Notes: a model not told the origin generated them from the sequence alone. A stretch of 64,000 nucleotides of DNA from Nitrospirota bacterium (GCA_029858565.1 JAOUEV010000008.1:13969-77968), one strand, 5' to 3'. Numbered from the stretch's first letter, positions 1 through 64,000 are shown. Made by a program: numbers and translations.

Positions 1-217
1 TAACGATATAGAACAGCCCGAGGAACGCAGTCGGTGCGCCCTTCTGGGTCTGGAGCATGCGCGCAAACACCGTGACGCCGACCCCCAGCAGCACCATGAA
101 TCCCACGGCGATGAAACCCAGGACCGCCAAGAGCTTTGTCCACGGTTTGATCGAACGCATCGATTCCACCATACCCCCGGTTACCGCAACACCGTTCTCC
201 GCTGCTTCGTTGTTCAT
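1..217 (-). CDS. Membrane protein, DUF5362-like (partial, runs off window start)
   Basis: Manual translation from ATG at 217 after a GAAGGGGG RBS: MNNEAAENGVAVTGGMVESMRSIKPWTKLLAVLGFIAVGFMVLLG...; the KPW plus hydrophobic-helix pattern resembles DUF5362. Confidence 0.6.
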   Translation of the reverse strand, partial: MNNEAAENGVAVTGGMVESMRSIKPWTKLLAVLGFIAVGFMVLLGVGVTVFARMLQTQKGAPTAFLGLFYIV

Positions 218-410
218 GACAATGTCCCCCTTCGCGTCAGCAGGTCTATTCACTGATACTGATAAAAGCTTTCTGTCTTCCGATCACGATGCTCTTTCAA
301 AACGAATCTAGTACAGATAAATACAAATTGCAAGAAAGAACTGTCTCTGGCCGGTCTTTTTGGTGAAGATATTTCTACTACACTTTCGGGCAGGTAGGGC
401 GCGGTGAAGC

Positions 411-527
411 GGACAGTACAGCGACAGGAGGCAACAAGATGGGGACGACATATGTTCGACAGAAAAGCGACAGAGGGGCGACAGACGGACGATAAATGGA
501 CGACAGAAAGGCGACAGGGTGCGACAG
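411..527. repeat. Array of CGACAG-like hexamers, mostly at 11-bp period (CTGTCG on minus strand)
   Basis: Units start at 411, 422, 432, then 446, 457, 468, 479, 490, 501, 512 (exact 11-bp steps), then 522; the 4-5 bp spacers vary. Confidence 0.85.
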
Positions 528-606
528 AGAAAACTGCGTGAGACGAACGGCAAGGACGGCTTGATCCCCGATGGAATCATTCGGGGATGACGGGCTAAAC
601 CACTGC

Positions 607-639
607 CCCCTCACCCCTGCCCTCTCCCCAGAGGGTAGA
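607..639. repeat. Left half of a REP-like hairpin interrupted by the Mu-like element; includes left copy of target duplication GTAGA (635-639)
   Basis: Joining 607-639 to 12460 onward gives CCCCTCACCC-CTGCCCTCTcCCC-AGA-GGGtAGAGGGCAG, a near-perfect stem-loop. Confidence 0.8.
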
Positions 640-653
640 TATAACTGCGCGTT

Positions 654-712
654 TAGTTTTCCATTTTTTTGCACTCAGTTTGCCATTTTATAACCCAGAA
701 AGCTCATTTTTT
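654..712 (+). repeat. Tandem putative transposase-binding sites at the left end of the element
   Basis: TAGTTTTCCATTTT (654), CAGTTTGCCATTTT (676) and a degenerate third unit; the CATTTT core is at 662, 684 and 705 (21-22 bp period). Confidence 0.65.
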
Positions 713-756
713 GTATGCTTAACGCCATATGACAAGTGCTTTATTCAAACTGTAGA

Positions 757-990
757 TCAGGCTTCTTTCTCAAGCCCTTTAACTACCCGTGCCCGATAGT
801 TATTGTATACGGTCTGAAAATTATCGCTGTTTTCCGTAGATGCGTAGAGGCCCCGCAACTGGTCGAGTAGCAGACTCCTATCCACGCCTGGGTGTTCTGC
901 AAGCATACAAACAATATCGGTTAAGAGTACACCGATCGCAGCAGTGGAATCAGCACAGGCAGTAACCGCGCTTTGTGTGTCTTTTTCCAT
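757..990 (-). CDS. Hypothetical protein (element cargo)
   Basis: ORF 757..1029; likely start MEKDTQ at 990 after a GGAGGA RBS. Confidence 0.55.
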   Translation of the reverse strand: MEKDTQSAVTACADSTAAIGVLLTDIVCMLAEHPGVDRSLLLDQLRGLYASTENSDNFQTVYNNYRARVVKGLEKEA

Positions 991-1045
991 TTGTGATCCT
1001 CCTGGGAACAGCCGACTTGTCACGGTCAATAACGTGAATTAATAA

Positions 1046-3058
1046 TTATTGTCCGATTCCGAATGCACTTCTAACCGCTGGGCTTGTGTTTGCGAGTTTC
1101 AGTAATACGGTGGCAATATATCGCTCACCATCGAACTGATGCTTGCCCACCTGCGCGTCCAGCTGAACGCCGGACTGGTTAATAACGCTTATCGAAACGT
1201 TTGGCATGTTGCCTACGTCGCCCTTGTTGATTCTGTCGAGGGCGGCCACGCCCTTGCGCGACACCACGTATTCACCGGTCTGCAGGATAGCGGGACGCTC
1301 GTCGGACGATAGCCCTCCCACATGGAACCGGGGGATATATCCTCCGCTGTGCATGATCAGCCCGCCGGAATGTTTAAAATAAGGTCCAATAACCGGCGGT
1401 TGCCCGTACCCGGATCCTCCTACATTTGCACCTGGATCACTTATAAGTGCGCCGCCGACAGCGGTTGTTCCCGTTTTATTTTCGGCATTTTTAATACCTG
1501 TAATAGCAATCACAGATTGCTGCGCAAGAATATTTGAAATCGCGCGCGCCACGGAAAGCAAGAAACTTTTAATATATTGCCAGAAGCTCTTAAGTTTACC
1601 CGTCATTGCGTCAAAGAAAAATTCAGAGAACGCCTGTTCCATGCCGCGCGCGGTTTCCTGGGCGATATACACGCCTTCCTGGAAGCGGCTTCGAAGGCTG
1701 TCATTATACCGCTTTAAACCTTCGTCAATACCCTCTTGAAACGTGCCGTCCAACTCCCGCAGCGCCAACCTCAGGTCGGAGATTTTTCTGATGGTGTCAT
1801 CGATCTCTTTTTGCTTCGCGGCCCGCTGGTTAGGATCGTTGATCGGCTTCAGGTTCGCCTGCTGCACGCTGAGCAGCCGTTCCTCGATCCGTAGCCGCTC
1901 GCGGGCCGCATCAAGATGGGAAATATCGCGGTTTTTCTCTGCTATATCGAGGTAGGCCATCTCGCGCATGATCTCCGCTTCTCGCGCTTTCATGGCAACT
2001 TCATATTCCAATTGGGATTGTGCTCCCGTACCCCTGCCGCCTCCTGATCCGCTGAACGATGGATCGGTGCCGGTTCCGCCGCCGGAGAGCGGAGATTCCG
2101 CTTTTCCGAAGGCCGCCTTGAAGTACGTTGCGCTCAGGTTCTTCAGCTTCTCGAAGTCCGCCTTGGTCTTGGCCAGCGTCTCGTCGGAAACGATGCCGAC
2201 CTTGTTCAAGGCCGTCTGCGCCAGGGTAGCCAGACCCATGATGCCGGCGATGCCTCCGCTCATGAGCCCCATGACAATATCCACGGTCCCGAGCGCGAAA
2301 CTCTTGATGCCGCTGCCGAAGCTCCAGATCGCGCTGCCGACGGTTTCCTTCAGATCGTTCCACCAGGCCTTGAGCTTCTGCATCTTTTCGGCGTTGTTGC
2401 CCTGGACATCGCCGAACTTTTCCATCTGCTTGCCCGCGTTCTCCATGGCCAGGGCATAGAGGTCCACATCGGTGATGCCCATGGACATGGCCTCGGACAG
2501 GAGCTGCACCTGTTCCTTGGAAACAAGACCGTACTTCAGCAGCGCCCGCGGCATCTTGTTTGCGATCGCGTCAGTGATCGTCTCGTATGCCGTGCCCACG
2601 TCCTCGCCCGTGACTCGCGCGGAGATCCTCGCGGCCTCCATGATCTTCGTGAGCTGGTCGCCGTTGAGCCCCTGCATCATGCCCTTCACGGCCTTCTGCA
2701 TGATGTCCGAGTCGTCCACGGTCCCGGCGGCCGCGCGCTTCATGTTTTCCAGGATCTCGTCCGCGCTCTCTCCGGACGCCTCGGCCACCTGGCGGAAAGA
2801 CGCCTCGGCCTGCTCGGCCTTGGCTCCCAGCTCCATGTACTCCAGCGCCTTGCTGATCGCGACGCCTGCGGCGGCAGCCGCGGCGGTGATGGCGATCCAG
2901 TTCTCTTTCATGGACTTCATAAAGGAGCCGGTCTGCTTGTCGGCCTTCCCGGTCTCGTCGCCGATGCCCTTGATCTGCTTCCCCAACTGGTCAAGGGTCC
3001 CCTTGGCCATGTTGTAGGCTTCGATGACGAGCTGTATTTTCTGGCGGTCGTTCGACAT
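1046..3058 (-). CDS. Phage tail tape-measure-like protein (670 aa)
   Basis: Ala/Gly-rich helical protein with an N-terminal IQLVIEA motif, a lambda-TMP-C-like segment (MEQAFSEFFFDAMTGKLKSF) and C-terminal FHxGG...DERPAILQTGEYVV; AAGGAG RBS. Confidence 0.8.
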   Translation of the reverse strand: MSNDRQKIQLVIEAYNMAKGTLDQLGKQIKGIGDETGKADKQTGSFMKSMKENWIAITAAAAAAGVAISKALEYMELGAKAEQAEASFRQVAEASGESADEILENMKRAAAGTVDDSDIMQKAVKGMMQGLNGDQLTKIMEAARISARVTGEDVGTAYETITDAIANKMPRALLKYGLVSKEQVQLLSEAMSMGITDVDLYALAMENAGKQMEKFGDVQGNNAEKMQKLKAWWNDLKETVGSAIWSFGSGIKSFALGTVDIVMGLMSGGIAGIMGLATLAQTALNKVGIVSDETLAKTKADFEKLKNLSATYFKAAFGKAESPLSGGGTGTDPSFSGSGGGRGTGAQSQLEYEVAMKAREAEIMREMAYLDIAEKNRDISHLDAARERLRIEERLLSVQQANLKPINDPNQRAAKQKEIDDTIRKISDLRLALRELDGTFQEGIDEGLKRYNDSLRSRFQEGVYIAQETARGMEQAFSEFFFDAMTGKLKSFWQYIKSFLLSVARAISNILAQQSVIAITGIKNAENKTGTTAVGGALISDPGANVGGSGYGQPPVIGPYFKHSGGLIMHSGGYIPRFHVGGLSSDERPAILQTGEYVVSRKGVAALDRINKGDVGNMPNVSISVINQSGVQLDAQVGKHQFDGERYIATVLLKLANTSPAVRSAFGIGQ

Positions 3059-3091
3059 GGGTGTACTCCTTTCAGATAGTTCTACGTATAA

Positions 3092-3532
3092 TTAAACTCG
3101 CGAAGATGATCTGCTTTTCTGAAGGGTATATTTGAGCACGCTGTGTTGATCATCTTCGTTCATTTCTATCAAAATCTGTCTCACTTTTTCAATTAACGCT
3201 GTACCTCGAAGCATGCCTGGCATAGCTGATGGAGTCTCTATATTGTTTCGTACAAAGACATTATAGATGCCTGTCGGAGTCATTCCGTATTTTTTTGAAA
3301 GCTTCTGCAGTGTAAATTTGTTGGTATGATAATCCGCAATGATTTTGTTATCGCGTTCCTTCCTGCGCACGACAGTCAGGCACTCCAGCGTTTTCGGGAA
3401 ATACACCTGTTCACCACGGAGCTCTGATCCAAGCTTCACCGTTGCACCGAGGCCGATGATTTTAGCGATCATCTGGTATGTTGGGTGAAGCTCGTTCTCC
3501 CGGATGCTAATTTGCTTTTCATCCATCAGCAC
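3092..3532 (-). CDS. Mor/C-family transcription activator
   Basis: IAKIIGLGATVKLGSELRGEQVYFPK...RDNKIIADY...LSKKYGMT...IYNV matches the Mu Mor family pattern. Confidence 0.8.
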   Translation of the reverse strand: MLMDEKQISIRENELHPTYQMIAKIIGLGATVKLGSELRGEQVYFPKTLECLTVVRRKERDNKIIADYHTNKFTLQKLSKKYGMTPTGIYNVFVRNNIETPSAMPGMLRGTALIEKVRQILIEMNEDDQHSVLKYTLQKSRSSSRV

Positions 3533-3550
3533 TTTACCTCCACAGTTACT

Positions 3551-4336
3551 TTAGACCGCGCAGTATTCGACACAGACGGTTTCCCGATTTTCGGTTATCA
3601 ATGTAGGCTCTCCCATGAGCTCCCACCGCAGTTTTCTAAGGGCAGTAGCTTCAATTCGGGCGACACTGCTTATTGAAAGCCCAGCTTTTACACCAACTTC
3701 TTCCGGCATAAGATCACACCAGTATCTAAGAATTATTATCTTACGTTCCCTGTCGTTAAGCTCCAGCAACGCTCTGCGAATATTATGGTTGAATGCCGAT
3801 TTCTCAGCACTGCACTTGGTTTCAGCAGTTCTGAATGAATTCCCATTTCTTCGCTTATCGAATATTTGCGGTATTATTGAACTATCCCCATCCGAAACGA
3901 ACATGTCTTGCCGAGTAGCCGCGTCTTCTTTGTCGCCCAGAAGCTCATCTAACGAATTATGTTTGTTCTTATGGTAATCTTTGAGGCAGTCAATTATCTG
4001 ACGGCTAATTGCTGGTTTCGCATAGGCAATAAGCCGGATCCCTCTTTCTGGATCGAACAGTTTAGCTGCTCTCATTAAACCCTGGCAACCTTCGGCAACC
4101 ATGTCCATAAATGGCAATCCTGGGCGCCAATACTTCCTGACGATGAAAATAACGAACTTGATATTTGACTCTACGAGAAGTTCAGCTGCCGCTTCATCTC
4201 CGGATTGAGCCCTGCGAGCGATCCTGCTTTCATCCTCTCGTGATAATACTGGTCTTTGTTTAAGGTCTTCCCGAAGCATCCTGAGTAATTCCCAGTCTCC
4301 ACCGCCATAACCGGAATTCTGTTTTTCCTCTTTCAT
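3551..4336 (-). CDS. Sigma-70 family RNA polymerase sigma factor (regions 1.2, 2 and 4)
   Basis: LSREDE..IARRAQSGDEAAAELLVESNIKFV; DMVAEGCQGLMRAAKLFDPERGIRLIAYA; LNDRERKIIILRY...EEVG...VARIEATALRKLR; start at 4336 after GGAGG. Confidence 0.85.
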   Translation of the reverse strand: MKEEKQNSGYGGGDWELLRMLREDLKQRPVLSREDESRIARRAQSGDEAAAELLVESNIKFVIFIVRKYWRPGLPFMDMVAEGCQGLMRAAKLFDPERGIRLIAYAKPAISRQIIDCLKDYHKNKHNSLDELLGDKEDAATRQDMFVSDGDSSIIPQIFDKRRNGNSFRTAETKCSAEKSAFNHNIRRALLELNDRERKIIILRYWCDLMPEEVGVKAGLSISSVARIEATALRKLRWELMGEPTLITENRETVCVEYCAV

Positions 4337-4384
4337 GCGACCTCCCCGAGTGGTAATATCAACCAAGGAAGGATATCCCGCTCC

Positions 4385-4423
4385 AAAAGCCACGCCCTCC
4401 TGCCCAGGACGCGCGTGGCTTTT
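4385..4423. terminator. Stem-loop, putative terminator
   Basis: AAAAGCCACGC...GCGTGGCTTTT inverted repeat. Confidence 0.5.
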
Positions 4424-4707
4424 TATTTTGTCGCTGCTACGGGGATCTCTTTAAGTCCGTACGATGTTTCACGAATCAATGTTTCCAGTTCCTCGCATTT
4501 GGCGTGGGTTGCTTTTTGCAACCGACCAAGAATCGAAAATACCATTGACCATTCAATATCGATTTTGCGTCCTTCCCCGGAAGACAATGCAGTTATTTCT
4601 CCGAGCTTGATCATCGTTTCTATTTCATATAAGTGGTTTGTAATATCATTGCGCAGATGATCGAGTTTAACGTATGCGTTCTCTTTCTGTTTTGAAAGCT
4701 GATTCAT
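4423..4707 (-). CDS. Hypothetical protein
   Basis: 94-aa ORF with AAGGGGGG RBS, co-directional with the operon. Confidence 0.6.
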   Translation of the reverse strand: MNQLSKQKENAYVKLDHLRNDITNHLYEIETMIKLGEITALSSGEGRKIDIEWSMVFSILGRLQKATHAKCEELETLIRETSYGLKEIPVAATK

Positions 4708-4729
4708 TGAAGCCCCCCTTGGTTAAGTT

Positions 4730-4761
4730 ATAGCCACGCTTCCACCTGACAGCGTGGCTAT
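4730..4761. terminator. Stem-loop related to 4385-4423
   Basis: ATAGCCACGCT...AGCGTGGCTAT. Confidence 0.5.
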
Positions 4762-4787
4762 TGATTTTATTATTTGCTGAACTCGTT

Positions 4788-5909
4788 CTACAGGTTGATC
4801 CCGATTGTTTGATACTTTGCTTTTATATCGTCAACGGCTTTCTGGATCACAGCTCTGTCCTTGTACGGTCCAGAGAGAGAGCACACTGCTGCTATTTGAC
4901 CATAGTTATGCTTATCCTCTAAACCTTCAAATGCTTTGAGGTTGAAGGTCGGTATTGCAAACCTGTCAGCATCGCCCCCCGTCCGCCGAATCGCAAAACC
5001 TTCAGCCCTGACTTCCTTCGACAGTCGAGCTGGAGAACCCATGATCTCATCCAAGGCCGTCAGCTCTTTGAACTTGTCGATGAGTTGAATAGAAAGCTTG
5101 ATGTATTCCTGACCGACAAGTTCGGCCTGGCCCATCAAAAACTCGTTGATGATTTCCTTCCGGCTGGACCGGAGCAGAGTCAGCTCATTCTCGGCTGCAT
5201 CGAGTTTTCGCTGGAGGCCCGCGATGATTTGCTTCGCGTTGCCGGCAACCTTGTTGAATTCTTCAAGCGCTGCTTCCCGCGCCGCAATCTGCTCATCAAG
5301 CGCTTTGAGGTCTTTTCCCGTCGCAGTGCCCAGAGAGATGGCTGCAAGGATATCTTCTCTCTCTTGCAGCAGATCGTCTGCGGACTCGGGCACGGCCTGA
5401 CGGGCCTTCTCGATCGTGCTTGTCTGATCCGAAATGAGAGCCTGAAGTTCTGCGACGGTTCTTTCTGCCGCTGCAACATCCTCTTGATACTGAATAAGAT
5501 CCTCGATGCCGAGTGAATGACCATAATTCGTCAGTTCTTTTTCGGCGTTCACGAGATCCTGATGTGTGCTCTGCGCGTGCTGCCGGGCATGTGCGGCCAC
5601 TTCTTTGGCATCCGCAGCAGCCTTCTGAAGTTTGTCGAATTCATCTTTTTCCCAAGGGGTCATGCGCTCTACATCTTCTGCGTGGTGCCTCCCATTAAGG
5701 CGATTCACGCCTTCAATGGTGCTTTTAAATGAGTAGACCTGTCCTGTCGCCCGTGCTGCAATGTCCTCTTTGTCGTCGGCGACCTTGATAGCAGCAAGAC
5801 ATTTTTCTCTGAGCAACTGCGCACGACGACGAAGGTCTTCTCTCTTTGCCACCCGTTCCCTGTACGACACCTTCCCTGGGGCATCCTGTACGTCCGCTTT
5901 CTTAGCCAT
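4788..5909 (-). CDS. Coiled-coil hypothetical protein (373 aa)
   Basis: Long A/E/K/L-rich heptad-like sequence; GGAGG RBS. Confidence 0.75.
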   Translation of the reverse strand: MAKKADVQDAPGKVSYRERVAKREDLRRRAQLLREKCLAAIKVADDKEDIAARATGQVYSFKSTIEGVNRLNGRHHAEDVERMTPWEKDEFDKLQKAAADAKEVAAHARQHAQSTHQDLVNAEKELTNYGHSLGIEDLIQYQEDVAAAERTVAELQALISDQTSTIEKARQAVPESADDLLQEREDILAAISLGTATGKDLKALDEQIAAREAALEEFNKVAGNAKQIIAGLQRKLDAAENELTLLRSSRKEIINEFLMGQAELVGQEYIKLSIQLIDKFKELTALDEIMGSPARLSKEVRAEGFAIRRTGGDADRFAIPTFNLKAFEGLEDKHNYGQIAAVCSLSGPYKDRAVIQKAVDDIKAKYQTIGINL

Positions 5910-6002
5910 GTGCTTTCCTCCTATCGTTAATTTGATGGTTCGTAAATTCTCACGAATGCTTTAGTGAGGGATTTCCTCGATGTCATCCGTGGAGTTATTT
6001 AT

Positions 6003-6275
6003 TTATCGCTTCGGCGATACCGATGCGATGTTTCGTACAATTTCATCAAGTTCGCTCTGTTCTTCTTTCGACACTTGTGCAGCAAATTCATTGGTATGTT
6101 CGCCTTCTGACAGATCAATAAAAAACACAGAGCCAGGGGACATGGGGACAAAGCGACATCCCGATATCTGGCGAAGTTTTTGTTGAAATTTATGATCGTC
6201 TATGCGTATCATATTTTCTCCACGAGGCTGCTGATTATTCCCTAACGAGTTTTCTATCGAGCCTTTAGAGGGCAA
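6003..6275 (-). CDS. Hypothetical protein (start may be the internal MIRIDD)
   Basis: ORF co-directional with its neighbours; GGAGA precedes the internal ATG. Confidence 0.5.
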   Translation of the reverse strand: MPSKGSIENSLGNNQQPRGENMIRIDDHKFQQKLRQISGCRFVPMSPGSVFFIDLSEGEHTNEFAAQVSKEEQSELDEIVRNIASVSPKR

Positions 6276-6675
6276 ATATATGTTTTGCCGCTCTCGTCAG
6301 TGCCAAAAGACGATCCCCAACAGTCGTATCCCTACCGAACAGGATGAGATCGCGACGTTTGTCCTCCGGCACCATTTTCGAAGCACCTATTTTCCGAGCT
6401 TCCGAGTAGTAGAGCCGATGGCACGAACCGGATCCAAAACCACAGAAATCCTTCTGCCTCCCGGAAAGAGGCTTTCCACAGCGGCGGCAATGCCTCCCAT
6501 TTGCCGCTTTATTAGCTGTGCGCAGCTCGCTGGGGGCCTCAGGGGGAGCAATATGGGGCATGGGGCTACCCTGGCACCCAAAACGCACATTTTCCTCCGT
6601 CGTATTCACCCCAGCACTGTCTAAACGTTGCATTCCATGTTCCTCTCTACCTATCCGTCTGTAGCCCATCAACAA
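6265..6675 (-). CDS. Small putative zinc-finger protein
   Basis: CRRCGKPLSGRQKDFC...CH motif typical of phage Zn-ribbon proteins; start uncertain. Confidence 0.5.
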   Translation of the reverse strand: MLMGYRRIGREEHGMQRLDSAGVNTTEENVRFGCQGSPMPHIAPPEAPSELRTANKAANGRHCRRCGKPLSGRQKDFCGFGSGSCHRLYYSEARKIGASKMVPEDKRRDLILFGRDTTVGDRLLALTRAAKHIFAL

Positions 6676-6682
6676 CAGCCGT

Positions 6683-7204
6683 TTAAACGGTATTCGAAAC
6701 CGGCTTACCCGTGTCCGGCGCGTCCGGTTTTCTTTCGCGTGCGCCGTCCTTTTTCCGCCTGACCATATTGTTCAATGTATGGATCACCTTCCGGGTTGTG
6801 ACCGTATCCAGGAACCGAAGGTCTGAAACCTTGAAATGCCGATCTAAAAACGTGCGCAGGGCCTTTTCTCTTTTTTTATGATCCCTGATATCAACAGCAT
6901 CACGCCAAAGGGCTTCGATCTTTCGGAGTTGAGAAGGCTGCGCCATATCTGCCCGATGACCAAGATTTTCAAACCGTTCTTTGCCCTCGAACTTATTCCA
7001 CACGCCGCGCTCGATCGCGCTGTCTTCGAGTGCCGTAATGAGCGAGTTGGCTTGTTCGGATGTAAGCTGTTTTGAAGATGCCGCTTCAAAATTGATTGCG
7101 AGGGTACCCCGATACTCTTTTTCCGTCATCTTGAGGGCTGTTTTCAGCGTGTGAATTTTTTTGATCTGCCCTACGTCAATCATCTTATTTGCCGTGTTCA
7201 ACAT
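6683..7204 (-). CDS. Mu GemA/gp16-like protein (DUF1018)
   Basis: QIKKIHTLKTALKM..EYR..L.....SSKQLT..QA..LI; QLRKIEALW; ALRTFL.R; typical of transposable phages. Confidence 0.8.
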   Translation of the reverse strand: MLNTANKMIDVGQIKKIHTLKTALKMTEKEYRGTLAINFEAASSKQLTSEQANSLITALEDSAIERGVWNKFEGKERFENLGHRADMAQPSQLRKIEALWRDAVDIRDHKKREKALRTFLDRHFKVSDLRFLDTVTTRKVIHTLNNMVRRKKDGARERKPDAPDTGKPVSNTV

Positions 7205-7574
7205 TGCCTGCTCCTTTCTCGTTCTTCTGAAACCAGTAACCTACTGTTCTGGGACATAGTCCAAGTCGCTTCGCTATTTTTTCGGCCGAAATCTTCGACT
7301 TTGTTCTGAGCCGCAATGCCAGCCGGTATGCATTAAGGTGAGGGGCAAGAACTCTAACAGTGTCTCCAGATGGTGTTTCCTGGAGCCAGTAACGAACTGT
7401 TCTTGGATTCATACCGATGCGTCGCGCTATTTCAATTCCTGTTAACGCTTCACATTTCCTCAATCGCAAGGCTTCGAGATATTTGCTCTGGTGAGATAAA
7501 TGAGCACGTATGTTACGCAGCCTGTCCTTTCTCATGCGATCAGTCCTCTTCAGAGAAAAAATATCCCGAGCCAC
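7185..7574 (-). CDS. Small protein with two tandem HTH motifs, in the position normally held by MuB
   Basis: EIARRIGMNPRTVRYW and KIAKRLGLCPRTVGYW; overlaps the transposase stop codon. Confidence 0.7.
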   Translation of the reverse strand: MARDIFSLKRTDRMRKDRLRNIRAHLSHQSKYLEALRLRKCEALTGIEIARRIGMNPRTVRYWLQETPSGDTVRVLAPHLNAYRLALRLRTKSKISAEKIAKRLGLCPRTVGYWFQKNEKGAGNVEHGK

Positions 7575-10146
7575 GCTTAGTTAATACATAGCGTTCCGCT
7601 CCGACCTTTCGGAGTTTGATTCGCAGTCTTGTTACGTGAACATCTATTGCCCGCAGCTCCATGGATAGGCCGTTTCGTGAGATGGCTTCCTTGATCGCGG
7701 CTCGTCCAAAAACTTTGCCTCGGTTTTCCATGAGAAGGCGAAGGAGTCTGAACTCCATGGGGAGGAGATCAACAATCTTGCCTTCAGCCACAACTCGCTC
7801 ACGGTCCAGATCCATTAGTAGCGGGCCGGCGCTGACTATTGATTTTTCAATAGCCGCGTTATATTCTTTCTTTTTCTCCAGGTAATCGGCCATGTCTCTT
7901 TGATATTGTGCTTCCGCATCTGCTTCATCACTCTCAAAAATGATAAGCGGTTTTTCCGGCCGAATCGGTCGTGAATCCTCCAGATATGAAATTTCCTGTA
8001 AAGTACTGTAGCCATCGGTGCCGGTTAGCTGCATCTCGCGATCACGTCGAACGACTTCATCCATGGCAGTTTTTGCGAGACGAAGCACTTTGACTTTTTT
8101 CTTGTCGGTTGTCGTGCAACCGCGAGCAAGATTCACTGCTACTATTCCTGCGGCAAGATGTTCTACGGTTTCAGATGGCGCAACGGCTCGATTGTCCTTC
8201 AAATATGATTTCGCGATTTTCCTTGTGCGGTGTTTATGGGCCAATGCTGCCTTGAGTTCCGCTCTTTCTATGTCCGTTTTAGCGAGCGCCTGGACTGCTC
8301 CCACCAAGTTGGCTTTCCCCAGGTACTCATCCGTTGTGGCATCAAAGACCCAAGCAGTCTGGTAGGCTTGCACATCCCGGCGTAAATAGACTTTGGTCCC
8401 TGTGAGGGCATACATGAATTCGCCAAAGTAAGTGACCTGGAGTTCACTATCTCGCACGCCATTTCTGCCGATCGTGACTTCCTTACTGGTTCTCTGACAA
8501 AATAGTTTTAATGCATCGGCTCCGACCTTTCGCATCTCCGATCGTTCAGCATTCCATACTTCATCCGGACATCTGCCCTGGAGCACCTTTCCATTTGACG
8601 GCATTTTATTAGCGACGGTCATGATATAGACATCCATCAACTTTAGATATTCGTCGTAGGAGAGAATGCGGCCGCTTTTAATTTCTCCGTCAAGGCTATC
8701 CGGTCTTTCGGTGACATTGCCGCCACGGTAGCCTGGCATGTGTTTGCTGAACCATTCCTTGTTGCGCAGAAAATCTCGTTCAATCGGTTTGGTCTGAGCA
8801 TTGTATGGTAGTGCAAAATGAGGAGTGACGCCGAGAAGCGAAAGCATACTGGTCGTTTTCTTCTCGTCAACCGTCACCCGGCCGCGCTTCCGGCCTCCGG
8901 CAAAATCGCGCGATTTATAATCACGGCCATTGTCGATATAAAGCTCTTCCGGCAATCCGTTTTCTTTTACTGTGTAATAGAAGGATTGAAATATATGGTC
9001 GCTATTCGGCGGCTCAGGATGATGCAGCCAGCCAAGCCACTTGGAAGTTTTATAATCGCGCCATGCCGTGATCCATGGAAAACATGCCTTGCCGTTCGGC
9101 AGCATTACCGCGACATCGACTTGAGCGTGATCCCCTACAATGACTTGGCCGGGTTTTATCTGGCTGTAATCACGGTCCACATGCGATGCATATTTTCTAT
9201 TCCAGGCCTCCGGACCAAAGCGAGCCAAAAAGATTGAGCTTTTCGGTATTTCACGCTCGACGCGGCGAAGAAATGCGGACGGTGAGGGGAATCCTTCAAG
9301 TTGAAGCTGCGGATTGAGAGTCCGTGCATATCCGAGGGTACGAGTCCAACACGATTTAACGGAGGGCGCGCCTTCCTTCAGATATGCATTTTTGAAGTAC
9401 TTATAATGGTCATCCTGCACTTTGCTGTTTCCGGCAGAATGACCGTATTTTGCGAGCAGTCCGGCAATGCCTTGCTCAGCATATTTATTTCGTGCATCGA
9501 GAACCGCGTCATAGGATGTTTTCAGGTCAGGCTGAGTGCCGTTCCACTCAGCTACAAATTGCCTGAGGCTTGCACCCTTGAGTCCAGCAGAGGCGCGAAT
9601 GATTTGAAGATATTTATCAGCCTTCTGCCGAGCCCAGCCTGGCGCTGCCGCGTAGAGTTCACTCTCTATCTCTTCGTCGGTCATGGGCCGCAGCGCTGTG
9701 CCGATGTTTACGACTTCGCCTGTTGCGGTGTCGATTAACTCGCCGCTTGCGATTTCTATATTCTTATTGGCATTCTCTGCGGTGATTGATAAAGAGTGCG
9801 CCGGTACAGAAGCAGATGGCACCTGACAAGGAGGAGGCTGCATCTGTACCGGCGCGAGTTGATCAGGGGTGCGGTCGCGAACCCGCTCCTGATCTATAGA
9901 AGATGCAACAGATGACCACAAAGGAGGTTTGTTTTCGCCATCTGTCACATCCATGCTGCCAGGTTGTAAGAAGAGTGCCTTGATGTCTTCGGCAAGACCA
10001 TCAGTCTCAAATTCTTCGGCAACCTTATGGTTAACGATTCTGGTACCGCACGACTGCCAACCTTCCTTTAGCTTGCGCTTTCGGATGGCATGCCAGGTGA
10101 CGCCTTTTCGTTCGGCTATTTCTTTCAGTGTCGCCTTCATGCTCAT
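7540..10146 (-). CDS. MuA-type DDE transposase with a C-terminal fused OmpR/PhoB-type winged-helix DNA-binding domain (868 aa)
   Basis: N-terminal HTH; catalytic VGDH, YIDNGRDY and PIERDF; Mu-transposase C-like region; last about 100 aa LLPMEFRLLRLLMENRGKVFGR...RAIDVHVTRLRIKL...TKRGSGY matches the Trans_reg_C pattern. Confidence 0.9.
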   Translation of the reverse strand: MSMKATLKEIAERKGVTWHAIRKRKLKEGWQSCGTRIVNHKVAEEFETDGLAEDIKALFLQPGSMDVTDGENKPPLWSSVASSIDQERVRDRTPDQLAPVQMQPPPCQVPSASVPAHSLSITAENANKNIEIASGELIDTATGEVVNIGTALRPMTDEEIESELYAAAPGWARQKADKYLQIIRASAGLKGASLRQFVAEWNGTQPDLKTSYDAVLDARNKYAEQGIAGLLAKYGHSAGNSKVQDDHYKYFKNAYLKEGAPSVKSCWTRTLGYARTLNPQLQLEGFPSPSAFLRRVEREIPKSSIFLARFGPEAWNRKYASHVDRDYSQIKPGQVIVGDHAQVDVAVMLPNGKACFPWITAWRDYKTSKWLGWLHHPEPPNSDHIFQSFYYTVKENGLPEELYIDNGRDYKSRDFAGGRKRGRVTVDEKKTTSMLSLLGVTPHFALPYNAQTKPIERDFLRNKEWFSKHMPGYRGGNVTERPDSLDGEIKSGRILSYDEYLKLMDVYIMTVANKMPSNGKVLQGRCPDEVWNAERSEMRKVGADALKLFCQRTSKEVTIGRNGVRDSELQVTYFGEFMYALTGTKVYLRRDVQAYQTAWVFDATTDEYLGKANLVGAVQALAKTDIERAELKAALAHKHRTRKIAKSYLKDNRAVAPSETVEHLAAGIVAVNLARGCTTTDKKKVKVLRLAKTAMDEVVRRDREMQLTGTDGYSTLQEISYLEDSRPIRPEKPLIIFESDEADAEAQYQRDMADYLEKKKEYNAAIEKSIVSAGPLLMDLDRERVVAEGKIVDLLPMEFRLLRLLMENRGKVFGRAAIKEAISRNGLSMELRAIDVHVTRLRIKLRKVGAERYVLTKRGSGYFFSEED

Positions 10147-10211
10147 CCTGTGTTTTAATAGTCGTTGCGTACTCGCTCAAAATACGATACAATCGTGTTC
10201 ATTGCGGGCAA

Positions 10212-10460
10212 CTATGCCTTCTGTTGATTGCCATCAGGCCACAGCTCGGAGATCCTCATCCGAAGTGCGGCCGCAATGGAGCGGCGTATTCGCTGCCCGC
10301 GCCTGCGCCCGTGAATAACAAAGGACACATATGCTTTTGTGACATGTTCTCTTTCTGCGATTTGGAGGCCAGTAACTCCCCTTAACACCATTATTGATTT
10401 TATGTTCCTCGCCCCCAGGACGCCGGAACGTGTGCTTTTTTTAAGTAGCTTTTTCGACAT
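10212..10460 (-). CDS. Ner-like HTH transcriptional regulator
   Basis: IKSIMVLRGVTGLQIAE...IRRSIAAALRMRISELWP; lies between the repressor and transposase as in Mu. Confidence 0.7.
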   Translation of the reverse strand: MSKKLLKKSTRSGVLGARNIKSIMVLRGVTGLQIAEREHVTKAYVSFVIHGRRRGQRIRRSIAAALRMRISELWPDGNQQKA

Positions 10461-10596
10461 GTGTTTTTCCACCCTTGCTCCGTATGAATCGCTCCTGATG
10501 GCAATGTAGTAGTTAACCGATATACTATGGAATCTAACAACAAGCGGCTTGGGGTAAGCCACATTGTGTTAACCTGTATATCATGTTGTAGGTATG

Positions 10597-10625
10597 AATA
10601 TAGTCACAAAATATGACAATGTCAA
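10597..10625 (-). promoter_or_regulatory. Sigma-70 promoter for the ner-transposase operon, with a palindromic operator in the spacer
   Basis: Minus strand TTGACA-17 bp-TATATT; GTCA-N7-TGAC palindrome at 10603-10617; overlaps the repressor start. Confidence 0.6.
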
Positions 10626-11077
10626 CAACAAAATTCATATTAACTGACATTATTAAACGCATCAAACAGCGCGAATTAATCCGCAGTGACGTTAAGGTCG
10701 CTGAATTACTAGGATTAGAGCGCACTGCATTTGCTGAGAGAAAGCGCAGGAATAGTATTCCGTACAAAGAATTAGTCATATATTGTGAACGAACCGGAAC
10801 CAATATGCATTATCTTCTTACCGGAGAAGGTTTGGATATTAATGCTGCGCTTAGAACAGTTCCGTTAGAACTGCGAAATAAACAGCTGTACTACATTGGA
10901 AGATGGGTGGATGTGTTTTGGGAAAAAGCCACAGAAGAAGAGCGGGCATGGCTTTATGTGGAACTCCAAAGGGTATTCCCTGAATTTAAAAAATGGATAC
11001 AGGAAGAAGAGGCAGAACTTGAAAGGTCTTTCAATGAATTTTCGAACACTGAAAAACCGGAAGGTGGCGATCAATGA
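10613..11077 (+). CDS. Phage CI-like repressor (Phage_CI_repr-type HTH)
   Basis: DVKVAELLGLERTAFAERKRRNSIPY...NMHYLLTGEG; divergent from ner. Confidence 0.8.
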   Translation: MTMSTTKFILTDIIKRIKQRELIRSDVKVAELLGLERTAFAERKRRNSIPYKELVIYCERTGTNMHYLLTGEGLDINAALRTVPLELRNKQLYYIGRWVDVFWEKATEEERAWLYVELQRVFPEFKKWIQEEEAELERSFNEFSNTEKPEGGDQ

Positions 11078-11700
11078 AGATAGTGATCTTCTGCATCATC
11101 ACGACAATGTTTTTTTCGGGATGCGCGTCGAAGAGAACTTTCACTCAAGATGAATGGACCAGGATCACCACTCGGGAATATAGTGGTAGGTCAGCCACGG
11201 AAGTTTTTGATGCAATCGAAAAGGTTCTTCGCCTTGCCGATGAATCTGATGTGAAAATATACCGGTGGCCGGATCGCCTTATAGCAACGAGGTCATATCT
11301 TATCTACGCTGTGCTCGCAGCAACGAACGGACTATATACATTCGACATTCATACAGTGCCAGGAGAATCAGGCACAAAAGTCGTTGCTATTATTACGCTC
11401 ACCGCAGGAACAATAGCAGGAGCGCCGACAGCCTACAATCCAACGATTATCACGACCCCTTCAGCGGGCGGCATGGTTATGGATAATCCGGAAACCTATG
11501 ATCTGTTCTTCTCCCGAGTAAAGTATTTCCTCAACGGGGGAGTCTGGGTAACCTGTGAGCGTGCCACAGAAATGTACCGAGATAGCCCATCCGGTGCACT
11601 CGATGGTTTATGTTTAATGAGTGATGATGACCTTCCGGAAGAAATGCGGCAGTCTACCGAAGGAAACAACTCCTGGCGATCTCGCCGCGCGCGTCGTTGA
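11074..11700 (+). CDS. Lipoprotein of unknown function (element cargo)
   Basis: Signal peptide with lipobox FSGC; ATGA overlap with the repressor stop. Confidence 0.75.
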   Translation: MKIVIFCIITTMFFSGCASKRTFTQDEWTRITTREYSGRSATEVFDAIEKVLRLADESDVKIYRWPDRLIATRSYLIYAVLAATNGLYTFDIHTVPGESGTKVVAIITLTAGTIAGAPTAYNPTIITTPSAGGMVMDNPETYDLFFSRVKYFLNGGVWVTCERATEMYRDSPSGALDGLCLMSDDDLPEEMRQSTEGNNSWRSRRARR

Positions 11701-11726
11701 TGTTTTAGTATTTAAAGGAGACATTC

Positions 11727-12041
11727 ATGGAACTGACAAAGCCAAGAGCGCAGGAGAAAAAGGTAAGAGATAAGATCATCGCAGCGCTACGAGAATATAG
11801 ACCACAGGATGACATAGCTTTCTCAAAATTCACAAACGATAGAATCCCTGATGAGTTCTACCATAAAGAAATAACGAAAGCAGGGATTGAACAGGGATTA
11901 GAGTGTCTTCGTCTAATCAATAATATGAGCGGTCTCTCAGCAGGAGACTTTGATCTGCTCACGCTTTTGGAACACTACATTTTAAATCTTGATTCCCGCG
12001 ATGCAATAAACAAGGTTCTCAATGCAAGGCGTGGACGCTGA
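11727..12041 (+). CDS. Hypothetical protein
   Basis: 104-aa ORF with AAGGAG RBS. Confidence 0.65.
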   Translation: MELTKPRAQEKKVRDKIIAALREYRPQDDIAFSKFTNDRIPDEFYHKEITKAGIEQGLECLRLINNMSGLSAGDFDLLTLLEHYILNLDSRDAINKVLNARRGR

Positions 12042-12148
12042 TTCTTTTTGGAACTGTGTACCTGGATCCCGACTGCTCATTACGCTTACATTCAGTGATG
12101 ATCGTAGCGCCGCCTGCTCTCCCAGCCGATACCGTCCATATTCCTTGC

Positions 12149-12201
12149 AGGTTACATAGGTCACATAGGTTACAATGGGGCTATGTAACCAGTTACAAAG
12201 G
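12149..12201. repeat. Cluster of GGTTACA/TGTAACC motifs inside the right end of the element
   Basis: AGGTTACAT-AGGTCACAT-AGGTTACAA (9-bp period), inverted ATGTAACC at 12183, and GTTACAAAGG (12192-12201) inverted relative to CCTTTGTAAC (12416-12425). Confidence 0.7.
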
Positions 12202-12341
12202 TGAGTGCCGGAACAAGCGCGCTTAAATATTAAAAAGCCTTGCGTTAAACGATATTTAAACGGTCATCAAAATTTATCGCGCGATTTGAGAAAGTTGAAG
12301 ACTGCCCGCGCAATAATGTAAAAAACGTGTACTTCCGGAAA

Positions 12342-12356
12342 AAAATGGCAAACTGA
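12342..12356 (-). repeat. Inverted copy of the left-end transposase-binding motif
   Basis: AAAATGGCAAACTGA is the exact reverse complement of 675-689. Confidence 0.75.
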
Positions 12357-12479
12357 TCCCGCCGCGTTTTTTTCTCGATTCCATCCTTAATATCAATACG
12401 TTATAAGCACACCTCCCTTTGTAACCAATAAAGAGAATTACCTGAAAAAGCATAGTAGAGGGCAGAAAATTTATCGTTG

Positions 12480-12499
12480 TTGTAATCTTCCTGTAACAT
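12480..12499 (+). promoter_or_regulatory. Pho-box-like direct repeat upstream of pstS
   Basis: TGTAAT-N5-TGTAAC (11-bp period, 12481 and 12492), followed by TATAAC near 12508 as a possible -10; standard position for PhoB sites. Confidence 0.7.
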
Positions 12500-12549
12500 T
12501 CAGCGGTTATAACATTTCCATGATAAACTCATCAAGGAGGCATATACAT

Positions 12550-13557
12550 ATGAAGCATCTGTTGATCGCGATTGCGATTCTTTCGGCCTTAACCCTTTCC
12601 CCGGCAGCCCACGCCATCGAGACCCTGAACGGCGCTGGAGCCACGTTCCCCTATCCGGTCTACTCGGCCTGGGCCTATGACTACAGCAAGGTGGCGGGTA
12701 TTCAGCTCAACTACCAGTCGATCGGTTCCGGCGGGGGTATCAAGCAGATCTCGGAGCGTACCGTGCATTTCGGCGCGTCCGACAAGCCGCTTACCCCCGA
12801 GGAACTTAAAAAGGACAACCTGCTCCAGTTCCCCGCGGTCATCGGCGGCGTGGTCCTGGTCGTGAACGTTCCGGGGGTGAAGTCCGGAGACCTGAAGCTT
12901 GATGGTTCCGCGACCTGCGGCATCTTCCTTGGGGAGATCAAGACCTGGAACGATCCCAGGATCAAGACCCTGAACCCGGGGCTCGGCCTGCCTGACTCGG
13001 CCATCACCGTGGTGCGCCGGTCCGACGGCTCCGGAACCACCTCCATATTCACCGACTATCTCACCAACGCCTGCCCGGCATGGAAAGCAAAGGTCGGCAG
13101 CGGCACCTCGGTCAACTGGCCCATAGGCATCGGCGGCAAAGGCAATGAAGGCGTGGCGAACTACGTGAAACGTTCGGCCAACTCCATCGGCTATGTGGAG
13201 TTCGCTTATGCAAAGCAGAACAAGATGGTCCACACCAAGCTCAAGAACAAGGCCGGCTCGTTCGTTGAGCCGAACTTCGAGAGCTTCGAGGACGCGGCAA
13301 AGACCGGAGACTTTGATCCGAAAAAGGATTTTTTCCTCTGGCTCACCAACGCGCCGGGAAAGAACGCCTGGCCCATTGCCGGTGCGACCTTCATCCTGCT
13401 GGCCGGCGACAAGAAGGACGTGAACACCCGGGTTGTCAAGTTCTTTGACTGGGCATTCCAGAACGGCGATGCCAAGGCAAAGGAGCTGGTCTATGTGCCT
13501 CTGCCCAAGACGCTCAAGGACAAGGTGCGGCAGTACTGGAAAATAAAGGGAATATAG
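12550..13557 (+). CDS. pstS: Phosphate ABC transporter substrate-binding protein
   Basis: GAGATFPYP, NYQSIGSGGG, RRSDGSGT, IGYVE; AAGGAGG RBS. Confidence 0.97.
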   Translation: MKHLLIAIAILSALTLSPAAHAIETLNGAGATFPYPVYSAWAYDYSKVAGIQLNYQSIGSGGGIKQISERTVHFGASDKPLTPEELKKDNLLQFPAVIGGVVLVVNVPGVKSGDLKLDGSATCGIFLGEIKTWNDPRIKTLNPGLGLPDSAITVVRRSDGSGTTSIFTDYLTNACPAWKAKVGSGTSVNWPIGIGGKGNEGVANYVKRSANSIGYVEFAYAKQNKMVHTKLKNKAGSFVEPNFESFEDAAKTGDFDPKKDFFLWLTNAPGKNAWPIAGATFILLAGDKKDVNTRVVKFFDWAFQNGDAKAKELVYVPLPKTLKDKVRQYWKIKGI

Positions 13558-13560
13558 AAC

Positions 13561-13601
13561 CGACAATGGACAATAGCGACAGGTCGACAGCAAATCGACA
13601 A
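13561..13601. repeat. Short cluster of CGACA(A/G) units after pstS
   Basis: Units at 13561, 13568 (GGACAA), 13577, 13585 and 13596; same core as the 411-527 array. Confidence 0.55.
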
Positions 13602-13644
13602 CTGAAAAGGACGTTCTCGCGCTGAGGCGAACGTCAAACGATTA

Positions 13645-13801
13645 TCTCGCGCAAAGCCGCCAAGCCGCAAAGAAAGACCTATGCTTCGGTTTAAAAACGG
13701 ACTTGGTAATTTCAGGTCGTCTTCGTAGAAGTAAAAAACGTATGTTGAGATTCCAGAACAAGATTCAGGTTTCCTTTGCGTCTTTGCGGCTTTGCGCGAG
13801 A
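13645..13801. repeat. Intergenic inverted repeat built from about 8-bp units (REP-like)
   Basis: TCTCGCGCAAAGCCGCCAAGCCGCAAAG ... CTTTGCGTCTTTGCGGCTTTGCGCGAGA. Confidence 0.75.
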
Positions 13802-13865
13802 CAGCCCTTGGCAGTTGATTTTCGCGCGGTCTTTGGTGAAACTGTTACAAGGATTTGAGGTCCCC

Positions 13866-14807
13866 GTGCCCATCTTCTCGAAAAAGAACTCCATCGACAT
13901 CGCCTTCTCCACGATCACCGCGGTCGCGGCCCTGACCGTCCTCGTCGTGATCTGCGGCATCGTCGCGGTTCTCTTCAAGGAGTCCTGGCCTGCTATCCAG
14001 AAGTTCGGGTTCTTCAGGTTCCTGTTCACGGTCGAGTGGAACCCCGTGACCTCGGTCTTCGGAGCTGCCAGCGCTGTCTACGGCACGATCGTGACGACCG
14101 GCATCGCCCTGCTCATAGCATTTCCGACGGCGGTAGGCATCGCCATCTTCGTGACCGAGATCGCGCCGAATGCGCTCAAGGGCCCCATCGGAGCGGCCAT
14201 CGAGCTGCTCGCGGCCATACCGAGCATCATCTACGGCATGTGGGGCCTTTTCACCCTCGCGCCGATCATGTCGCAGTACATTGAGCCTTTTCTCCAGAAG
14301 TATCTGGGCAACCTTCCGTTATTTAAAACGCTGCTCGCGGGAACGCCCATGGGCATCGACCTTTTGACAGCAAGCGTGATCCTGTCGATCATGATCATCC
14401 CCTTTACCGCCAGCATCGCCCGCGACGCGTTCAACCTCACGCCGGGAGTGGTGAAGGAATCAGCCTATGCCATGGGCGCAACGCAGTGGGAAGTGGTAAA
14501 GGACGTGGTCATCCCCCATGCAAAGCTCGGGGTCTTCGGCGGTGCGGCGCTGTCCCTGGGCAGGGCGCTCGGCGAGACCATGGCCGTAGCTTTCGTGCTC
14601 GGGAACAACCACAAGATCGCAACCTCGCTCTTTGACGCGGCCTCCACGATCACCGTGACCCTGGCGAACGAGTTCGCTGAAGCGGACAGCGATATGTATC
14701 TGTCGTCGCTTTATTATCTCGCGCTGGTGCTCTTCGGATTGAGTTTCATCACCCTGGCGGTGGCGAAGCTGTTCCTGCTCCGGGCCGAGGGAAAACATAG
14801 CCGTTGA
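13866..14807 (+). CDS. pstC: Phosphate ABC transporter permease
   Basis: IELLAAIPSIIYGMWG, RALGETMAV; GTG start after GAGG. Confidence 0.95.
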   Translation: MPIFSKKNSIDIAFSTITAVAALTVLVVICGIVAVLFKESWPAIQKFGFFRFLFTVEWNPVTSVFGAASAVYGTIVTTGIALLIAFPTAVGIAIFVTEIAPNALKGPIGAAIELLAAIPSIIYGMWGLFTLAPIMSQYIEPFLQKYLGNLPLFKTLLAGTPMGIDLLTASVILSIMIIPFTASIARDAFNLTPGVVKESAYAMGATQWEVVKDVVIPHAKLGVFGGAALSLGRALGETMAVAFVLGNNHKIATSLFDAASTITVTLANEFAEADSDMYLSSLYYLALVLFGLSFITLAVAKLFLLRAEGKHSR

Positions 14808-14816
14808 GGACCATTT

Positions 14817-14935
14817 TCACCACGGAGTCACGGAGACACGGAGAACGGCAGCATCATCGACTGATATCCGGTCTTTATCTTTAAACACAAGTCCAAGGAA
14901 GTTGTTTCACTCCGTGTCGACCTGCCTCCGTGGTT
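14817..14935. repeat. Intergenic inverted repeat (CACGGAG units)
   Basis: CACCACGGAGTCACGGAGACACGGAG ... CTCCGTGTCG..CTCCGTGGT. Confidence 0.7.
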
Positions 14936-14951
14936 GATTAGTTTTGACGTT

Positions 14952-15794
14952 ATGAAAAGAGAACACTACAGAAAGATCATCAACTACTCCGCCCTCTCCC
15001 TGAGCGGCCTGGCGGCCCTGGCAGGGCTGTTCTGGCTCGTCTTCATCCTCGGGGACGTACTGGTCCACGGCATCGGCGCGCTCAGGTTCGAGCTGTTCCT
15101 GCAGGACCCGGTGCCCGCGGGCATGACCGGCGGTGGATTGCGGAACGCCTTTATCGGCCAGCTCATGATCACCTTCTTCGCAACGCTCATCGGCGTGCCG
15201 GTCGGCGTTCTCGGGGGGACTTTCCTTGCCGAGTACGCCCGGGGAACCACGTTCGCCCGGGTGATCAGCGTGCTTTCGGACATCATGGTGAGCGTGCCAT
15301 CCATCGTGATCGGCGCGTTCGTGTACGCGGTCCTGGTCAAGCCGCTGCACCACTTCAGCGGATGGGCCGGCGCGGTCGCACTGGCGGTCATCATGATACC
15401 GGTGGTGCTCAGGACGACCGAGGACATGCTGACCCTCGTGCCCTGGACCGTCCGCGAAGCTGCCTTCGCCCTCGGCGCTCCCTATTACAAAGTGATACTG
15501 CAGGTCGTGTACCGGGGCGCCGCGACCGGGATCCTGACCGGCGTGCTTCTCTCCATGGCCCGCGTGGCAGGCGAGACAGCACCGCTCCTGTTCACGTCCT
15601 TTAACAACACCTTTTACTCGACCGATATGAACGGCCCCGTGGCATCGCTCACGGTCACGATCTTTCAGTACGCCATGGGTCCTTATGATGACTGGCACCA
15701 GCAGGCCTGGGCAGCGTCCTTTGTCATCACGCTCTTCATCCTGATGCTCACGGTCTCGGGCAGGATGCTGCTTAAATGGAGGTACAAGAAGTGA
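14952..15794 (+). CDS. pstA: Phosphate ABC transporter permease
   Basis: [27 protein letters not shown]. Confidence 0.95.
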
Positions 15795-16555
15795 CGCTAC
15801 CTGTTGATCTTGAGGTAAAAAACCTCAACTTCTACTACAACGGAAATGCCCATGCCTTGCGGGATATTTCCCTGCCCGTTTACAAGAACCGGGTGACAGC
15901 GTTGATCGGGCCGTCAGGCTGCGGGAAGACCACTCTGCTCCGCTGCTTTAACCGCATGCACGACCTCTACCCGCGCCACCGGTACGAGGGGGAGATCCTG
16001 TTCGAGGGGCGCAACATCCTCTCGGACAAGGAGGACCTGATCAACCTGCGCGGCCGGATCGGCATGGTCTTCCAAAAGCCCACGCCCTTTCCCATGTCCA
16101 TTGCCGAGAACATCGCCTACGGCCTCCGGCTCAAGGGCATCAAGAGCAGGACCGAGCTGTCCGGCAGGATCGAACAGGCCCTGAAGCACGCGGCGCTCTG
16201 GAACGAGGTGCGGGACAAATTGAACAACAGCGCCTACGACCTCTCGGGCGGCCAGCAGCAGCGGCTCGTGATCGCCCGCGCACTTGCCGTGGAGCCTGAA
16301 GTCTTGCTGTTCGACGAGCCGACATCGGCGCTGGACCCGATCTCTACCGGCAAGATCGAGGAGCTGGTGGCGGAGCTCAAGCAGGATGTGACCATCATCA
16401 TTGTGACCCATAACATGCAGCAGGCCGCGCGGGTTTCCGACATGACCGGGTTCATGTACCTTGGCGATCTTGTCGAGTTCGACACAACGGAAAAGATCTT
16501 CACCGCTCCGGAAAAGAAACAGACCGACGATTATATTACGGGAAGATTTGGGTAA
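15791..16555 (+). CDS. pstB: Phosphate ABC transporter ATPase
   Basis: [35 protein letters not shown]. Confidence 0.97.
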
Positions 16556-16560
16556 ATCCA

Positions 16561-16622
16561 GTGCGGAATGCGGAGTGCGAAGTGCGGAGCTGACCCCTTA
16601 CCCCTAACGACTTACGCCTTAC
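16561..16622. repeat. Heptamer tandem repeats (GTGCGGA units, then CCCCTTA-like units)
   Basis: GTGCGGAATGCGGAGTGCGAAGTGCGGAG followed by CCCCTTACCCCTAACGACTTACGCCTTAC. Confidence 0.6.
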
Positions 16623-16643
16623 AGGTTTACGAAGGAGAGAACA

Positions 16644-17324
16644 ATGGCTCATCAGAAAGAACAGGACATCGAAGCGCTCAAGGAACGGATCCTCAAGATG
16701 GGAAGCCTCGTGGAAGATGCTATCCGCAAGGCGGTCAAGGCGCTCGTTGAGCGCGACCGGGACCTTGCCCTGGGGGTGATCGACGGCGACGCCATTGTGA
16801 ACACGCTGGACGTGGAGATCGAGGAGGAGTGCATCAGGTTTCTCGCCATCTGGCAGCCCTCGGGCAGCAACCTCCGTTTCGTGACCACGGCGATCAAGAT
16901 CATCACGGACCTGGAGCGTATGGGAGACCTGGCCGTGGACATCTGCGAGCGCTCCGTGGAGCTCTTGGACGAACCGCAGCTGAAGCCCTACATCGACATC
17001 CCGCGCATGGCAGAGGCCAGCCAGAAAATGTTGAAGGACAGTCTCGATGCCTTCGTGGCCCGGGACGCGGACAAGGCCCTCGCGGTCTGCGCTGCCGATG
17101 ATTTTGTGGACAACCTGAACAGCCAGATCTTCAACGAGCTCCTGATCTACATGCTCCAGGACCCCAAGAACATCTCCCGCGCGGTCCGGCTCTCCTATAT
17201 CACCAAATATCTCGAGCGGGTGGCCGACCATGCCACGAACATCGCCGAGATGGTGGTCTACATGGTCAGGGGCAAGGTGATCAGGCACATGGCCTGCGAG
17301 ATCCGGAACTCCGACAAGACCTGA
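16644..17324 (+). CDS. phoU: Phosphate signalling complex protein PhoU
   Basis: DLERMGDLA, YLERVADHATNIAE; follows pstB. Confidence 0.96.
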   Translation: MAHQKEQDIEALKERILKMGSLVEDAIRKAVKALVERDRDLALGVIDGDAIVNTLDVEIEEECIRFLAIWQPSGSNLRFVTTAIKIITDLERMGDLAVDICERSVELLDEPQLKPYIDIPRMAEASQKMLKDSLDAFVARDADKALAVCAADDFVDNLNSQIFNELLIYMLQDPKNISRAVRLSYITKYLERVADHATNIAEMVVYMVRGKVIRHMACEIRNSDKT

Positions 17325-17358
17325 TCAACCGGGCACTTTTCCCAAGAGCCCAAATTGT

Positions 17359-17387
17359 TTGACAAAACATGCGCCAGGGGCTAATAT
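17359..17387 (+). promoter_or_regulatory. Sigma-70 promoter for the arn cluster
   Basis: TTGACA-17 bp-TAATAT, ending 12 nt before the arnT ATG. Confidence 0.55.
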
Positions 17388-17399
17388 TGTGCTTCCACA

Positions 17400-19046
17400 A
17401 TGCGCCTGCGCGACCTCCTCATTCTGACACTTTTCCTCGCACTGTTCTTCGGGATCCTCCTCGGCAGCCGCCCCCTTTCTGTGCCCGACGAAGGACGGTA
17501 TGTCGAGATCCCCCGCGAAATGGTCGTGAGCCACGACTGGCTCACCCCGCGCCTGAACAGCGTAAAGTATTTTGAGAAGCCCCCGCTCTTCTACTGGATC
17601 GAGGCAATGCTGATCAGGCTGTTCGGCCTTTCCGAATGGTCGGTCCGCCTGGGGCCCGCGCTGCTCGCGCTCTTCGGATGTCTGGCGGTCTTCTTCGCCG
17701 GGAGCCGCATGTTCGGCCGGCTGACAGGCATATTTTCCGCGATCATTCTCGCCACAAGCATGCTCTATTTCGCCTTGAGCAGGCTCATCACCCTGGACAT
17801 GCCGGTCTCGGTGCTCCTGACCGCTGCATTGCTGTCCTTCCTGGCCGCCACCCGCGAACCGGCCGGCAGGACAAGGGTGCTTTTCTTCCGGGGCTTCTAC
17901 GCTTTTGCGGGACTGGCGGTCCTTACCAAGGGGCTTATCGGCATCGTATTCCCGGGCATGATCATCTTCTCCTGGATGCTCGTCACGGGAGAATGGCGCT
18001 TGCTCAGGTCAATGCATCTCTTGTCGGGATCGGTCATATTTTTCGCCATCGCCGCCCCCTGGCATATCCTCGTGGGCCGTGCCAATCCGGAGTTCTTCGA
18101 TTTCTACTTCGTTCGCGAGCATTTCCAGCGCTATCTCACCAAGGTCCATCACCACTACAAACCCTTCTGGTTCTTCATCCCCGTGGTCCTGGGAGGCCTT
18201 TTTCCCTGGTCGGCCTTCCTGGTCCAGGCTGTCCGCGACGCACTCCCGGCGACATGGAAGGACCGCCGTCAGCACAAGGAAACGCTCTTCCTTCTGCTCT
18301 GGGCAGCGCTGATCTTCCTGTTCTTCTCCGCGTCAAGTTCCAAGCTCATCCCCTATATCCTGCCCGTGCTGCCGCCCCTGGCGCTGCTTATCGGGAAATA
18401 CCTGGCAGATGCTGTCGAGCGCGGTCGCACGGGACTTCGTGCGGGCTTCAATGCATTCCTGGTCATGAGCGCCCTGATCGCGGTCGTGCTCGGAGCGCTT
18501 CCGTTCCGGCGGCCCGATGTGGCGCCGTCGGAGATCGCGCCCTATCTCATGATAATGATCGCCGTACTTGCGTCCGGCGCCTTCGGCGCGTGGTATCTTT
18601 GGAAAAACCGCCGTCTGCTCCCTGCTTTGGCGGCAACAGCGGCAACAGCTGTTCTCTTCATGACAACTGTTTCCGCGGCCGTGCCCCAGGTGAACGCCAA
18701 GAGCAACAAGTCCCTGGCACTGGAGATCAGAAAGCGGCTCGGCCCGGACGACGAGATCGTCCACTACCGCAACTACTACCAGGACCTTCCGGTCTATCTG
18801 GAGCGGCGCATGACCATTGTGGACTGGCGCGGAGAGCTGGACTTCGGCATGGCCATCGAGAACACAAGCGGCTGGATGATAGACGAGGCAGAGCTCTGGA
18901 AGCGGTGGCAGGGCCCGCGCAGGATATTCCTTGCTGCCGGGACCAGGGATGCCGATGCGATCAGGCAGATACCGGGAAAACTTTTTTTTCTGATTGCGCA
19001 GAACAAAAATACCGTTATACTATCCAATAAAGAGGACCAGCAATGA
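17400..19046 (+). CDS. arnT: 4-amino-4-deoxy-L-arabinose transferase (GT83)
   Basis: PDEGRYVEIPREM, YFEKPPLFYW, LTKG, SKLIPYILP; arn context. Confidence 0.88.
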   Translation: MRLRDLLILTLFLALFFGILLGSRPLSVPDEGRYVEIPREMVVSHDWLTPRLNSVKYFEKPPLFYWIEAMLIRLFGLSEWSVRLGPALLALFGCLAVFFAGSRMFGRLTGIFSAIILATSMLYFALSRLITLDMPVSVLLTAALLSFLAATREPAGRTRVLFFRGFYAFAGLAVLTKGLIGIVFPGMIIFSWMLVTGEWRLLRSMHLLSGSVIFFAIAAPWHILVGRANPEFFDFYFVREHFQRYLTKVHHHYKPFWFFIPVVLGGLFPWSAFLVQAVRDALPATWKDRRQHKETLFLLLWAALIFLFFSASSSKLIPYILPVLPPLALLIGKYLADAVERGRTGLRAGFNAFLVMSALIAVVLGALPFRRPDVAPSEIAPYLMIMIAVLASGAFGAWYLWKNRRLLPALAATAATAVLFMTTVSAAVPQVNAKSNKSLALEIRKRLGPDDEIVHYRNYYQDLPVYLERRMTIVDWRGELDFGMAIENTSGWMIDEAELWKRWQGPRRIFLAAGTRDADAIRQIPGKLFFLIAQNKNTVILSNKEDQQ

Positions 19047-19278
19047 ACTATTTACCGCTCATCCTGCTCGGCGGGCTCACGTGCTATGTGATCAGCGTCG
19101 CGGTCTGGCTCCCGGTGCTTTCCCGCGTGGAAGTGAGCTTGCCTATCCGCTCCTGTCAGCGGGCTACATCGTGAACGCCGTGGCGGGCTACTTTTTGTTC
19201 CAGGAGAACCTTTCGGTCACGCGGATAACGGGCATCGTGATCATCTGCGTGGGCGTGTATTTTGTGACAAGAAGGTGA
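19043..19278 (+). pseudogene. ArnE/ArnF-like SMR flippase with a frameshift and an apparent internal deletion
   Basis: MNYLPLILLGGLTCYVISVAVWLPVLSRVEVS then a frame change near 19140 into AYPLLSAGYIVNAVAGYFLFQENLS...; length 236 nt is not a multiple of 3. Confidence 0.75.
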
Positions 19279-19293
19279 GATTCATGAACCGTT

Positions 19294-19377
19294 TATCGCA
19301 CGAAGCCACAAAGGCGCGAAGTGACTTCAGAATCACGTCATTCTTTTCTTCGTGTCTCCGTGGCTTCGTGCGAGATA
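19294..19377. repeat. Intergenic REP-like inverted repeat
   Basis: TCGCACGAAGCCAC ... GTGGCTTCGTGCGA. Confidence 0.65.
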
Positions 19378-19432
19378 GTCGTTGATGTTGTATTGGTTTC
19401 GGGTCTGATGCGGTAACCTATAAGAAAATCCG

Positions 19433-20596
19433 ATGACTAACGATTCAAAAGAACAGTTTCTTCCCTTTTCCCGGCCCACGATCAGCCAGGAGGCGATCGA
19501 CGAGGTGGTGACCTGCCTGAAGTCCGGCTGGATCACCACGGGACCAAGGGTGAAGCAGTTCGAGGAAGATCTTAAGAACTACCTCAATGCGCCCTACGCG
19601 CTCTGCCTTACCTCGGCGACAGCTGGCCTCCATCTGGCGCTGACTGCGCTCAAGCTCAAACCGGACGACGAGGTTATCACCACGCCCATGACCTTCGCGG
19701 CCACGCTGAACACCATCGTCCTCGCGGGCGGCACGCCGGTGCTCGTGGATGTGGAGCCGGGCACCTATAATATGGATGTGACGAAGATCGCAAAGGCGGT
19801 CACAAAACGCACCCGGGCGATCATGCCGGTCCATTTCGCCGGACTTCCGGTGGACCTGGACCCGCTCTACGACATCGCGAAGAAGCATAACCTCCGGGTG
19901 ATCGAGGACGCGGCCCATGCCATCGGCGCGGAATATAAAGGCAAGCGCATCGGCAGTTTCGGCGACATCCAGGTCTTCAGCTTCCATCCCAACAAGAACA
20001 TGACCACCGGCGAAGGCGGCTGCGTGGTGACCCGCGACGAGCAGCTGGCGTCGGAGGTGGCGCTCCTCCGGTTCCACGGTATGGACCGCGAGGCCTGGAA
20101 CCGCTTCGGCAAGACCGGAAGCCAGCATTACGAGATCATCGCCCCGGGATACAAGTACAACATGATGGACATCCAGGCCGCGCTGGGACTGCACCAGCTG
20201 AAAGCGCTCGACGGCTTCATCAAACGCAGAACAGACCTGGCCCTGCGCTATCACGCCATTCTGAAAGACTGGCCGCAGCTTACGCTGACGACATCGCCGT
20301 CCTACGACCGTCTGCACGCATGGCATTTGTACACACCGCTCGTCAACCCCGAAAAAGCGGGAATGGACCGCAACGGGTTCATGGCCGCGCTCAAGGAGCG
20401 GAACATCGGCACAGGCCTCCACTACCGGGCCGCGCACCTGTACCCCTACTACCGCGAGAACTACGGGTTCAAGCCCGGAGATTTCCCGAATGCCGAGAAG
20501 ATATCGGACCGCATCGTGAGTCTTCCGCTCTTCCCGTTGATGTCCAACTCGGACCAGGACCGGGTGATCTCGGCGATGAAGGATGTGTTTAAATGA
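19433..20596 (+). CDS. arnB: UDP-4-amino-4-deoxy-L-arabinose aminotransferase (DegT/DnrJ family)
   Basis: SGWITTGP, SATAGLH, IEDAAHA, FSFHPNKNMTTGEGG. Confidence 0.88.
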   Translation: MTNDSKEQFLPFSRPTISQEAIDEVVTCLKSGWITTGPRVKQFEEDLKNYLNAPYALCLTSATAGLHLALTALKLKPDDEVITTPMTFAATLNTIVLAGGTPVLVDVEPGTYNMDVTKIAKAVTKRTRAIMPVHFAGLPVDLDPLYDIAKKHNLRVIEDAAHAIGAEYKGKRIGSFGDIQVFSFHPNKNMTTGEGGCVVTRDEQLASEVALLRFHGMDREAWNRFGKTGSQHYEIIAPGYKYNMMDIQAALGLHQLKALDGFIKRRTDLALRYHAILKDWPQLTLTTSPSYDRLHAWHLYTPLVNPEKAGMDRNGFMAALKERNIGTGLHYRAAHLYPYYRENYGFKPGDFPNAEKISDRIVSLPLFPLMSNSDQDRVISAMKDVFK

Positions 20597-21537
20597 TGAC
20601 AAAACCCTACATCAGCGTCGTCATCCCGGTCTATAATGAGCAGGAGAACCTGCGGCAGCTCTTTGAGCGGCTGACCTCGACCATGGACGCTTTCGGCAGG
20701 CCCTGGGAGGTCCTGTTCACGAATGACGGCAGCCGGGACAACTCCATGGAGCTCCTGAAGAGCTTCCACAAACAGCGGCCGAAGCAGGTGCGCGTGATCG
20801 ACTTTAGCGGCAACTTCGGCCAGCACATGGCCATCATCGCGGCCTTCGAACACGTGCGGGGCGAGGTGATCGTGACTCTGGACGCGGACCTGCAGAACCC
20901 GCCCGAGGAGATCCCCAAGCTGCTTGCCGCGATCGAAGCGGGACACGACTCCGTGGGAGGATATCGCAGGAACCGGCAGGACACCTTCTTCCGCAAGTAC
21001 GCTTCGAAGATCATCAACGGGATCCGGGCGAAGGTCACCAGGATCCGCATGAAGGACCAGGGCTGCATGCTCCGGGCGTACCGGAAGCACATCGTGGACA
21101 ACATCGTAGCCAGCGGCGAAACCTCCACGTTTATTCCCGCGCTGGCCTACAGCTATTCCGCGAACCCGGGAGACGTGGAAGTGGAGCATGCGGCGCGCGC
21201 GGCAGGGGAGTCCAAGTACCGGCTCTACGATCTCATCCGGCTCAACTTCGACCTGATGACCGGATTTTCCATGGTGCCGCTCCAGGCCTTCACGCTATTC
21301 GGCATGATCGTGTCGGTATTCAGCTTCCTGTTCGTGGTGTTCCTGTTCATCCGCCGCATCGTGGTCGGCCCCGAGGCCGAGGGTTTGTTCACCCTCTTCG
21401 CCATCCTCTACTTCTTCGTCGGCATCGGCATCATGGGCCTGGGCATCATCGGCGAGTACGTCGGACGCATCTACAAGGAAGTGCGGCGCAGGCCGCGCTT
21501 TATCATTCGAAATATCTACGAGGAGACCAATGACTAA
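20593..21537 (+). CDS. arnC: Undecaprenyl-phosphate Ara4FN transferase (GT2)
   Basis: SVVIPVYNE, NFGQHMAI, DADLQNPPEEIP, GEYVGRIY. Confidence 0.88.
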   Translation: MMTKPYISVVIPVYNEQENLRQLFERLTSTMDAFGRPWEVLFTNDGSRDNSMELLKSFHKQRPKQVRVIDFSGNFGQHMAIIAAFEHVRGEVIVTLDADLQNPPEEIPKLLAAIEAGHDSVGGYRRNRQDTFFRKYASKIINGIRAKVTRIRMKDQGCMLRAYRKHIVDNIVASGETSTFIPALAYSYSANPGDVEVEHAARAAGESKYRLYDLIRLNFDLMTGFSMVPLQAFTLFGMIVSVFSFLFVVFLFIRRIVVGPEAEGLFTLFAILYFFVGIGIMGLGIIGEYVGRIYKEVRRRPRFIIRNIYEETND

Positions 21538-22438
21538 ACCCGCAATTGTTGTCTTTGCCTACCACGAGGTAGGCTACGAGTGCCTCGACGCGCTCATTGA
21601 GAATGACGAGTACATCCTTGCCGTGGTCACCCACCGTGACGACCGGGACGAGGAGATCTGGTTCCGGTCCGTGGCGCAGCTGGCACGGAAGTACGATATC
21701 CCCGTGTACACGCCCGAGACCGTCAACACCCCGGAATGGGCGGACCGCATCCGGGGATGGAATCCCGAGATCATCTTCTCCTTCTACTACCGGAACATGA
21801 TCTCCGAGGACATCCTGAACATCCCCCGGCTCGGGGCGTACAACATGCACGGATCGCTCCTGCCGAAGTACCGCGGCCGGTCGCCGATCAACTGGGCCAT
21901 CGTGAACGGGGAAAAAGAGACCGGCGTGACGCTCCACCACATGGTGAAAAAGGCCGATGCCGGCGATATCGTTGACCAGGAAAAGGTCGCGATCGGACCG
22001 GACGATACGGCCGTCGACGTGTTCAAGAAGTGCACGGCAGCGGCGCGCGCGGTGCTCGAGCGCCAGATCGAGGCGATCACGTCCGGGACAGCGGCGCGCA
22101 CGCCCCAGGACGAGTCGCAGGCGACCACCTTCGGAGGCAGAAAACCCGAGGACGGCAAGATCGACTGGACCCAAAGCGCGGGATCGATCTACAACCTCAT
22201 CCGCGCAGTGACATTTCCCTATCCCGGCGCGTTTACCACCGTGGATGACAAGAAGCTGTTCATCCTGTGGGCGAAGCCGGTCACCGGAAAGAGCGGCCCT
22301 GCAGCGGGCCAGGTCCTGTCGTCGGACCCGCTCATTATCGCGGCCGGCACAGGCAGCCTCGAAATCCTGAACGCGGAATGGGATGGCGATGAGGACGAGG
22401 ATGTACAGCTGAAGACAGGACAGATAGCAGGAACGTAA
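21530..22438 (+). CDS. UDP-L-Ara4N formyltransferase (ArnA N-terminal half as a separate gene)
   Basis: [28 protein letters not shown]. Confidence 0.88.
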
Positions 22439-22461
22439 TACATCAAAGAACGGGGCATCAC

Positions 22462-23499
22462 ATGAGCCTCAAGGTACTTATCCTCGGCGTCAACGGCTTT
22501 ATCGGCAATAGCCTCACCGAGCAGATTCTCCGACAGAAGGACTGGGAGGTCTACGGCATGGACGTGGCCTCGGACAAACTCGACCAGTGCCTGGACCATG
22601 AACGCTTCGGGTTCTTCGAAGGCGACATCACTATCAACAAGGAGTGGATCGAGTACCACGTTGCGAAATGCGATGTCGTGATCCCGCTCGTTGCCATTGC
22701 CACACCGGCAAGCTATGTTCGGGACCCGCTCCGGGTCTTCGAGCTGGACTTCGAGGCGAACCTTGCCATCGTGAGAATGTGCGTAGCCTACGGCAAACGG
22801 GTCCTGTTCCCGTCCACTTCCGAGGTCTACGGCATGTGCGGCGACCGGGAGTTCGACGAGGAAACATCGAGCATGATCTACGGCCCCATCGACAAGTCCC
22901 GCTGGATCTACGCCTGCTCCAAGCAGCTTCTGGACCGGGTCATCCATGCCTATGGTCTTCAGCACGGGCTCAAGTACACGCTCTTCCGCCCCTTCAACTG
23001 GATCGGCCCGAAGCTCGACAACATCCTGGAGCCCAAGGAAGGCAGCTCCCGCGTGCTGACCCAGTTCATCGGCAACATCCTGCGGGGCAAGGACATCCAG
23101 CTCGTGGACGGCGGCGGCCAGCGCCGCAGCTTCACCTACATCGACGACGGCATCGATGCGCTCATCCGGATCATCGAGAACAAGAACAACGCGGCTGACA
23201 GCCGGATCTTCAACATCGGGAACCCGAAGAACGACGTGTCCATCAAGGAACTTGCCGAGACGCTCATCAAGCTCATCCGGACCTATCCGGCCTACGCCAA
23301 GATGGCCGATAGCGTTCAGATCGTGACCGTCAGCTCCGGCGACTATTACGGCAAGGGCTACCAGGACATCCAGACCCGCGTCCCCTCCATCAGGAACATG
23401 GAACAGTATCTCGGGTGGAAGCCGACCACGGACCTGACCACGGCGCTTAAGAAGACCCTGGACTATCACCTCGCGCGGCCGAACCAGCAGCTCGACTAG
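22462..23499 (+). CDS. arnA: UDP-glucuronic acid oxidase/decarboxylase (ArnA C-terminal half)
   Basis: [33 protein letters not shown]. Confidence 0.88.
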
Positions 23500-23579
23500 C
23501 GCAAGCAACCGGATCAGCACAAACAGAACGGGCGTGGTGGATATCCACCACGCCCTGTTTATTCCTCCTCCAGCAACTC

Positions 23580-23640
23580 GTAGATCGGGTAGAGTGCAGC
23601 GAAACCCGACGTAACTTGCAGCATGTCGGATTTCACTTCG
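23580..23640. repeat. GTAG-type REP-like element
   Basis: GTAGATCGGGTAGAGTGCAGCGAAACCCGAC ... GTCGGATTTC; a related sequence GTCGGGTTTCGC occurs near 58375. Confidence 0.45.
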
Positions 23641-23721
23641 TCCTGGTCGACGTACCAACTGCTCAGAACATAGCCAACGATATATGTCCATCAAATGATA
23701 GTCCAAATCTCTAGCGAAGAG

Positions 23722-24680
23722 CTATCGTTCCCGACCAGCGCTATCAACGTTTGTGAACAGATTTTCCTTGAATTCCATGTTTCTTGTATAATCAGGATTC
23801 AGATAGTAAGTCATAAAAATCGCAGCAGTATGCTCGTAGCCTGGCTGGACTTTCATCTCACCCTGTATTTTTCCATACATTGCTCGAATCAATTTTCCAT
23901 TGCGCTCTTCCGAACGCACACGAAAGAAATAGTTGTTATCTGCAGTTGTGTTCTTTGTATAAATGCTCGGGGATTCTTTCAATGTGCTAATTAACAATTT
24001 TGATAACCGTCTCCCGGAGCAAAGCGCGGCAATTTGAACGAACTCCCTGACCTGATGTCTTCCTTATAAAGTTGAATGCCATCAAACTTACCGGGAAAAG
24101 TTACCTTGAAAATATACTCACCCTCATCGTTCTTTACTGATTTCTTATCAATTTGAAATATAATATCAGCCCGTTTGCCGCTGCCATATGGCGAAACCCA
24201 ATCATATTCGATTAAGTCAAAACCTACAGCTTTGCCCAAAATAGGGATTATGACCTCTTTCCCCAACACTGTATTCCTAACGTACATAGGAACAGGATGT
24301 TCAATTTTCCTCATGACGACCACAACCTCAGGGTTCCATGGCTCCCAACGACCATTTGATATTTCTTTAAAAGAATAACTTCCGCCCGACTTGTAGTAAC
24401 CTTCTTTTGTGACATCAAAATTAACCTCGTCACCTGCAGTTGCGGATGCGGTGAAATGGCCATCTGAATCAGAATAGCCGTTTTCTTCGACCTCTTTAGT
24501 AGTTGAATAGATACGAATCATGAAACCAGCTCCGATTTTTGCTCTTTCGACGGGCTTGCCTTCTTCATCGACGATCTTTAATGTTACTTTTGCGCTTGCT
24601 GTATCCATATATGATTTCGCATGTAACATGCTTGACGAAGAGATTAACACAAAAACCGCAATCAGTATTCTATTCAGCAT
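23722..24680 (-). pseudogene. AT-rich exported protein (carboxypeptidase-regulatory-like N-domain), frameshifted
   Basis: ORFs 23991..24680 and 23722..23997 join if one A is added to the A4 run near 23998-24001; signal peptide; KVTLKIVDEEGKPVERA motif. Confidence 0.65.
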
Positions 24681-24801
24681 TATTTTGACTCTCCATTCCT
24701 ATCATGAGGATCGTAGCAGGGACATTCGTGTATTTATTTGAATTGTGTTATATCGCGACAAACCCGAGTCTATCAGAAATAGATCGTCCTGTAAATTGAA
24801 A

Positions 24802-24830
24802 TTGACTCGATCCGCTGATATCCTTATAGT
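24802..24830 (+). promoter_or_regulatory. Sigma-70 promoter for arnD
   Basis: TTGACT-17 bp-TATAGT. Confidence 0.5.
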
Positions 24831-24873
24831 AATTCATCATTCATATCACGAAAGGTCAAAATCTTAATAACTC

Positions 24874-25782
24874 ATGCCCGACATCACCCTCTCCATCAAG
24901 ATCGACGTAGACACCGACCGCGGAACACGCATCGGCGTGCCGAACCTGCTGCGGCTTTTCGACGAATACGGGATCAAGGCGACATTCCTCTTTTCCCTCG
25001 GCCCGGACAACACCGGCCGCGCAATCAAGCGCATCTTCCGTCCGGGGTTCTTCAGCAAGGTCTCGCGCACCAGCGTGGTCAGCACCTATGGCATCAGGAC
25101 GCTCATGAACGGCGTGCTTTTGCCGGGTCCCCATGTGGGCCGCAGGAACGAAGGCGTGATGCGACAAACCCGCGACCGGGGACACGAGGTTGGCATCCAC
25201 TGCTACGATCACATACGGTGGCAGGACGGGCTGGCATCCATGAGCGCCTACGAAGTTCGGGAGGAGTTCGGCAAGGCGAAGAAGGAGTTCGAGCGCATCT
25301 TCGGCGAACCGGCGATGACGCACGGTGCAGCAGGATGGCAAACGAACGCTTTCAACTGCTCTCTTGAGGATGAGGCAGAGCTGCTCTATGCCAGCGACTG
25401 CCGGGGCACACACCCCTTTTTCCCCCGCGTTGCCGGCACGGTCTTCAGGACCCTGCAGCTCCCCACGACCCTTCCCACGCTGGACGAACTGCTCGGAAGA
25501 CCCGAATACCCTTACGACCGTATCGCTGACCATTATTGTTCGCTCCTCAAGCCGGGTTTGAACGTTCTGACCATCCATGCTGAGATGGAAGGCATGCGTC
25601 ATGAACCTTTTTTCCGGTCCCTCCTTGGCAGCCTGAAAGAAAAGAGCGTCACAATCGTCCTGTTGAAGGACGTTGCCGCCGGCCTTCTCAAAGACCGCTC
25701 CGCAATCCCGGTTTGCGACATGGTTGCGGGCACTGTTGACGGCCGCTCCGGTACCCTTGCGATCCAGGCGACCTGCGTCTAG
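24874..25782 (+). CDS. arnD: Ara4FN-undecaprenyl deformylase (polysaccharide deacetylase family)
   Basis: KIDVDTDRGT, GPDNTGR, HEVGIH.YDH, LPTTLPTLDE, TIHAEMEG. Confidence 0.88.
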   Translation: MPDITLSIKIDVDTDRGTRIGVPNLLRLFDEYGIKATFLFSLGPDNTGRAIKRIFRPGFFSKVSRTSVVSTYGIRTLMNGVLLPGPHVGRRNEGVMRQTRDRGHEVGIHCYDHIRWQDGLASMSAYEVREEFGKAKKEFERIFGEPAMTHGAAGWQTNAFNCSLEDEAELLYASDCRGTHPFFPRVAGTVFRTLQLPTTLPTLDELLGRPEYPYDRIADHYCSLLKPGLNVLTIHAEMEGMRHEPFFRSLLGSLKEKSVTIVLLKDVAAGLLKDRSAIPVCDMVAGTVDGRSGTLAIQATCV

Positions 25783-25814
25783 GCGCGAAAATTGCCCTCT
25801 TTTCCTAATTTATT

Positions 25815-25843
25815 TTGACAACCTCCGGCCCATCCGTTATAGT
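25815..25843 (+). promoter_or_regulatory. Sigma-70 promoter for mtnA
   Basis: TTGACA-17 bp-TATAGT. Confidence 0.6.
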
Positions 25844-25891
25844 AGTACTAGGTCTTGTAACAAGAACACCCAACAACTGACCCTCAAAGGC

Positions 25892-25985
25892 ATCTCGCGC
25901 AAAGCCGCAAAGACGCCAAGAGGATCTTCCCAAAACAGACCATCTTGCCTGTGCTTTCTTTGCGGCTTCGCGTCTTGGCGCGAGA
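25892..25985. repeat. REP-like inverted repeat, same family as 13645-13801
   Basis: TCTCGCGCAAAGCCGCAAAGACGCCAAG ... CTTGCGGCTTCGCGTCTTGGCGCGAGA. Confidence 0.75.
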
Positions 25986-26043
25986 CCAGGCCGTTATCGT
26001 TGTCAGTTTTTTTACGCTCAGATCGGAAAAAGGAGACCCGTAC

Positions 26044-27108
26044 ATGATACCCACCGTCGAATGGAAAGACGGCATCGTCCGCATGCTCAACCAGACCAAG
26101 CTCCCGACCGAGGTGGTCTACGAGGATTGCAAGGACTACCAGACCGTGGCGCGGGGCATCAAGGAGCTCTGGGTGCGCGGCGCGCCGGCCATCGGCGTCT
26201 CTGCTGCCATGGGCCTGGCACTCGGCGCCCGTCAGGTTGACGTGTCGGATTTCGATTCCTTCTGGCCCAAGTTCGAGGCGATCTGCGCAGAGATGGCGGC
26301 AACCCGCCCGACTGCAGTGAACCTGTTCTGGGCCATCGAGCGGGTGAAGCAGTTCGTGCAGGCGAACAAGGACAAGAGCATCGACGCCATCCGTGAGCTC
26401 CTGGTAAAGGAGTCCCAGCGCATACACGACGAGGACATCGCCGTGAACAAGCGCATCGGCGCCTACGGCGCTCCTTTCGTTTCCGACGACGACAACATCA
26501 TCACCCACTGCAACGCCGGTTCCATTGCAACAGCGGGCTACGGCACTGCCGAGGGCGTGATGCGCGCGGCGGTAGAGGAAGGCAAGAAGATCCACGTCTA
26601 TATGGACGAGACCCGGCCGGTACTCCAGGGAGCGCGGCTGACCGCCTGGGAACTGATGGAGGAGAAGATCCCCTGCACGCTCGTGACCGACAACATGGCG
26701 GGCTACCTCCTGTTCCACGACATGGTCGACCTGGCCATCGTGGGCGCAGACCGGATCGCAAAGAACGGCGATGTGGCAAACAAGATCGGCACCTATTCCC
26801 TTGCTGTCCTGTGCAAGGAGCACGGCATCCCGTTCTATGTTGCCGCTCCCTTCTCGACCATCGACTTCTCCACGGATTCGGGCGTTGATATTCCCATCGA
26901 GGAGCGGGACCCCCGCGAAGTGACCCACGTTTTCGGCAAGGTCCAGATCGCCCCCGACGGCGTGAACGTTCTCAATCCCGCCTTTGACGTGACCCCGGCG
27001 CGGTACATCACCGCCATCATCACGGAAAAAGGCGCTTTCCGGCCCCAGGACATCCACCACCTTTCCGATCCCAAGCGCGACACGGAACGTTTCCGCGTCC
27101 ATCCGTAG
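26044..27108 (+). CDS. mtnA: S-methyl-5-thioribose-1-phosphate isomerase
   Basis: VRGAPAIG, TRPTAVNL, THCNAG, ETRPVLQGARLT, NPAFDVTP. Confidence 0.95.
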   Translation: MIPTVEWKDGIVRMLNQTKLPTEVVYEDCKDYQTVARGIKELWVRGAPAIGVSAAMGLALGARQVDVSDFDSFWPKFEAICAEMAATRPTAVNLFWAIERVKQFVQANKDKSIDAIRELLVKESQRIHDEDIAVNKRIGAYGAPFVSDDDNIITHCNAGSIATAGYGTAEGVMRAAVEEGKKIHVYMDETRPVLQGARLTAWELMEEKIPCTLVTDNMAGYLLFHDMVDLAIVGADRIAKNGDVANKIGTYSLAVLCKEHGIPFYVAAPFSTIDFSTDSGVDIPIEERDPREVTHVFGKVQIAPDGVNVLNPAFDVTPARYITAIITEKGAFRPQDIHHLSDPKRDTERFRVHP

Positions 27109-27193
27109 CAGCCCCGCAGTCCCCGGCCGTTCCCGCAGCCCTGGGAACGGCCAATTTGCCCGCGCCCCACAATCTTTTCCCGCGGAGGACCTG

Positions 27194-28285
27194 ATGAAAC
27201 AGTCCATCGTTACACCTGTTCACACCCGGTCATCGGCAGTGATGACCGACTTTCAGGGCTGGCGCGTGCCCGCGCAGTACGGAGATCCGGCCGAGGAATA
27301 TCACGCCGTCAGGAACAACTCCGGCCTCTTTGATGTGTGCCACCTCGGAAGGCTGGAGGTGTCCGGTCCCGATGCACTCCAGGTTCTCCAGCCTCACTTT
27401 ACCAGGAACATCGGCATTCTCGACGAAGGCAGCGCGCTCTTCGGCCTCCTGTGCAACGACCAGGGAGGGATCCTCGACGCGGTACTCCTTTTCCGCCTAT
27501 TCAGCGAAAGCGCGGATCCGCGCTTTCTTGTCACAACCAGCCCGGCTGCTTTTGACCGAGTCAGAAAGCAGCTCTCTTCTCGGGCCTACGATCGTACCAG
27601 GATCACCGATACCACCGAATCGACCGCGCAGTTCGCTCTCCAGGGCCCCGGCTCCGATGCCGTGCTTGAAGCTGCGTCCGGATCTTCGTTCAAGCGGCTC
27701 AAGCGCAAGAAGCTCAAGAAATGCGAGATCAACGGCGTTCCGGTCCTGGTCTCGCGCACCGGGTTCACCGGCGAGCGGGGTTTCGAGCTATTTCTTCCTG
27801 CTGACAAGGCCGCGGACATCTGGACGTCGCTCCTGTCCGGCGGCAAGGCCCACGGTATGCTGCCCTGCGGCATGACCTGCCGCGAAATGCTGCGGATTGA
27901 AGCGGGCTACTGCCTCTCGGGAAGCGAACTTGACGGGACAAGGAACCCGGCGGAAGCCGGTCTCATGGCTTTTGTGGACCTGAATGCAGGGTTCCTTGCC
28001 AGGGACGCCGTCGCGGCATTCAAGACCTCTCCGCCCGCTTACCGGCTCATGGGATTCGAAGTCTTTGACAAGGGGATCCCCCGTCAGGGAGCGACCATCT
28101 TCTCCGAGGTCAAGGAAGTGGGCATCGTGACGAGCGGGATACACTCCATCTCCCGGCGGAAGGATATCGGCATGGGATATGCGCTCGAGCGCTACAGCCA
28201 GCCAGGACAGGAGATCGAGGTCGAGATCAAGGACCGGGAGGTTGCGGCCAGGATCCTGGCAATGCCATTTTACCGGAAAAAGTAG
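27194..28285 (+). CDS. gcvT: Aminomethyltransferase family protein (GcvT-like)
   Basis: GLFDVCHLG, SRTGFTGERGFE, LRIEAG, PFY C-terminus. Confidence 0.75.
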   Translation: MKQSIVTPVHTRSSAVMTDFQGWRVPAQYGDPAEEYHAVRNNSGLFDVCHLGRLEVSGPDALQVLQPHFTRNIGILDEGSALFGLLCNDQGGILDAVLLFRLFSESADPRFLVTTSPAAFDRVRKQLSSRAYDRTRITDTTESTAQFALQGPGSDAVLEAASGSSFKRLKRKKLKKCEINGVPVLVSRTGFTGERGFELFLPADKAADIWTSLLSGGKAHGMLPCGMTCREMLRIEAGYCLSGSELDGTRNPAEAGLMAFVDLNAGFLARDAVAAFKTSPPAYRLMGFEVFDKGIPRQGATIFSEVKEVGIVTSGIHSISRRKDIGMGYALERYSQPGQEIEVEIKDREVAARILAMPFYRKK

Positions 28286-28304
28286 CCCGCGCCGTAATGC
28301 TAAA

Positions 28305-28335
28305 AAAAGCCCGGTTCTCATCGAACCGGGCTTTT
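28305..28335. terminator. Bidirectional intrinsic terminator
   Basis: AAAAGCCCGGTTC-tcatc-GAACCGGGCTTTT between convergent genes. Confidence 0.75.
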
Positions 28336-28352
28336 CCGTTCCAGACGGGACA

Positions 28353-29144
28353 TCAGAACTGCTTGGTAAAACTCAGCGTGTACAGATGGGTCTTGAATCC
28401 CGGCGTCTGCTCATCGGTTTTTTTCGCTTCCTGCAGTACCGAGCTGAGGGTCAGTCCCCAGGGAGTGTAAATGAGATCTGCGCCGTAGGATGTGGTCGTG
28501 TACGCGGGGACGTCGGTCTCGAAACTGTTCCCCTGGCTGTCGGTTATCGTCATGGTCCCCTGCATGCTCTGGGCCATGGCAAAAGGCGACAGGTTGAAAT
28601 CTCCGAGCTTCACGCCGAGCTGCAGACCGGCCTGGGCGCCGTAATAAAATCCGAACAAGGTCGATGAATAGGTCTGGCCCATGATGGTCGTTTCCATGGA
28701 ACCGGGAGTCATGATCATTGCGGGACCCAGGAAGATGATCGTGCTCAGGATATCGCCTTTATAGGGCTGGACTTCCAGGTTCGCCGAGAACGGCATGTTC
28801 ATCAAGGTCATGGTTGCATCTGAGCCTGTCGTCAGCGGATCGGTACTCTTGAATTCGGCGTTCATGAACAGGAAACCGAATGCGATGTCGCCCGCAAAAT
28901 GCTCGCTGAACGCGGTTCTGCCGACAAAATCGATACCGCCGCCTTTCATGTCCATGCCCTGGCCTTCAATGGTCAGATAGGTGAATCGGAACTTTCCTTC
29001 CCCCTTGCCTGCCTCAAAATAGGGCGAGGCGATCGGCGGAGGCGCTACCGAAAAATTGGTCTGTTCGGCCCGCGCCGGAGCGCTTGCCAGGATGACGCAG
29101 AGCGTGAACAACAACACCGGCAGCAGGATCTTATGATTCCTCAT
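28353..29144 (-). CDS. Putative outer-membrane beta-barrel protein
   Basis: Signal peptide, alternating beta-strand pattern, terminal Phe. Confidence 0.65.
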   Translation of the reverse strand: MRNHKILLPVLLFTLCVILASAPARAEQTNFSVAPPPIASPYFEAGKGEGKFRFTYLTIEGQGMDMKGGGIDFVGRTAFSEHFAGDIAFGFLFMNAEFKSTDPLTTGSDATMTLMNMPFSANLEVQPYKGDILSTIIFLGPAMIMTPGSMETTIMGQTYSSTLFGFYYGAQAGLQLGVKLGDFNLSPFAMAQSMQGTMTITDSQGNSFETDVPAYTTTSYGADLIYTPWGLTLSSVLQEAKKTDEQTPGFKTHLYTLSFTKQF

Positions 29145-29396
29145 ATTCAGTACCCCCTTTCGTGCGTTTCCAACTCGTCACGATTATTCGAAATATTCCG
29201 ATCTTCGGTCACCGCCACACACATCCTGCGGGACTCGCGGGAATCGCTATCCGGCTCAAGGCTATATCTATATATAACAAATTTCGGCGAAGAACTTCCC
29301 TCTTTTTTTCGTTGATCCTGATGATCCTTTTCGGGGAGCGACCGCACCGGAGCCAAACCGCTTGTTTTAGGAATTTGCGGGTTGTATATTAGAAAT

Positions 29397-31832
29397 ATGG
29401 AAACTAAAAAGACCGTTATCCCGGTAAAAGGAATGACCTGCGTCAACTGCGCCGCAGCCATCCAGAAGGACATCTCCCGGCTCGCCGGCGTCATGAACGC
29501 TAACGTGAATTTCGCCAACGAGAAAGCGGTGGTCGAGTTCGATCCCGCGTCCGTGGGCCTGCCCAAGTTCATTGCCACGATCAACGAGCTCGGGTATAAG
29601 GCCGTGACCGAGACCGTGACCATCCCGGTCATTGACCTTGACGCGACCCGCGTACCGGAGCTCGAACAGATCGCCGCGGGGATCGACGGCGTCATAAAAA
29701 GCCGGGTCAACGCCGGGGCAGGCTCCGTAGACATCGAATACGTCCCCGGCCAGATAAGCCTGCGCGACATCCGCCGGACGATCCAGAAGGAAGGGTTCCG
29801 GCTTTTTGAACAGGCAGAAGGCCGCTCAGCTCTCGATATCGAGAAAGAAGCGCGTGAGCGGGAACTTTCCGAGCTCAAGACCAAGCTGGTCATCAGCGGC
29901 GTGCTTGCGGGGCTGGTGATGATCGGAAGCATGCAGGACATGTTCCCGGTCATTTCATTCCTTCCCCGCCGCACCATGTGGTTCGTTCTCCTGGCGCTCA
30001 CCGCGCCGGTGCAGTTCTGGGCCGGCAGACATTTCTACCAGAACGCCTGGGCGTCGCTCAAGCACGGCAGTTCCAATATGAACACCCTGGTGGTTGTCGG
30101 CACCTCGGCTGCCTTCGGGTACAGCGCGGTCCTGACGTTCTTCCCCGACCTCCTGGGCCATACCGCGGGCCACGGCGGGGTCTACTACGATACCTCGGCC
30201 ACGATCATAACGCTCATCCTCTTCGGAAAGTTCATGGAAGCACGCGCCAAGAGCCGGGCGGGAGAAGCTATCAAGAAGCTCATGGGCCTTCAGCCCCGCA
30301 CTGCGCGGGTCCTGCGCGAGGGAGCGGAGCGCGACATCCCGATCGAAGAGGTCGAGGCAGGCGATCTTATCATCGTGCGGCCCGGTGAGAAAGTCCCGGT
30401 GGACGGCGTCATCCGGAGCGGTTCCTCCTCCCTGGACGAGTCCATGCTCACCGGCGAAAGCCTGCCGGTTGATAAGCGGGCCGGGGATACGGTGATCGGC
30501 GCGACCCTGAACAAGACCGGATCCTTCACTTTCGAAGCGACCAAAGTGGGCATGGACACCATGCTGTCCCAGATCATCCGCATGGTCCAGGAGGCCCAGG
30601 GCTCCAAAGCCCCGATCCAGCGGCTTGCCGATTACATCTCCAGCATCTTCGTGCCCACGGTCATCGGGATCAGCATCGTTACCTTCCTGGCCTGGTACTT
30701 CCTTGGACCTGTTGAGAACCGGTTCACCATGGCCCTGGTGAACTTCATCGCGGTCCTGATCATTGCCTGCCCCTGCGCCATGGGCCTGGCAACACCCACA
30801 GCCATCATGGTCGGCACCGGCAAGGGTGCCGAGCACGGCATCCTGTTCAAAAACGCCGAAAGTCTCGAGCGGGCCCAGAAGATCGACACCATCGTGCTGG
30901 ACAAGACCGGCACCCTGACGCGCGGCGAGCCCAAGGTGACCGATATCGTGCACTCGGGGTTCGACGAACGGGAGATCCTCTCACTTGCGGCGTCCGCGGA
31001 AAAGGGCTCCGAACACCCCCTGGGTGAGGCGATCGTTCGTGGCGCTGTCGAACGCGGCATATCACCGGACAGCGCGGACGAATTCGAGGCCCTGCCCGGT
31101 CATGGCATCCGAGCCATGGTCAGAGGCAAAGAGATCGTTCTCGGCAATGAGAAGCTCTTCTCTGACCGCGGCATGGACCTTGGCACGCTCAGGACCGATG
31201 GGGAGCAGCTCTCCTCCCAGGGAAAAACACCCATGTTCCTGGCCATTGACAATAGACCTGTGGGTATCATCGCGGTCGCGGATACGGTCAAGGAACATTC
31301 CCGTGAAGCGGTCGCCCGGCTCAAGGAAATGGGACTTGAGGTCGTGATGCTCACCGGTGACAATCGCCGGACCGCCGAAGCCATCGCAAAGGAGCTGAAT
31401 ATCGACCGGGTGCTGGCAGAGGTTCTGCCCCAGGATAAAATGGACAATGTGAAGAAGCTTCAGGCTGAGGGGCGGGTGGTGGCCATGGTAGGCGACGGGA
31501 TCAATGACGCGCCCGCCCTTACCCAGGCGGACGTGGGCATCGCCATAGGAACAGGCACCGACGTGGCCATCGAGGCCTCGGACGTCACGCTCATCAAGGA
31601 CGACCTCCGCGCTGTGGCAGACGCGATCAGGCTCTCAAAACGCACCATGGCGACGATCAAGCAGAACCTATTCTGGGCGTTCTTCTACAATATCATCGGA
31701 ATACCGGTTGCCGCAGGGGCGCTCTACCCCTTCTTCCGCCTCCTGCTGAACCCGATGATCGCCTCGGCTGCCATGGCCTTCAGCTCCGTCAGCGTGGTGA
31801 CCAACTCGCTCAGACTGAAGCGCTTCAGGTAG
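29397..31832 (+). CDS. copA: Cu(I)-translocating P1B-type ATPase
   Basis: GMTCVNC metal-binding domain, TGES, CPC, DKTGT, SEHPL, GDGIND, YN and MAFSS. Confidence 0.93.
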
Positions 31833-31844
31833 ATAAGTAAACTC

Positions 31845-31985
31845 TGAGATCCGCAGATTCCAAAAGTAGGCGCTTCTAAGCGACACAGATTACGCTGATT
31901 CAATCACCGAACAACATCATGTTGTTACGACCAAATCTGCGTTAATCGGCGTAATCTGTGGATACATTTCTTTTCGCCTCTGCGG
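31845..31985. repeat. Intergenic inverted repeat with CAGAT/ATCTG units
   Basis: ATCCGCAGATT..ACACAGATTACGCTGATT ... AATCTGCGTTAATCGGCGTAATCTGTGGAT. Confidence 0.55.
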
Positions 31986-31997
31986 TAAAATAAGCTC

Positions 31998-32465
31998 ATG
32001 AAGTTCATTGCCGATGCCATGCTGGGCAAGCTCGAGAAACGGCTCAGGCTGCTCGGGTTCGATGTCCTCTATGATGCAGCCCTGCCGGACAATGAGATCA
32101 TCATGCTTTCCCGGGAATCAGGCAGAACGATCCTGACACGGGACACAGGACTGGCCTCCCGGCCGCTGGCCGAGCATCACCTGCTCATTCTGAGCGATCA
32201 TGTCAACGAGCAGATCGCCCAGGTTCTCAGCGCCTTCCCCGCTCCCCCTGCGGAGGAAGCGCTCACGCGCTGCTCTATGTGCAACGAAACTCTTCTTCCC
32301 ATCGAGTTGAAAGATGCAGCCGACCGCATTCCACAGTTCATCGCCCAATCGAAAAGGACCTATCTTTCCTGTCCGGTCTGCGAAAGGGTCTACTGGAGAG
32401 GGACCCATGTCCGGCGGTTGGAAGCATCCGGGAACCTGCTGCATAAAAAAAGCCGGCGTCCCTGA
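31998..32465 (+). CDS. Mut7-C RNase (PIN-like) domain protein
   Basis: FIADAMLGKL..RLRLLGFD, ILTRD, RCSMCN, CPVCERVYWRGTH. Confidence 0.85.
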   Translation: MKFIADAMLGKLEKRLRLLGFDVLYDAALPDNEIIMLSRESGRTILTRDTGLASRPLAEHHLLILSDHVNEQIAQVLSAFPAPPAEEALTRCSMCNETLLPIELKDAADRIPQFIAQSKRTYLSCPVCERVYWRGTHVRRLEASGNLLHKKSRRP

Positions 32466-32480
32466 GGATGCAGGCTTTTG
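32446..32480. terminator. Putative bidirectional terminator
   Basis: AAAAGCC..CGTCC...GGATG..GGCTTTT imperfect stem between convergent genes. Confidence 0.45.
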
Positions 32481-32503
32481 CTCTGTTCTGGTTTCAACGA
32501 CCT

Positions 32504-33040
32504 TTAGATGAAATGATAGGTGAACCCGAAATCAAGAGACGTGACCTTGCCGTCCTCATCCGTACCCGGGGTGTCGAAGGTGATATTTCTCCTTGTCAGT
32601 CCCGCGTTGAAGGACAGTTCGGGGAATAGATAAATGTCCATCCCGATACCGAACTGTGTGCCAGTCCCGTTCACGCTCGCACTGCCGGTCTCAAGAGTAT
32701 ACCTGCCGAATCCCACGAGCACGTAAGGTTCGATATTGCTGCCGGACAGCGGCAGGTTGAGCTTCAAGTCCAGGGTCCCGGCCTTCAGGTCCGTTGACCC
32801 GCCTCCGGTCCTGTCATGCTCCGTCTTCCAGATGGCGCCCTCAAGGGCAAGATAACGGTTCAGACCGAAACCCGCGCGGAGCCCCAGTCCATTGCCCGCA
32901 TCCAGGACCTCAGGGGAGTTGATCTCCCCGCTGATATCATTGAACAGCATATTCACGCCAAGATAGAATCCGCTCTTTGCCGACGCAGGTGCGGCGATCA
33001 GCAAACAGGCGAGTACCGCCAGCATAAGGGTCTTTTTCAT
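32504..33040 (-). CDS. Outer-membrane beta-barrel protein (OmpW/OmpA-TM-like)
   Basis: Signal peptide; GFYLG, PYVLVGFG, FGFTYHF. Confidence 0.75.
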   Translation of the reverse strand: MKKTLMLAVLACLLIAAPASAKSGFYLGVNMLFNDISGEINSPEVLDAGNGLGLRAGFGLNRYLALEGAIWKTEHDRTGGGSTDLKAGTLDLKLNLPLSGSNIEPYVLVGFGRYTLETGSASVNGTGTQFGIGMDIYLFPELSFNAGLTRRNITFDTPGTDEDGKVTSLDFGFTYHFI

Positions 33041-33069
33041 GTTGATTCTCCTTTCAGGATAATGCGTGA

Positions 33070-34011
33070 TTATTGAACCGCTCCCGAAGGCTGCGTTGTT
33101 TCCAGCGGCCGCTCGGTCCCTGGAGATGCTGCGTTCACATCCCCGGAAGGCGCGACCGTGGACGGCGCTGTTGTTGTTGTGGCCTGGGGCTGGGAAATGG
33201 CCGGTTTTGGCTTTCGTGGCTTCGGCCGTTCTATTTCAACTTTCGGAGCGATGATGCCTGCTGCGGTCACTGCTAGGTCGCGGACCACGGCATGCATCGG
33301 CATATTGAGCGCAAGTTCCTTGCCGTTGAGCTGAAGTTTTGCCGCGCCTGCGCTCGCAAAACTGACCAGAAACCGCTCATCTGCGCTCCAGGTAACGGTT
33401 TCACCTTTCTTCAGCACGGCTTTTTTCTGCGGACTCGCATCGGTCCGTACCAGGACCCATACATCCTCCAATGCAGTCACTTCAAGATAGAGCTTGTCCT
33501 GCCTTACCGTTGCCGTTGAGGTGGAAACGACCGGTGCGGTATCAGACGGAGCAGTATGCAGGGGAACGGACACTTGCGGCTCCGAATGGATCCCGGGAAG
33601 GATGGCAAAAACAAGACTTGCGCAGACAATGACCACCACGGCGCCCCACAGGTAGGTATCGAAACCGGTCCCGCTGGAATCATCGGCGATCCGGTCGCTC
33701 GGGGCGGCATCCTTCCTGGGCGGCGCGGAGTGTTCCTGTTTCGGCGCTCCGACGGCCGCGGCGGAAACCGGCGCCGAGGGCGCCCGCAGCTCAGCATACC
33801 GCCGCACGACCTCTTCCTCGGGCACTCCGAGAAACCGCGCGTAGTTCTTCAAAAATCCTTTGACAAAGACCTCGCCCGGCAGTTTTGAGAAATCCTCGTT
33901 CTCGATCGCCGAGAGATAAGCGTAGCTGATCCTGGTCTGCTGGGCCGCCTCCCGCAGATCTAGGCCGCGCGTTTCCCGCGCGGTGCGCAGATATGTTCCT
34001 AGTGTTCCCAT
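33070..34011 (-). CDS. rodZ: Cytoskeleton protein RodZ-like (HTH + TM + DUF4115)
   Basis: LGTYLRTARE, YLSAIENEDFSKLPGEVFVKGFLKNYARFLG, one TM segment. Confidence 0.8.
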   Translation of the reverse strand: MGTLGTYLRTARETRGLDLREAAQQTRISYAYLSAIENEDFSKLPGEVFVKGFLKNYARFLGVPEEEVVRRYAELRAPSAPVSAAAVGAPKQEHSAPPRKDAAPSDRIADDSSGTGFDTYLWGAVVVIVCASLVFAILPGIHSEPQVSVPLHTAPSDTAPVVSTSTATVRQDKLYLEVTALEDVWVLVRTDASPQKKAVLKKGETVTWSADERFLVSFASAGAAKLQLNGKELALNMPMHAVVRDLAVTAAGIIAPKVEIERPKPRKPKPAISQPQATTTTAPSTVAPSGDVNAASPGTERPLETTQPSGAVQ

Positions 34012-34026
34012 GGCCGCTCCTCGGCG

Positions 34027-34806
34027 CTACCTGTTCTTCTTGGTCTTGCTTTCGTCCTTCTCAAGCGTCGTCACGTAGTCCTGCGCCGTTCTGGCCATTT
34101 CGGTCTTTGGCGCAAGTTCGGTCACTTTTCTGAACTCGGAAATCGCGGCCCGTTTGTTGCCGGACTTCAGATGCGCCATGGCGAGCGCAAACCGCATGTC
34201 CGGATTCTTTGGGGACAAGGCCGCGCCCTCCTGCAGTTCCGCGAGGGCCTCCCGCACATTCCCTGCGGCGATCATGGCCATGCCGAGCTTATATACCGCT
34301 ATATCCTGATTCACGAGGCGCTTCGATTCCAGGTAGGCTTCAGTGGCCTTGCCGTATTCCCGCTGTGCCATGAACATATCACCCAAGTTCAGATAGGGAA
34401 CATGAGGAGTAGAATAGATCTTGTTCTCCAGGGCCTTTTGAAAGGACTTTTGCGCGTTCTTCCATTTTTGCTGTTTCGTATAGATGACACCCAGAGCATT
34501 ATGGGCTTCCGAAAATTCCGAGTCGATATCCAGGGCTTCCTCGTAAAACTTCTCCGCATCCGCATATTTGCCCATCATATCGTTCACAACGCCAAGGGCA
34601 TAGTACGACAGCTTATACTTTGAATCGGTCTTGATCGAGCGCTGGAATTCCACCAATGCATGTTCGAAATCCCGCATCTGCAGATAGTTTATTCCCCGGT
34701 CGTAATACCCCTGGGCCATCTTCGTTTTTGCAGAGAGTTCGTTCGTTCCCGTGCTGGCGCAGGCGGAAAGCAACAGGAGCAGAATCGGCAATAGTGTTCG
34801 TATCAT
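34027..34806 (-). CDS. TPR lipoprotein, PilF/PilW/Tgl-like
   Basis: Lipobox LSAC, multiple TPRs, upstream of rodZ. Confidence 0.75.
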   Translation of the reverse strand: MIRTLLPILLLLLSACASTGTNELSAKTKMAQGYYDRGINYLQMRDFEHALVEFQRSIKTDSKYKLSYYALGVVNDMMGKYADAEKFYEEALDIDSEFSEAHNALGVIYTKQQKWKNAQKSFQKALENKIYSTPHVPYLNLGDMFMAQREYGKATEAYLESKRLVNQDIAVYKLGMAMIAAGNVREALAELQEGAALSPKNPDMRFALAMAHLKSGNKRAAISEFRKVTELAPKTEMARTAQDYVTTLEKDESKTKKNR

Positions 34807-34823
34807 GAATATGTGCGCTCCTT

Positions 34824-35972
34824 TCAGAATGATGCCAACAACCGGGCCAAAGCTTCCTTGTCACGGGTGACCACGCCTGATGCAGGCTGAGCCACCCTTA
34901 CTGTTTTCGGTTTCGGCGGCTTCACCACACCTTGTTTTATCGCTTCCTCAAATAGAGACCGCGGCTTCCGGTCGTGCTGCTCAACTTCGAATTCAACAGC
35001 GACCTCATCCTCGGTCTCCTCCTCCCGGACCGGCGGTGACACAGCTTTCGTGGCCGCTGGCTTCTTCTTTGCCGGTACTTTCGGCGGTGACGGCATCGTT
35101 GCCCGCGGTTCAGGTTTCTTCTCGGCCACCTGATCTTCAGGATGCTCCAGCACGGGAGGTTCTTCCAGTACCGGCGGTGCATAGTGCTCCGCGGGAGAAT
35201 GCGGCACCGGTGGTGTGTAACCCTGTTCAGGCTGATACGTGTGAGCAACAGACTGCTTCGGAGGATATGCCTCCGCCGCCGGCGGTTGCTGTGGTTGAGC
35301 ATGCGTCGGCGCTGGCGGATATCCTGCCGGGTATTGCTGTGGAGGATGTTGATTGATCGGCTGCGCCGTTTGTGGAGGCATCGGCTGATATGCAGGCGGC
35401 TGCTGAGGGGCCGGTGTATACGGCGTGATCGGCGGCGTCTGCTGTATCTGCCCCTGCTGGGGAACCGGCTGCGGAGCGGGCGCGGGCGAAGCAGGTACTT
35501 CCACCTGCTCGATCACGGACGGAGCCTGTGGTTCTGACGCCGCGGCCGTCCGGGGCGCCGCAGCAGCCACCGGCTTTTCCTCCGGCGCAGTGCTTTTATA
35601 ACCGAAGATCAGCTGTTCTTCGATCCAGTGGTTCCGATCGTCGACAGCCATGCCGCTCACGTTGATCTCATCGAGAAGAAAACCCATCTCTTCGGCAAAG
35701 TTCCTTGCCTCGTCCTCAACGTCCTGCTGCGCTTCAAAGGGAAAAGGGTTCGACGTGTAGGTGTAGAAGAACTTTTGGTCAACGTGGGTCAGATAAAGCC
35801 CGATGAAAGCGGAAAGGTTCGGTCCCTCGCTGAAAAAGAGGATATAGCACCGAGCTTCTTCGCTCGCATAGCCCGGCATGGCCACGGGATGGCTGTTCAT
35901 CGAGTAAAGGATCTTGAAGATGTTCCGTTCCTTGACCTTCAGATCCTTCAGGCTTTCATTGATGGTGAACAT
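34824..35972 (-). CDS. Conserved protein with a Pro/Gln-rich linker, of the type found upstream of tgl in delta-type bacteria
   Basis: N-domain ..SMNSHPVAMPG..EARNFAEEMGFLLD and C-terminal ALARLLASF (recalled similarity, not searched). Confidence 0.6.
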   Translation of the reverse strand: MFTINESLKDLKVKERNIFKILYSMNSHPVAMPGYASEEARCYILFFSEGPNLSAFIGLYLTHVDQKFFYTYTSNPFPFEAQQDVEDEARNFAEEMGFLLDEINVSGMAVDDRNHWIEEQLIFGYKSTAPEEKPVAAAAPRTAAASEPQAPSVIEQVEVPASPAPAPQPVPQQGQIQQTPPITPYTPAPQQPPAYQPMPPQTAQPINQHPPQQYPAGYPPAPTHAQPQQPPAAEAYPPKQSVAHTYQPEQGYTPPVPHSPAEHYAPPVLEEPPVLEHPEDQVAEKKPEPRATMPSPPKVPAKKKPAATKAVSPPVREEETEDEVAVEFEVEQHDRKPRSLFEEAIKQGVVKPPKPKTVRVAQPASGVVTRDKEALARLLASF

Positions 35973-36035
35973 GGGCCTACCTAAGTGGGAAAAGCATCCG
36001 CGCCGGACAGAGTCGCTCCGTTCCGGTCAGCGGTG

Positions 36036-36944
36036 TTAAATATCCTCGAAGTGCGTCAGTTTCTTGAACTCCCGGTACCGGGCCTCGATCTCCTTGTAGT
36101 CCAGGCTCCGGAGCCTGTCCAGACTGAAGGACTCGACATTCAGCGACGCCATCACGCTGCCGAAGACAACCGCCTGCCGCATGCTGGCCTCGGAGAAGTT
36201 CTGCGTATTCGCCAGGTATCCCATGAAACCGCCGGCAAAGGTATCGCCTGCACCCGTCGGATCGAACACATTCTCCAGCGGATACGCCGGAGCGCTGAAC
36301 ACGCTGTGGCCGCTGAACATGAGCGCTCCGTAGCTCCCCTGCTTCACCACGATGGTCTTCGGCCCCATGGCCTGGACCGCCCGGGCCGCCTTGACCAGGC
36401 TGGATTCTCCGGCAAGCTGCCTGATCTCGGCCTCGTTGATCGTCAGAAGATCGACTTCTTTGAGCGTACGTTTGAGCGCGTCAAGCTTGCTCGATATCCA
36501 GTAGTTCATGGTGTCGCAGGCGACCAGCTTCGGCCGCTTCACCTGGCGCAGCACATCGAGTTGGATATCGGGATCGATGTTCGCCAGGAACACCACCTCG
36601 GTCTTTTTGTAGTCATCAATAATGGTCGGCTTGAACGTAGCCAGCACATTCAGGTCCGTCGCCAGCGTGCGCGCTTCGTTGAGGTCGAAACCATACTCGC
36701 CTTTCCAGCGAAAGGTCTCGCCTTTCTGCACTTCGAGACCGCGGACATCTACATTCCTGCTCTTTAGAAAGCTGATATGCTCCTTCGGAAAGTCCTCCCC
36801 GATCACCGCGACCAGACGGACATCGGTGAAATAGCTTGCGGACGTGGAAAAGTAGGTTGCTGATCCGCCCAGGGCATTGTCCACGTTCCCGAAAGGCGTT
36901 TTGACCGAATCCAGTGCGACCGTACCGACAACGAGCAAACTCAC
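36036..36944 (-). CDS. PfkB family sugar/nucleoside kinase
   Basis: GGSATYF, DPTGAGDTFAGGF; GTG start after GGAGG. Confidence 0.9.
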   Translation of the reverse strand: MSLLVVGTVALDSVKTPFGNVDNALGGSATYFSTSASYFTDVRLVAVIGEDFPKEHISFLKSRNVDVRGLEVQKGETFRWKGEYGFDLNEARTLATDLNVLATFKPTIIDDYKKTEVVFLANIDPDIQLDVLRQVKRPKLVACDTMNYWISSKLDALKRTLKEVDLLTINEAEIRQLAGESSLVKAARAVQAMGPKTIVVKQGSYGALMFSGHSVFSAPAYPLENVFDPTGAGDTFAGGFMGYLANTQNFSEASMRQAVVFGSVMASLNVESFSLDRLRSLDYKEIEARYREFKKLTHFEDI

Positions 36945-37004
36945 TTGAAAACCCTCCAAAATGAACTGTGTTATTTGGAAGGGGTTGATGTACCCCCTTA
37001 CCCC

Positions 37005-37901
37005 TTACCCCTTACGGCCCTTGAGGTATTTTCCGATGATCGGCGCAAGATCCTTCTTCGTTTTCGCCGGGATCAGCTTTGCCGGCGTCATGATCGCGAA
37101 CTGAAGAGCCGATCCGCACGCACAGGTCCGCTCCTCCGGCAACATCCTGACAGCCTCCTTGATCATTGCCTTGGAAGTCTCGATATTATGCTTCATGACC
37201 TCGAGCACAGCCTCAACGGTAACAGCCTCTTCGCTATGATGCCAGCAGTCATAGTCCGTGGCCAGCGCGATGGTGCTGTAGCAGATCTCGGCCTCGCGCG
37301 CGAGCTTCGCTTCGGTGGCGTTGGTCATCCCGATGACATTGACGCCCCACTGCCGGTAGATCAGCGACTCCGCCCGGGTGGAAAACTGGGGGCCTTCCAT
37401 GCAGATATACGTGCCGCCCTCGTGGACCATCGCTCCTGCCCGCGCGCCTGCCTCGACCAGCACTTTGCACAGGTTGCCGCAGACCGGATCGGCCATGCCG
37501 ACATGAGCGACCGCGCCATTCCCGAAAAATGTGCTGCGGCGATGCTTCGTGTGATCGTAGAACTGGTCGGGGATCACGATATCGCCGGGTTTGATCTCTT
37601 CCTTCATGCTGCCCACGGCGCTCACCGAGATGATCCGCTCGACGCCCAGCTTCTTCATGCCGTAGATGTTCGCACGGTAATTGATGTCCGTGGGCATGAC
37701 CCGGTGGCCCTTGCCGTGACGGGGCAGGAAAGCAATACGCCGTCCATAGAGCGTACCCACGAGATATTCATCCGACGGTTTTCCGAAAGGCGTGGCGATC
37801 CGCACCTTCCTGATGTTCGTCAGGCCTTCCATTTCGTACAGTCCGCTGCCGCCGATGACGCCGATCGTCACGCGTTCAGTCTTTTTACTTCGCAGTGCCA
37901 T
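37005..37901 (-). CDS. mtnP: S-methyl-5'-thioadenosine phosphorylase
   Basis: IGGSGLY, RHGKGH, EGPQFSTRAES, GMTN..EAKLARE, TDYDCW. Confidence 0.93.
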   Translation of the reverse strand: MALRSKKTERVTIGVIGGSGLYEMEGLTNIRKVRIATPFGKPSDEYLVGTLYGRRIAFLPRHGKGHRVMPTDINYRANIYGMKKLGVERIISVSAVGSMKEEIKPGDIVIPDQFYDHTKHRRSTFFGNGAVAHVGMADPVCGNLCKVLVEAGARAGAMVHEGGTYICMEGPQFSTRAESLIYRQWGVNVIGMTNATEAKLAREAEICYSTIALATDYDCWHHSEEAVTVEAVLEVMKHNIETSKAMIKEAVRMLPEERTCACGSALQFAIMTPAKLIPAKTKKDLAPIIGKYLKGRKG

Positions 37902-38025
37902 GAACGATTTCCTTTATGATGAGAATACGCCTGGAGTACCGATCGTGGGTGAAGTACTCGGGATGCGGAATATATTCCCGAACCGCAGGACGGTCGCATT
38001 CCGCATTCCGCACTCCCCGCAGGAT

Positions 38026-38298
38026 CTATCCCTGAGGTGTCACTGGCGCGGATTCGCCGTCCTTCTTCACGTCTCCGCTCTCCAGCAGATCAACAGGACG
38101 TTCAGGGATGATGGTGGAAATGGCGTGTTTGTAGACCAGCTGCTGGTTCTCCTGCTTCAGGAGGATTACAAAGTTGTCGAAGCCTTTGATCGTTCCGGAG
38201 ATGCGGGCGCCGTTCACCAGATACATGGTCACCGGGACCTTCTCCTTGCGCATCTGGTTCAAAAAAATGTCCTGAAGGTTCACTTGCGACTTGCCCAT
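38026..38298 (-). CDS. hfq: RNA chaperone Hfq
   Basis: [28 protein letters not shown]; directly follows miaA. Confidence 0.95.
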
Positions 38299-38358
38299 CC
38301 ACCCCTCCGCTGACGCGGTCCATGTGACCGTCAGACCTCGCACCAAATTTTTGAAATG

Positions 38359-39306
38359 TTATACCAAGTTGCCTGAAATATCAATGTTTTTCTTTATCTG
38401 CGACACAATTTCATTGGGGTCATCAAGTCCCGAAATATCGATCCAGACGGCTTCAGGCTCTCTGCGGAACCAGGTGAACTGCCGTTTGGCAAAACGCCTC
38501 GTGTCCCGCTTGAGCAGTTCAACGGTTTCCTCGCGGCCCGTCTTGTTGTTGAAGTATCCCATGAAATGCTGGTACCCCAGCGCCTGCATGGATACCAGCT
38601 CCCTGCCGTATCCCTTCAGCATCAGGCCTTTCACTTCGTCCTCCAGCCCTCCGGCGATCATGGCGTCGACACGCCGATCGATGCGGCTGTAGAGTTCCGC
38701 CCTGCCGCGGACCAGGAACAGGAGACGGAAGGCGAATGGCCGGTCGCTGAACCCGTGTTCCTGCTGGAGCGATGACATCTTCCTGTCGCGAATATGGAAG
38801 ACCTCCAGCGCTCGCACGGTGCGGCGGAGATCATTGGGGTGGATCTTGATGGCCGCCTCGGGATCGAGCCTCGCCAGGTCCGCGTACAGCGTTCCTTCGC
38901 CGTTCTCAGCCTCTTTGCTCAGCAGCCGTTCCCGGAGTTCCAGGTCCGCAGGCGGCCCGTGGAACAGGCCCTTCATGAGCGCCCGGATATAGAGCCCGGT
39001 CCCTCCCACCACGATGGGCGTGCCGCCGGTCTTCAGAATCGCGTCGATCGCCGCCCGGGCGTCGCGATAATAGTCGCCGACGCTGTAGGGCTGCGCCGGG
39101 TCCGCGACATCGATAAGATGATGATAAACGAGCTTCCGCTGCTCCGGTGCGGGCTTTGCCGTGCCGATATCCATGCCGCGATAGACCTGCATGGAATCCG
39201 CGCTCACGATCTCCGCGTCCTGCTCCCGCGCGAGCAGGATCGACGCATCGGTCTTGCCGACGGCCGTGGGTCCGGCGATGATGAGAATGGGCTTCGGTGA
39301 AGACAT
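38359..39306 (-). CDS. miaA: tRNA dimethylallyltransferase
   Basis: GPTAVGKT, DSMQVYRGMDIGTAK, GGTGLY, KRQFTWF. Confidence 0.96.
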   Translation of the reverse strand: MSSPKPILIIAGPTAVGKTDASILLAREQDAEIVSADSMQVYRGMDIGTAKPAPEQRKLVYHHLIDVADPAQPYSVGDYYRDARAAIDAILKTGGTPIVVGGTGLYIRALMKGLFHGPPADLELRERLLSKEAENGEGTLYADLARLDPEAAIKIHPNDLRRTVRALEVFHIRDRKMSSLQQEHGFSDRPFAFRLLFLVRGRAELYSRIDRRVDAMIAGGLEDEVKGLMLKGYGRELVSMQALGYQHFMGYFNNKTGREETVELLKRDTRRFAKRQFTWFRREPEAVWIDISGLDDPNEIVSQIKKNIDISGNLV

Positions 39307-39315
39307 AACTGAAAA

Positions 39316-40056
39316 TCAGTTCTCTTCTATCGATTTGTGCAGCTTTATCGGTTTTGCTTTCTTCCGCATCCGTATGTTCAGCATCTCCACGACCGTGGAG
39401 AATGCCATGGCAAAATAGATGTATCCCCGTGGCACATGCCAGTCAAAACCCTCGGCAATGAGCGCCACGCCGACCACGACCAGAAAGCTCAGGGCGAGCA
39501 CTTTGATCGTCGGATGACGGTCCACGAAGTCCCCGATGGCTTTGGAAGCGAACATCATAACACCCACGGCGGCCATGATCGCCAGGATCATTACCGCCAC
39601 CTCCTTCGCCAATCCAACCGCGGTTATCACGGAGTCGAGCGAGAAAATGATGTCAATGACCGCGATCTGGGCGATAGTGGCAGCGAACCCTGCCATGGCA
39701 GCGGTTGAACGCTCCTCCCCGGAGCCCTCAAGGCTCTCATGTATCTCCATAGTGCTCTTCCAGAGCAGGAACAGGCCTCCGCCGATCAGGATGATATCGC
39801 GGCCGGAGATTTCCCTGGCCATGACCGCGAAGAGCGGTTCGGTCAGCCGCATGACCCAGGTGATGGACAAAAGCAGCAGGATGCGGGTCACCATGGCGAA
39901 ACCAAGGCCGAGCACGCGGCCCCGTGCCCGCTGGTGCTCCGGAAGCCTGCCCACGAGAATGGAGATGAATATGATGTTGTCGATTCCCAGCACGATCTCG
40001 AGTGCCGTCAGCGTCACCAGCGCGATCCATGCCTCGGGGTTGAAGATCCAGTCCAT
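39316..40056 (-). CDS. TerC family membrane protein
   Basis: LEIVLGIDNIIFI, DIIFSLDSVITAVG. Confidence 0.9.
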   Translation of the reverse strand: MDWIFNPEAWIALVTLTALEIVLGIDNIIFISILVGRLPEHQRARGRVLGLGFAMVTRILLLLSITWVMRLTEPLFAVMAREISGRDIILIGGGLFLLWKSTMEIHESLEGSGEERSTAAMAGFAATIAQIAVIDIIFSLDSVITAVGLAKEVAVMILAIMAAVGVMMFASKAIGDFVDRHPTIKVLALSFLVVVGVALIAEGFDWHVPRGYIYFAMAFSTVVEMLNIRMRKKAKPIKLHKSIEEN

Positions 40057-40076
40057 TGCTTATGTTTCCTTTCCTC

Positions 40077-41861
40077 TCAGATCCTTTTGAACATCTTCCG
40101 GATCTCATCCATCGAGAACCGCACGATCGTCGGCCTGCCGTGTGGACAGGAGTGCGGCATGCGGCACACGAACAGGTCGCGGATCAGATCATCCATTTCA
40201 CGGACCGTAAGGTGCCGGTGGACCTTGACCGCCGGATGGCAGGCCATGACGGACAGGACCTCGTTCCGGAGAACATCCATCCTGTTGCTGGACCCGTGCA
40301 CCTTGAGCTCGTCGAGAATATCGTTCAGCAATTTCCGGGGATCTGCCTTGATCAGAAGAGCGGGCACTGCCTTGATGATGAACGTCCTTCCGCCGAAGGG
40401 TTCCATGACCAGTCCGAGCTTTTCCAGATCAAGCGCTGCCTCCGCCAGAAGTTCCTGCTCAGCAGGGCCGACCTCGATCTGCAGCGGGATCAGGAGGTTT
40501 TGAGCAGGCACCGTACCGCGAGCATGCTGGTCCTGGAGCTGCTCGAACAGTATCCGTTCATGGGCCGCGTGCTGGTCGATGAGGGCCATGCCGCTGCTTG
40601 ACTGCGCGACAATGAAGGAATCATGCACCTGTGCCAAGGGTACGAGCACTTCTCCCAGGAAGGCAGGGAGCTGCTCCGGCGCAGACCGCTCCGGCGCATG
40701 TTCGTGGGGAAGCGCTGCGGATTGATCGGTCCGTCTCCGGCCGTAAGAATGCGGGTGCACGGTCTCATTCGGCTTACCGGACGATCCGACGTAGGGTGCC
40801 AAAGGGTCCGCCACAGCATCCATCGTCACCGCAGCGGGAGGCAAGGACCTGTCCCGGGACACAGAAGACCGGCTGCGGCTCAAGGCTTCGCGGACAGCAT
40901 CCCGGACCAGGTCGTGTATCTGCGACTGGTTGCGGAAACGGACCTCGGTCTTGGCCGGATGGACATTCACGTCGACCAGCGCAGGGTCCAGATCGAGAAA
41001 GAGGATTGCCGCAGGATGGCGATCGCGCATCAGCAGATCAGCATATGCCTGATAGAGCCCATGGCTGAGCGAGGGATTCCTGACGAACCTGCCGTTCACG
41101 TAAAACTCCTGGCATGTCTTGTCCCCGCGGGAGTAGTTCGGTTTGCCGATCAGGCCGGACAGATGCACCGGCTCCCTTTGCGCTGAAAGTTCGATCAGGT
41201 TCTCTGTCAGTTCCTCACCGAACACCTGCCGGGCCCGTTCCCGAAGGGATTCTGCGGCCAGCAGATCGAATACCGTCTTCTTATTATGGGTCAGCTTGAA
41301 GCGGACAGCGGGATGGGCCATGGCCTGGTGCGACAGGGCCGCGGAAATATGGGAGAACTCCGTGGCCGGACTCTTCAGGAACTTGAGCCGCGCCGGGGTG
41401 TTGAAGAACAAATGGCTCACCTCGATCGAGGTTCCGGGAGATGCCGGTGCAGCGGTGATGTTTCCGAGCGTTCCTCCGTCGATCTCGACCAGCGTCCCCT
41501 CACCGCCGCCGCGCCGCGCGGTGATCATGCGGACCCGGGAGACTGCCGCGATGCTCGACAGGGCCTCGCCGCGGAATCCCATGGTCCGGATCGCCTCAAG
41601 GTCCGCTTCGGAGGATATCTTGCTCGTTGCGTGACGTTCAAAGGCGAGCCGGGCATCCTCCCGCGCCATACCTGCACCATTGTCGCTTATGCGAATAAGC
41701 CGTTTACCGGCCTGTTCAATGTCGACAAGGACCTCAACAGCACCGGCATCCAGAGCGTTCTCGATCAGTTCCTTGACCACCGAGGAAGGCCGTTCAACGA
41801 CTTCGCCGGCGGCGATCTTGTTGATAAGATTGTCTGGAAGAATTTTTATCACTGAGGACAT
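40077..41861 (-). CDS. mutL: DNA mismatch repair endonuclease MutL
   Basis: IAAGEVVERP, GFRGEAL, DVNVHP.K, DQHAAHER, CPHGRP. Confidence 0.96.
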   Translation of the reverse strand: MSSVIKILPDNLINKIAAGEVVERPSSVVKELIENALDAGAVEVLVDIEQAGKRLIRISDNGAGMAREDARLAFERHATSKISSEADLEAIRTMGFRGEALSSIAAVSRVRMITARRGGGEGTLVEIDGGTLGNITAAPASPGTSIEVSHLFFNTPARLKFLKSPATEFSHISAALSHQAMAHPAVRFKLTHNKKTVFDLLAAESLRERARQVFGEELTENLIELSAQREPVHLSGLIGKPNYSRGDKTCQEFYVNGRFVRNPSLSHGLYQAYADLLMRDRHPAAILFLDLDPALVDVNVHPAKTEVRFRNQSQIHDLVRDAVREALSRSRSSVSRDRSLPPAAVTMDAVADPLAPYVGSSGKPNETVHPHSYGRRRTDQSAALPHEHAPERSAPEQLPAFLGEVLVPLAQVHDSFIVAQSSSGMALIDQHAAHERILFEQLQDQHARGTVPAQNLLIPLQIEVGPAEQELLAEAALDLEKLGLVMEPFGGRTFIIKAVPALLIKADPRKLLNDILDELKVHGSSNRMDVLRNEVLSVMACHPAVKVHRHLTVREMDDLIRDLFVCRMPHSCPHGRPTIVRFSMDEIRKMFKRI

Positions 41862-41959
41862 ACCGATAAGGACCGCGGTTCAACGCGGACGGAAAGCGGA
41901 CCGCAAGCATACTCCCGTCGCCGCGATGGGCTCGCCCGTGATCATTCGGAGTTGCGAAA

Positions 41960-43351
41960 TCAGTACTTCAGCTGTATCTTTTCCTGGTTTCCCAGGACCA
42001 CGATCGTCAGGTGTTCCGGATCCAGATATTTGGCAGCCACCCGCTGGAGCTCTTCGCGCGTGACCGCATTGATCAGGCGCGGATATTTCACAGGATAGTC
42101 CAGATCGAGTCCGTATATCTCGATGCTCGTGAGCATCGACGCGATCTTCGCTTGCGTGTCCATGCGCAGGGGAAAGCTGCCGGTCAGGTATGCTTTGGCG
42201 TCGGCAAGTTCCTTCTCGCCCACCGGCTCCTGCCTGATGCGCCGTATCTCCGAGAAGATCTCATTGATCGCTTCGTTCGCAGATTCGCTCTTTGTCTGCA
42301 CCCAGACACGGAAGGCGCCCGGTTCCTTCTGCGCCTGGAAGGAGCTGTGAACATCGTACGCCAGCCCCCGGTTGTCCCGGATATTGTCCATGAGCCGGGA
42401 TGAGAACCCTCCTCCGCCGAGAATATAGTTCATGACCGATATGGCGTAAAAGTCCGGGTTCTCCCTGCTGACGCCAAGATGTCCCAGTGCGATATTGGCC
42501 TGGGTGATGTTCTTGTCCAGCTTGAGAACCTCGATCTTCTCTTTTTTCGGAGGCGCCGTGCGTGCCGGATCCTGACCGTCCACGTGACGCCAGTCCTTGA
42601 AATTCTCCCTGATCAGGCGACGGACCTCTTTTTCCGTGGTATCCCCGACCACGGCGATGATCACTCTGTTCGGGCCGTACCGAGTTGCGTGGAAATCAGC
42701 AACATCCTGACGGGTCAGGCGGGGAAGGTATGCGGCCACATCGTCGTTCGTTCTCCCGTAGGGATGGCCGCCGAACACCGCCTTGCTGAAGGCCTCGCCG
42801 GCGATCACTTCAGGTTCGTCCTTCTGCTGCCGGATCGCCGCCAGGGTCTCCTTGACCTTCCGGTCGATCTCCTTCTGATCGAACACCGGGTTCGTCAGAA
42901 CATCGGAAAGCAGATCGAATCCCTTGCGAACGTCCTTTTTCAGCACCCGGAGGCTGGCAACCGAGAAATCATCGCTGCCTGAAACCGACAGCGAACCTCC
43001 CACGAAATCGATCTCCTGGCTTATCTGCAGGGCGGTCCGTTTTTTCGTCCCCTGCATGAGCAGGGCCGCGGTCATGGAAGCCAGACCGGGCTTGTCGCCG
43101 GGCTCCACGATACTCCCCGCGCGGATCACCATATTCACCGTGACCACGGGCAGTTCATGCCGCTCAGCGAGCAGCAGGACCATTCCGTTCTCCAGCACGA
43201 TGCGCTTCCCGATCGGTTCGGCCGCATGAGCGATGGAAACCAACCCGAGCAAGAGTGAGAGCATAATGCCGTAACGAACAATTCTTTGTATTTGACGTAC
43301 AATCCGCAATCCGCAATCCGCAATCCGCAATGTGTTTATGTCATTTTGCAT
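41960..43351 (-). CDS. M16 family peptidase, non-catalytic subunit (exported)
   Basis: LENG..., GGGFSSRL..IR..RGLAY; no HxxEH motif; start uncertain (43351 or 43264). Confidence 0.85.
   Translation of the reverse strand: MQNDINTLRIADCGLRIVRQIQRIVRYGIMLSLLLGLVSIAHAAEPIGKRIVLENGMVLLLAERHELPVVTVNMVIRAGSIVEPGDKPGLASMTAALLMQGTKKRTALQISQEIDFVGGSLSVSGSDDFSVASLRVLKKDVRKGFDLLSDVLTNPVFDQKEIDRKVKETLAAIRQQKDEPEVIAGEAFSKAVFGGHPYGRTNDDVAAYLPRLTRQDVADFHATRYGPNRVIIAVVGDTTEKEVRRLIRENFKDWRHVDGQDPARTAPPKKEKIEVLKLDKNITQANIALGHLGVSRENPDFYAISVMNYILGGGGFSSRLMDNIRDNRGLAYDVHSSFQAQKEPGAFRVWVQTKSESANEAINEIFSEIRRIRQEPVGEKELADAKAYLTGSFPLRMDTQAKIASMLTSIEIYGLDLDYPVKYPRLINAVTREELQRVAAKYLDPEHLTIVVLGNQEKIQLKY
43301..43331. 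repeat. AATCCGC heptamer tandem repeat
   Basis: AATCCGC x4. Confidence 0.75.
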
Positions 43352-43352
43352 G

Positions 43353-44681
43353 TTATTTCTCCGAATCCTTCTTGATCGGCACCAATATCCCCACGGTCCG
43401 GCTGTCCTCGGTAAAGTAGGTTCGCGCCACACGCTGGACATCCTCCTTGGTGACCGATCGAACGCGTTCAACGTACGACTCGAGGAGCCTCCAGTTCGCG
43501 ACCGTCTCGAACTGACCCAGCACCATGGCCTGGTAGAATACCGAATCCTGGCCCATGATGAAGCTCGCTTCTATCTGGTTCTTTGCCTTCTGGAGCTCCT
43601 CATCGGTCACCGGTTCGTTCTTGAACCGATCGATCTCTGCGTAGAGCGCCTTTTCAACATCCTCGGTGTTCTTCCCGGGCATGACGCCCGCGTACAGATA
43701 GAACAGGTTGGCGTCGGTCGATACGTCGTCGTAGTCCCCGCCTGCGTACAGCGCCAGCTGCTTCTCATACACCAGCGAACGGTACAGACGGGAGCTCCTG
43801 CCTGACGAGAGGATCGACTGCAGTACGTTCAGCGCCTGGGAATCGGGGCTCTGCATGGTCGGCGCTTTGTAACCGGCAAAGATCGCCGGCAGTTCCGCTT
43901 CCTGCTTCACAACAAGCCGTTTTTCACCGAGCTGCTTCGGTTCGGCGGCAGCGACCTTCGGGACATCCGGGCCCCGGGGAATGGATCCGAAATACTTCTC
44001 CACCAGGGCCAGCACCTTCTTGATCTCGAAATCGCCGACCACGACGATCGTGGCATTGTTCGGCGCGTAGTACGTACGATAGTGGTTCTCCAGGTCATCG
44101 CGGGTGATGCTCCGGATGTCCGCCATCCAGCCGATGACCGGCCACTGATAGGGATGGGCGGCGAATGCAGTGGCCATCATCTGCTCGACCATGGTGGCAG
44201 TAGGATCGTCCTCGGTGCGCATCCTGCGCTCTTCGGTGACCACGTCCCGTTCCGACAGAAAGTCCTTGGGATCAAGTATCAGGCCCTGCATCCGGTCGGA
44301 CTCGAGGTCCATTGCCAGTTCCAGCCGGTCCGCTGCAAAGTTCTCGAAATAGGCGGTGTAATCCTTGCTGGTGAACGCGTTGTCATTTCCGCCGTTCTTC
44401 TGCACCATCCGGGAGAATTGTTTAGGACCGTACTTCTTCGAGCCCTTGAACATCATATGCTCCAGGAGGTGCGACATCCCGGTCTTGCCGAGCCGCTCGT
44501 TCCTCCCGCCGACGCGGTACCAGATCTGGAAGGTCACGACCGGCGATTTATGGTCTTCCTTGAGCAGGACTTTGAGTCCGTTCGGCAGCACTTTCTCCGT
44601 CACCTTCAGGTCCTGGGCAAAGCCGCTCGCCGCAATAATGATCGATGCGATTATACATACAATAATTTTCATAAGTCTCAT
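43353..44681 (-). CDS. M16 family zinc peptidase, catalytic subunit (exported)
   Basis: SHLLEHMMFKG, NAFTS; signal peptide. Confidence 0.92.
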   Translation of the reverse strand: MRLMKIIVCIIASIIIAASGFAQDLKVTEKVLPNGLKVLLKEDHKSPVVTFQIWYRVGGRNERLGKTGMSHLLEHMMFKGSKKYGPKQFSRMVQKNGGNDNAFTSKDYTAYFENFAADRLELAMDLESDRMQGLILDPKDFLSERDVVTEERRMRTEDDPTATMVEQMMATAFAAHPYQWPVIGWMADIRSITRDDLENHYRTYYAPNNATIVVVGDFEIKKVLALVEKYFGSIPRGPDVPKVAAAEPKQLGEKRLVVKQEAELPAIFAGYKAPTMQSPDSQALNVLQSILSSGRSSRLYRSLVYEKQLALYAGGDYDDVSTDANLFYLYAGVMPGKNTEDVEKALYAEIDRFKNEPVTDEELQKAKNQIEASFIMGQDSVFYQAMVLGQFETVANWRLLESYVERVRSVTKEDVQRVARTYFTEDSRTVGILVPIKKDSEK

Positions 44682-44702
44682 ATCGGTTCTCCGCTTTGAT
44701 TT

Positions 44703-44733
44703 AATCCGCAATCCGAAATCTGCAATCCGAAAT
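44703..44733. repeat. AATCCG(C/A) heptamer tandem repeat
   Basis: AATCCGC AATCCGA AATCTGC AATCCGA. Confidence 0.7.
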
Positions 44734-44735
44734 TA

Positions 44736-45185
44736 TTATCCCGTGTGTCCGAACCCGCCGCTCCCCCGTTTTGTTTCTGAAAGATCTGCTACGGTCAGGA
44801 AACGGGCCTTTTCGATCTTCACAAATACCATCTGGGCGATCCTGTCGCCGCGGCGGACCGGGAAGGGCTTGTCGCTGAAATTGAACAGGATCACGCCGAT
44901 CTCGCCCCGGTAATCCGCATCGATCGTCCCCGGTCCGTTCAGCATCCCGATACCGTGCTTGAGCGCAAGACCGCTGCGCGGACGGACCTGGCCCTCGTAT
45001 CCCTCGGGAATGGCGATGGAGATCCCCGTGGGGATGAGCTTCCAGGAACCCGGCGCGATCTCAGTCTCGACGTCAACAGCAGCGTAGAGGTCGACACCGG
45101 CCGCGTGCTCGGTCTGATAATGAGGCACCGGGAGGCCGGCGCCATTCTGAAGTTGAAGGATTTCTACGGTAAAATGCTGAGACAT
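44736..45185 (-). CDS. dut: dUTP diphosphatase
   Basis: [30 protein letters not shown]. Confidence 0.96.
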
Positions 45186-45262
45186 TGTTCAAATAGGAGG
45201 CTATCCCTTACCCCTTGCTTATCTACTCCAGGCCACCGGCTACTGGTTCCCGGCTACAGCAG

Positions 45263-46519
45263 CTATATTTCCAGCAGATCTTCCGGAAGATCCGTCTTCG
45301 CGATCGGCCCCAGGATGCTGAGCGCCATGTTCCCGGTCACGAATATCTGCTGCGCCACCCGGAGGACCTGTTCCCGGGTCACACTGTCAACTCCCTTGAT
45401 TACCTCGTCGACCGAATGATATCTTCCGAAATAGATCTCCTGCCGGGCCAGACGGCTCATATGGCTGTTGCTGCTCTCCAGGGAAAGGACCAGGTTCCCC
45501 TTGATCTGGTTCTTTACCCGCGTCTCTTCGGCAGGAGTGATGCCTTCCGCCTTTATCTTCCGGATCTCCTTCATGATCAGCTGAATGGCCTGGATCGCGT
45601 TCGCCGGGTCCGTGCCCGCGTAGATCGTCAGAAGTCCCGTATCCCGGTAGGCGGTCACATAGGAATAGATGGAATAGACCAGGGCGTTCTGCTCCCGAAC
45701 TTCCTGGAAAAGCCGGGAACTCATGCTGTTCCCCAGGACCGTGTTGAGCGCCAGGATCACGAACCGGTCCTCGTGGGGATAGGGAATCCCGCCGCATCCG
45801 AGACAGACCTGGACCTGCTCCAGCTGTTTTTTCCTTACCGATACCGCCGGGGTGAAGGTCGGCACGACCTCCTGCTTCGGCGTTCCCGCGCGCTTCAATT
45901 TTCCGAAAGCCTGTTCGAGCAGTTCTATGAGGCGGCTATGCTCGAAATTTCCCGCTACGGAAATCACGATCTCCCGGGGACCGTAGTAGTTCTCGATATA
46001 CTGCAGGATGTCCGTGTGCTTGAGGGACTTGATGGTGTCGCGGGTGCCGAGGATCGGCCTGCCGAGAGAATTCCCCTGCCACACCGTCCCCGTGAACAGC
46101 TCATGAATGTGGTCGTCGGGTGTGTCCTCGACGCCCTTGATCTCCTCAAGGATGACCTTGCGTTCCTTCTCCATGTCCGCCGGATCGAACCTGGACCCCA
46201 GGAGGATGTCCGACAGGATCTCGATGGCCAGGGGAAGATGCTCGTCGAGCACCTTCACGTAGTAGGTGGTGCTTTCCTGGGAGGTGAACGCGTTCATCTC
46301 TCCGCCCAGGGAATCGATCTCCGTGGCGATGTCCCGCGCCGTGCGCTTCTTCGTGCCCTTGAAGAACATGTGCTCGATGAAGTGCGATGCACCGCCGATC
46401 TCCGCGGGCTCGTGGCGGGACCCGACCTTGACCCAGACGCCGATGGAAACGGAACGTACTTTGGGCAGCGTTTCGGAGACAACGCGGATGCCGTTCGACA
46501 GGGTGTCTTTTCTATACAT
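45263..46519 (-). CDS. M16 family zinc peptidase (cytoplasmic)
   Basis: HFIEHMFFKGT, NAFTS, MSSRLFQEVRE. Confidence 0.92.
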   Translation of the reverse strand: MYRKDTLSNGIRVVSETLPKVRSVSIGVWVKVGSRHEPAEIGGASHFIEHMFFKGTKKRTARDIATEIDSLGGEMNAFTSQESTTYYVKVLDEHLPLAIEILSDILLGSRFDPADMEKERKVILEEIKGVEDTPDDHIHELFTGTVWQGNSLGRPILGTRDTIKSLKHTDILQYIENYYGPREIVISVAGNFEHSRLIELLEQAFGKLKRAGTPKQEVVPTFTPAVSVRKKQLEQVQVCLGCGGIPYPHEDRFVILALNTVLGNSMSSRLFQEVREQNALVYSIYSYVTAYRDTGLLTIYAGTDPANAIQAIQLIMKEIRKIKAEGITPAEETRVKNQIKGNLVLSLESSNSHMSRLARQEIYFGRYHSVDEVIKGVDSVTREQVLRVAQQIFVTGNMALSILGPIAKTDLPEDLLEI

Positions 46520-46524
46520 GATGG

Positions 46525-48645
46525 CTACTTTTCTTTCCCGTGGTTCTGGCCGTGATGGCCCTGTTTATTTACCTGTTCCTGCATGATCTTCTGCGACAGG
46601 TGACTCGGAACATCTTCATATCCCGAGAATTCCATGGTATACATGCCCCGGCCGCTGGTAAGGGAGTTGAGCGTGGGCGCATAGGACAGCATTTCCGCCA
46701 TGGGCACCAGTGCCTTGATGGACTGGCCGTTGGCCTGGGGCGTCACGCCCTGGACCTTGCCGCGCCGCGAGTTCAGGTCGCCGATCACGGCTCCCAGGGT
46801 ATCGTCAGGGGACACAACTTCCACGTTCATGATCGGCTCGAGCAGCACCGGCTTGGCTGCCTCGAGCGCCTTCTTGAATCCCATGCTCGCCGCGATCTTG
46901 AAGGACATTTCCGAGGAATCCACGGTGTGGTAGGAGCCGTCCACGACGATCGCCCGGATATCCACGAGCGGATAGCCGGCCAGAAATCCCTCGTGCATCG
47001 CCTCGACCACGCCCTTTTCCACGGCGGGAATGTACTGCCGCGGGATCACGCCGCCGACGATCCGGTCAACGAACTCGAACCCGGTGCCGCGCGGCAGCGG
47101 TTCGATCTCGAGCCACGCGTCGCCGTACTGGCCGTGGCCTCCGGTCTGTTTCTTGTACTTGCCCTGGGCACGGGCACGGGCACGGATGGTCTCCTTGTAC
47201 GGCACCTTCGGGGTCTTCATCTTCACATCCACGCCGAACTTCCGCTTGAGCTTCTCGATGGTCACTTCGATGTGCACCTGTCCCATGCCCGAGAGCACCA
47301 TTTCATGGGTTTGATCGTCGTGCACGAAGCGCAGTGTCGGGTCTTCGTCAAGGATCTTATGCACCCCGGTGCTCACTTTGTCCTCGTCGCCCCGGGATTT
47401 CGGCTCGATGGCGTAGGACATGACCGGATCGGCGAACTTCGCGAATGGCAGCAGGATGGGGGCGTTCTCGGCGCAGAGCGTGTCGCCGGTAAGGGTGTCC
47501 TTCATCTTTGCAATGGCGCCTATCTGGCCGGGACCGAGCGTCTGCGCGGCCACCTGCTTTTTCCCCTGCAGATAGAACAGGCTCCCAACTTTTTCCTTGA
47601 TCTGGCGCGACGAATTGTAGATCGCCGAATCTGACTTGAGCGTCCCGGAATAGACCCGCACAAGCGACAGTTTCCCGGCGAAAGGATCAATAATGGTCTT
47701 GAAGACCTCGGCCGCCAGCGGTTCGGTTGCCAGCGGTTTCCGGATGATCTCCGCGCCTGTTTTCGGGTCGGTCCCTTTGATCTGGACGATACCTGCACGC
47801 TCCACAGGAGACGGCAGGCACAGGAGCATCGCGTCGAGCAGCTGCTGGATGCCGACACTCTTGACCGGTGATCCGCACAACACCGGAAGGAGCCCGCCCG
47901 CGAGCGTTCCGTGCTTCAATCCCCGGACGATATCCTCGTGAGGCAGGTCGCCCTTTTCGAGATATTTTTCGAGGAGGCTGTCGTCGGTCTCGGCAATGGC
48001 TTCCACCAGCTTCTTCCGGTAGACCGCCGCGTCCTGCTGCAGGTCCGCGGGAATGTCCTTTTCCGTGAATTTGCCGCTGCCGTCGTCGGAGAAGACCACG
48101 GCCTTCATCTTGATGAGGTCCACGAAGCCCGTGAACTTGTCCTCGAGCCCCAGGGGCAGCTGCATGACAATTGCGTTCTTGCAGAAATACTTTTCCATGT
48201 CGCCCACAGCGCGGAAAAAGTCCGCCCGCTCCTTGTCGAGCTTGCTCACAAAGGCGATGCGGGGGATCTCGTAATCGCAGGCGAACTTGTAGATCTTCTC
48301 GGTCTCGGCCTTGACACCCGAGATGGCGGAAATGATGAGTACTGCGCCGTCAACGGCGCGGAGGGTGCCGCGGGTCTCCTCAAGGAAGTTGATGTACCCG
48401 GGCGTATCGATGAGATTGATGCGGACGCCGTTCCAGTCGGCGAACCCGACCGCCGCGGTGATCGTTATCTTTCTGGCGATCTCCTCGGGTTCATGCATGA
48501 ACACCGAAGAGTCCCCGTCCACGCTTCCGGCAACATCCACGGCTCCTGCCGTGAAGAGAATGGCGTCGGCAAGCGAGGTCTTGCCTGCGGACCCGTGGGA
48601 GAGGATGGCAACGTTCCGGACTTCCTTGACATCAGCGTTCGGCAT
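46525..48645 (-). CDS. fusA: Elongation factor G paralogue (EF-G2/FusA2 type)
   Basis: SHGSAGKT, DTPGY, GMGQVHIE, KKQTGGHGQYG; divergent effector loop (ARKITI); not in an str operon. Confidence 0.85.
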   Translation of the reverse strand: MPNADVKEVRNVAILSHGSAGKTSLADAILFTAGAVDVAGSVDGDSSVFMHEPEEIARKITITAAVGFADWNGVRINLIDTPGYINFLEETRGTLRAVDGAVLIISAISGVKAETEKIYKFACDYEIPRIAFVSKLDKERADFFRAVGDMEKYFCKNAIVMQLPLGLEDKFTGFVDLIKMKAVVFSDDGSGKFTEKDIPADLQQDAAVYRKKLVEAIAETDDSLLEKYLEKGDLPHEDIVRGLKHGTLAGGLLPVLCGSPVKSVGIQQLLDAMLLCLPSPVERAGIVQIKGTDPKTGAEIIRKPLATEPLAAEVFKTIIDPFAGKLSLVRVYSGTLKSDSAIYNSSRQIKEKVGSLFYLQGKKQVAAQTLGPGQIGAIAKMKDTLTGDTLCAENAPILLPFAKFADPVMSYAIEPKSRGDEDKVSTGVHKILDEDPTLRFVHDDQTHEMVLSGMGQVHIEVTIEKLKRKFGVDVKMKTPKVPYKETIRARARAQGKYKKQTGGHGQYGDAWLEIEPLPRGTGFEFVDRIVGGVIPRQYIPAVEKGVVEAMHEGFLAGYPLVDIRAIVVDGSYHTVDSSEMSFKIAASMGFKKALEAAKPVLLEPIMNVEVVSPDDTLGAVIGDLNSRRGKVQGVTPQANGQSIKALVPMAEMLSYAPTLNSLTSGRGMYTMEFSGYEDVPSHLSQKIMQEQVNKQGHHGQNHGKEK

Positions 48646-48715
48646 AGACACTCCTTTGTACGGGAATTTTGTTCAGCGGAGACGCAATGTCCGTTGGATC
48701 GCGGCGGGTGCGGCG

Positions 48716-48982
48716 CTACCAGATGTCAGATTTGATCTTTCCTCCCTGTTTCAGCAGGACATCGATGACGGCCTCACTGAAGAGATTGGTACTGTCGCGC
48801 AGGTTCTGCTCGACCATGCTTTCGTAGTATTTCTTCCCTTCGGCAAGCTCCTCGGACAGGACATCGAAAAGGCTGTCCTTCTCGATACCTTCCTTTACCT
48901 TTGCCTGATTGTAGAGCACTATGTCGGACAGGATGGTCCGCGCGAGACGCCTTGCCTGGTCTTCGTTCGTGATCAATTTCAT
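48716..48982 (-). CDS. Conserved small hypothetical protein
   Basis: MKLITNEDQARRLARTILSDIVLYN...; GGAGG RBS. Confidence 0.75.
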   Translation of the reverse strand: MKLITNEDQARRLARTILSDIVLYNQAKVKEGIEKDSLFDVLSEELAEGKKYYESMVEQNLRDSTNLFSEAVIDVLLKQGGKIKSDIW

Positions 48983-49010
48983 GCTGGGCCGTCCTCCGCC
49001 AGTGAGCGGG

Positions 49011-49445
49011 TCATTCGCCGAGGATCTCGACGATGACCGGCTTGTACTCCTGCGTACGCTCGACCTTCTTATTATAACCGCGAATGAAAAAAAAGGAAAC
49101 CAGCAATCCCAGGGAACCGGCAATGAACGCCCAAAGGTCGGAATCCGCCGCAGCTCCGGCGCTGACCGCAAGGTTCTTGGCAATGATCGCCGCGGTAATG
49201 AACACCGCCATGGGGATCCCGTACAGGATGATGGAAGCCTTCAGGTACATCTGCGGCGCGAGCACGACCTTCACCTTCTGCCCCTTTTTCGCGCCCAGGG
49301 GATTGGACGCTTCCATGAAGGAATCCTCGCCCTCAGGATGGCAAACACCGGCTGAAGCGCATTTTTCGCAGGCGCTCTTTGCCAGCACTGCGACCTTGGC
49401 AAGGCCGCCCTGCGTCTCCATCACAATGCCTTCTTCTTCGATCAT
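49011..49445 (-). CDS. RseC/MucC family protein
   Basis: MIEEEGIV, SACEKC...C, AKKGQKV, two TM segments. Confidence 0.82.
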   Translation of the reverse strand: MIEEEGIVMETQGGLAKVAVLAKSACEKCASAGVCHPEGEDSFMEASNPLGAKKGQKVKVVLAPQMYLKASIILYGIPMAVFITAAIIAKNLAVSAGAAADSDLWAFIAGSLGLLVSFFFIRGYNKKVERTQEYKPVIVEILGE

Positions 49446-49512
49446 GGGAACCTCAACGTCGTGAGGAGTGAGGGGTGAACAGTCAGGGGTGTCAGGTCTG
49501 ACCCCTGACCCC

Positions 49513-51117
49513 TTACCCTTTACGGATTTTCTTCTTCGCCGTTCTCAGCAGTTTATACTCAATACTGTCCACCAACGCCTGCCAGGACGCCTCGATCACG
49601 TTCTCCGAAACACCGACAGTGCCCCATTTGGCAGATCCGTCACCGGACTCGATCAGCACACGCACCCGCGCTGCCGTTCCCTCGGCGGCGGTCAGCACCC
49701 GCACCTTGTAATCCAGCAAGCGCATGGATTCGAGGCCTCTTCCGGGAAAGTACTTGGGCAGGACCTTGCGAAGCGCCTTGTCAAGGGCGTTCACCGGACC
49801 GTTGCCCCAGGCGGCTGTGTGTTCCACTGTCCCCTTATACTCAACGGTCACCGTGGCTTCGCTCACCGGATGCGGGTCCACCTTGCGCTTCTCGGTCAGC
49901 ACGCGATAATCAATGCGGTCGAACATATTAAAGACCGATTCGTAGCTGTGGCGCGCCCGAAGCATCAGGAGCTCCAGCGAGCCCTCGGCGCCCTCAAATT
50001 CGAAGCCTTCATTTTCCAGCTGCTTGACGCGTTTCAGGATCTCCTGAAGCTCCGGACTGTCCTTGGTCAGGCCGATCCCGAGTTCCGAGGCTTTCTGGAC
50101 GATATTGCTTTTCCCTGCCAGATCGGACACAAGGATCCTGCGCCTGTTCCCCACCTGCTCCGGCGTGATATGTTCGTAGGTAAGCGGATTCTTGACTACC
50201 GCGTCCACATGCACGCCGCCCTTGTGCGCGAAAGCGCTGTCGCCCACATAGGCCTGCCATTTCCGGTGCGGCAAGTTGGCAAGTTCGTCAACATAGCGAG
50301 AGACCTCGCGGAGCTTCCTGAGTCCCGCTTCGGAAACGCAATCGATCCCCATCTTGAGTTTGAGCGACGGGATGATGGCGCAGAGGTTGGCGTTGCCGCA
50401 CCTTTCGCCATATCCGTTGATCGTACCGTGGACCTGCGTTGCGCCGAGCCGGATCGCGGTCAGCGAATTGGCAACGGCCATTTCCGCATCGTTGTGGCTA
50501 TGGATGCCGAAGGGGATCTCGATGCGGCGCTTCACCTGGGAAATGATCATTTCCAGGTCCTGCGTCAGGGTACCGCCGTTGGTATCGCACAGGACAAGGC
50601 AATCGGCTCCGCCGTCCTGGGCAGCGAGCAGTGTCTTGACCGCGTACTCGGGATTGGCCTTGTACCCGTCGAAAAAATGTTCAGCGTCGTACATGACCTC
50701 GTCCATGTGCCGTTTCAGAAACGCTACGGAATCGCGGATCAGATCAAGGTTCTCGTCAAGCGATATCCTGAGCGCCTTCTGTACATGGAAGTCCCAGGTC
50801 TTGCCAAAGATGGTGGAGACCGAGACTCCGGACGCGACCAGGGACCTGAGGTTCGGGTCCTCGGAAGCCTTCAGTTTGGCGCGCCGCGTGGCGCCAAAGG
50901 CCACGAGCTTCGCCTTCTTGAGCTTGACCCGCCGCATTTCCCGGAAGAACTCCACATCCCGGGGATTGGAGCCCGGCCACCCGCCTTCGATGTAGTGCAC
51001 CCCGAACTCATCGAGCTTCCGGCAGACCCGGACCTTGTCCTCGACCGAGAAGTTCAGGTCCTCGGCCTGGGAACCATCCCGGAGGGTGGTGTCGTATATC
51101 TGTACTCGTGGTTTCAT
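49513..51117 (-). CDS. cimA: Citramalate synthase
   Basis: YDTTLRDGSQ, IEGGWPGSNP, DAEHFFDG, HSHND, W.TVGVSENVIEASW. Confidence 0.92.
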   Translation of the reverse strand: MKPRVQIYDTTLRDGSQAEDLNFSVEDKVRVCRKLDEFGVHYIEGGWPGSNPRDVEFFREMRRVKLKKAKLVAFGATRRAKLKASEDPNLRSLVASGVSVSTIFGKTWDFHVQKALRISLDENLDLIRDSVAFLKRHMDEVMYDAEHFFDGYKANPEYAVKTLLAAQDGGADCLVLCDTNGGTLTQDLEMIISQVKRRIEIPFGIHSHNDAEMAVANSLTAIRLGATQVHGTINGYGERCGNANLCAIIPSLKLKMGIDCVSEAGLRKLREVSRYVDELANLPHRKWQAYVGDSAFAHKGGVHVDAVVKNPLTYEHITPEQVGNRRRILVSDLAGKSNIVQKASELGIGLTKDSPELQEILKRVKQLENEGFEFEGAEGSLELLMLRARHSYESVFNMFDRIDYRVLTEKRKVDPHPVSEATVTVEYKGTVEHTAAWGNGPVNALDKALRKVLPKYFPGRGLESMRLLDYKVRVLTAAEGTAARVRVLIESGDGSAKWGTVGVSENVIEASWQALVDSIEYKLLRTAKKKIRKG

Positions 51118-51156
51118 GAAGTCAGTCACTATTCCTGAATTATTTTGCGTTAACCT

Positions 51157-51245
51157 ATTGCGGATTTCGGATTGCGGATTAAAGCCATCACGGCATATCG
51201 GATGCAGCATTTCAATCCGCAATCCGCAATCTACAATCCGCAATC
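51157..51245. repeat. Inverted pair of GCGGATT/AATCCGC heptamer arrays
   Basis: TGCGGATTTCGGATTGCGGATT ... AATCCGCAATCCGCAATCTACAATCCGCAA. Confidence 0.75.
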
Positions 51246-51246
51246 G

Positions 51247-52464
51247 TTATGCCGCTTTCTCCAGCCCGAAGGTCTCATGCAGCACCCGGACCGCGAGCTC
51301 GGTGTACTTGGCGTCGATAACGATGGAGATCTTTATCTCCGAAGTGCTGATCATCATGATATTGATGCCTTCCTTGGCCATGGACGAGAACATCTTGGCT
51401 GCAACGCCGGAGTGAGAGCGCATGCCCACGCCGACGATCGATATCTTGGAGATGTCTTCCTTGATATTGACGTTCTTCGCGCCGATCTCGGCAACGACCT
51501 TCTTCATGATCTCCATGGTCTTCTTCGCGTCGGTCTTGGGGACCGTGAACGACATGTCCGTGAGCCCGCCCTCGCCGATGTTCTGGATGATCATGTCCAC
51601 CACCACGTTGTTGTCCGAGATGGTATTGAAGATCTTCGCCGCCACGCCCGGCTTGTCCGGCACGCCCTGCACCGTTACTTTCACCTGGTTCTTGTCGTAT
51701 GCCACGCCGGACACCACTACCTTCTCCATATCCGCATCCTCCTTGGTCACCAGGGTGCCCGGATTGTCATTGAAGCTCGAGAGCACCCGCACGGGAACAT
51801 TGTATTTTTTCGCGAACTCGACCGACCGGGTCTGGAGCACCTTGGCGCCCAGGCTCGCCAGTTCGAGCATTTCGTCATAGGATATCTTGTCCAGCTTCCG
51901 CGCCTGCGGCACCATGTTCGGGTCCGTGGTGTACACGCCGTCCACGTCCGTGTAGATGTCGCAGAAGTCCGCCTTGAGCGCCGCTGCCACGGCCACGGCC
52001 GTGAGATCGGAACCGCCCCGCCCCAGGGTCGAGACATCGTCCTGCTCCGTGATGCCCTGGAACCCTGCCACCACCGCGATCTTGCCTTCCTTGATCGCGT
52101 GCTTGACCCGTTCCCCGGATATCTTCTCGATACGGGCCTTGGTATGCACGCTGTCGGAAACGATGCCCGCCTGCCGTCCGGTAAACGACTGTGCCTTGTG
52201 GCCAAGGGCCTGGATCGCCATGGCCAGGAGCGCGATGGTCACCCGCTCGCCCGTGGAGACCAGCATGTCCATCTCCCGGGGATCGGGATTCTCATTCACC
52301 GCATTGGCCAGATTGATCAGCTTGTCCGTCTCGCCGCTCATGGCCGAGACGACCACTACCACGTCATGGCCCTGTTCCCTGGTCCGGACGGCGCGCCTGG
52401 CCACATTCTTGATGCGGTCGGGATTCCCGACCGACGTGCCGCCGTATTTCTGCACAATAAGCAC
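51247..52464 (-). CDS. lysC: Aspartate kinase
   Basis: [16 protein letters not shown], two ACT domains. Confidence 0.95.
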
Positions 52465-52476
52465 CTGAAACCTCCG

Positions 52477-53709
52477 TTATTTTCTCAAAAAATGGTCCAT
52501 CAGCTTATAGCCTTCTTCGAACATCACCGCGTCGTCACGGTGACCGATGGTCTCGTCATAGGATACCGGTGCGCCCGAACGTTCCTTCTTGTTGTCATAA
52601 AGCACAAAGGGGACCGGTTCCGAAGAATGGGTCCGGATCTCAAGCGGGGTGGGATGGTCAGGCAGCGCCAGGATGCGGTACTCATCGAACTGCTTCATGC
52701 CCTCGATGATGTTTCCCACGATGAACTCGTCAAAGTCCTCGATGGCCTTGATCTTGTTCTTCACATCGCCGGTATGCCCTGCTTCATCAGGCGCTTCCAC
52801 ATGGAGATAGACGATGTCCTTGGATTTGAGCGCGAACAAGGCATGCTCAGCCTTGCCCACGTAGTTCGTGTCGATCCACCCTGTGGCGCCGGGCACGTTG
52901 ACGACATCGAATCCCGCGTAAACACCAAGGCCCTTTGTAAGGTCCACTGCCGAAATGACCGATCCCTCAAGGCCGTACTTCTCCCGGAAGGTCGGCATGC
53001 TCGGCCGTTTGCCCTGCCCCCAGAGCCAGATGCTGTTCGCAGGACGCTTCCCCGCTTCGACCCGGCCCTTGTTCAGCGGATGGCCGGTGAGGATATCATA
53101 GGATTCCTCCATGAGCCCGTTGATGACCGTGTCACCCTCTCCCCGGGGAAGGTAATCCTCGATGTCCTTGTCCTGGATATCATGGGGAGGGGTGCATTCG
53201 ATCTTGTCCTTGCCGCCCTTCCACACCATGAGATGACGATAGCTCACTCCCGGGTAGAACCGGATGTGCTCCGTGCTGAGCTTGCTGTCGATCTCCTCGA
53301 TCAGCGAACGCGCCTCCTGGGTGGAGATGTGGCCGGCGCTGAAATCCTCCATCACCGCCCGGCGTCTGCGGCCGCCGGAAGCGGAAGCACCTGCGCCGGT
53401 GAGCTTCAGGGTGACCAGATTGCAGCGGTAAGCGATATCATCAGGACCGAGCGCGACCCCCATGCTAGCCGCTTCCAGCGGGGAACGGCCCGTATAGTAC
53501 TTGCGCGGATCATAGCCCATGACCGAAAGGTTCGCCACGTCGCTTCCCGGGGCGAAGCCCTGAGGAACGGTCCGCACCATGCCGACCTGTCCGAGCGTCG
53601 CCAGACTGTCGAGATTCGGCGTTTTCGCGGCCTGCAGGCAGGTCTTGTCCCCCAGGTCCTGTCGCCGCCGGTCTGCCATCCCATCGCCAAGCAAAATAAT
53701 ATATTTCAT
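52477..53709 (-). CDS. apgM: Cofactor-independent phosphoglycerate mutase-like protein (ApgM; possible homoserine kinase substitute)
   Basis: GDGMAD, PGSDVAN, HVEAPDEAGH, DHPTP. Confidence 0.88.
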   Translation of the reverse strand: MKYIILLGDGMADRRRQDLGDKTCLQAAKTPNLDSLATLGQVGMVRTVPQGFAPGSDVANLSVMGYDPRKYYTGRSPLEAASMGVALGPDDIAYRCNLVTLKLTGAGASASGGRRRRAVMEDFSAGHISTQEARSLIEEIDSKLSTEHIRFYPGVSYRHLMVWKGGKDKIECTPPHDIQDKDIEDYLPRGEGDTVINGLMEESYDILTGHPLNKGRVEAGKRPANSIWLWGQGKRPSMPTFREKYGLEGSVISAVDLTKGLGVYAGFDVVNVPGATGWIDTNYVGKAEHALFALKSKDIVYLHVEAPDEAGHTGDVKNKIKAIEDFDEFIVGNIIEGMKQFDEYRILALPDHPTPLEIRTHSSEPVPFVLYDNKKERSGAPVSYDETIGHRDDAVMFEEGYKLMDHFLRK

Positions 53710-53766
53710 GATCTCTCTGGTTAACGAATTCGTCTTTTAACGGCCTCGGCCTTACGCAATGTACGC

Positions 53767-54000
53767 CTATGCATCCCCTTCTGCCGGTTCGATGATCACT
53801 CCCCGACCCCGGAGATAGGCGATACCCGCGTCAAGGTCCTTGTCCGTGCCTTCCAGTTCCAGGACCACTTCTCCGACGCTTTCGGTGACGCGCGCGCGCC
53901 GGATGTTCGGCATCACGTCGAACTTCTTCGCCATGGTAAAGATCACCGGTTCCTTGATCAGGTCCTGCGGAAATGTCAGTTTGACCCTCTTGATGGCCAT
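53767..54000 (-). CDS. NIL domain protein
   Basis: VKLTFP..LIKEPVI, NIRRA, LELEG. Confidence 0.8.
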   Translation of the reverse strand: MAIKRVKLTFPQDLIKEPVIFTMAKKFDVMPNIRRARVTESVGEVVLELEGTDKDLDAGIAYLRGRGVIIEPAEGDA

Positions 54001-54100
54001 GAAGCCTCCGTGGAACAGCCGAAGTTACGAACGTGAGAAGTCGGGATTTCAGTATATTTCTCTCAACTTCTTACCTTCTCAACCTCTCATCTTCGCTACG

Positions 54101-54376
54101 TTACCTGCCTCCCGCGATCGCCGGAACAATGGATATGCTGTCCCCGTCCTTCAGGGCGGTGTCTTCCTTGTTCATGAACCGGATGTCCTCGTCGTTCACA
54201 TAGATATTGATGAACCGGCGCACCTTGCCGCCTTCGGACAAGCGGTCCTTCATGCCCGGATAGTCCTTTTCAAGGACATCCACCATTTCGGCCACGTTCT
54301 TTGCCGAGCACTCCACCTCGGGCTTCCCGTTCGTCAGCTTCTGCAGCGGTGTTGGAATCCTGACCTTGATCGGCAT
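54101..54376 (-). CDS. Ubiquitin-like sulfur carrier (MoaD/ThiS/CysO family)
   Basis: VRIPTPL, FINIYVNDEDIR, C-terminal AIAGG followed by one extra residue R. Confidence 0.88.
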   Translation of the reverse strand: MPIKVRIPTPLQKLTNGKPEVECSAKNVAEMVDVLEKDYPGMKDRLSEGGKVRRFINIYVNDEDIRFMNKEDTALKDGDSISIVPAIAGGR

Positions 54377-54424
54377 TGTTTGTTCCTCCCTGATACAAAT
54401 ATGACGCACGCTGCTGCCGTGCGA

Positions 54425-54874
54425 TCACTCCACATTCACCGGGACATCGCTCACCGCTCCATCCCTGATCAAGTAGCCCTTGATGACCGGCTGTCCTTGA
54501 TCCCGCAAGGACAGGATCACGTAGACCGCCTCAGGATAGTTCGGGAACAGGGTCCCGGGCCAATACGCCTGCTCCACGTCAACGCTCGAGGGATAGGCCG
54601 GACTGCTAATATGGGAATGAAATATCCCCACGAGAACCAGGCCCGCCTGGCGGATATCCTTCATGACCCTGAACTGCTCCGCTGCATCCATTTCATAGGA
54701 CACAGGGCTGGGCCTGACATTCCGCATCGGGTAGACCTTCCCGACCCTGCCGTTCGTCCCGCCCAGGATACCGCAGGCCTCATTGGGATACGCGGCGCTG
54801 CAGTGGTCGAGGATTGTTGTCAGATCATGCCGAGCGATGGTCAGGGCGACGGCTCTTTCCTCGTCTCTTGTCAC
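54425..54874 (-). CDS. JAMM/M67 metallopeptidase (Mec-like)
   Basis: PNEACG, FHSH..SPAYPS..D; start uncertain. Confidence 0.85.
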   Translation of the reverse strand: MTRDEERAVALTIARHDLTTILDHCSAAYPNEACGILGGTNGRVGKVYPMRNVRPSPVSYEMDAAEQFRVMKDIRQAGLVLVGIFHSHISSPAYPSSVDVEQAYWPGTLFPNYPEAVYVILSLRDQGQPVIKGYLIRDGAVSDVPVNVE

Positions 54875-54892
54875 TTGTCGCTCGTCACTGCA

Positions 54893-55696
54893 TTAATGAG
54901 ACATCGAACAGAACTGCTCGTAGTCGATCAGTTCCGTGATCGTCGGCTTCTCGCCGCAGACCGGGCATTCCTTGTTACGAGGCACCTTCACAGTGCGGAA
55001 GCTCATATCCAGGGCGTTCCAGAGCAGGAGCTTGCCCCTGAGCGGTTCGCCGATGCCCAGGATAGCCTTTACCACTTCCGTGGCCTGGAGCGTGCCGATC
55101 ACGCCGGTCACGACCCCCAGGATGCCCGCTTCCTGGCACGACGGCACCATGCCCGCAGGAGGAGGGACCTCGAACAGACAACGGTAGCAGGGACCCTGGC
55201 CCGGATAGATGGACATGACCTGGCCTTCAAAGCGGAACACCGCGGCGCTGATCAGGGTCTTCTTGAGCATCACGCAGGCATCGTTCACGAGGTACCGGGT
55301 CGGGAAATTGTCGCTCCCGTCCACGACAATATCGTAGTCCTTGATGATGCCCTTTATGTTTGCCGACGAGAGCCGCTCTTTGTGCATAACCACATTCACG
55401 TCGTGGTTCAATGTCTCGAAGGTCTCTTTTGCCGATTCCGCCTTCAGTACGCCGAGCCGCTTCGTATTATGCGCGATCTGGCGCTGGAGATTCGATATCT
55501 CGACGCGGTCATTGTCGATCACGCCAATGGTCCCCACGCCCGCGGCGGCAAGATAATAGCCCACCGGCGAACCGAGCCCGCCGGCGCCCACGAGCACGAC
55601 CTTGGCGTTCAGGAGTTTTTCCTGGCCCTCGCCGCCCACTTCCGGGAGGAGGATATGCCTGCTGTAGCGCAGTATCTGGTCTTCAGTGAATTCCAT
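54893..55696 (-). CDS. moeB: MoeB/ThiF family adenylyltransferase
   Basis: RYSRH, GAGGLG, SNLQRQ, PCYRC, CPVCG. Confidence 0.88.
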   Translation of the reverse strand: MEFTEDQILRYSRHILLPEVGGEGQEKLLNAKVVLVGAGGLGSPVGYYLAAAGVGTIGVIDNDRVEISNLQRQIAHNTKRLGVLKAESAKETFETLNHDVNVVMHKERLSSANIKGIIKDYDIVVDGSDNFPTRYLVNDACVMLKKTLISAAVFRFEGQVMSIYPGQGPCYRCLFEVPPPAGMVPSCQEAGILGVVTGVIGTLQATEVVKAILGIGEPLRGKLLLWNALDMSFRTVKVPRNKECPVCGEKPTITELIDYEQFCSMSH

Positions 55697-55702
55697 GACT
55701 CT

Positions 55703-55781
55703 ATTTCGGATTGCGGATTTCGGATTACGGATTACGAAATGCTTGATTCAAATCCGCATTCCGCAATCCGCATTCCGCAAT
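55703..55781. repeat. Inverted pair of heptamer arrays
   Basis: TTTCGGATTGCGGATTTCGGATTACGGA ... AATCCGCATTCCGCAATCCGCATTCCGCAAT. Confidence 0.75.
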
Positions 55782-56038
55782 CATTTCTTTTTCTCCTTGT
55801 CCTTCCGGACGTAAATATGCCACTCTTTCTCAGCTGTCTGATCGATCTTCAGGACCTTCTGGCCTTCGTTCTCCATGCTTTTGGGAACGTTCTCCGAAGC
55901 CGGCTTGTGGTCCGTCACGATCTCAAGCACCTCGCCGAGGCTCATCTTCTCGATGGCCAGCTTGGAGCGGACAAAGGTGTAGGGGCAGACCTGGCCTTTG
56001 ATATCAATGGTCTTGTCAACTTTGATCTCGTCAGCCAT
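55781..56038 (-). CDS. TusA/SirA family sulfurtransferase
   Basis: IDIKGQVCPY, GEVLEIVTD. Confidence 0.85.
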   Translation of the reverse strand: MADEIKVDKTIDIKGQVCPYTFVRSKLAIEKMSLGEVLEIVTDHKPASENVPKSMENEGQKVLKIDQTAEKEWHIYVRKDKEKKK

Positions 56039-56055
56039 GAGAACCTCCCCTTCAA

Positions 56056-56138
56056 GTGCGGAGTGCGGATTTCGGAGTGCGGAATTTTGAATCCGGTGTG
56101 TTTACACTTCGCACTTCGCACTCGCCACTTCGCACTTC
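56056..56138. repeat. Inverted pair of GTGCGGA/TTCGCAC heptamer arrays
   Basis: GTGCGGAGTGCGGATTTCGGAGTGCGGA ... CACTTCGCACTTCGCACTCGCCACTTCGCAC. Confidence 0.7.
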
Positions 56139-57442
56139 TACTGTTCCATCCTTATCACCATCGTGGGCCCGCCCACGCAGTCCATCTTATTGATCTCGTC
56201 AAGGGCCACGCGCACATTGCGCTCCAAAGCTTCGTGGGTCATCATCACGAGCGGAACAGCCTGTTCTTCTTTCCTGCCCTTCTGGATCATGGACTCGATG
56301 CTGATGTTGTGCTTGCCCAGCACTCCGGAGATCTTCGACAATACACCGGGCTTGTCAATGGCGGAGAAGCGGAGATAGTAGCACGAGGTGATATCGTCCA
56401 TCTTCCTGATCTTGAGCTGCGAACGCTCGCGGAACGCCGCCACCGGCATGCGGTTGCCGCTGCCCGAAATAATGTCCCGGCCGATGTCCATGACATCGGC
56501 AACCACCGCGCTGCCCGTGGGCATATCGCCGGCGCCCCTGCCGTAGAAGAGCGTGTTCCCCACGGCGTTGCCTTTCACGAACAGCGCGTTGAACACGCCG
56601 TCCACGGTGGCGACCGGGAAATCGCCGGGGATCATCGTTGGATGGACCCGCGCTTCGATCTCGTTGTTCACCATCTTGGTGATGGCGAGAAGTTTTATCT
56701 TATACCCCAGGTCCTTGGCGAACTCGATGTCTATGGGCGTGATCTTCGAGATGCCCTCGGTGTAGATGTCTTCGAACCTCACCGGCGTGCCAAAAGCAAG
56801 CATGGTCAGCACCGCGAGCTTGTGCGCCGAATCAATGCCCTCGATGTCAAAGGTCGGGTCCGCTTCCGCGTAGCCCTTTGCCTGGGCCTCTTTCAGCACC
56901 TCGTCGAATTTCCGGCCCTCGTTCGTCATGAGCGTCAGGATGTAGTTGCACGTCCCGTTCACGATGCCGTAGATCGATTCGATGCGGTTCGCGGCAAGAC
57001 CTTCCCTGAGCGATTTAAGGATCGGAATGCCGCCGGCAACCGAGGCTTCGTACCCAACGGTCACCCCCGCCTTCTCAGCAGCCGCATAGATCTCCTCGCC
57101 ATGGACCGCCAGGAGCGCCTTGTTGGCCGTTACCACGTGCTTCTTGTTCTTGATCGCCTCAAGGATGAACTCCTTGGCTGGTTTATACCCGCCGATGAGC
57201 TCGATCACGATATCGATCTCAGGGTCCGTGATGATATCCTTGGCATCAGTGGTGATCTTCACATCACCGAGCTTGATGCCCCGGTCGCGCTTCACATCGA
57301 GGTCAGAGATCTTCTTGAGAATTACAGGAACGCCGAGCCGGCGCTTGATGATGTCCGCGTTTTCCAGAAGGATGCGTGCCGTGCCTGTGCCGACGGTGCC
57401 GAAACCGATGATGCCCACATTGATGCTGTTCTTCGTTGCCAT
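56138..57442 (-). CDS. hom: Homoserine dehydrogenase
   Basis: GFGTVG, VVTANKA, NGTCNYIL, GYAEADP, C-terminal ACT domain. Confidence 0.96.
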   Translation of the reverse strand: MATKNSINVGIIGFGTVGTGTARILLENADIIKRRLGVPVILKKISDLDVKRDRGIKLGDVKITTDAKDIITDPEIDIVIELIGGYKPAKEFILEAIKNKKHVVTANKALLAVHGEEIYAAAEKAGVTVGYEASVAGGIPILKSLREGLAANRIESIYGIVNGTCNYILTLMTNEGRKFDEVLKEAQAKGYAEADPTFDIEGIDSAHKLAVLTMLAFGTPVRFEDIYTEGISKITPIDIEFAKDLGYKIKLLAITKMVNNEIEARVHPTMIPGDFPVATVDGVFNALFVKGNAVGNTLFYGRGAGDMPTGSAVVADVMDIGRDIISGSGNRMPVAAFRERSQLKIRKMDDITSCYYLRFSAIDKPGVLSKISGVLGKHNISIESMIQKGRKEEQAVPLVMMTHEALERNVRVALDEINKMDCVGGPTMVIRMEQ

Positions 57443-57571
57443 GATCTCTCCGTAATGTTATTGGTAGGAACCGCCTGATTCCGTTGAATCGAAAAGTCTT
57501 TCAATCCCCTTGTTTTTTCGATGGTTTTCAGCAGGTTCCGAAGCACGAGGACTGCAGAAAGAATAAAGGTG

Positions 57572-57601
57572 ATATTAAAACACCCTCCCCTGCTTTGTCA
57601 A
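57572..57601 (-). promoter_or_regulatory. Sigma-70 promoter for the hom operon
   Basis: Minus strand TTGACA-18 bp-TAATAT. Confidence 0.45.
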
Positions 57602-57671
57602 TATAAATTCCCAGTTTGAGGAAAGGAAATCATTGGGAAATTGGGAGGTTAGAGGGAAGGTCAGAAATAGA

Positions 57672-57971
57672 TCAAGGCAGTTTCAGAAGTCGTTCACCAC
57701 GCCAGACACGGACTACTCGGACTCTATTTCGGTCATGCCGGCAAACAATTCTAAACGGAGGATAGATGATTTCCCGCAGATGTTCAACCTTGAACTCCGG
57801 CACCACGCGGCCAGACCGAGGATGAGAGCTCAAGCGCTCCACCCGCGAAATGATCTCTCCGGTCAGACGCGTACCGACCTCGGGCAGCCCTTCGCGCGAA
57901 TAATATGCCAGCAGGTCTTCAAGGTCCCTGATTGCGGATTCCGCGAAGGTTATTTTTGCCTTTTCTGCCAT
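57672..57971 (-). CDS. RelE/ParE family toxin
   Basis: ITFAESAIRDLEDL, HPRSGRVVPE, LREII, VVRVWR. Confidence 0.85.
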   Translation of the reverse strand: MAEKAKITFAESAIRDLEDLLAYYSREGLPEVGTRLTGEIISRVERLSSHPRSGRVVPEFKVEHLREIIYPPFRIVCRHDRNRVRVVRVWRGERLLKLP

Positions 57972-57975
57972 GGGA

Positions 57976-58245
57976 TCACTGCAGTCCAAGTCGCTTCTTT
58001 GCTTCTGACAGGGATACTTCGCGGCATTCCTCAAGGTCCATCAGTCCTTTCACCACGCCCTGCATAAACGCTCGTTCCTCAGTTTCTTCCTCATAGTCCT
58101 TGAGCGCCCGAACTACTGCCACGCCCCGTCCCCTGCTTGTCAGAAGGATCGGACGGTGCGTTTCATTCGCATGCGATACAACCTTGCCGGGATTGACCTT
58201 CAGGTCGCTCAAGGGAATGATATCTTCGGAGAACTTGGTATTCAT
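57976..58245 (-). CDS. Phd/YefM family antitoxin
   Basis: IIPLSDLK, RPILLTSRGRGVAVV; upstream of the toxin; GGAGG RBS. Confidence 0.87.
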   Translation of the reverse strand: MNTKFSEDIIPLSDLKVNPGKVVSHANETHRPILLTSRGRGVAVVRALKDYEEETEERAFMQGVVKGLMDLEECREVSLSEAKKRLGLQ

Positions 58246-58418
58246 AGGACCTCCTAACAGGTATCGCAAACAGGTCTTATTATAGCACTTATTGGAAGGG
58301 ATGTATATAGGATCGTCCGGCGAGCGCTGCACATGATGAGGGTACGCTGCGCGAGATCAAAACTCAAAATGCCGTCGGGTTTCGCGGCGCTCAACCTCAT
58401 CCACGCTTCCCTCCAGCC

Positions 58419-58556
58419 TTACACTCCGTCAGAATGGTGAAATACCTGGATATCCTTGAGCACATCGCTTTTATCAAAAAGCCATGAAGCAGAAACCAAA
58501 TTGCCCGCAAGAAAACAATTGCGAGCCCACCCATATGATGCAAATGTCGTAATCAT
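58419..58556 (-). CDS. Possible 45-aa small protein
   Basis: Manual translation MITTFASYGWARNCFLAGNLVSASWLFDKSDVLKDIQVFHHSDGV*, preceded by AGGAG. Confidence 0.25.
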   Translation of the reverse strand: MITTFASYGWARNCFLAGNLVSASWLFDKSDVLKDIQVFHHSDGV

Positions 58557-58762
58557 GGCATGATCTCCTAGCTCCTTGCGCGTGCCCGGGAAAACCTTTT
58601 CGTTTTTTAAGTCATTTTCGTATTTGTAGACGTTATTAATGCATTTTTTGCCCGGTAATATGTAATTCGTGGGAAGAGTATATGGTATGCCTTATGGTGA
58701 GTCAAGACCATTTTGCACAGATATCCTTAAATCGGCCTGTTACTCCCGGGGCGGGCGTGTTC

Positions 58763-60358
58763 TCAGAATTTCTTTTCTTTTTGCAATTCATCCCTAAACT
58801 CATCAACCTGCTGTTTCATCTCTTCCTTGCTCCACTTCAGTTCCTTTGCTGCAAAGGCGGCAATCAAGTCAATCTGCTGTTCACCTCGACGGGTCGTAAT
58901 TCCAAGGTGCATCCGCCGCAGAACGATATCGCAGAGCGTCTTTGCACCCTCTTCGCGGACACCGTAGAGCACCTGGGCATGGATGTCCCTGCACTCCAGC
59001 GAGATGGGTTCGGCGAGCCTTGGGTCCTCTTTTGTGATTTCAAGTACCTTCTCCGCCCGTGCGCCATAATAATGAATGAGGTGACGCACTGTTTCTGCGC
59101 TGACCTTGTATCGTTCGGACAACTGCGGGACCGTTTCTTTCAAATATTCAGCAAGCTCCACCGGAAGACTACCGGCTAGCGGCCGCGTCGCGGTAGTACA
59201 AGCTACCCTACTACCCAACTTGCTGCACGCCGCATCGACCACATCCTCAGCCATGTTCCGATAGGTCGTATACTTGCCGCCGGCTATGGTGATGATCCTA
59301 GCGGCCCTTCCTTCGGCGATCACCCGGTGCTTGCGCGATATTTTGCTCTCTTTCTCCCCTGCGAAGGCAAGAGGCCTGATACCCGCGTAGGTGTAAAGAA
59401 TGGACTCTCTTGTCAGATTCAATCCTGGCAGGACCCGTCTGCTTTCGGTAAGGAGATAATCCACGTCATCACTGTCCGCATGGACCTCATTCAGATCACC
59501 GTCGTACTTTGTATCGGTCGTGCCGATGAGCGACCATTGGTCCATGGGAATGATGAAGAACATCCTGCCGTCCTTTGACGCAATGAACAGCGACTGTTCG
59601 GACAGTTTGGGCAAGACAAGATGGATCCCCTTGGTCGGATTGATGATCTTTACCCGGTCGATGCCGCCTGCCTTCCGCACCTGGTCCACCCAGGGGCCGC
59701 CTGCGTTGACCAGGACCTTTGAACGGAATGACTCAGTCGTGCCGGACAGTCCGTCACGCGCGGTCACCACAACGCCGTCACCGGTTTCCTCGATCTTCTC
59801 GGCGCTCATATGACTCCGTACGACCGCCCCTGCCTCACGGGCCGCGATGATATTCTCGATCACCAGCCGTTCAGGCATGATGATCTGGTGGTCATAGAAC
59901 AGGGCTGAGCCTTTGAGCCCTTCCCTGTTCAACCGGGACTCAAGGGACAGGGTCTTTTCCAATCCCGCGGTAAAGTAATGGGGAATGTCTTTTTCCCGGG
60001 AAAGCAGTTCATAAAGATGTATGCCCACGGATATGGCAGCTCTGCCATGAGGATCGTGCTTGTAGATGGGGATCAGGATCGGCATGGGCGTGATGAGGTA
60101 CGGGCACTGGCGCCGCAGGATCGCGCGCTCACGAAGCGCCTCGGCCACAAGGTCGATCTCGAAATTCGCCAGGTACCGCAAGCCGCCGTGCACCAGCCGC
60201 GTGGTCTTTGACGAGACGCCGGATGCGTAGTCCCGCTTTTCCAGGAGCAGCACGGACAGGCCCCGCAAAGCCGCGTCCCGCGCCACTCCCGCGCCGGTGA
60301 TGCCCCCGCCGATGACGATGAGGTCGAAGTTCCTGTTTTGCTCATTGCTGACGGGCAT
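58763..60358 (-). CDS. glpD: FAD-dependent glycerol-3-phosphate dehydrogenase
   Basis: IGGGITGAG, DAALRGL, LVHGGLRYL, IGTTD, GGKYTTYR. Confidence 0.9.
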   Translation of the reverse strand: MPVSNEQNRNFDLIVIGGGITGAGVARDAALRGLSVLLLEKRDYASGVSSKTTRLVHGGLRYLANFEIDLVAEALRERAILRRQCPYLITPMPILIPIYKHDPHGRAAISVGIHLYELLSREKDIPHYFTAGLEKTLSLESRLNREGLKGSALFYDHQIIMPERLVIENIIAAREAGAVVRSHMSAEKIEETGDGVVVTARDGLSGTTESFRSKVLVNAGGPWVDQVRKAGGIDRVKIINPTKGIHLVLPKLSEQSLFIASKDGRMFFIIPMDQWSLIGTTDTKYDGDLNEVHADSDDVDYLLTESRRVLPGLNLTRESILYTYAGIRPLAFAGEKESKISRKHRVIAEGRAARIITIAGGKYTTYRNMAEDVVDAACSKLGSRVACTTATRPLAGSLPVELAEYLKETVPQLSERYKVSAETVRHLIHYYGARAEKVLEITKEDPRLAEPISLECRDIHAQVLYGVREEGAKTLCDIVLRRMHLGITTRRGEQQIDLIAAFAAKELKWSKEEMKQQVDEFRDELQKEKKF

Positions 60359-60646
60359 TTGTCGCATCTCCCTGCCGCTCCCCTTTCGGATGGAACGTAT
60401 TTGCCGGAATGTACCGCATGGTTCGACGGCGAATTAACACGAGTAAACTACATAAGGTAGGCATATTGTAACAGAAAGCGGAACGTTTGCATCCTGAACT
60501 TCGCCGCAGTTTGCATATTGACGAAAACAAAAGCTGTTTTCTCATGAATGCAAATCTAAAAATCTCACATCTTCTGAAAAATCAGCTGGTTAGTCTTTGG
60601 CATAGGTGATGCATATACTATTGCAGCAGTTTAAAAAGGGGGAGCC

Positions 60647-60946
60647 ATGGATACATCGATGGCAAAGCAAGGTGCCTATTTTGGCGCCAGTGCAGGACTG
60701 ACCATTTTCGGACTTTTTGGACTGATGCCGAGTTGCCTTCTGGGCGGAGCCATGGGCTTGACGATCGCGGGGATGATTTCCAGTATCCCCGTGGAACCCG
60801 GCATCCTGGCGCGCATGATCGTTCTCGTATCCATGCTCGCGGGGGCCGTCGTATTCGGCATCCTGATCGTGACGGCTGCCGCCTGTCTCGGCGGGATCAT
60901 CGGTTCCATCGTCGCGCCACGCCCGCCCGATCGCCTGACGCCATAA
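60647..60946 (+). CDS. Small membrane protein
   Basis: Gly-rich hydrophobic 99-aa ORF with GGGGGAG RBS. Confidence 0.65.
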   Translation: MDTSMAKQGAYFGASAGLTIFGLFGLMPSCLLGGAMGLTIAGMISSIPVEPGILARMIVLVSMLAGAVVFGILIVTAAACLGGIIGSIVAPRPPDRLTP

Positions 60947-61136
60947 TAACAACGAATACGGACAACCGGGGAAAGGAGGGCCGGCATAAAGCAGTCAACG
61001 GGAATGAAGAACGGCATACCGCGGGCAGGGTCGAGCATTTCCACATTCTCGACGCCGCCCCTGATCCGAGGATGCAGGAGCGCAATCATCGAGCGATACA
61101 ATCGCCGACCAACACACACGAGGAGGAGGGCTGTGC

Positions 61137-61946
61137 ATGAATAAGAAACTGGTGATCGGATTGTTGATTTTTTCCGTAGTTATGATCGGAGCGTATGCGT
61201 ATCTCAGCACGGTGGTATTTCAGGACCCGCAGTTCTGCACCGCCTGTCATTTTGTCGTTCCCTACTACAAGAAATGGGAGACGTCCACCCACAATAAAGT
61301 ACCGTGTCTGAAATGCCATGAATACTCCGCCGAGCGCGCGCTTTCGGCGCAATTCATGTTCATGTCCAGAGCGGTCAATCCCCGCCCGCTCACGAACGTG
61401 CCGGACAAGAACTGCCTCCAGGCCGGATGTCATGACAAGCGACTGGTCGAATCGAAAGTGACGTTCACGAAACAGGGGATCAATTTCGATCATAAGCCGC
61501 ACTTTACGCAATCAAAACGGGGAATCAACCTGCATTGCCGGAGCTGCCATTCCGATATCGTGCAGGGAGAGCATTTGAAGGTTTCGATGAATGTCTGCTA
61601 CCTCTGCCATTTCAAAGGGGTGCCCCATGACCAGGCGCAGACGGGATGTCCGTCATGCCATTCAGCGCCTGCCAAGGACATTACCTACAAAGGCAAGCCT
61701 TTCTCTCATGCGGCCGCGCTGAAAGCAGGCCGCAAATGCAAAACCTGCCACATCGAGATCTCAAAAGGCGACGGGGTGACGCCCCGGGACAAGTGCTTCT
61801 TCTGCCATGTGGACAGGGTCGAGAAGTATTCCGAAGTCAACCTGATCCACACCAAGCACGTGTCGGAAAAGCAGATCGACTGCCTGTACTGTCACTCAAA
61901 GATCGAGCACGGGAAGATCAAAATGGCAGACAAGATGCCGATCTAG
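61137..61946 (+). CDS. Membrane-anchored multiheme cytochrome c (NapC/NirT-like N-terminus)
   Basis: N-terminal TM helix; 8 CxxCH motifs plus one CX4CH (CLQAGCH). Confidence 0.88.
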   Translation: MNKKLVIGLLIFSVVMIGAYAYLSTVVFQDPQFCTACHFVVPYYKKWETSTHNKVPCLKCHEYSAERALSAQFMFMSRAVNPRPLTNVPDKNCLQAGCHDKRLVESKVTFTKQGINFDHKPHFTQSKRGINLHCRSCHSDIVQGEHLKVSMNVCYLCHFKGVPHDQAQTGCPSCHSAPAKDITYKGKPFSHAAALKAGRKCKTCHIEISKGDGVTPRDKCFFCHVDRVEKYSEVNLIHTKHVSEKQIDCLYCHSKIEHGKIKMADKMPI

Positions 61947-61972
61947 ACGGACCGCGAAAGGTTTGGAAACAG

Positions 61973-62018
61973 AAAGGGCCGTCATTGGCCGGGCACTCGC
62001 CCCCATGACGGCCTTTTT
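61973..62018. terminator. Bidirectional terminator-like hairpin
   Basis: AAAGGGCCGTCAT ... ATGACGGCCTTTTT between convergent genes. Confidence 0.6.
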
Positions 62019-62047
62019 CATATTGATCAACAGAATGCCGAGAAGCA

Positions 62048-62752
62048 TCATGACTCTCGGGAATAACGTTCCACGACCTTCTTCAACACCGCCGGCTTGT
62101 TGCTGTAGATCCCGTCAACACCCCAACTGATCAGTTTCATCATTTCTTCTTCTTCATCAACGGTCCAGACATAGATCTTGATGCTCCGGTCGTGCAGCGC
62201 GAAAACCAGGTCCTCCGTCACCGCCTGTCGTCTCAGGCTTATGAAGCTGTAGCCCATCTTCTTATACACGCTTACCTCGGAAACCGAAAAGTCGTCGAAG
62301 ATCCCGGCAACCGGGACATTCGGCAGCACCCGCTTGACATCGAGCACTTCCCGTTCCTTGAACGAGGAGATCAATATTTCCCCCTTGTATCCCGATCCGG
62401 CCACATGCGCGGCGGTCAATGCTCCCGATCCGTCGCTCTTCACTTCGATGTTCAGGCCTACTCGACCGGCGGCCAGGGAGAGCACATCGTTCAGCGTCGG
62501 GACCGGTTCGCCGTTCCTGAGCTTTATTTTCGCGATATCCGTGGAAAGGGATCTTTCGATATCGATATCGCTGTCGCAGGTCTTGCCCGTCCGCTCGTCG
62601 TGCATGACGTACAGAAGGTTATCCCTGCTCCTGCGGATATCGAACTCGATCATATCCACCGGCAGGGACAAGGCAAGACGGAATGCTTCAAGGGAATTTT
62701 CCAGAGCGCGGGAGGAATATCCCCGGTGAGCGATGATGAGGGGTTTTAACAT
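62048..62752 (-). CDS. Glycerophosphodiester phosphodiesterase
   Basis: IAHRG, ENSLEAF, IEFDI, MHD, NIEVK, WTVD, GVDGIYSN. Confidence 0.92.
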   Translation of the reverse strand: MLKPLIIAHRGYSSRALENSLEAFRLALSLPVDMIEFDIRRSRDNLLYVMHDERTGKTCDSDIDIERSLSTDIAKIKLRNGEPVPTLNDVLSLAAGRVGLNIEVKSDGSGALTAAHVAGSGYKGEILISSFKEREVLDVKRVLPNVPVAGIFDDFSVSEVSVYKKMGYSFISLRRQAVTEDLVFALHDRSIKIYVWTVDEEEEMMKLISWGVDGIYSNKPAVLKKVVERYSRES

Positions 62753-62759
62753 GAAGAAC

Positions 62760-62840
62760 AAGGATTAAGAGGATTATAGGATTACAGGATCAATAGTCCT
62801 CTGATCCTGCTTCACCTGATCCTGCTTCATCTAATCCTTT
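62760..62840. repeat. AGGAT/ATCCT inverted short-unit repeat
   Basis: AGGATTAAGAGGATTATAGGATTACAGGATC ... (CTGATCCTGCTTCA)x2 ... AATCCT. Confidence 0.55.
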
Positions 62841-62852
62841 CTCTAGTTTTTC

Positions 62853-63815
62853 TTATTCTTTCGGCCTGACCTTTTCCACGATCCTGTCCTTGATGCTCCT
62901 GATCTGTTCCATGAAGGACTTGGGCATGGCAGCCCTATGGATGGCGCTCCGGATGGCCACCATGCGTTCGAGCGTGGCCAGTTCCCCCTGCCGGATAAGG
63001 CCCCGGGGATCGCTGAAATCGGCCCAATGGACCTTTCCCACCGGAGGATGGATGACCACGTCTGCCTCATCGAGCAGAAGACCGTTCAGGAACACGCGGG
63101 TGACCGCGTCGGCTCGCAGCACAATGTCGAGGCCCGAGGTGTCGTCGAACTTGGACATTTCGCTCGAGACGTCCACGGCGATCACCACGTCCGCGCCCAT
63201 GTCCCGGGCGCAGATGACCGGCACCCGCTCGACCCATCCGCCGTCCACCAGCATCATGTCGTTGTCATTGACCGGCGGAAAGATGCCCGGCAGCGCACAG
63301 CTGGCGCGGATCGCCGTGCGCAGGGACCCGCTGGTGTAGACCACGCGTCTGCCGTTGCAGATATCCGTGGCAACACAGCCAAAGGGGATCTTCGTTTCCT
63401 CAATGGCAATATCCGGGATAATCGGGTTCAGGAACTCCTCGTATTCTTCCTCGGAGATGAACGCCGGCTTGGTGGCGGTGACGCCCCAGAAGTACCCCTT
63501 CCGGATCAGATTTGCCATATCAGCGAAGAATCCATGCTTGTTGTTCTGGGGGCTTTCGAGCCTGCGGATGAATTCGAGGCGGGTCTTGCGCGAACGGAAA
63601 CTGCGAAGATACTGGTCCATGCGCTCGATCCAATAGGCCGCGTCGGGCCGCGATGAATACAGCCCTCCGATGAGCGCGCCCAGACTGGTGCCGGCGATAA
63701 GATCAACGGGCAATTTGGCGTCCTCAAAGACCTTGAGAACACCCAGGTGCGCAAGGCCCCTGGCCGCACCGCCGCCCAACGCCAGGCAGATCCGTGGTTC
63801 TGATGATGGTGTCAT
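62853..63815 (-). CDS. Patatin-like phospholipase
   Basis: LGGGAARG, GTSLG nucleophile motif, DGG. Confidence 0.92.
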   Translation of the reverse strand: MTPSSEPRICLALGGGAARGLAHLGVLKVFEDAKLPVDLIAGTSLGALIGGLYSSRPDAAYWIERMDQYLRSFRSRKTRLEFIRRLESPQNNKHGFFADMANLIRKGYFWGVTATKPAFISEEEYEEFLNPIIPDIAIEETKIPFGCVATDICNGRRVVYTSGSLRTAIRASCALPGIFPPVNDNDMMLVDGGWVERVPVICARDMGADVVIAVDVSSEMSKFDDTSGLDIVLRADAVTRVFLNGLLLDEADVVIHPPVGKVHWADFSDPRGLIRQGELATLERMVAIRSAIHRAAMPKSFMEQIRSIKDRIVEKVRPKE

Positions 63816-64000
63816 AGGTTAGAAGTTGACCCGGTCAACAGCAGGGCCGATGAAATCATAGCATTATCAGCCAAGTCCTGTAAAGGGATTTCACCTGGCC
63901 CAAGCACAGCGATAGGAATCGGATCATGCTTCGCCATGAGGACAAACAGCGGTTTTTTCAGCTGAGGCCCTGTCCTATCGCCCAGTACGTCCGCGCGAGA

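Follow-up and report, generated by a model that had tools for sequence, protein, structure and literature searches.

Bacteriophage Mu has a genome of about 37 kb, termini of TG...CA and near-random insertion, and the C-terminal region of its transposase contacts MuB. At attTn7 (TnsD with TnsABC), Tn7 relies for target selection on a distinct protein working through the AAA+ adaptor TnsC, and insertion takes one orientation. CRISPR-associated transposons use RNA-guided effectors together with TnsC and TniQ. Fusions of DNA-binding domains to transposases include IS30-repressor, zinc-finger and Gal4 constructs, and integrases are tethered in Ty elements and retroviruses. We analyzed a 64,000-nucleotide stretch of Nitrospirota DNA (the window) in which a Mu-type element lies beside pstS. 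On balance, we favor the view that this is a MuB-less Mu-type element in which a fused PhoB-type domain guides insertion at the pstS Pho box.

The element spans 11,815 bp (positions 640 to 12454), with termini 5'-TATAAC...GCATA-3' assigned by homology to the ends of two related elements, one in a sister species (G001) and one designated L025. Identical copies of GTAGA flank it at 635 to 639, just outside the terminus common to G001 and L025, and at 12455 to 12459, confirming the 5-bp duplications by which the ends were to be mapped; the corresponding duplications are GGCGC in G001 and AAATC in L025. Host genes resume past both ends, and the GC content of the element is 0.39 to 0.53, versus 0.57 for the genome. 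The distal end (640 to 700, plus strand) carries two direct copies of AGTTTKCCATTTT, presumed transposase end-binding sites that are kept in G001 and L025, with CAGTTTGCCATTTT at 676; an inverted copy of CAGTTTGCCATTTT lies at the repressor-proximal end (12342 to 12356, minus strand). The AGTTTKCCATTTT repeats are thus present at both ends in inverted orientation, as are the end-binding sites of Mu. The repressor-proximal terminus (12418 to 12454) reads inward GGTAAT-N11-GTTACA; G001 has TGTAAT-N11-GTTACA there, and L025 has neither.

The genes follow the repressor, ner, A, gemA, mor order of Mu. A CI-type repressor gene (10613 to 11077, plus strand; Pfam Phage_CI_repr, E 8.6e-9), 70% identical to its counterpart in the G001 element, diverges from an operon of a Ner-like small repressor (10212 to 10562, minus strand; phrog_1468 transcriptional repressor, E 5e-9) and the transposase. 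Directly 3' of the transposase lies a gene for a 129-aa double-HTH protein (7185 to 7574, minus strand; Pfam HTH_23), followed by a GemA homologue (6683 to 7204, minus strand; Pfam GemA, E 1e-18; 56% identical to the L025 homologue). A sigma-70-like factor gene (3551 to 4393, minus strand; Pfam Sigma70_r2 and Sigma70_r4) and a Mor-family activator gene (3092 to 3532, minus strand; Pfam Mor, E 2.4e-9) lie further along. Toward the distal end, the final large gene (1046 to 3058, minus strand) encodes a 670-aa protein with a weak Tape_meas_lam_C match (Pfam, E 4.5e-5) and no PHROG, PDB or PADLOC match; it is 57% identical to the gene at the equivalent place in the G001 element. Apart from that weak match, no structural phage family was found by Pfam or PHROG in the element ORFs scanned. 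The element was therefore rejected as a prophage or Mu-like phage: it is an 11.8-kb transposon-like unit without the head, tail and lysis genes of Mu, and portal and terminase genes are likewise absent from the ORFs scanned. It differs from Mu also in its termini, which are 5'-TAT...ATA-3' in the window, G001 and L025 elements and so do not meet the 5'-TG...CA-3' criterion.

The transposase ORF (7540 to 10146, minus strand) encodes 868 aa, comprising a MuA-type DDE transposase and a C-terminal OmpR/PhoB winged-helix domain. Its MuA-like part (residues 1 to 766; 7849 to 10146, minus strand) contains an N-terminal HTH, I-gamma, the DDE core, Mu-transpos_C and an acidic linker. Pfam assigned HTH_Tnp_Mu_2 to residues 238 to 321, DDE_2 to 334 to 516 (55.6 bits; cut-off, 23), Mu-transpos_C to 552 to 609 and Trans_reg_C to 791 to 864. 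The Mu-specific flanking domains, end-binding I-gamma (PF09039, 33.1 bits; cut-off, 20.5) and Mu-transpos_C (PF09299, 22.8 bits; cut-off, 21.7), are both present. Catalytic residues D339, D405 and E456 align to NGDGY, IDNTR and KPVER of the solved Mu transposase 4FCY and are invariant in an alignment of all seven fused family members, and TnsB structures are weak PDB matches (E 2.8e-4). By these matches, the protein is assigned to the MuA/TnsB superfamily, and its core, flanking domains and 5-bp duplication are shared with Mu.

The winged-helix domain (residues 767 to 868; 7543 to 7848, minus strand) is fused in frame. Its Trans_reg_C match (E 6.7e-17; 61.8 bits; cut-off, 26.2) covers profile positions 3 to 77 of 77, including the recognition helix and wing. 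The top NCBIfam model is TIGR02154, PhoB (positions 128 to 226, 68.8 bits), and the three top PDB matches are E. coli PhoB DNA-binding domains (1GXP, 1QQI and 3T72), with 1GXP aligning end to end. Both the intact DDE triad and the OmpR/PhoB effector pattern of the last 100 or so residues, as read in the initial annotation, are supported by these comparisons. The domain is PhoB-like and not a PhoB orthologue, being the effector half only and scoring far below the TIGR02154 cut-off of 296.2 bits. It is 44 to 51% identical to pstS-adjacent response regulators of four other genomes (G009, G012, G002 and G007) and of contig C2 of the window genome (G000), and PhoB is the best-scoring assignment for 8 of the 10 response-regulator representatives nearest to it. 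The kinship to PhoB that a phylogeny was to establish stands at the level of NCBIfam and PDB matches; descent from within the host pstS-linked PhoB group is not borne out, as the tree does not put the fused domains in that group. The recognition helix is also altered (RAIDVHVTRLR, versus RTVDVHIRRLR in host PhoB-like proteins). Unlike PhoB/OmpR response regulators, whose fold it shares and whose target it probably shares as well (an 11-bp-period direct repeat at the -35 position of pstS), the domain sits on a recombinase and lacks a receiver, and therefore lacks phosphorylation control.

A further difference from Mu is the absence from the element of MuB or any other P-loop gene. No Pfam AAA family was found among the element ORFs scanned, no Walker-A motif occurs in open frames of at least 40 aa in all six frames of 640 to 12454, and tblastn of the MuB-like protein of L025 against the entire genome gave no match (E ≤ 0.01), bearing out the claim that no MuB/TnsC AAA+ gene is present. 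The L025 transposase is the closest unfused relative (720 aa, 59% identity); its alignment stops at residue 748 of the window transposase and the protein itself ends at about residue 754, where the fused domain starts. In L025, the transposase is followed by an AAA_22 (MuB-like AAA+) gene, an HTH gene and GemA; in the window, the transposase with its winged helix is followed directly by HTH and GemA, and the double-HTH protein is 38% identical to the product of L025:12713-13015, which follows MuB. Judged by these gene orders, the PhoB-type domain occupies the MuB-gene slot, and the MuB gene has been lost from exactly there. The initial annotation had proposed that the domain replaced the MuB module. 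This holds for the gene, whose slot the domain takes; replacement of the C-terminal part of the transposase was rejected, as the domain is added to a full-length MuA-like protein. The alignment with L025 indicates that the region corresponding to the MuB-contacting part of Mu is retained, so that MuB independence rests only on the absence of the gene.

Downstream of the element, the direct repeat TGTAAT-N5-TGTAAC (TGTAATcttccTGTAAC; 12481 to 12497, plus strand) takes the -35 position of the promoter of pstS (12550 to 13557, plus strand; NCBIfam PstS, 401.9 bits; cut-off, 339), which is followed by pstC, pstA, pstB and phoU (Pfam; up to 17324). The 3.9-Mb genome has a single exact match to TGTAAY-N5-TGTAAY, the one at this promoter. 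Among pstS promoters of the bacterial family, 9 of 12 have the exact box and 3 of 12 have it with one or two mismatches; in all 12, a TATAAC-like -10 hexamer follows it at a distance of 10 nt (spacing by eye); in the window this hexamer is at 12508 to 12513. The region 11900 to 12620 yielded no sigma-70 -35/-10 pair. By the rules for Pho boxes of E. coli and B. subtilis, the site qualifies: at least two direct repeats with an 11-bp period that substitute for the -35 element, at 10 nt from the -10 hexamer and upstream of pstS. On this evidence, TGTAAT-N5-TGTAAC is the box that the pstS promoters of the family have in common; in one genome (G003), it additionally precedes another PstS-family gene.

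The coordinates given in the initial annotation for the end of the duplication (12459) and the start of the box (12481) are correct and leave a 21-bp gap (12460 to 12480). In the sister species, a related element, flanked by a separate duplication (GGCGC), also lies at pstS, and its gap is likewise 21 bp. Each of the two genomes (3.5 to 3.9 Mb) has one exact box, which is occupied in each. The two insertions are independent and have opposite orientations, and the G001 locus (porin-pstS) is syntenic with the empty C2 locus of G000, not with the occupied one. By eye, the two 21-bp spacers agree at just 7 of 21 positions. The insertion site of the MuB-bearing L025 element has no such box. Since the second element occupies a pstS locus that is not orthologous to the first, in opposite orientation and at the same offset, site-specific targeting is well supported, with only two insertions, and the predicted recurrence at a fixed distance from the pstS box was met. 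The G001 transposase ends at a contig end at about residue 404, leaving its winged helix unseen; over residues 150 to 404, it groups with the fused clade (support, 92/88).

In the reading we favor, the gene for the MuB target-delivery ATPase has been replaced by a PhoB-type winged helix at the C terminus of a MuA-like transposase that is otherwise complete, joined by an acidic/helical linker of about 55 residues. In the mechanism we propose, the receiver-less winged helix would bind TGTAAY-N5-TGTAAY, the Pho box standing in for the -35 element of pstS promoters, and the bound domain would hold the transpososome for strand transfer, with a 5-bp stagger, 21 to 26 bp upstream of the box. Insertion would be possible in either orientation, and the pstS promoter would stay intact, making the site safe and unique in the genome. 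As at attTn7, a sequence-specific module would set a short fixed distance at a harmless place by a conserved gene; in contrast to Tn7, selector and transposase are a single polypeptide, the ATPase is absent and both orientations are seen. CRISPR-associated transposons likewise have a transposase of the MuA/TnsB superfamily and insert at a set distance from a recognized sequence; here, however, a fused protein domain would read DNA directly. A Tn7-like or CRISPR-associated targeted transposon was rejected, as there is no TnsC-type AAA+ protein or Walker-A motif, and no Pfam or PHROG match to the TniQ/TnsD and TnsC families in the ORFs of the element. Engineered fusions and tethered integrases also bias integration nearby through a DNA- or chromatin-binding module on a DDE enzyme, but they are laboratory constructs or eukaryotic protein-to-protein tethers.

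It is possible, though unlikely, that the winged helix instead serves the element itself, as an end- or enhancer-binding module or a regulator at TGTAAC sites near the repressor-proximal end, much as domain I-alpha of MuA engages the Mu enhancer. Choice of the pstS site would in that case fall to something else, such as host PhoB-bent DNA, a hairpin or another element protein. A cluster of TGTAAC/GTTACA hexamers whose binder is unidentified lies inside the element (12140 to 12210; hexamers at 12151, 12169, 12184 and 12192), and five such hexamers fall in its last 320 bp, whereas the genome as a whole averages 0.098 per kb. The cluster is kept in G001, as is a (T/G)GTAAT-N11-GTTACA pair 14 to 36 bp from the terminus, and both are absent from L025, L040, L041 and L051. 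Their restriction to the two elements of the fused lineage means that the domain may bind the element's own DNA, instead or additionally, and suggests, from motif content, a second or alternative (end-binding or regulatory) role. Both duplications (GTAGA and GGCGC), moreover, are located in a GC-rich hairpin, within its 3' arm, as read from the DNA, which leaves room for a structural cue. However, the internal sites are 9-bp spaced or palindromic, whereas OmpR/PhoB proteins typically use direct repeats of 11 bp, and no element site reaches 10 bits with the box matrix, versus 24.7 for the occupied site (the matrix includes the window's own box). The repressor type common to G000 and G001 is missing from the other elements, so that the repressor could equally own the TGTAAC sites. 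A domain recognizing these sites should recognize the box too, and service to the element alone leaves an identical 21-bp offset at two unrelated loci unexplained.

Considerably more doubtful is that host PhoB on the box acts as a beacon for the transposase, which would dock on it by head-to-tail contacts of the fused domain or of some other part of the protein; targeting would then be protein to protein and coupled to phosphate starvation. The fused domain shares homology with the DNA-binding domain found in pstS-linked regulators, PhoB DNA-binding domains reportedly contact each other on DNA in the 1GXP work, and G001 has a third half-site, TGTAAA, one 11-bp step upstream of the box, a possible place for an extra protomer. 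The equivalent slot in G000 (12470 to 12480) has no half-site, however, there are no interaction data, and the conserved recognition helix is more simply read as direct DNA binding. That random Mu-like insertions merely persisted upstream of pstS because they were harmless or useful, with an unrelated role for the domain, is hardly credible: there are only two sites, and any transposon is expected to leave intergenic survivors, but selection should give a spread of positions and not a base-exact 21-bp offset beside the sole exact box in each genome, with differing duplications, opposite orientations and non-orthologous loci, and by our arithmetic the chance of two such hits is about 2e-6 even if each genome is granted 100 acceptable boxes and a margin of 50 bp.

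We therefore return to direct tethering by the fused domain. That integration is held beside Pho boxes, as the initial annotation had proposed, gains from the recurrence at 21 bp and the PhoB-like domain; that the domain binds the box and acts as a tether without an ATPase remains an inference, without binding or transposition data, and is weakened by the count of two insertions, the unassembled C terminus in the sister species and the internal TGTAAC clusters. We found no published precedent for such a system. It would be a natural bacterial DDE transposase with an acquired host transcription-factor domain, and the evidence points to a naturally occurring system in which a single protein directs DNA insertion to a specific site.

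The fusion itself recurs. In a length-restricted search with the C-terminal part (614 candidates), all seven matches have the architecture PF09039+PF02914+PF00486; six further proteins share the architecture of the window transposase, and the seven are 65 to 74% identical overall. In a search of 1.84 billion representatives, P0003 alone of the best 150 matched the whole query, and P0061 is a fragment with Mu-transpos_C and Trans_reg_C. Two proteins, P0157 and P0158, carry the same domain on a different Mu-type core, only about 30% identical to that of the window, and the fused domains of both core lineages form one clade (support, 86/91). Judged from these proteins, the fusion is not an assembly artifact, and a combination unique to this assembly, which would have refuted the proposal, is likewise ruled out by the further fused proteins, on this core and on the second. 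In unfused relatives with the second core (L040, L041 and G066), an ORF of 295 to 299 aa, unassigned to any family, lies directly 3' of the transposase, in the position of the MuB-like gene of L025.

The element is bounded by host genes, with pstS, pstC, pstA, pstB and phoU on its right and, on its left, an alpha-amylase gene and an ORF for a small membrane protein. Comparison with two related elements placed its ends at window positions 640 and 12454, giving a length of 11,815 bp. One of these relatives is found in G001, another species of the genus, where it is split over two contigs (L014 and L026); the other, L025, lies in an uncultured Thermodesulfovibrio MAG and is the nearest relative whose transposase is unfused. 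All three elements start with 5'-TATAAC on the distal side and end with ...ATA-3' on the repressor side (window 640-645 and 12450-12454; L014:17694 and L026:7804; L025:6186 and 16711), and each has its own 5-bp duplication, GTAGA in the window, GGCGC in G001 and AAATC in L025. The initial annotation had placed the end of the target duplication at 12459 and the start of a Pho-box-like repeat ahead of pstS at 12481, and both coordinates proved exact.

A CI-type repressor gene and two unknown genes lie on the plus strand of the element. Its minus strand encodes a Ner-like protein, the transposase, a double-HTH protein, GemA, unknown proteins, a sigma-70-like factor, Mor and a 670-aa protein. Genes for heads, tails or lysis were not found in its 11,815 bp. 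The sibling L025 element is likewise short (10,526 bp; L025:6186-16711), and both carry Mu early and middle genes without virion genes; the sigma-70-like factor, Mor and the 670-aa protein are extra in the window element. Searches gave no identification of the 670-aa protein beyond a weak tape-measure match. A full Mu prophage was rejected because structural genes are lacking, and the elements may be transposons or phage satellites.

The repeat was compared across the regions upstream of pstS at 12 loci of the bacterial family, excluding one truncated locus and one duplicate. The motif TGTAAY-N5-TGTAAY, at 12481-12497 in the window, was exact in 9 of the 12 promoters and carried one or two mismatches in the other 3, which supports the description of the repeat as Pho-box-like, in the absence of binding data. 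In all 12 a TATAAC-like hexamer follows the proximal half-site at a spacing of 10 nt, as read by eye, and no sigma-70-type -35/-10 pair was found in window 11900-12620. E. coli Pho boxes are arranged in this way, and the box, when reverse-complemented, resembles the B. subtilis PhoP repeat. Exact boxes number one each in the window's genome (G000), G001 and G002, two in G003 and G009, and three in G012, while a reversed control pattern occurs 0-1 times per genome; in G003, the box also stands ahead of a PstS-family gene of another type. Scored with a matrix derived from the 12 boxes, the occupied site ranked first in G000 (24.7 bits; next, 20.1); this ranking is in part circular, since the window's box contributed to the matrix. 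Two pstS paralogues are present in G000, along with two PhoB-like regulators (C2:1-7300, locus L037; C126:3261-5914, locus L001), one regulator being pstS-linked, with a hybrid-type kinase and a porin, and the other paired with a PnpS/PhoR-like kinase. The promoter of the second pstS, on contig C2, has three half-sites and is unoccupied.

In G001, the distal end of the element adjoins pstS (element from L014:17694, GGCGC at 17689-17693), and the repressor end lies beside a porin gene and a hairpin (from L026:7804, with GCGCC just before it). Read on the pstS strand, the box at L014:17651-17667 is separated from the duplication by 21 bp, as in the window, and the element is inverted relative to pstS with respect to the window. 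Insertion beside the pstS box, which the initial annotation had seen at a single site, therefore recurs at a fixed distance, 21 bp in both G000 and G001 (two sites only). Two related elements at the same distance could descend from one event, or one region could have been transferred whole. Both possibilities are excluded because the far flanks are unrelated, the 21-bp spacers agree by eye at 7 of 21 positions, and the G001 locus, porin-pstS, is closer to the C2 copy of G000: its porin is 58% identical to that beside the unoccupied C2 pstS, and its PstS shares 79.8% identity with the C2 copy and 74.8% with the window's. As far as the sequences can be compared, the box is the only feature common to both sites, apart from a hairpin read by eye at each. 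The occupied box is the sole exact box in both genomes, and the MuB-bearing L025 element occupies an intergenic site without such a box. That insertion is targeted site-specifically to the box region, whatever the means, we consider highly probable.

The G001 transposase is cut at about residue 404 by the contig end, so that the winged helix is not covered. Its residues 150-404 share 68-78% identity with those of seven fused proteins and 62% with L025, and it groups with the fused clade (support, 92/88). G002, G003, G009 and G012 yielded no unoccupied orthologue of either locus. Logan contigs of the probable source run contained no joint across 640-12454 and are interrupted at 640-669. Two runs of another study hold contigs that resemble the left flank and continue into unlike sequence right after 639, and one of these runs also contains transposase-gene fragments with about 5-9% differing letters; the evidence for both observations is thin. 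Runs X2 and X3 yielded only 5-6% of the sampled words, in short pieces, and no habitat or strain conclusion is therefore drawn from them.

The transposase is encoded by the minus-strand ORF 7540-10146, which specifies an 868-aa protein with a Mu I-gamma domain, the Mu DDE_2 core, Mu-transpos_C and Trans_reg_C in Pfam, the last at residues 791-864 (E 6.7e-17). Its body was also assigned as transposase by PHROGs (phrog_310, E 3.5e-80). D339, D405 and E456 align with the catalytic motifs of the solved Mu transposase 4FCY and are invariant in the family alignment, confirming that the DDE triad is intact, as first read. For the fused domain, the best NCBIfam model was PhoB (TIGR02154, 68.8 bits, effector half only), and the top three PDB matches were DNA-binding domains of E. 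coli PhoB, among them 1GXP, a complex with DNA. PhoB was also the best-scoring model for 8 of the 10 closest response-regulator representatives. Within the family genomes, the best matches of the fused domain were regulators of about 240 aa adjoining pstS in G009, G012 and contig C2 of G000, and also in G002 and G007 (44-51% identity); the recognition helix reads RAIDVHVTRLR in the fused domain and RTVDVHIRRLR in the host proteins. The C2 regulator and the second G000 regulator, paired with the PhoR/PnpS-like kinase, both score best as PhoB. Descent of the fused domain from the host pstS-linked PhoB group was not shown by a tree of 28 DNA-binding domains (100 columns), from which the database representative P0005 was omitted because of its truncated C-terminus.

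The absence of a MuB-type AAA+ gene was borne out: no Pfam AAA family matched in the element, no Walker-A motif was present in its open frames of at least 40 aa in six frames, and the MuB-like protein of the sibling L025 found no match in the G000 genome. The L025 transposase (720 aa, 59% identical; alignment stops at residue 748 of the window transposase) is followed by a 295-aa AAA_22 protein, an HTH homologue (38%) and GemA (56%), whereas in the window the order is transposase with winged helix, HTH protein and GemA. By these gene orders, the segment coding for the winged helix sits exactly at the sibling's MuB position. The initial annotation had the domain replacing the MuB module, and this holds for the gene slot but not for the protein; judged from the alignment, the transposase is complete in itself and the winged-helix domain is an addition to it.

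Recurrence of the fusion was searched among long proteins only, scored on residues 740-868. Seven proteins were found among 614 candidates, one of them the window's own; all seven combine PF09039, PF02914 and PF00486, and their overall identity is 65-74%. When residues 560-868 were searched exhaustively with HMMER against 1.84 billion representatives, P0003 alone among the best 150 matches listed matched across both parts of the query. No transposase domain was present in any of the multi-stretch matches checked, P0097, P0036, P0114 and P0135, which have only Trans_reg_C repeats (P0097, P0114 and P0135) or a weak receiver match in addition (P0036). P0061 is a fragment with Mu-transpos_C and Trans_reg_C, and in its full-length relatives, P0157 (829 aa) and P0158 (898 aa), the domain is joined to a core only about 30% identical to the window's; 13 of the 15 matches in the search that yielded them lack the fused domain. 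In unfused relatives of this second core (two IMG/VR contigs and genome G066), an uncharacterised ORF of 295-299 aa directly follows the transposase. Mis-assembly as the source of the fusion, a doubt voiced at the outset, was rejected because the fusion recurs, both in the six other long-protein matches and on the second core, and it is thus not unique to this assembly.

The domains of both core lineages form one clade in the domain tree (support, 86/91), and on this tree the module seems to go back to a single capture, followed by transfer between cores. Its presence on two distant Mu-type cores suggests that it may be a portable targeting module. The N-terminal 110 or so residues (HTH region; window 9817-10146) are also far closer to P0157 and P0158 than the roughly 30% identical cores, with 64% identity between P0158 and the window transposase over residues 1-109, which suggests possible module shuffling between Mu-type transposases. 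A family-alignment search returned no relatives in viral or metagenome contigs, and in genome contigs only L025, G001 and one unrelated response regulator. A scan for the element end motifs was negative in metagenome and viral contigs, and P0157 and P0158 as queries in viral contigs found unfused relatives only. Whole-genome protein searches of 64 family/class genomes and a 401-genome phylum sample placed the fused type in G000 and G001 only.

We propose a mechanism that, as a whole, we hold to be reasonably likely. The receiver-less winged helix would bind the box, and the roughly 55-residue linker (about 712-766) would allow DNA some two helical turns upstream to be captured by the tetrameric transpososome. 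Strand transfer with a 5-bp stagger would come next. Both orientations would occur because the tether leaves open which end faces the box, and insertion would be harmless because the promoter stays intact. We lean, if only slightly, toward reading the system as natural ATPase-free, single-polypeptide, site-specific DDE integration, in which the transposase, with a PhoB-type domain captured instead of MuB, reads the box and inserts 21 bp off in either orientation.

In the Mu/Tn7/CAST superfamily, target choice is thought to go via an AAA+ adaptor, MuB or TnsC. The TnsD pathway of Tn7 is alike in outcome, but the window system is without TnsC/TniQ-type parts. The window transposase resembles that of Mu in domains, catalytic residues and duplication length, whereas the element differs from Mu in having no MuB, no structural genes and no TG/CA termini; Mu itself ends in TG...CA. 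Targeted DDE transposition is itself known, and the fused OmpR/PhoB domain with the absent ATPase would be a variation on it. Literature listings and the opening parts of abstracts gave no described fusion of a Mu-type transposase (MuA) with an OmpR/PhoB domain and no ATPase-free site-specific Mu-type insertion, in keeping with the first impression that no system of this kind had been described. If the proposal is true, an adaptor-free lineage reading DNA by a transposase-fused domain would be a second, simpler evolutionary solution, and would clearly exemplify how a mobile element can take over the DNA-binding domain of a host regulator to find a safe, unique landing site. It would also offer a compact natural template for programmable insertion, with one protein, two ends and an exchangeable winged helix.

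TGTAAC/GTTACA hexamers, whose core is that of the Pho-box half-site, are enriched inside the element at its repressor end (window 12140-12210 and 12418-12442; L026:7833 and 8058-8110). They form a cluster (12151-12192) and, 14-36 bp from the terminus, a pair. Cluster and pair are conserved in G001 and absent from the unfused relatives L025, L040, L041 and L051. The internal spacing is 9 bp or palindromic, and none of the sites scores as a box. A canonical Pho box inside the element was rejected (best matrix score there, 9.9 bits), as was TGTAAC as the c/ner operator, no such motif being present in 10500-10660. Because spacing and score are unlike those of the box, and because the repressor type is common to G000 and G001, the binder of these sites could be the transposase winged helix, host PhoB or the repressor. 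The same hexamer may let the fused domain also bridge end and target.

Before insertion, both target sites were GC-rich hairpins by eye, with the duplication in the 3' arm in both. The arms are CTGCCCTCT/AGAGGGCAG in the window (619-639 and 12455-12468) and GGCGCTCC/GGAGCGCC in G001 (L014:17686-17693 and the L026 flank). In the host flank, 110 bp to the left of the insertion point, window 412-530 holds about 11 tandem 11-bp units (G/A)CGACAG-N4, and three such units in register occur nowhere else in the G000 genome. The reverse complement of the unit, CTGTCGC-N4, resembles the E. coli Pho-box unit, and the array may be for another OmpR-type regulator.
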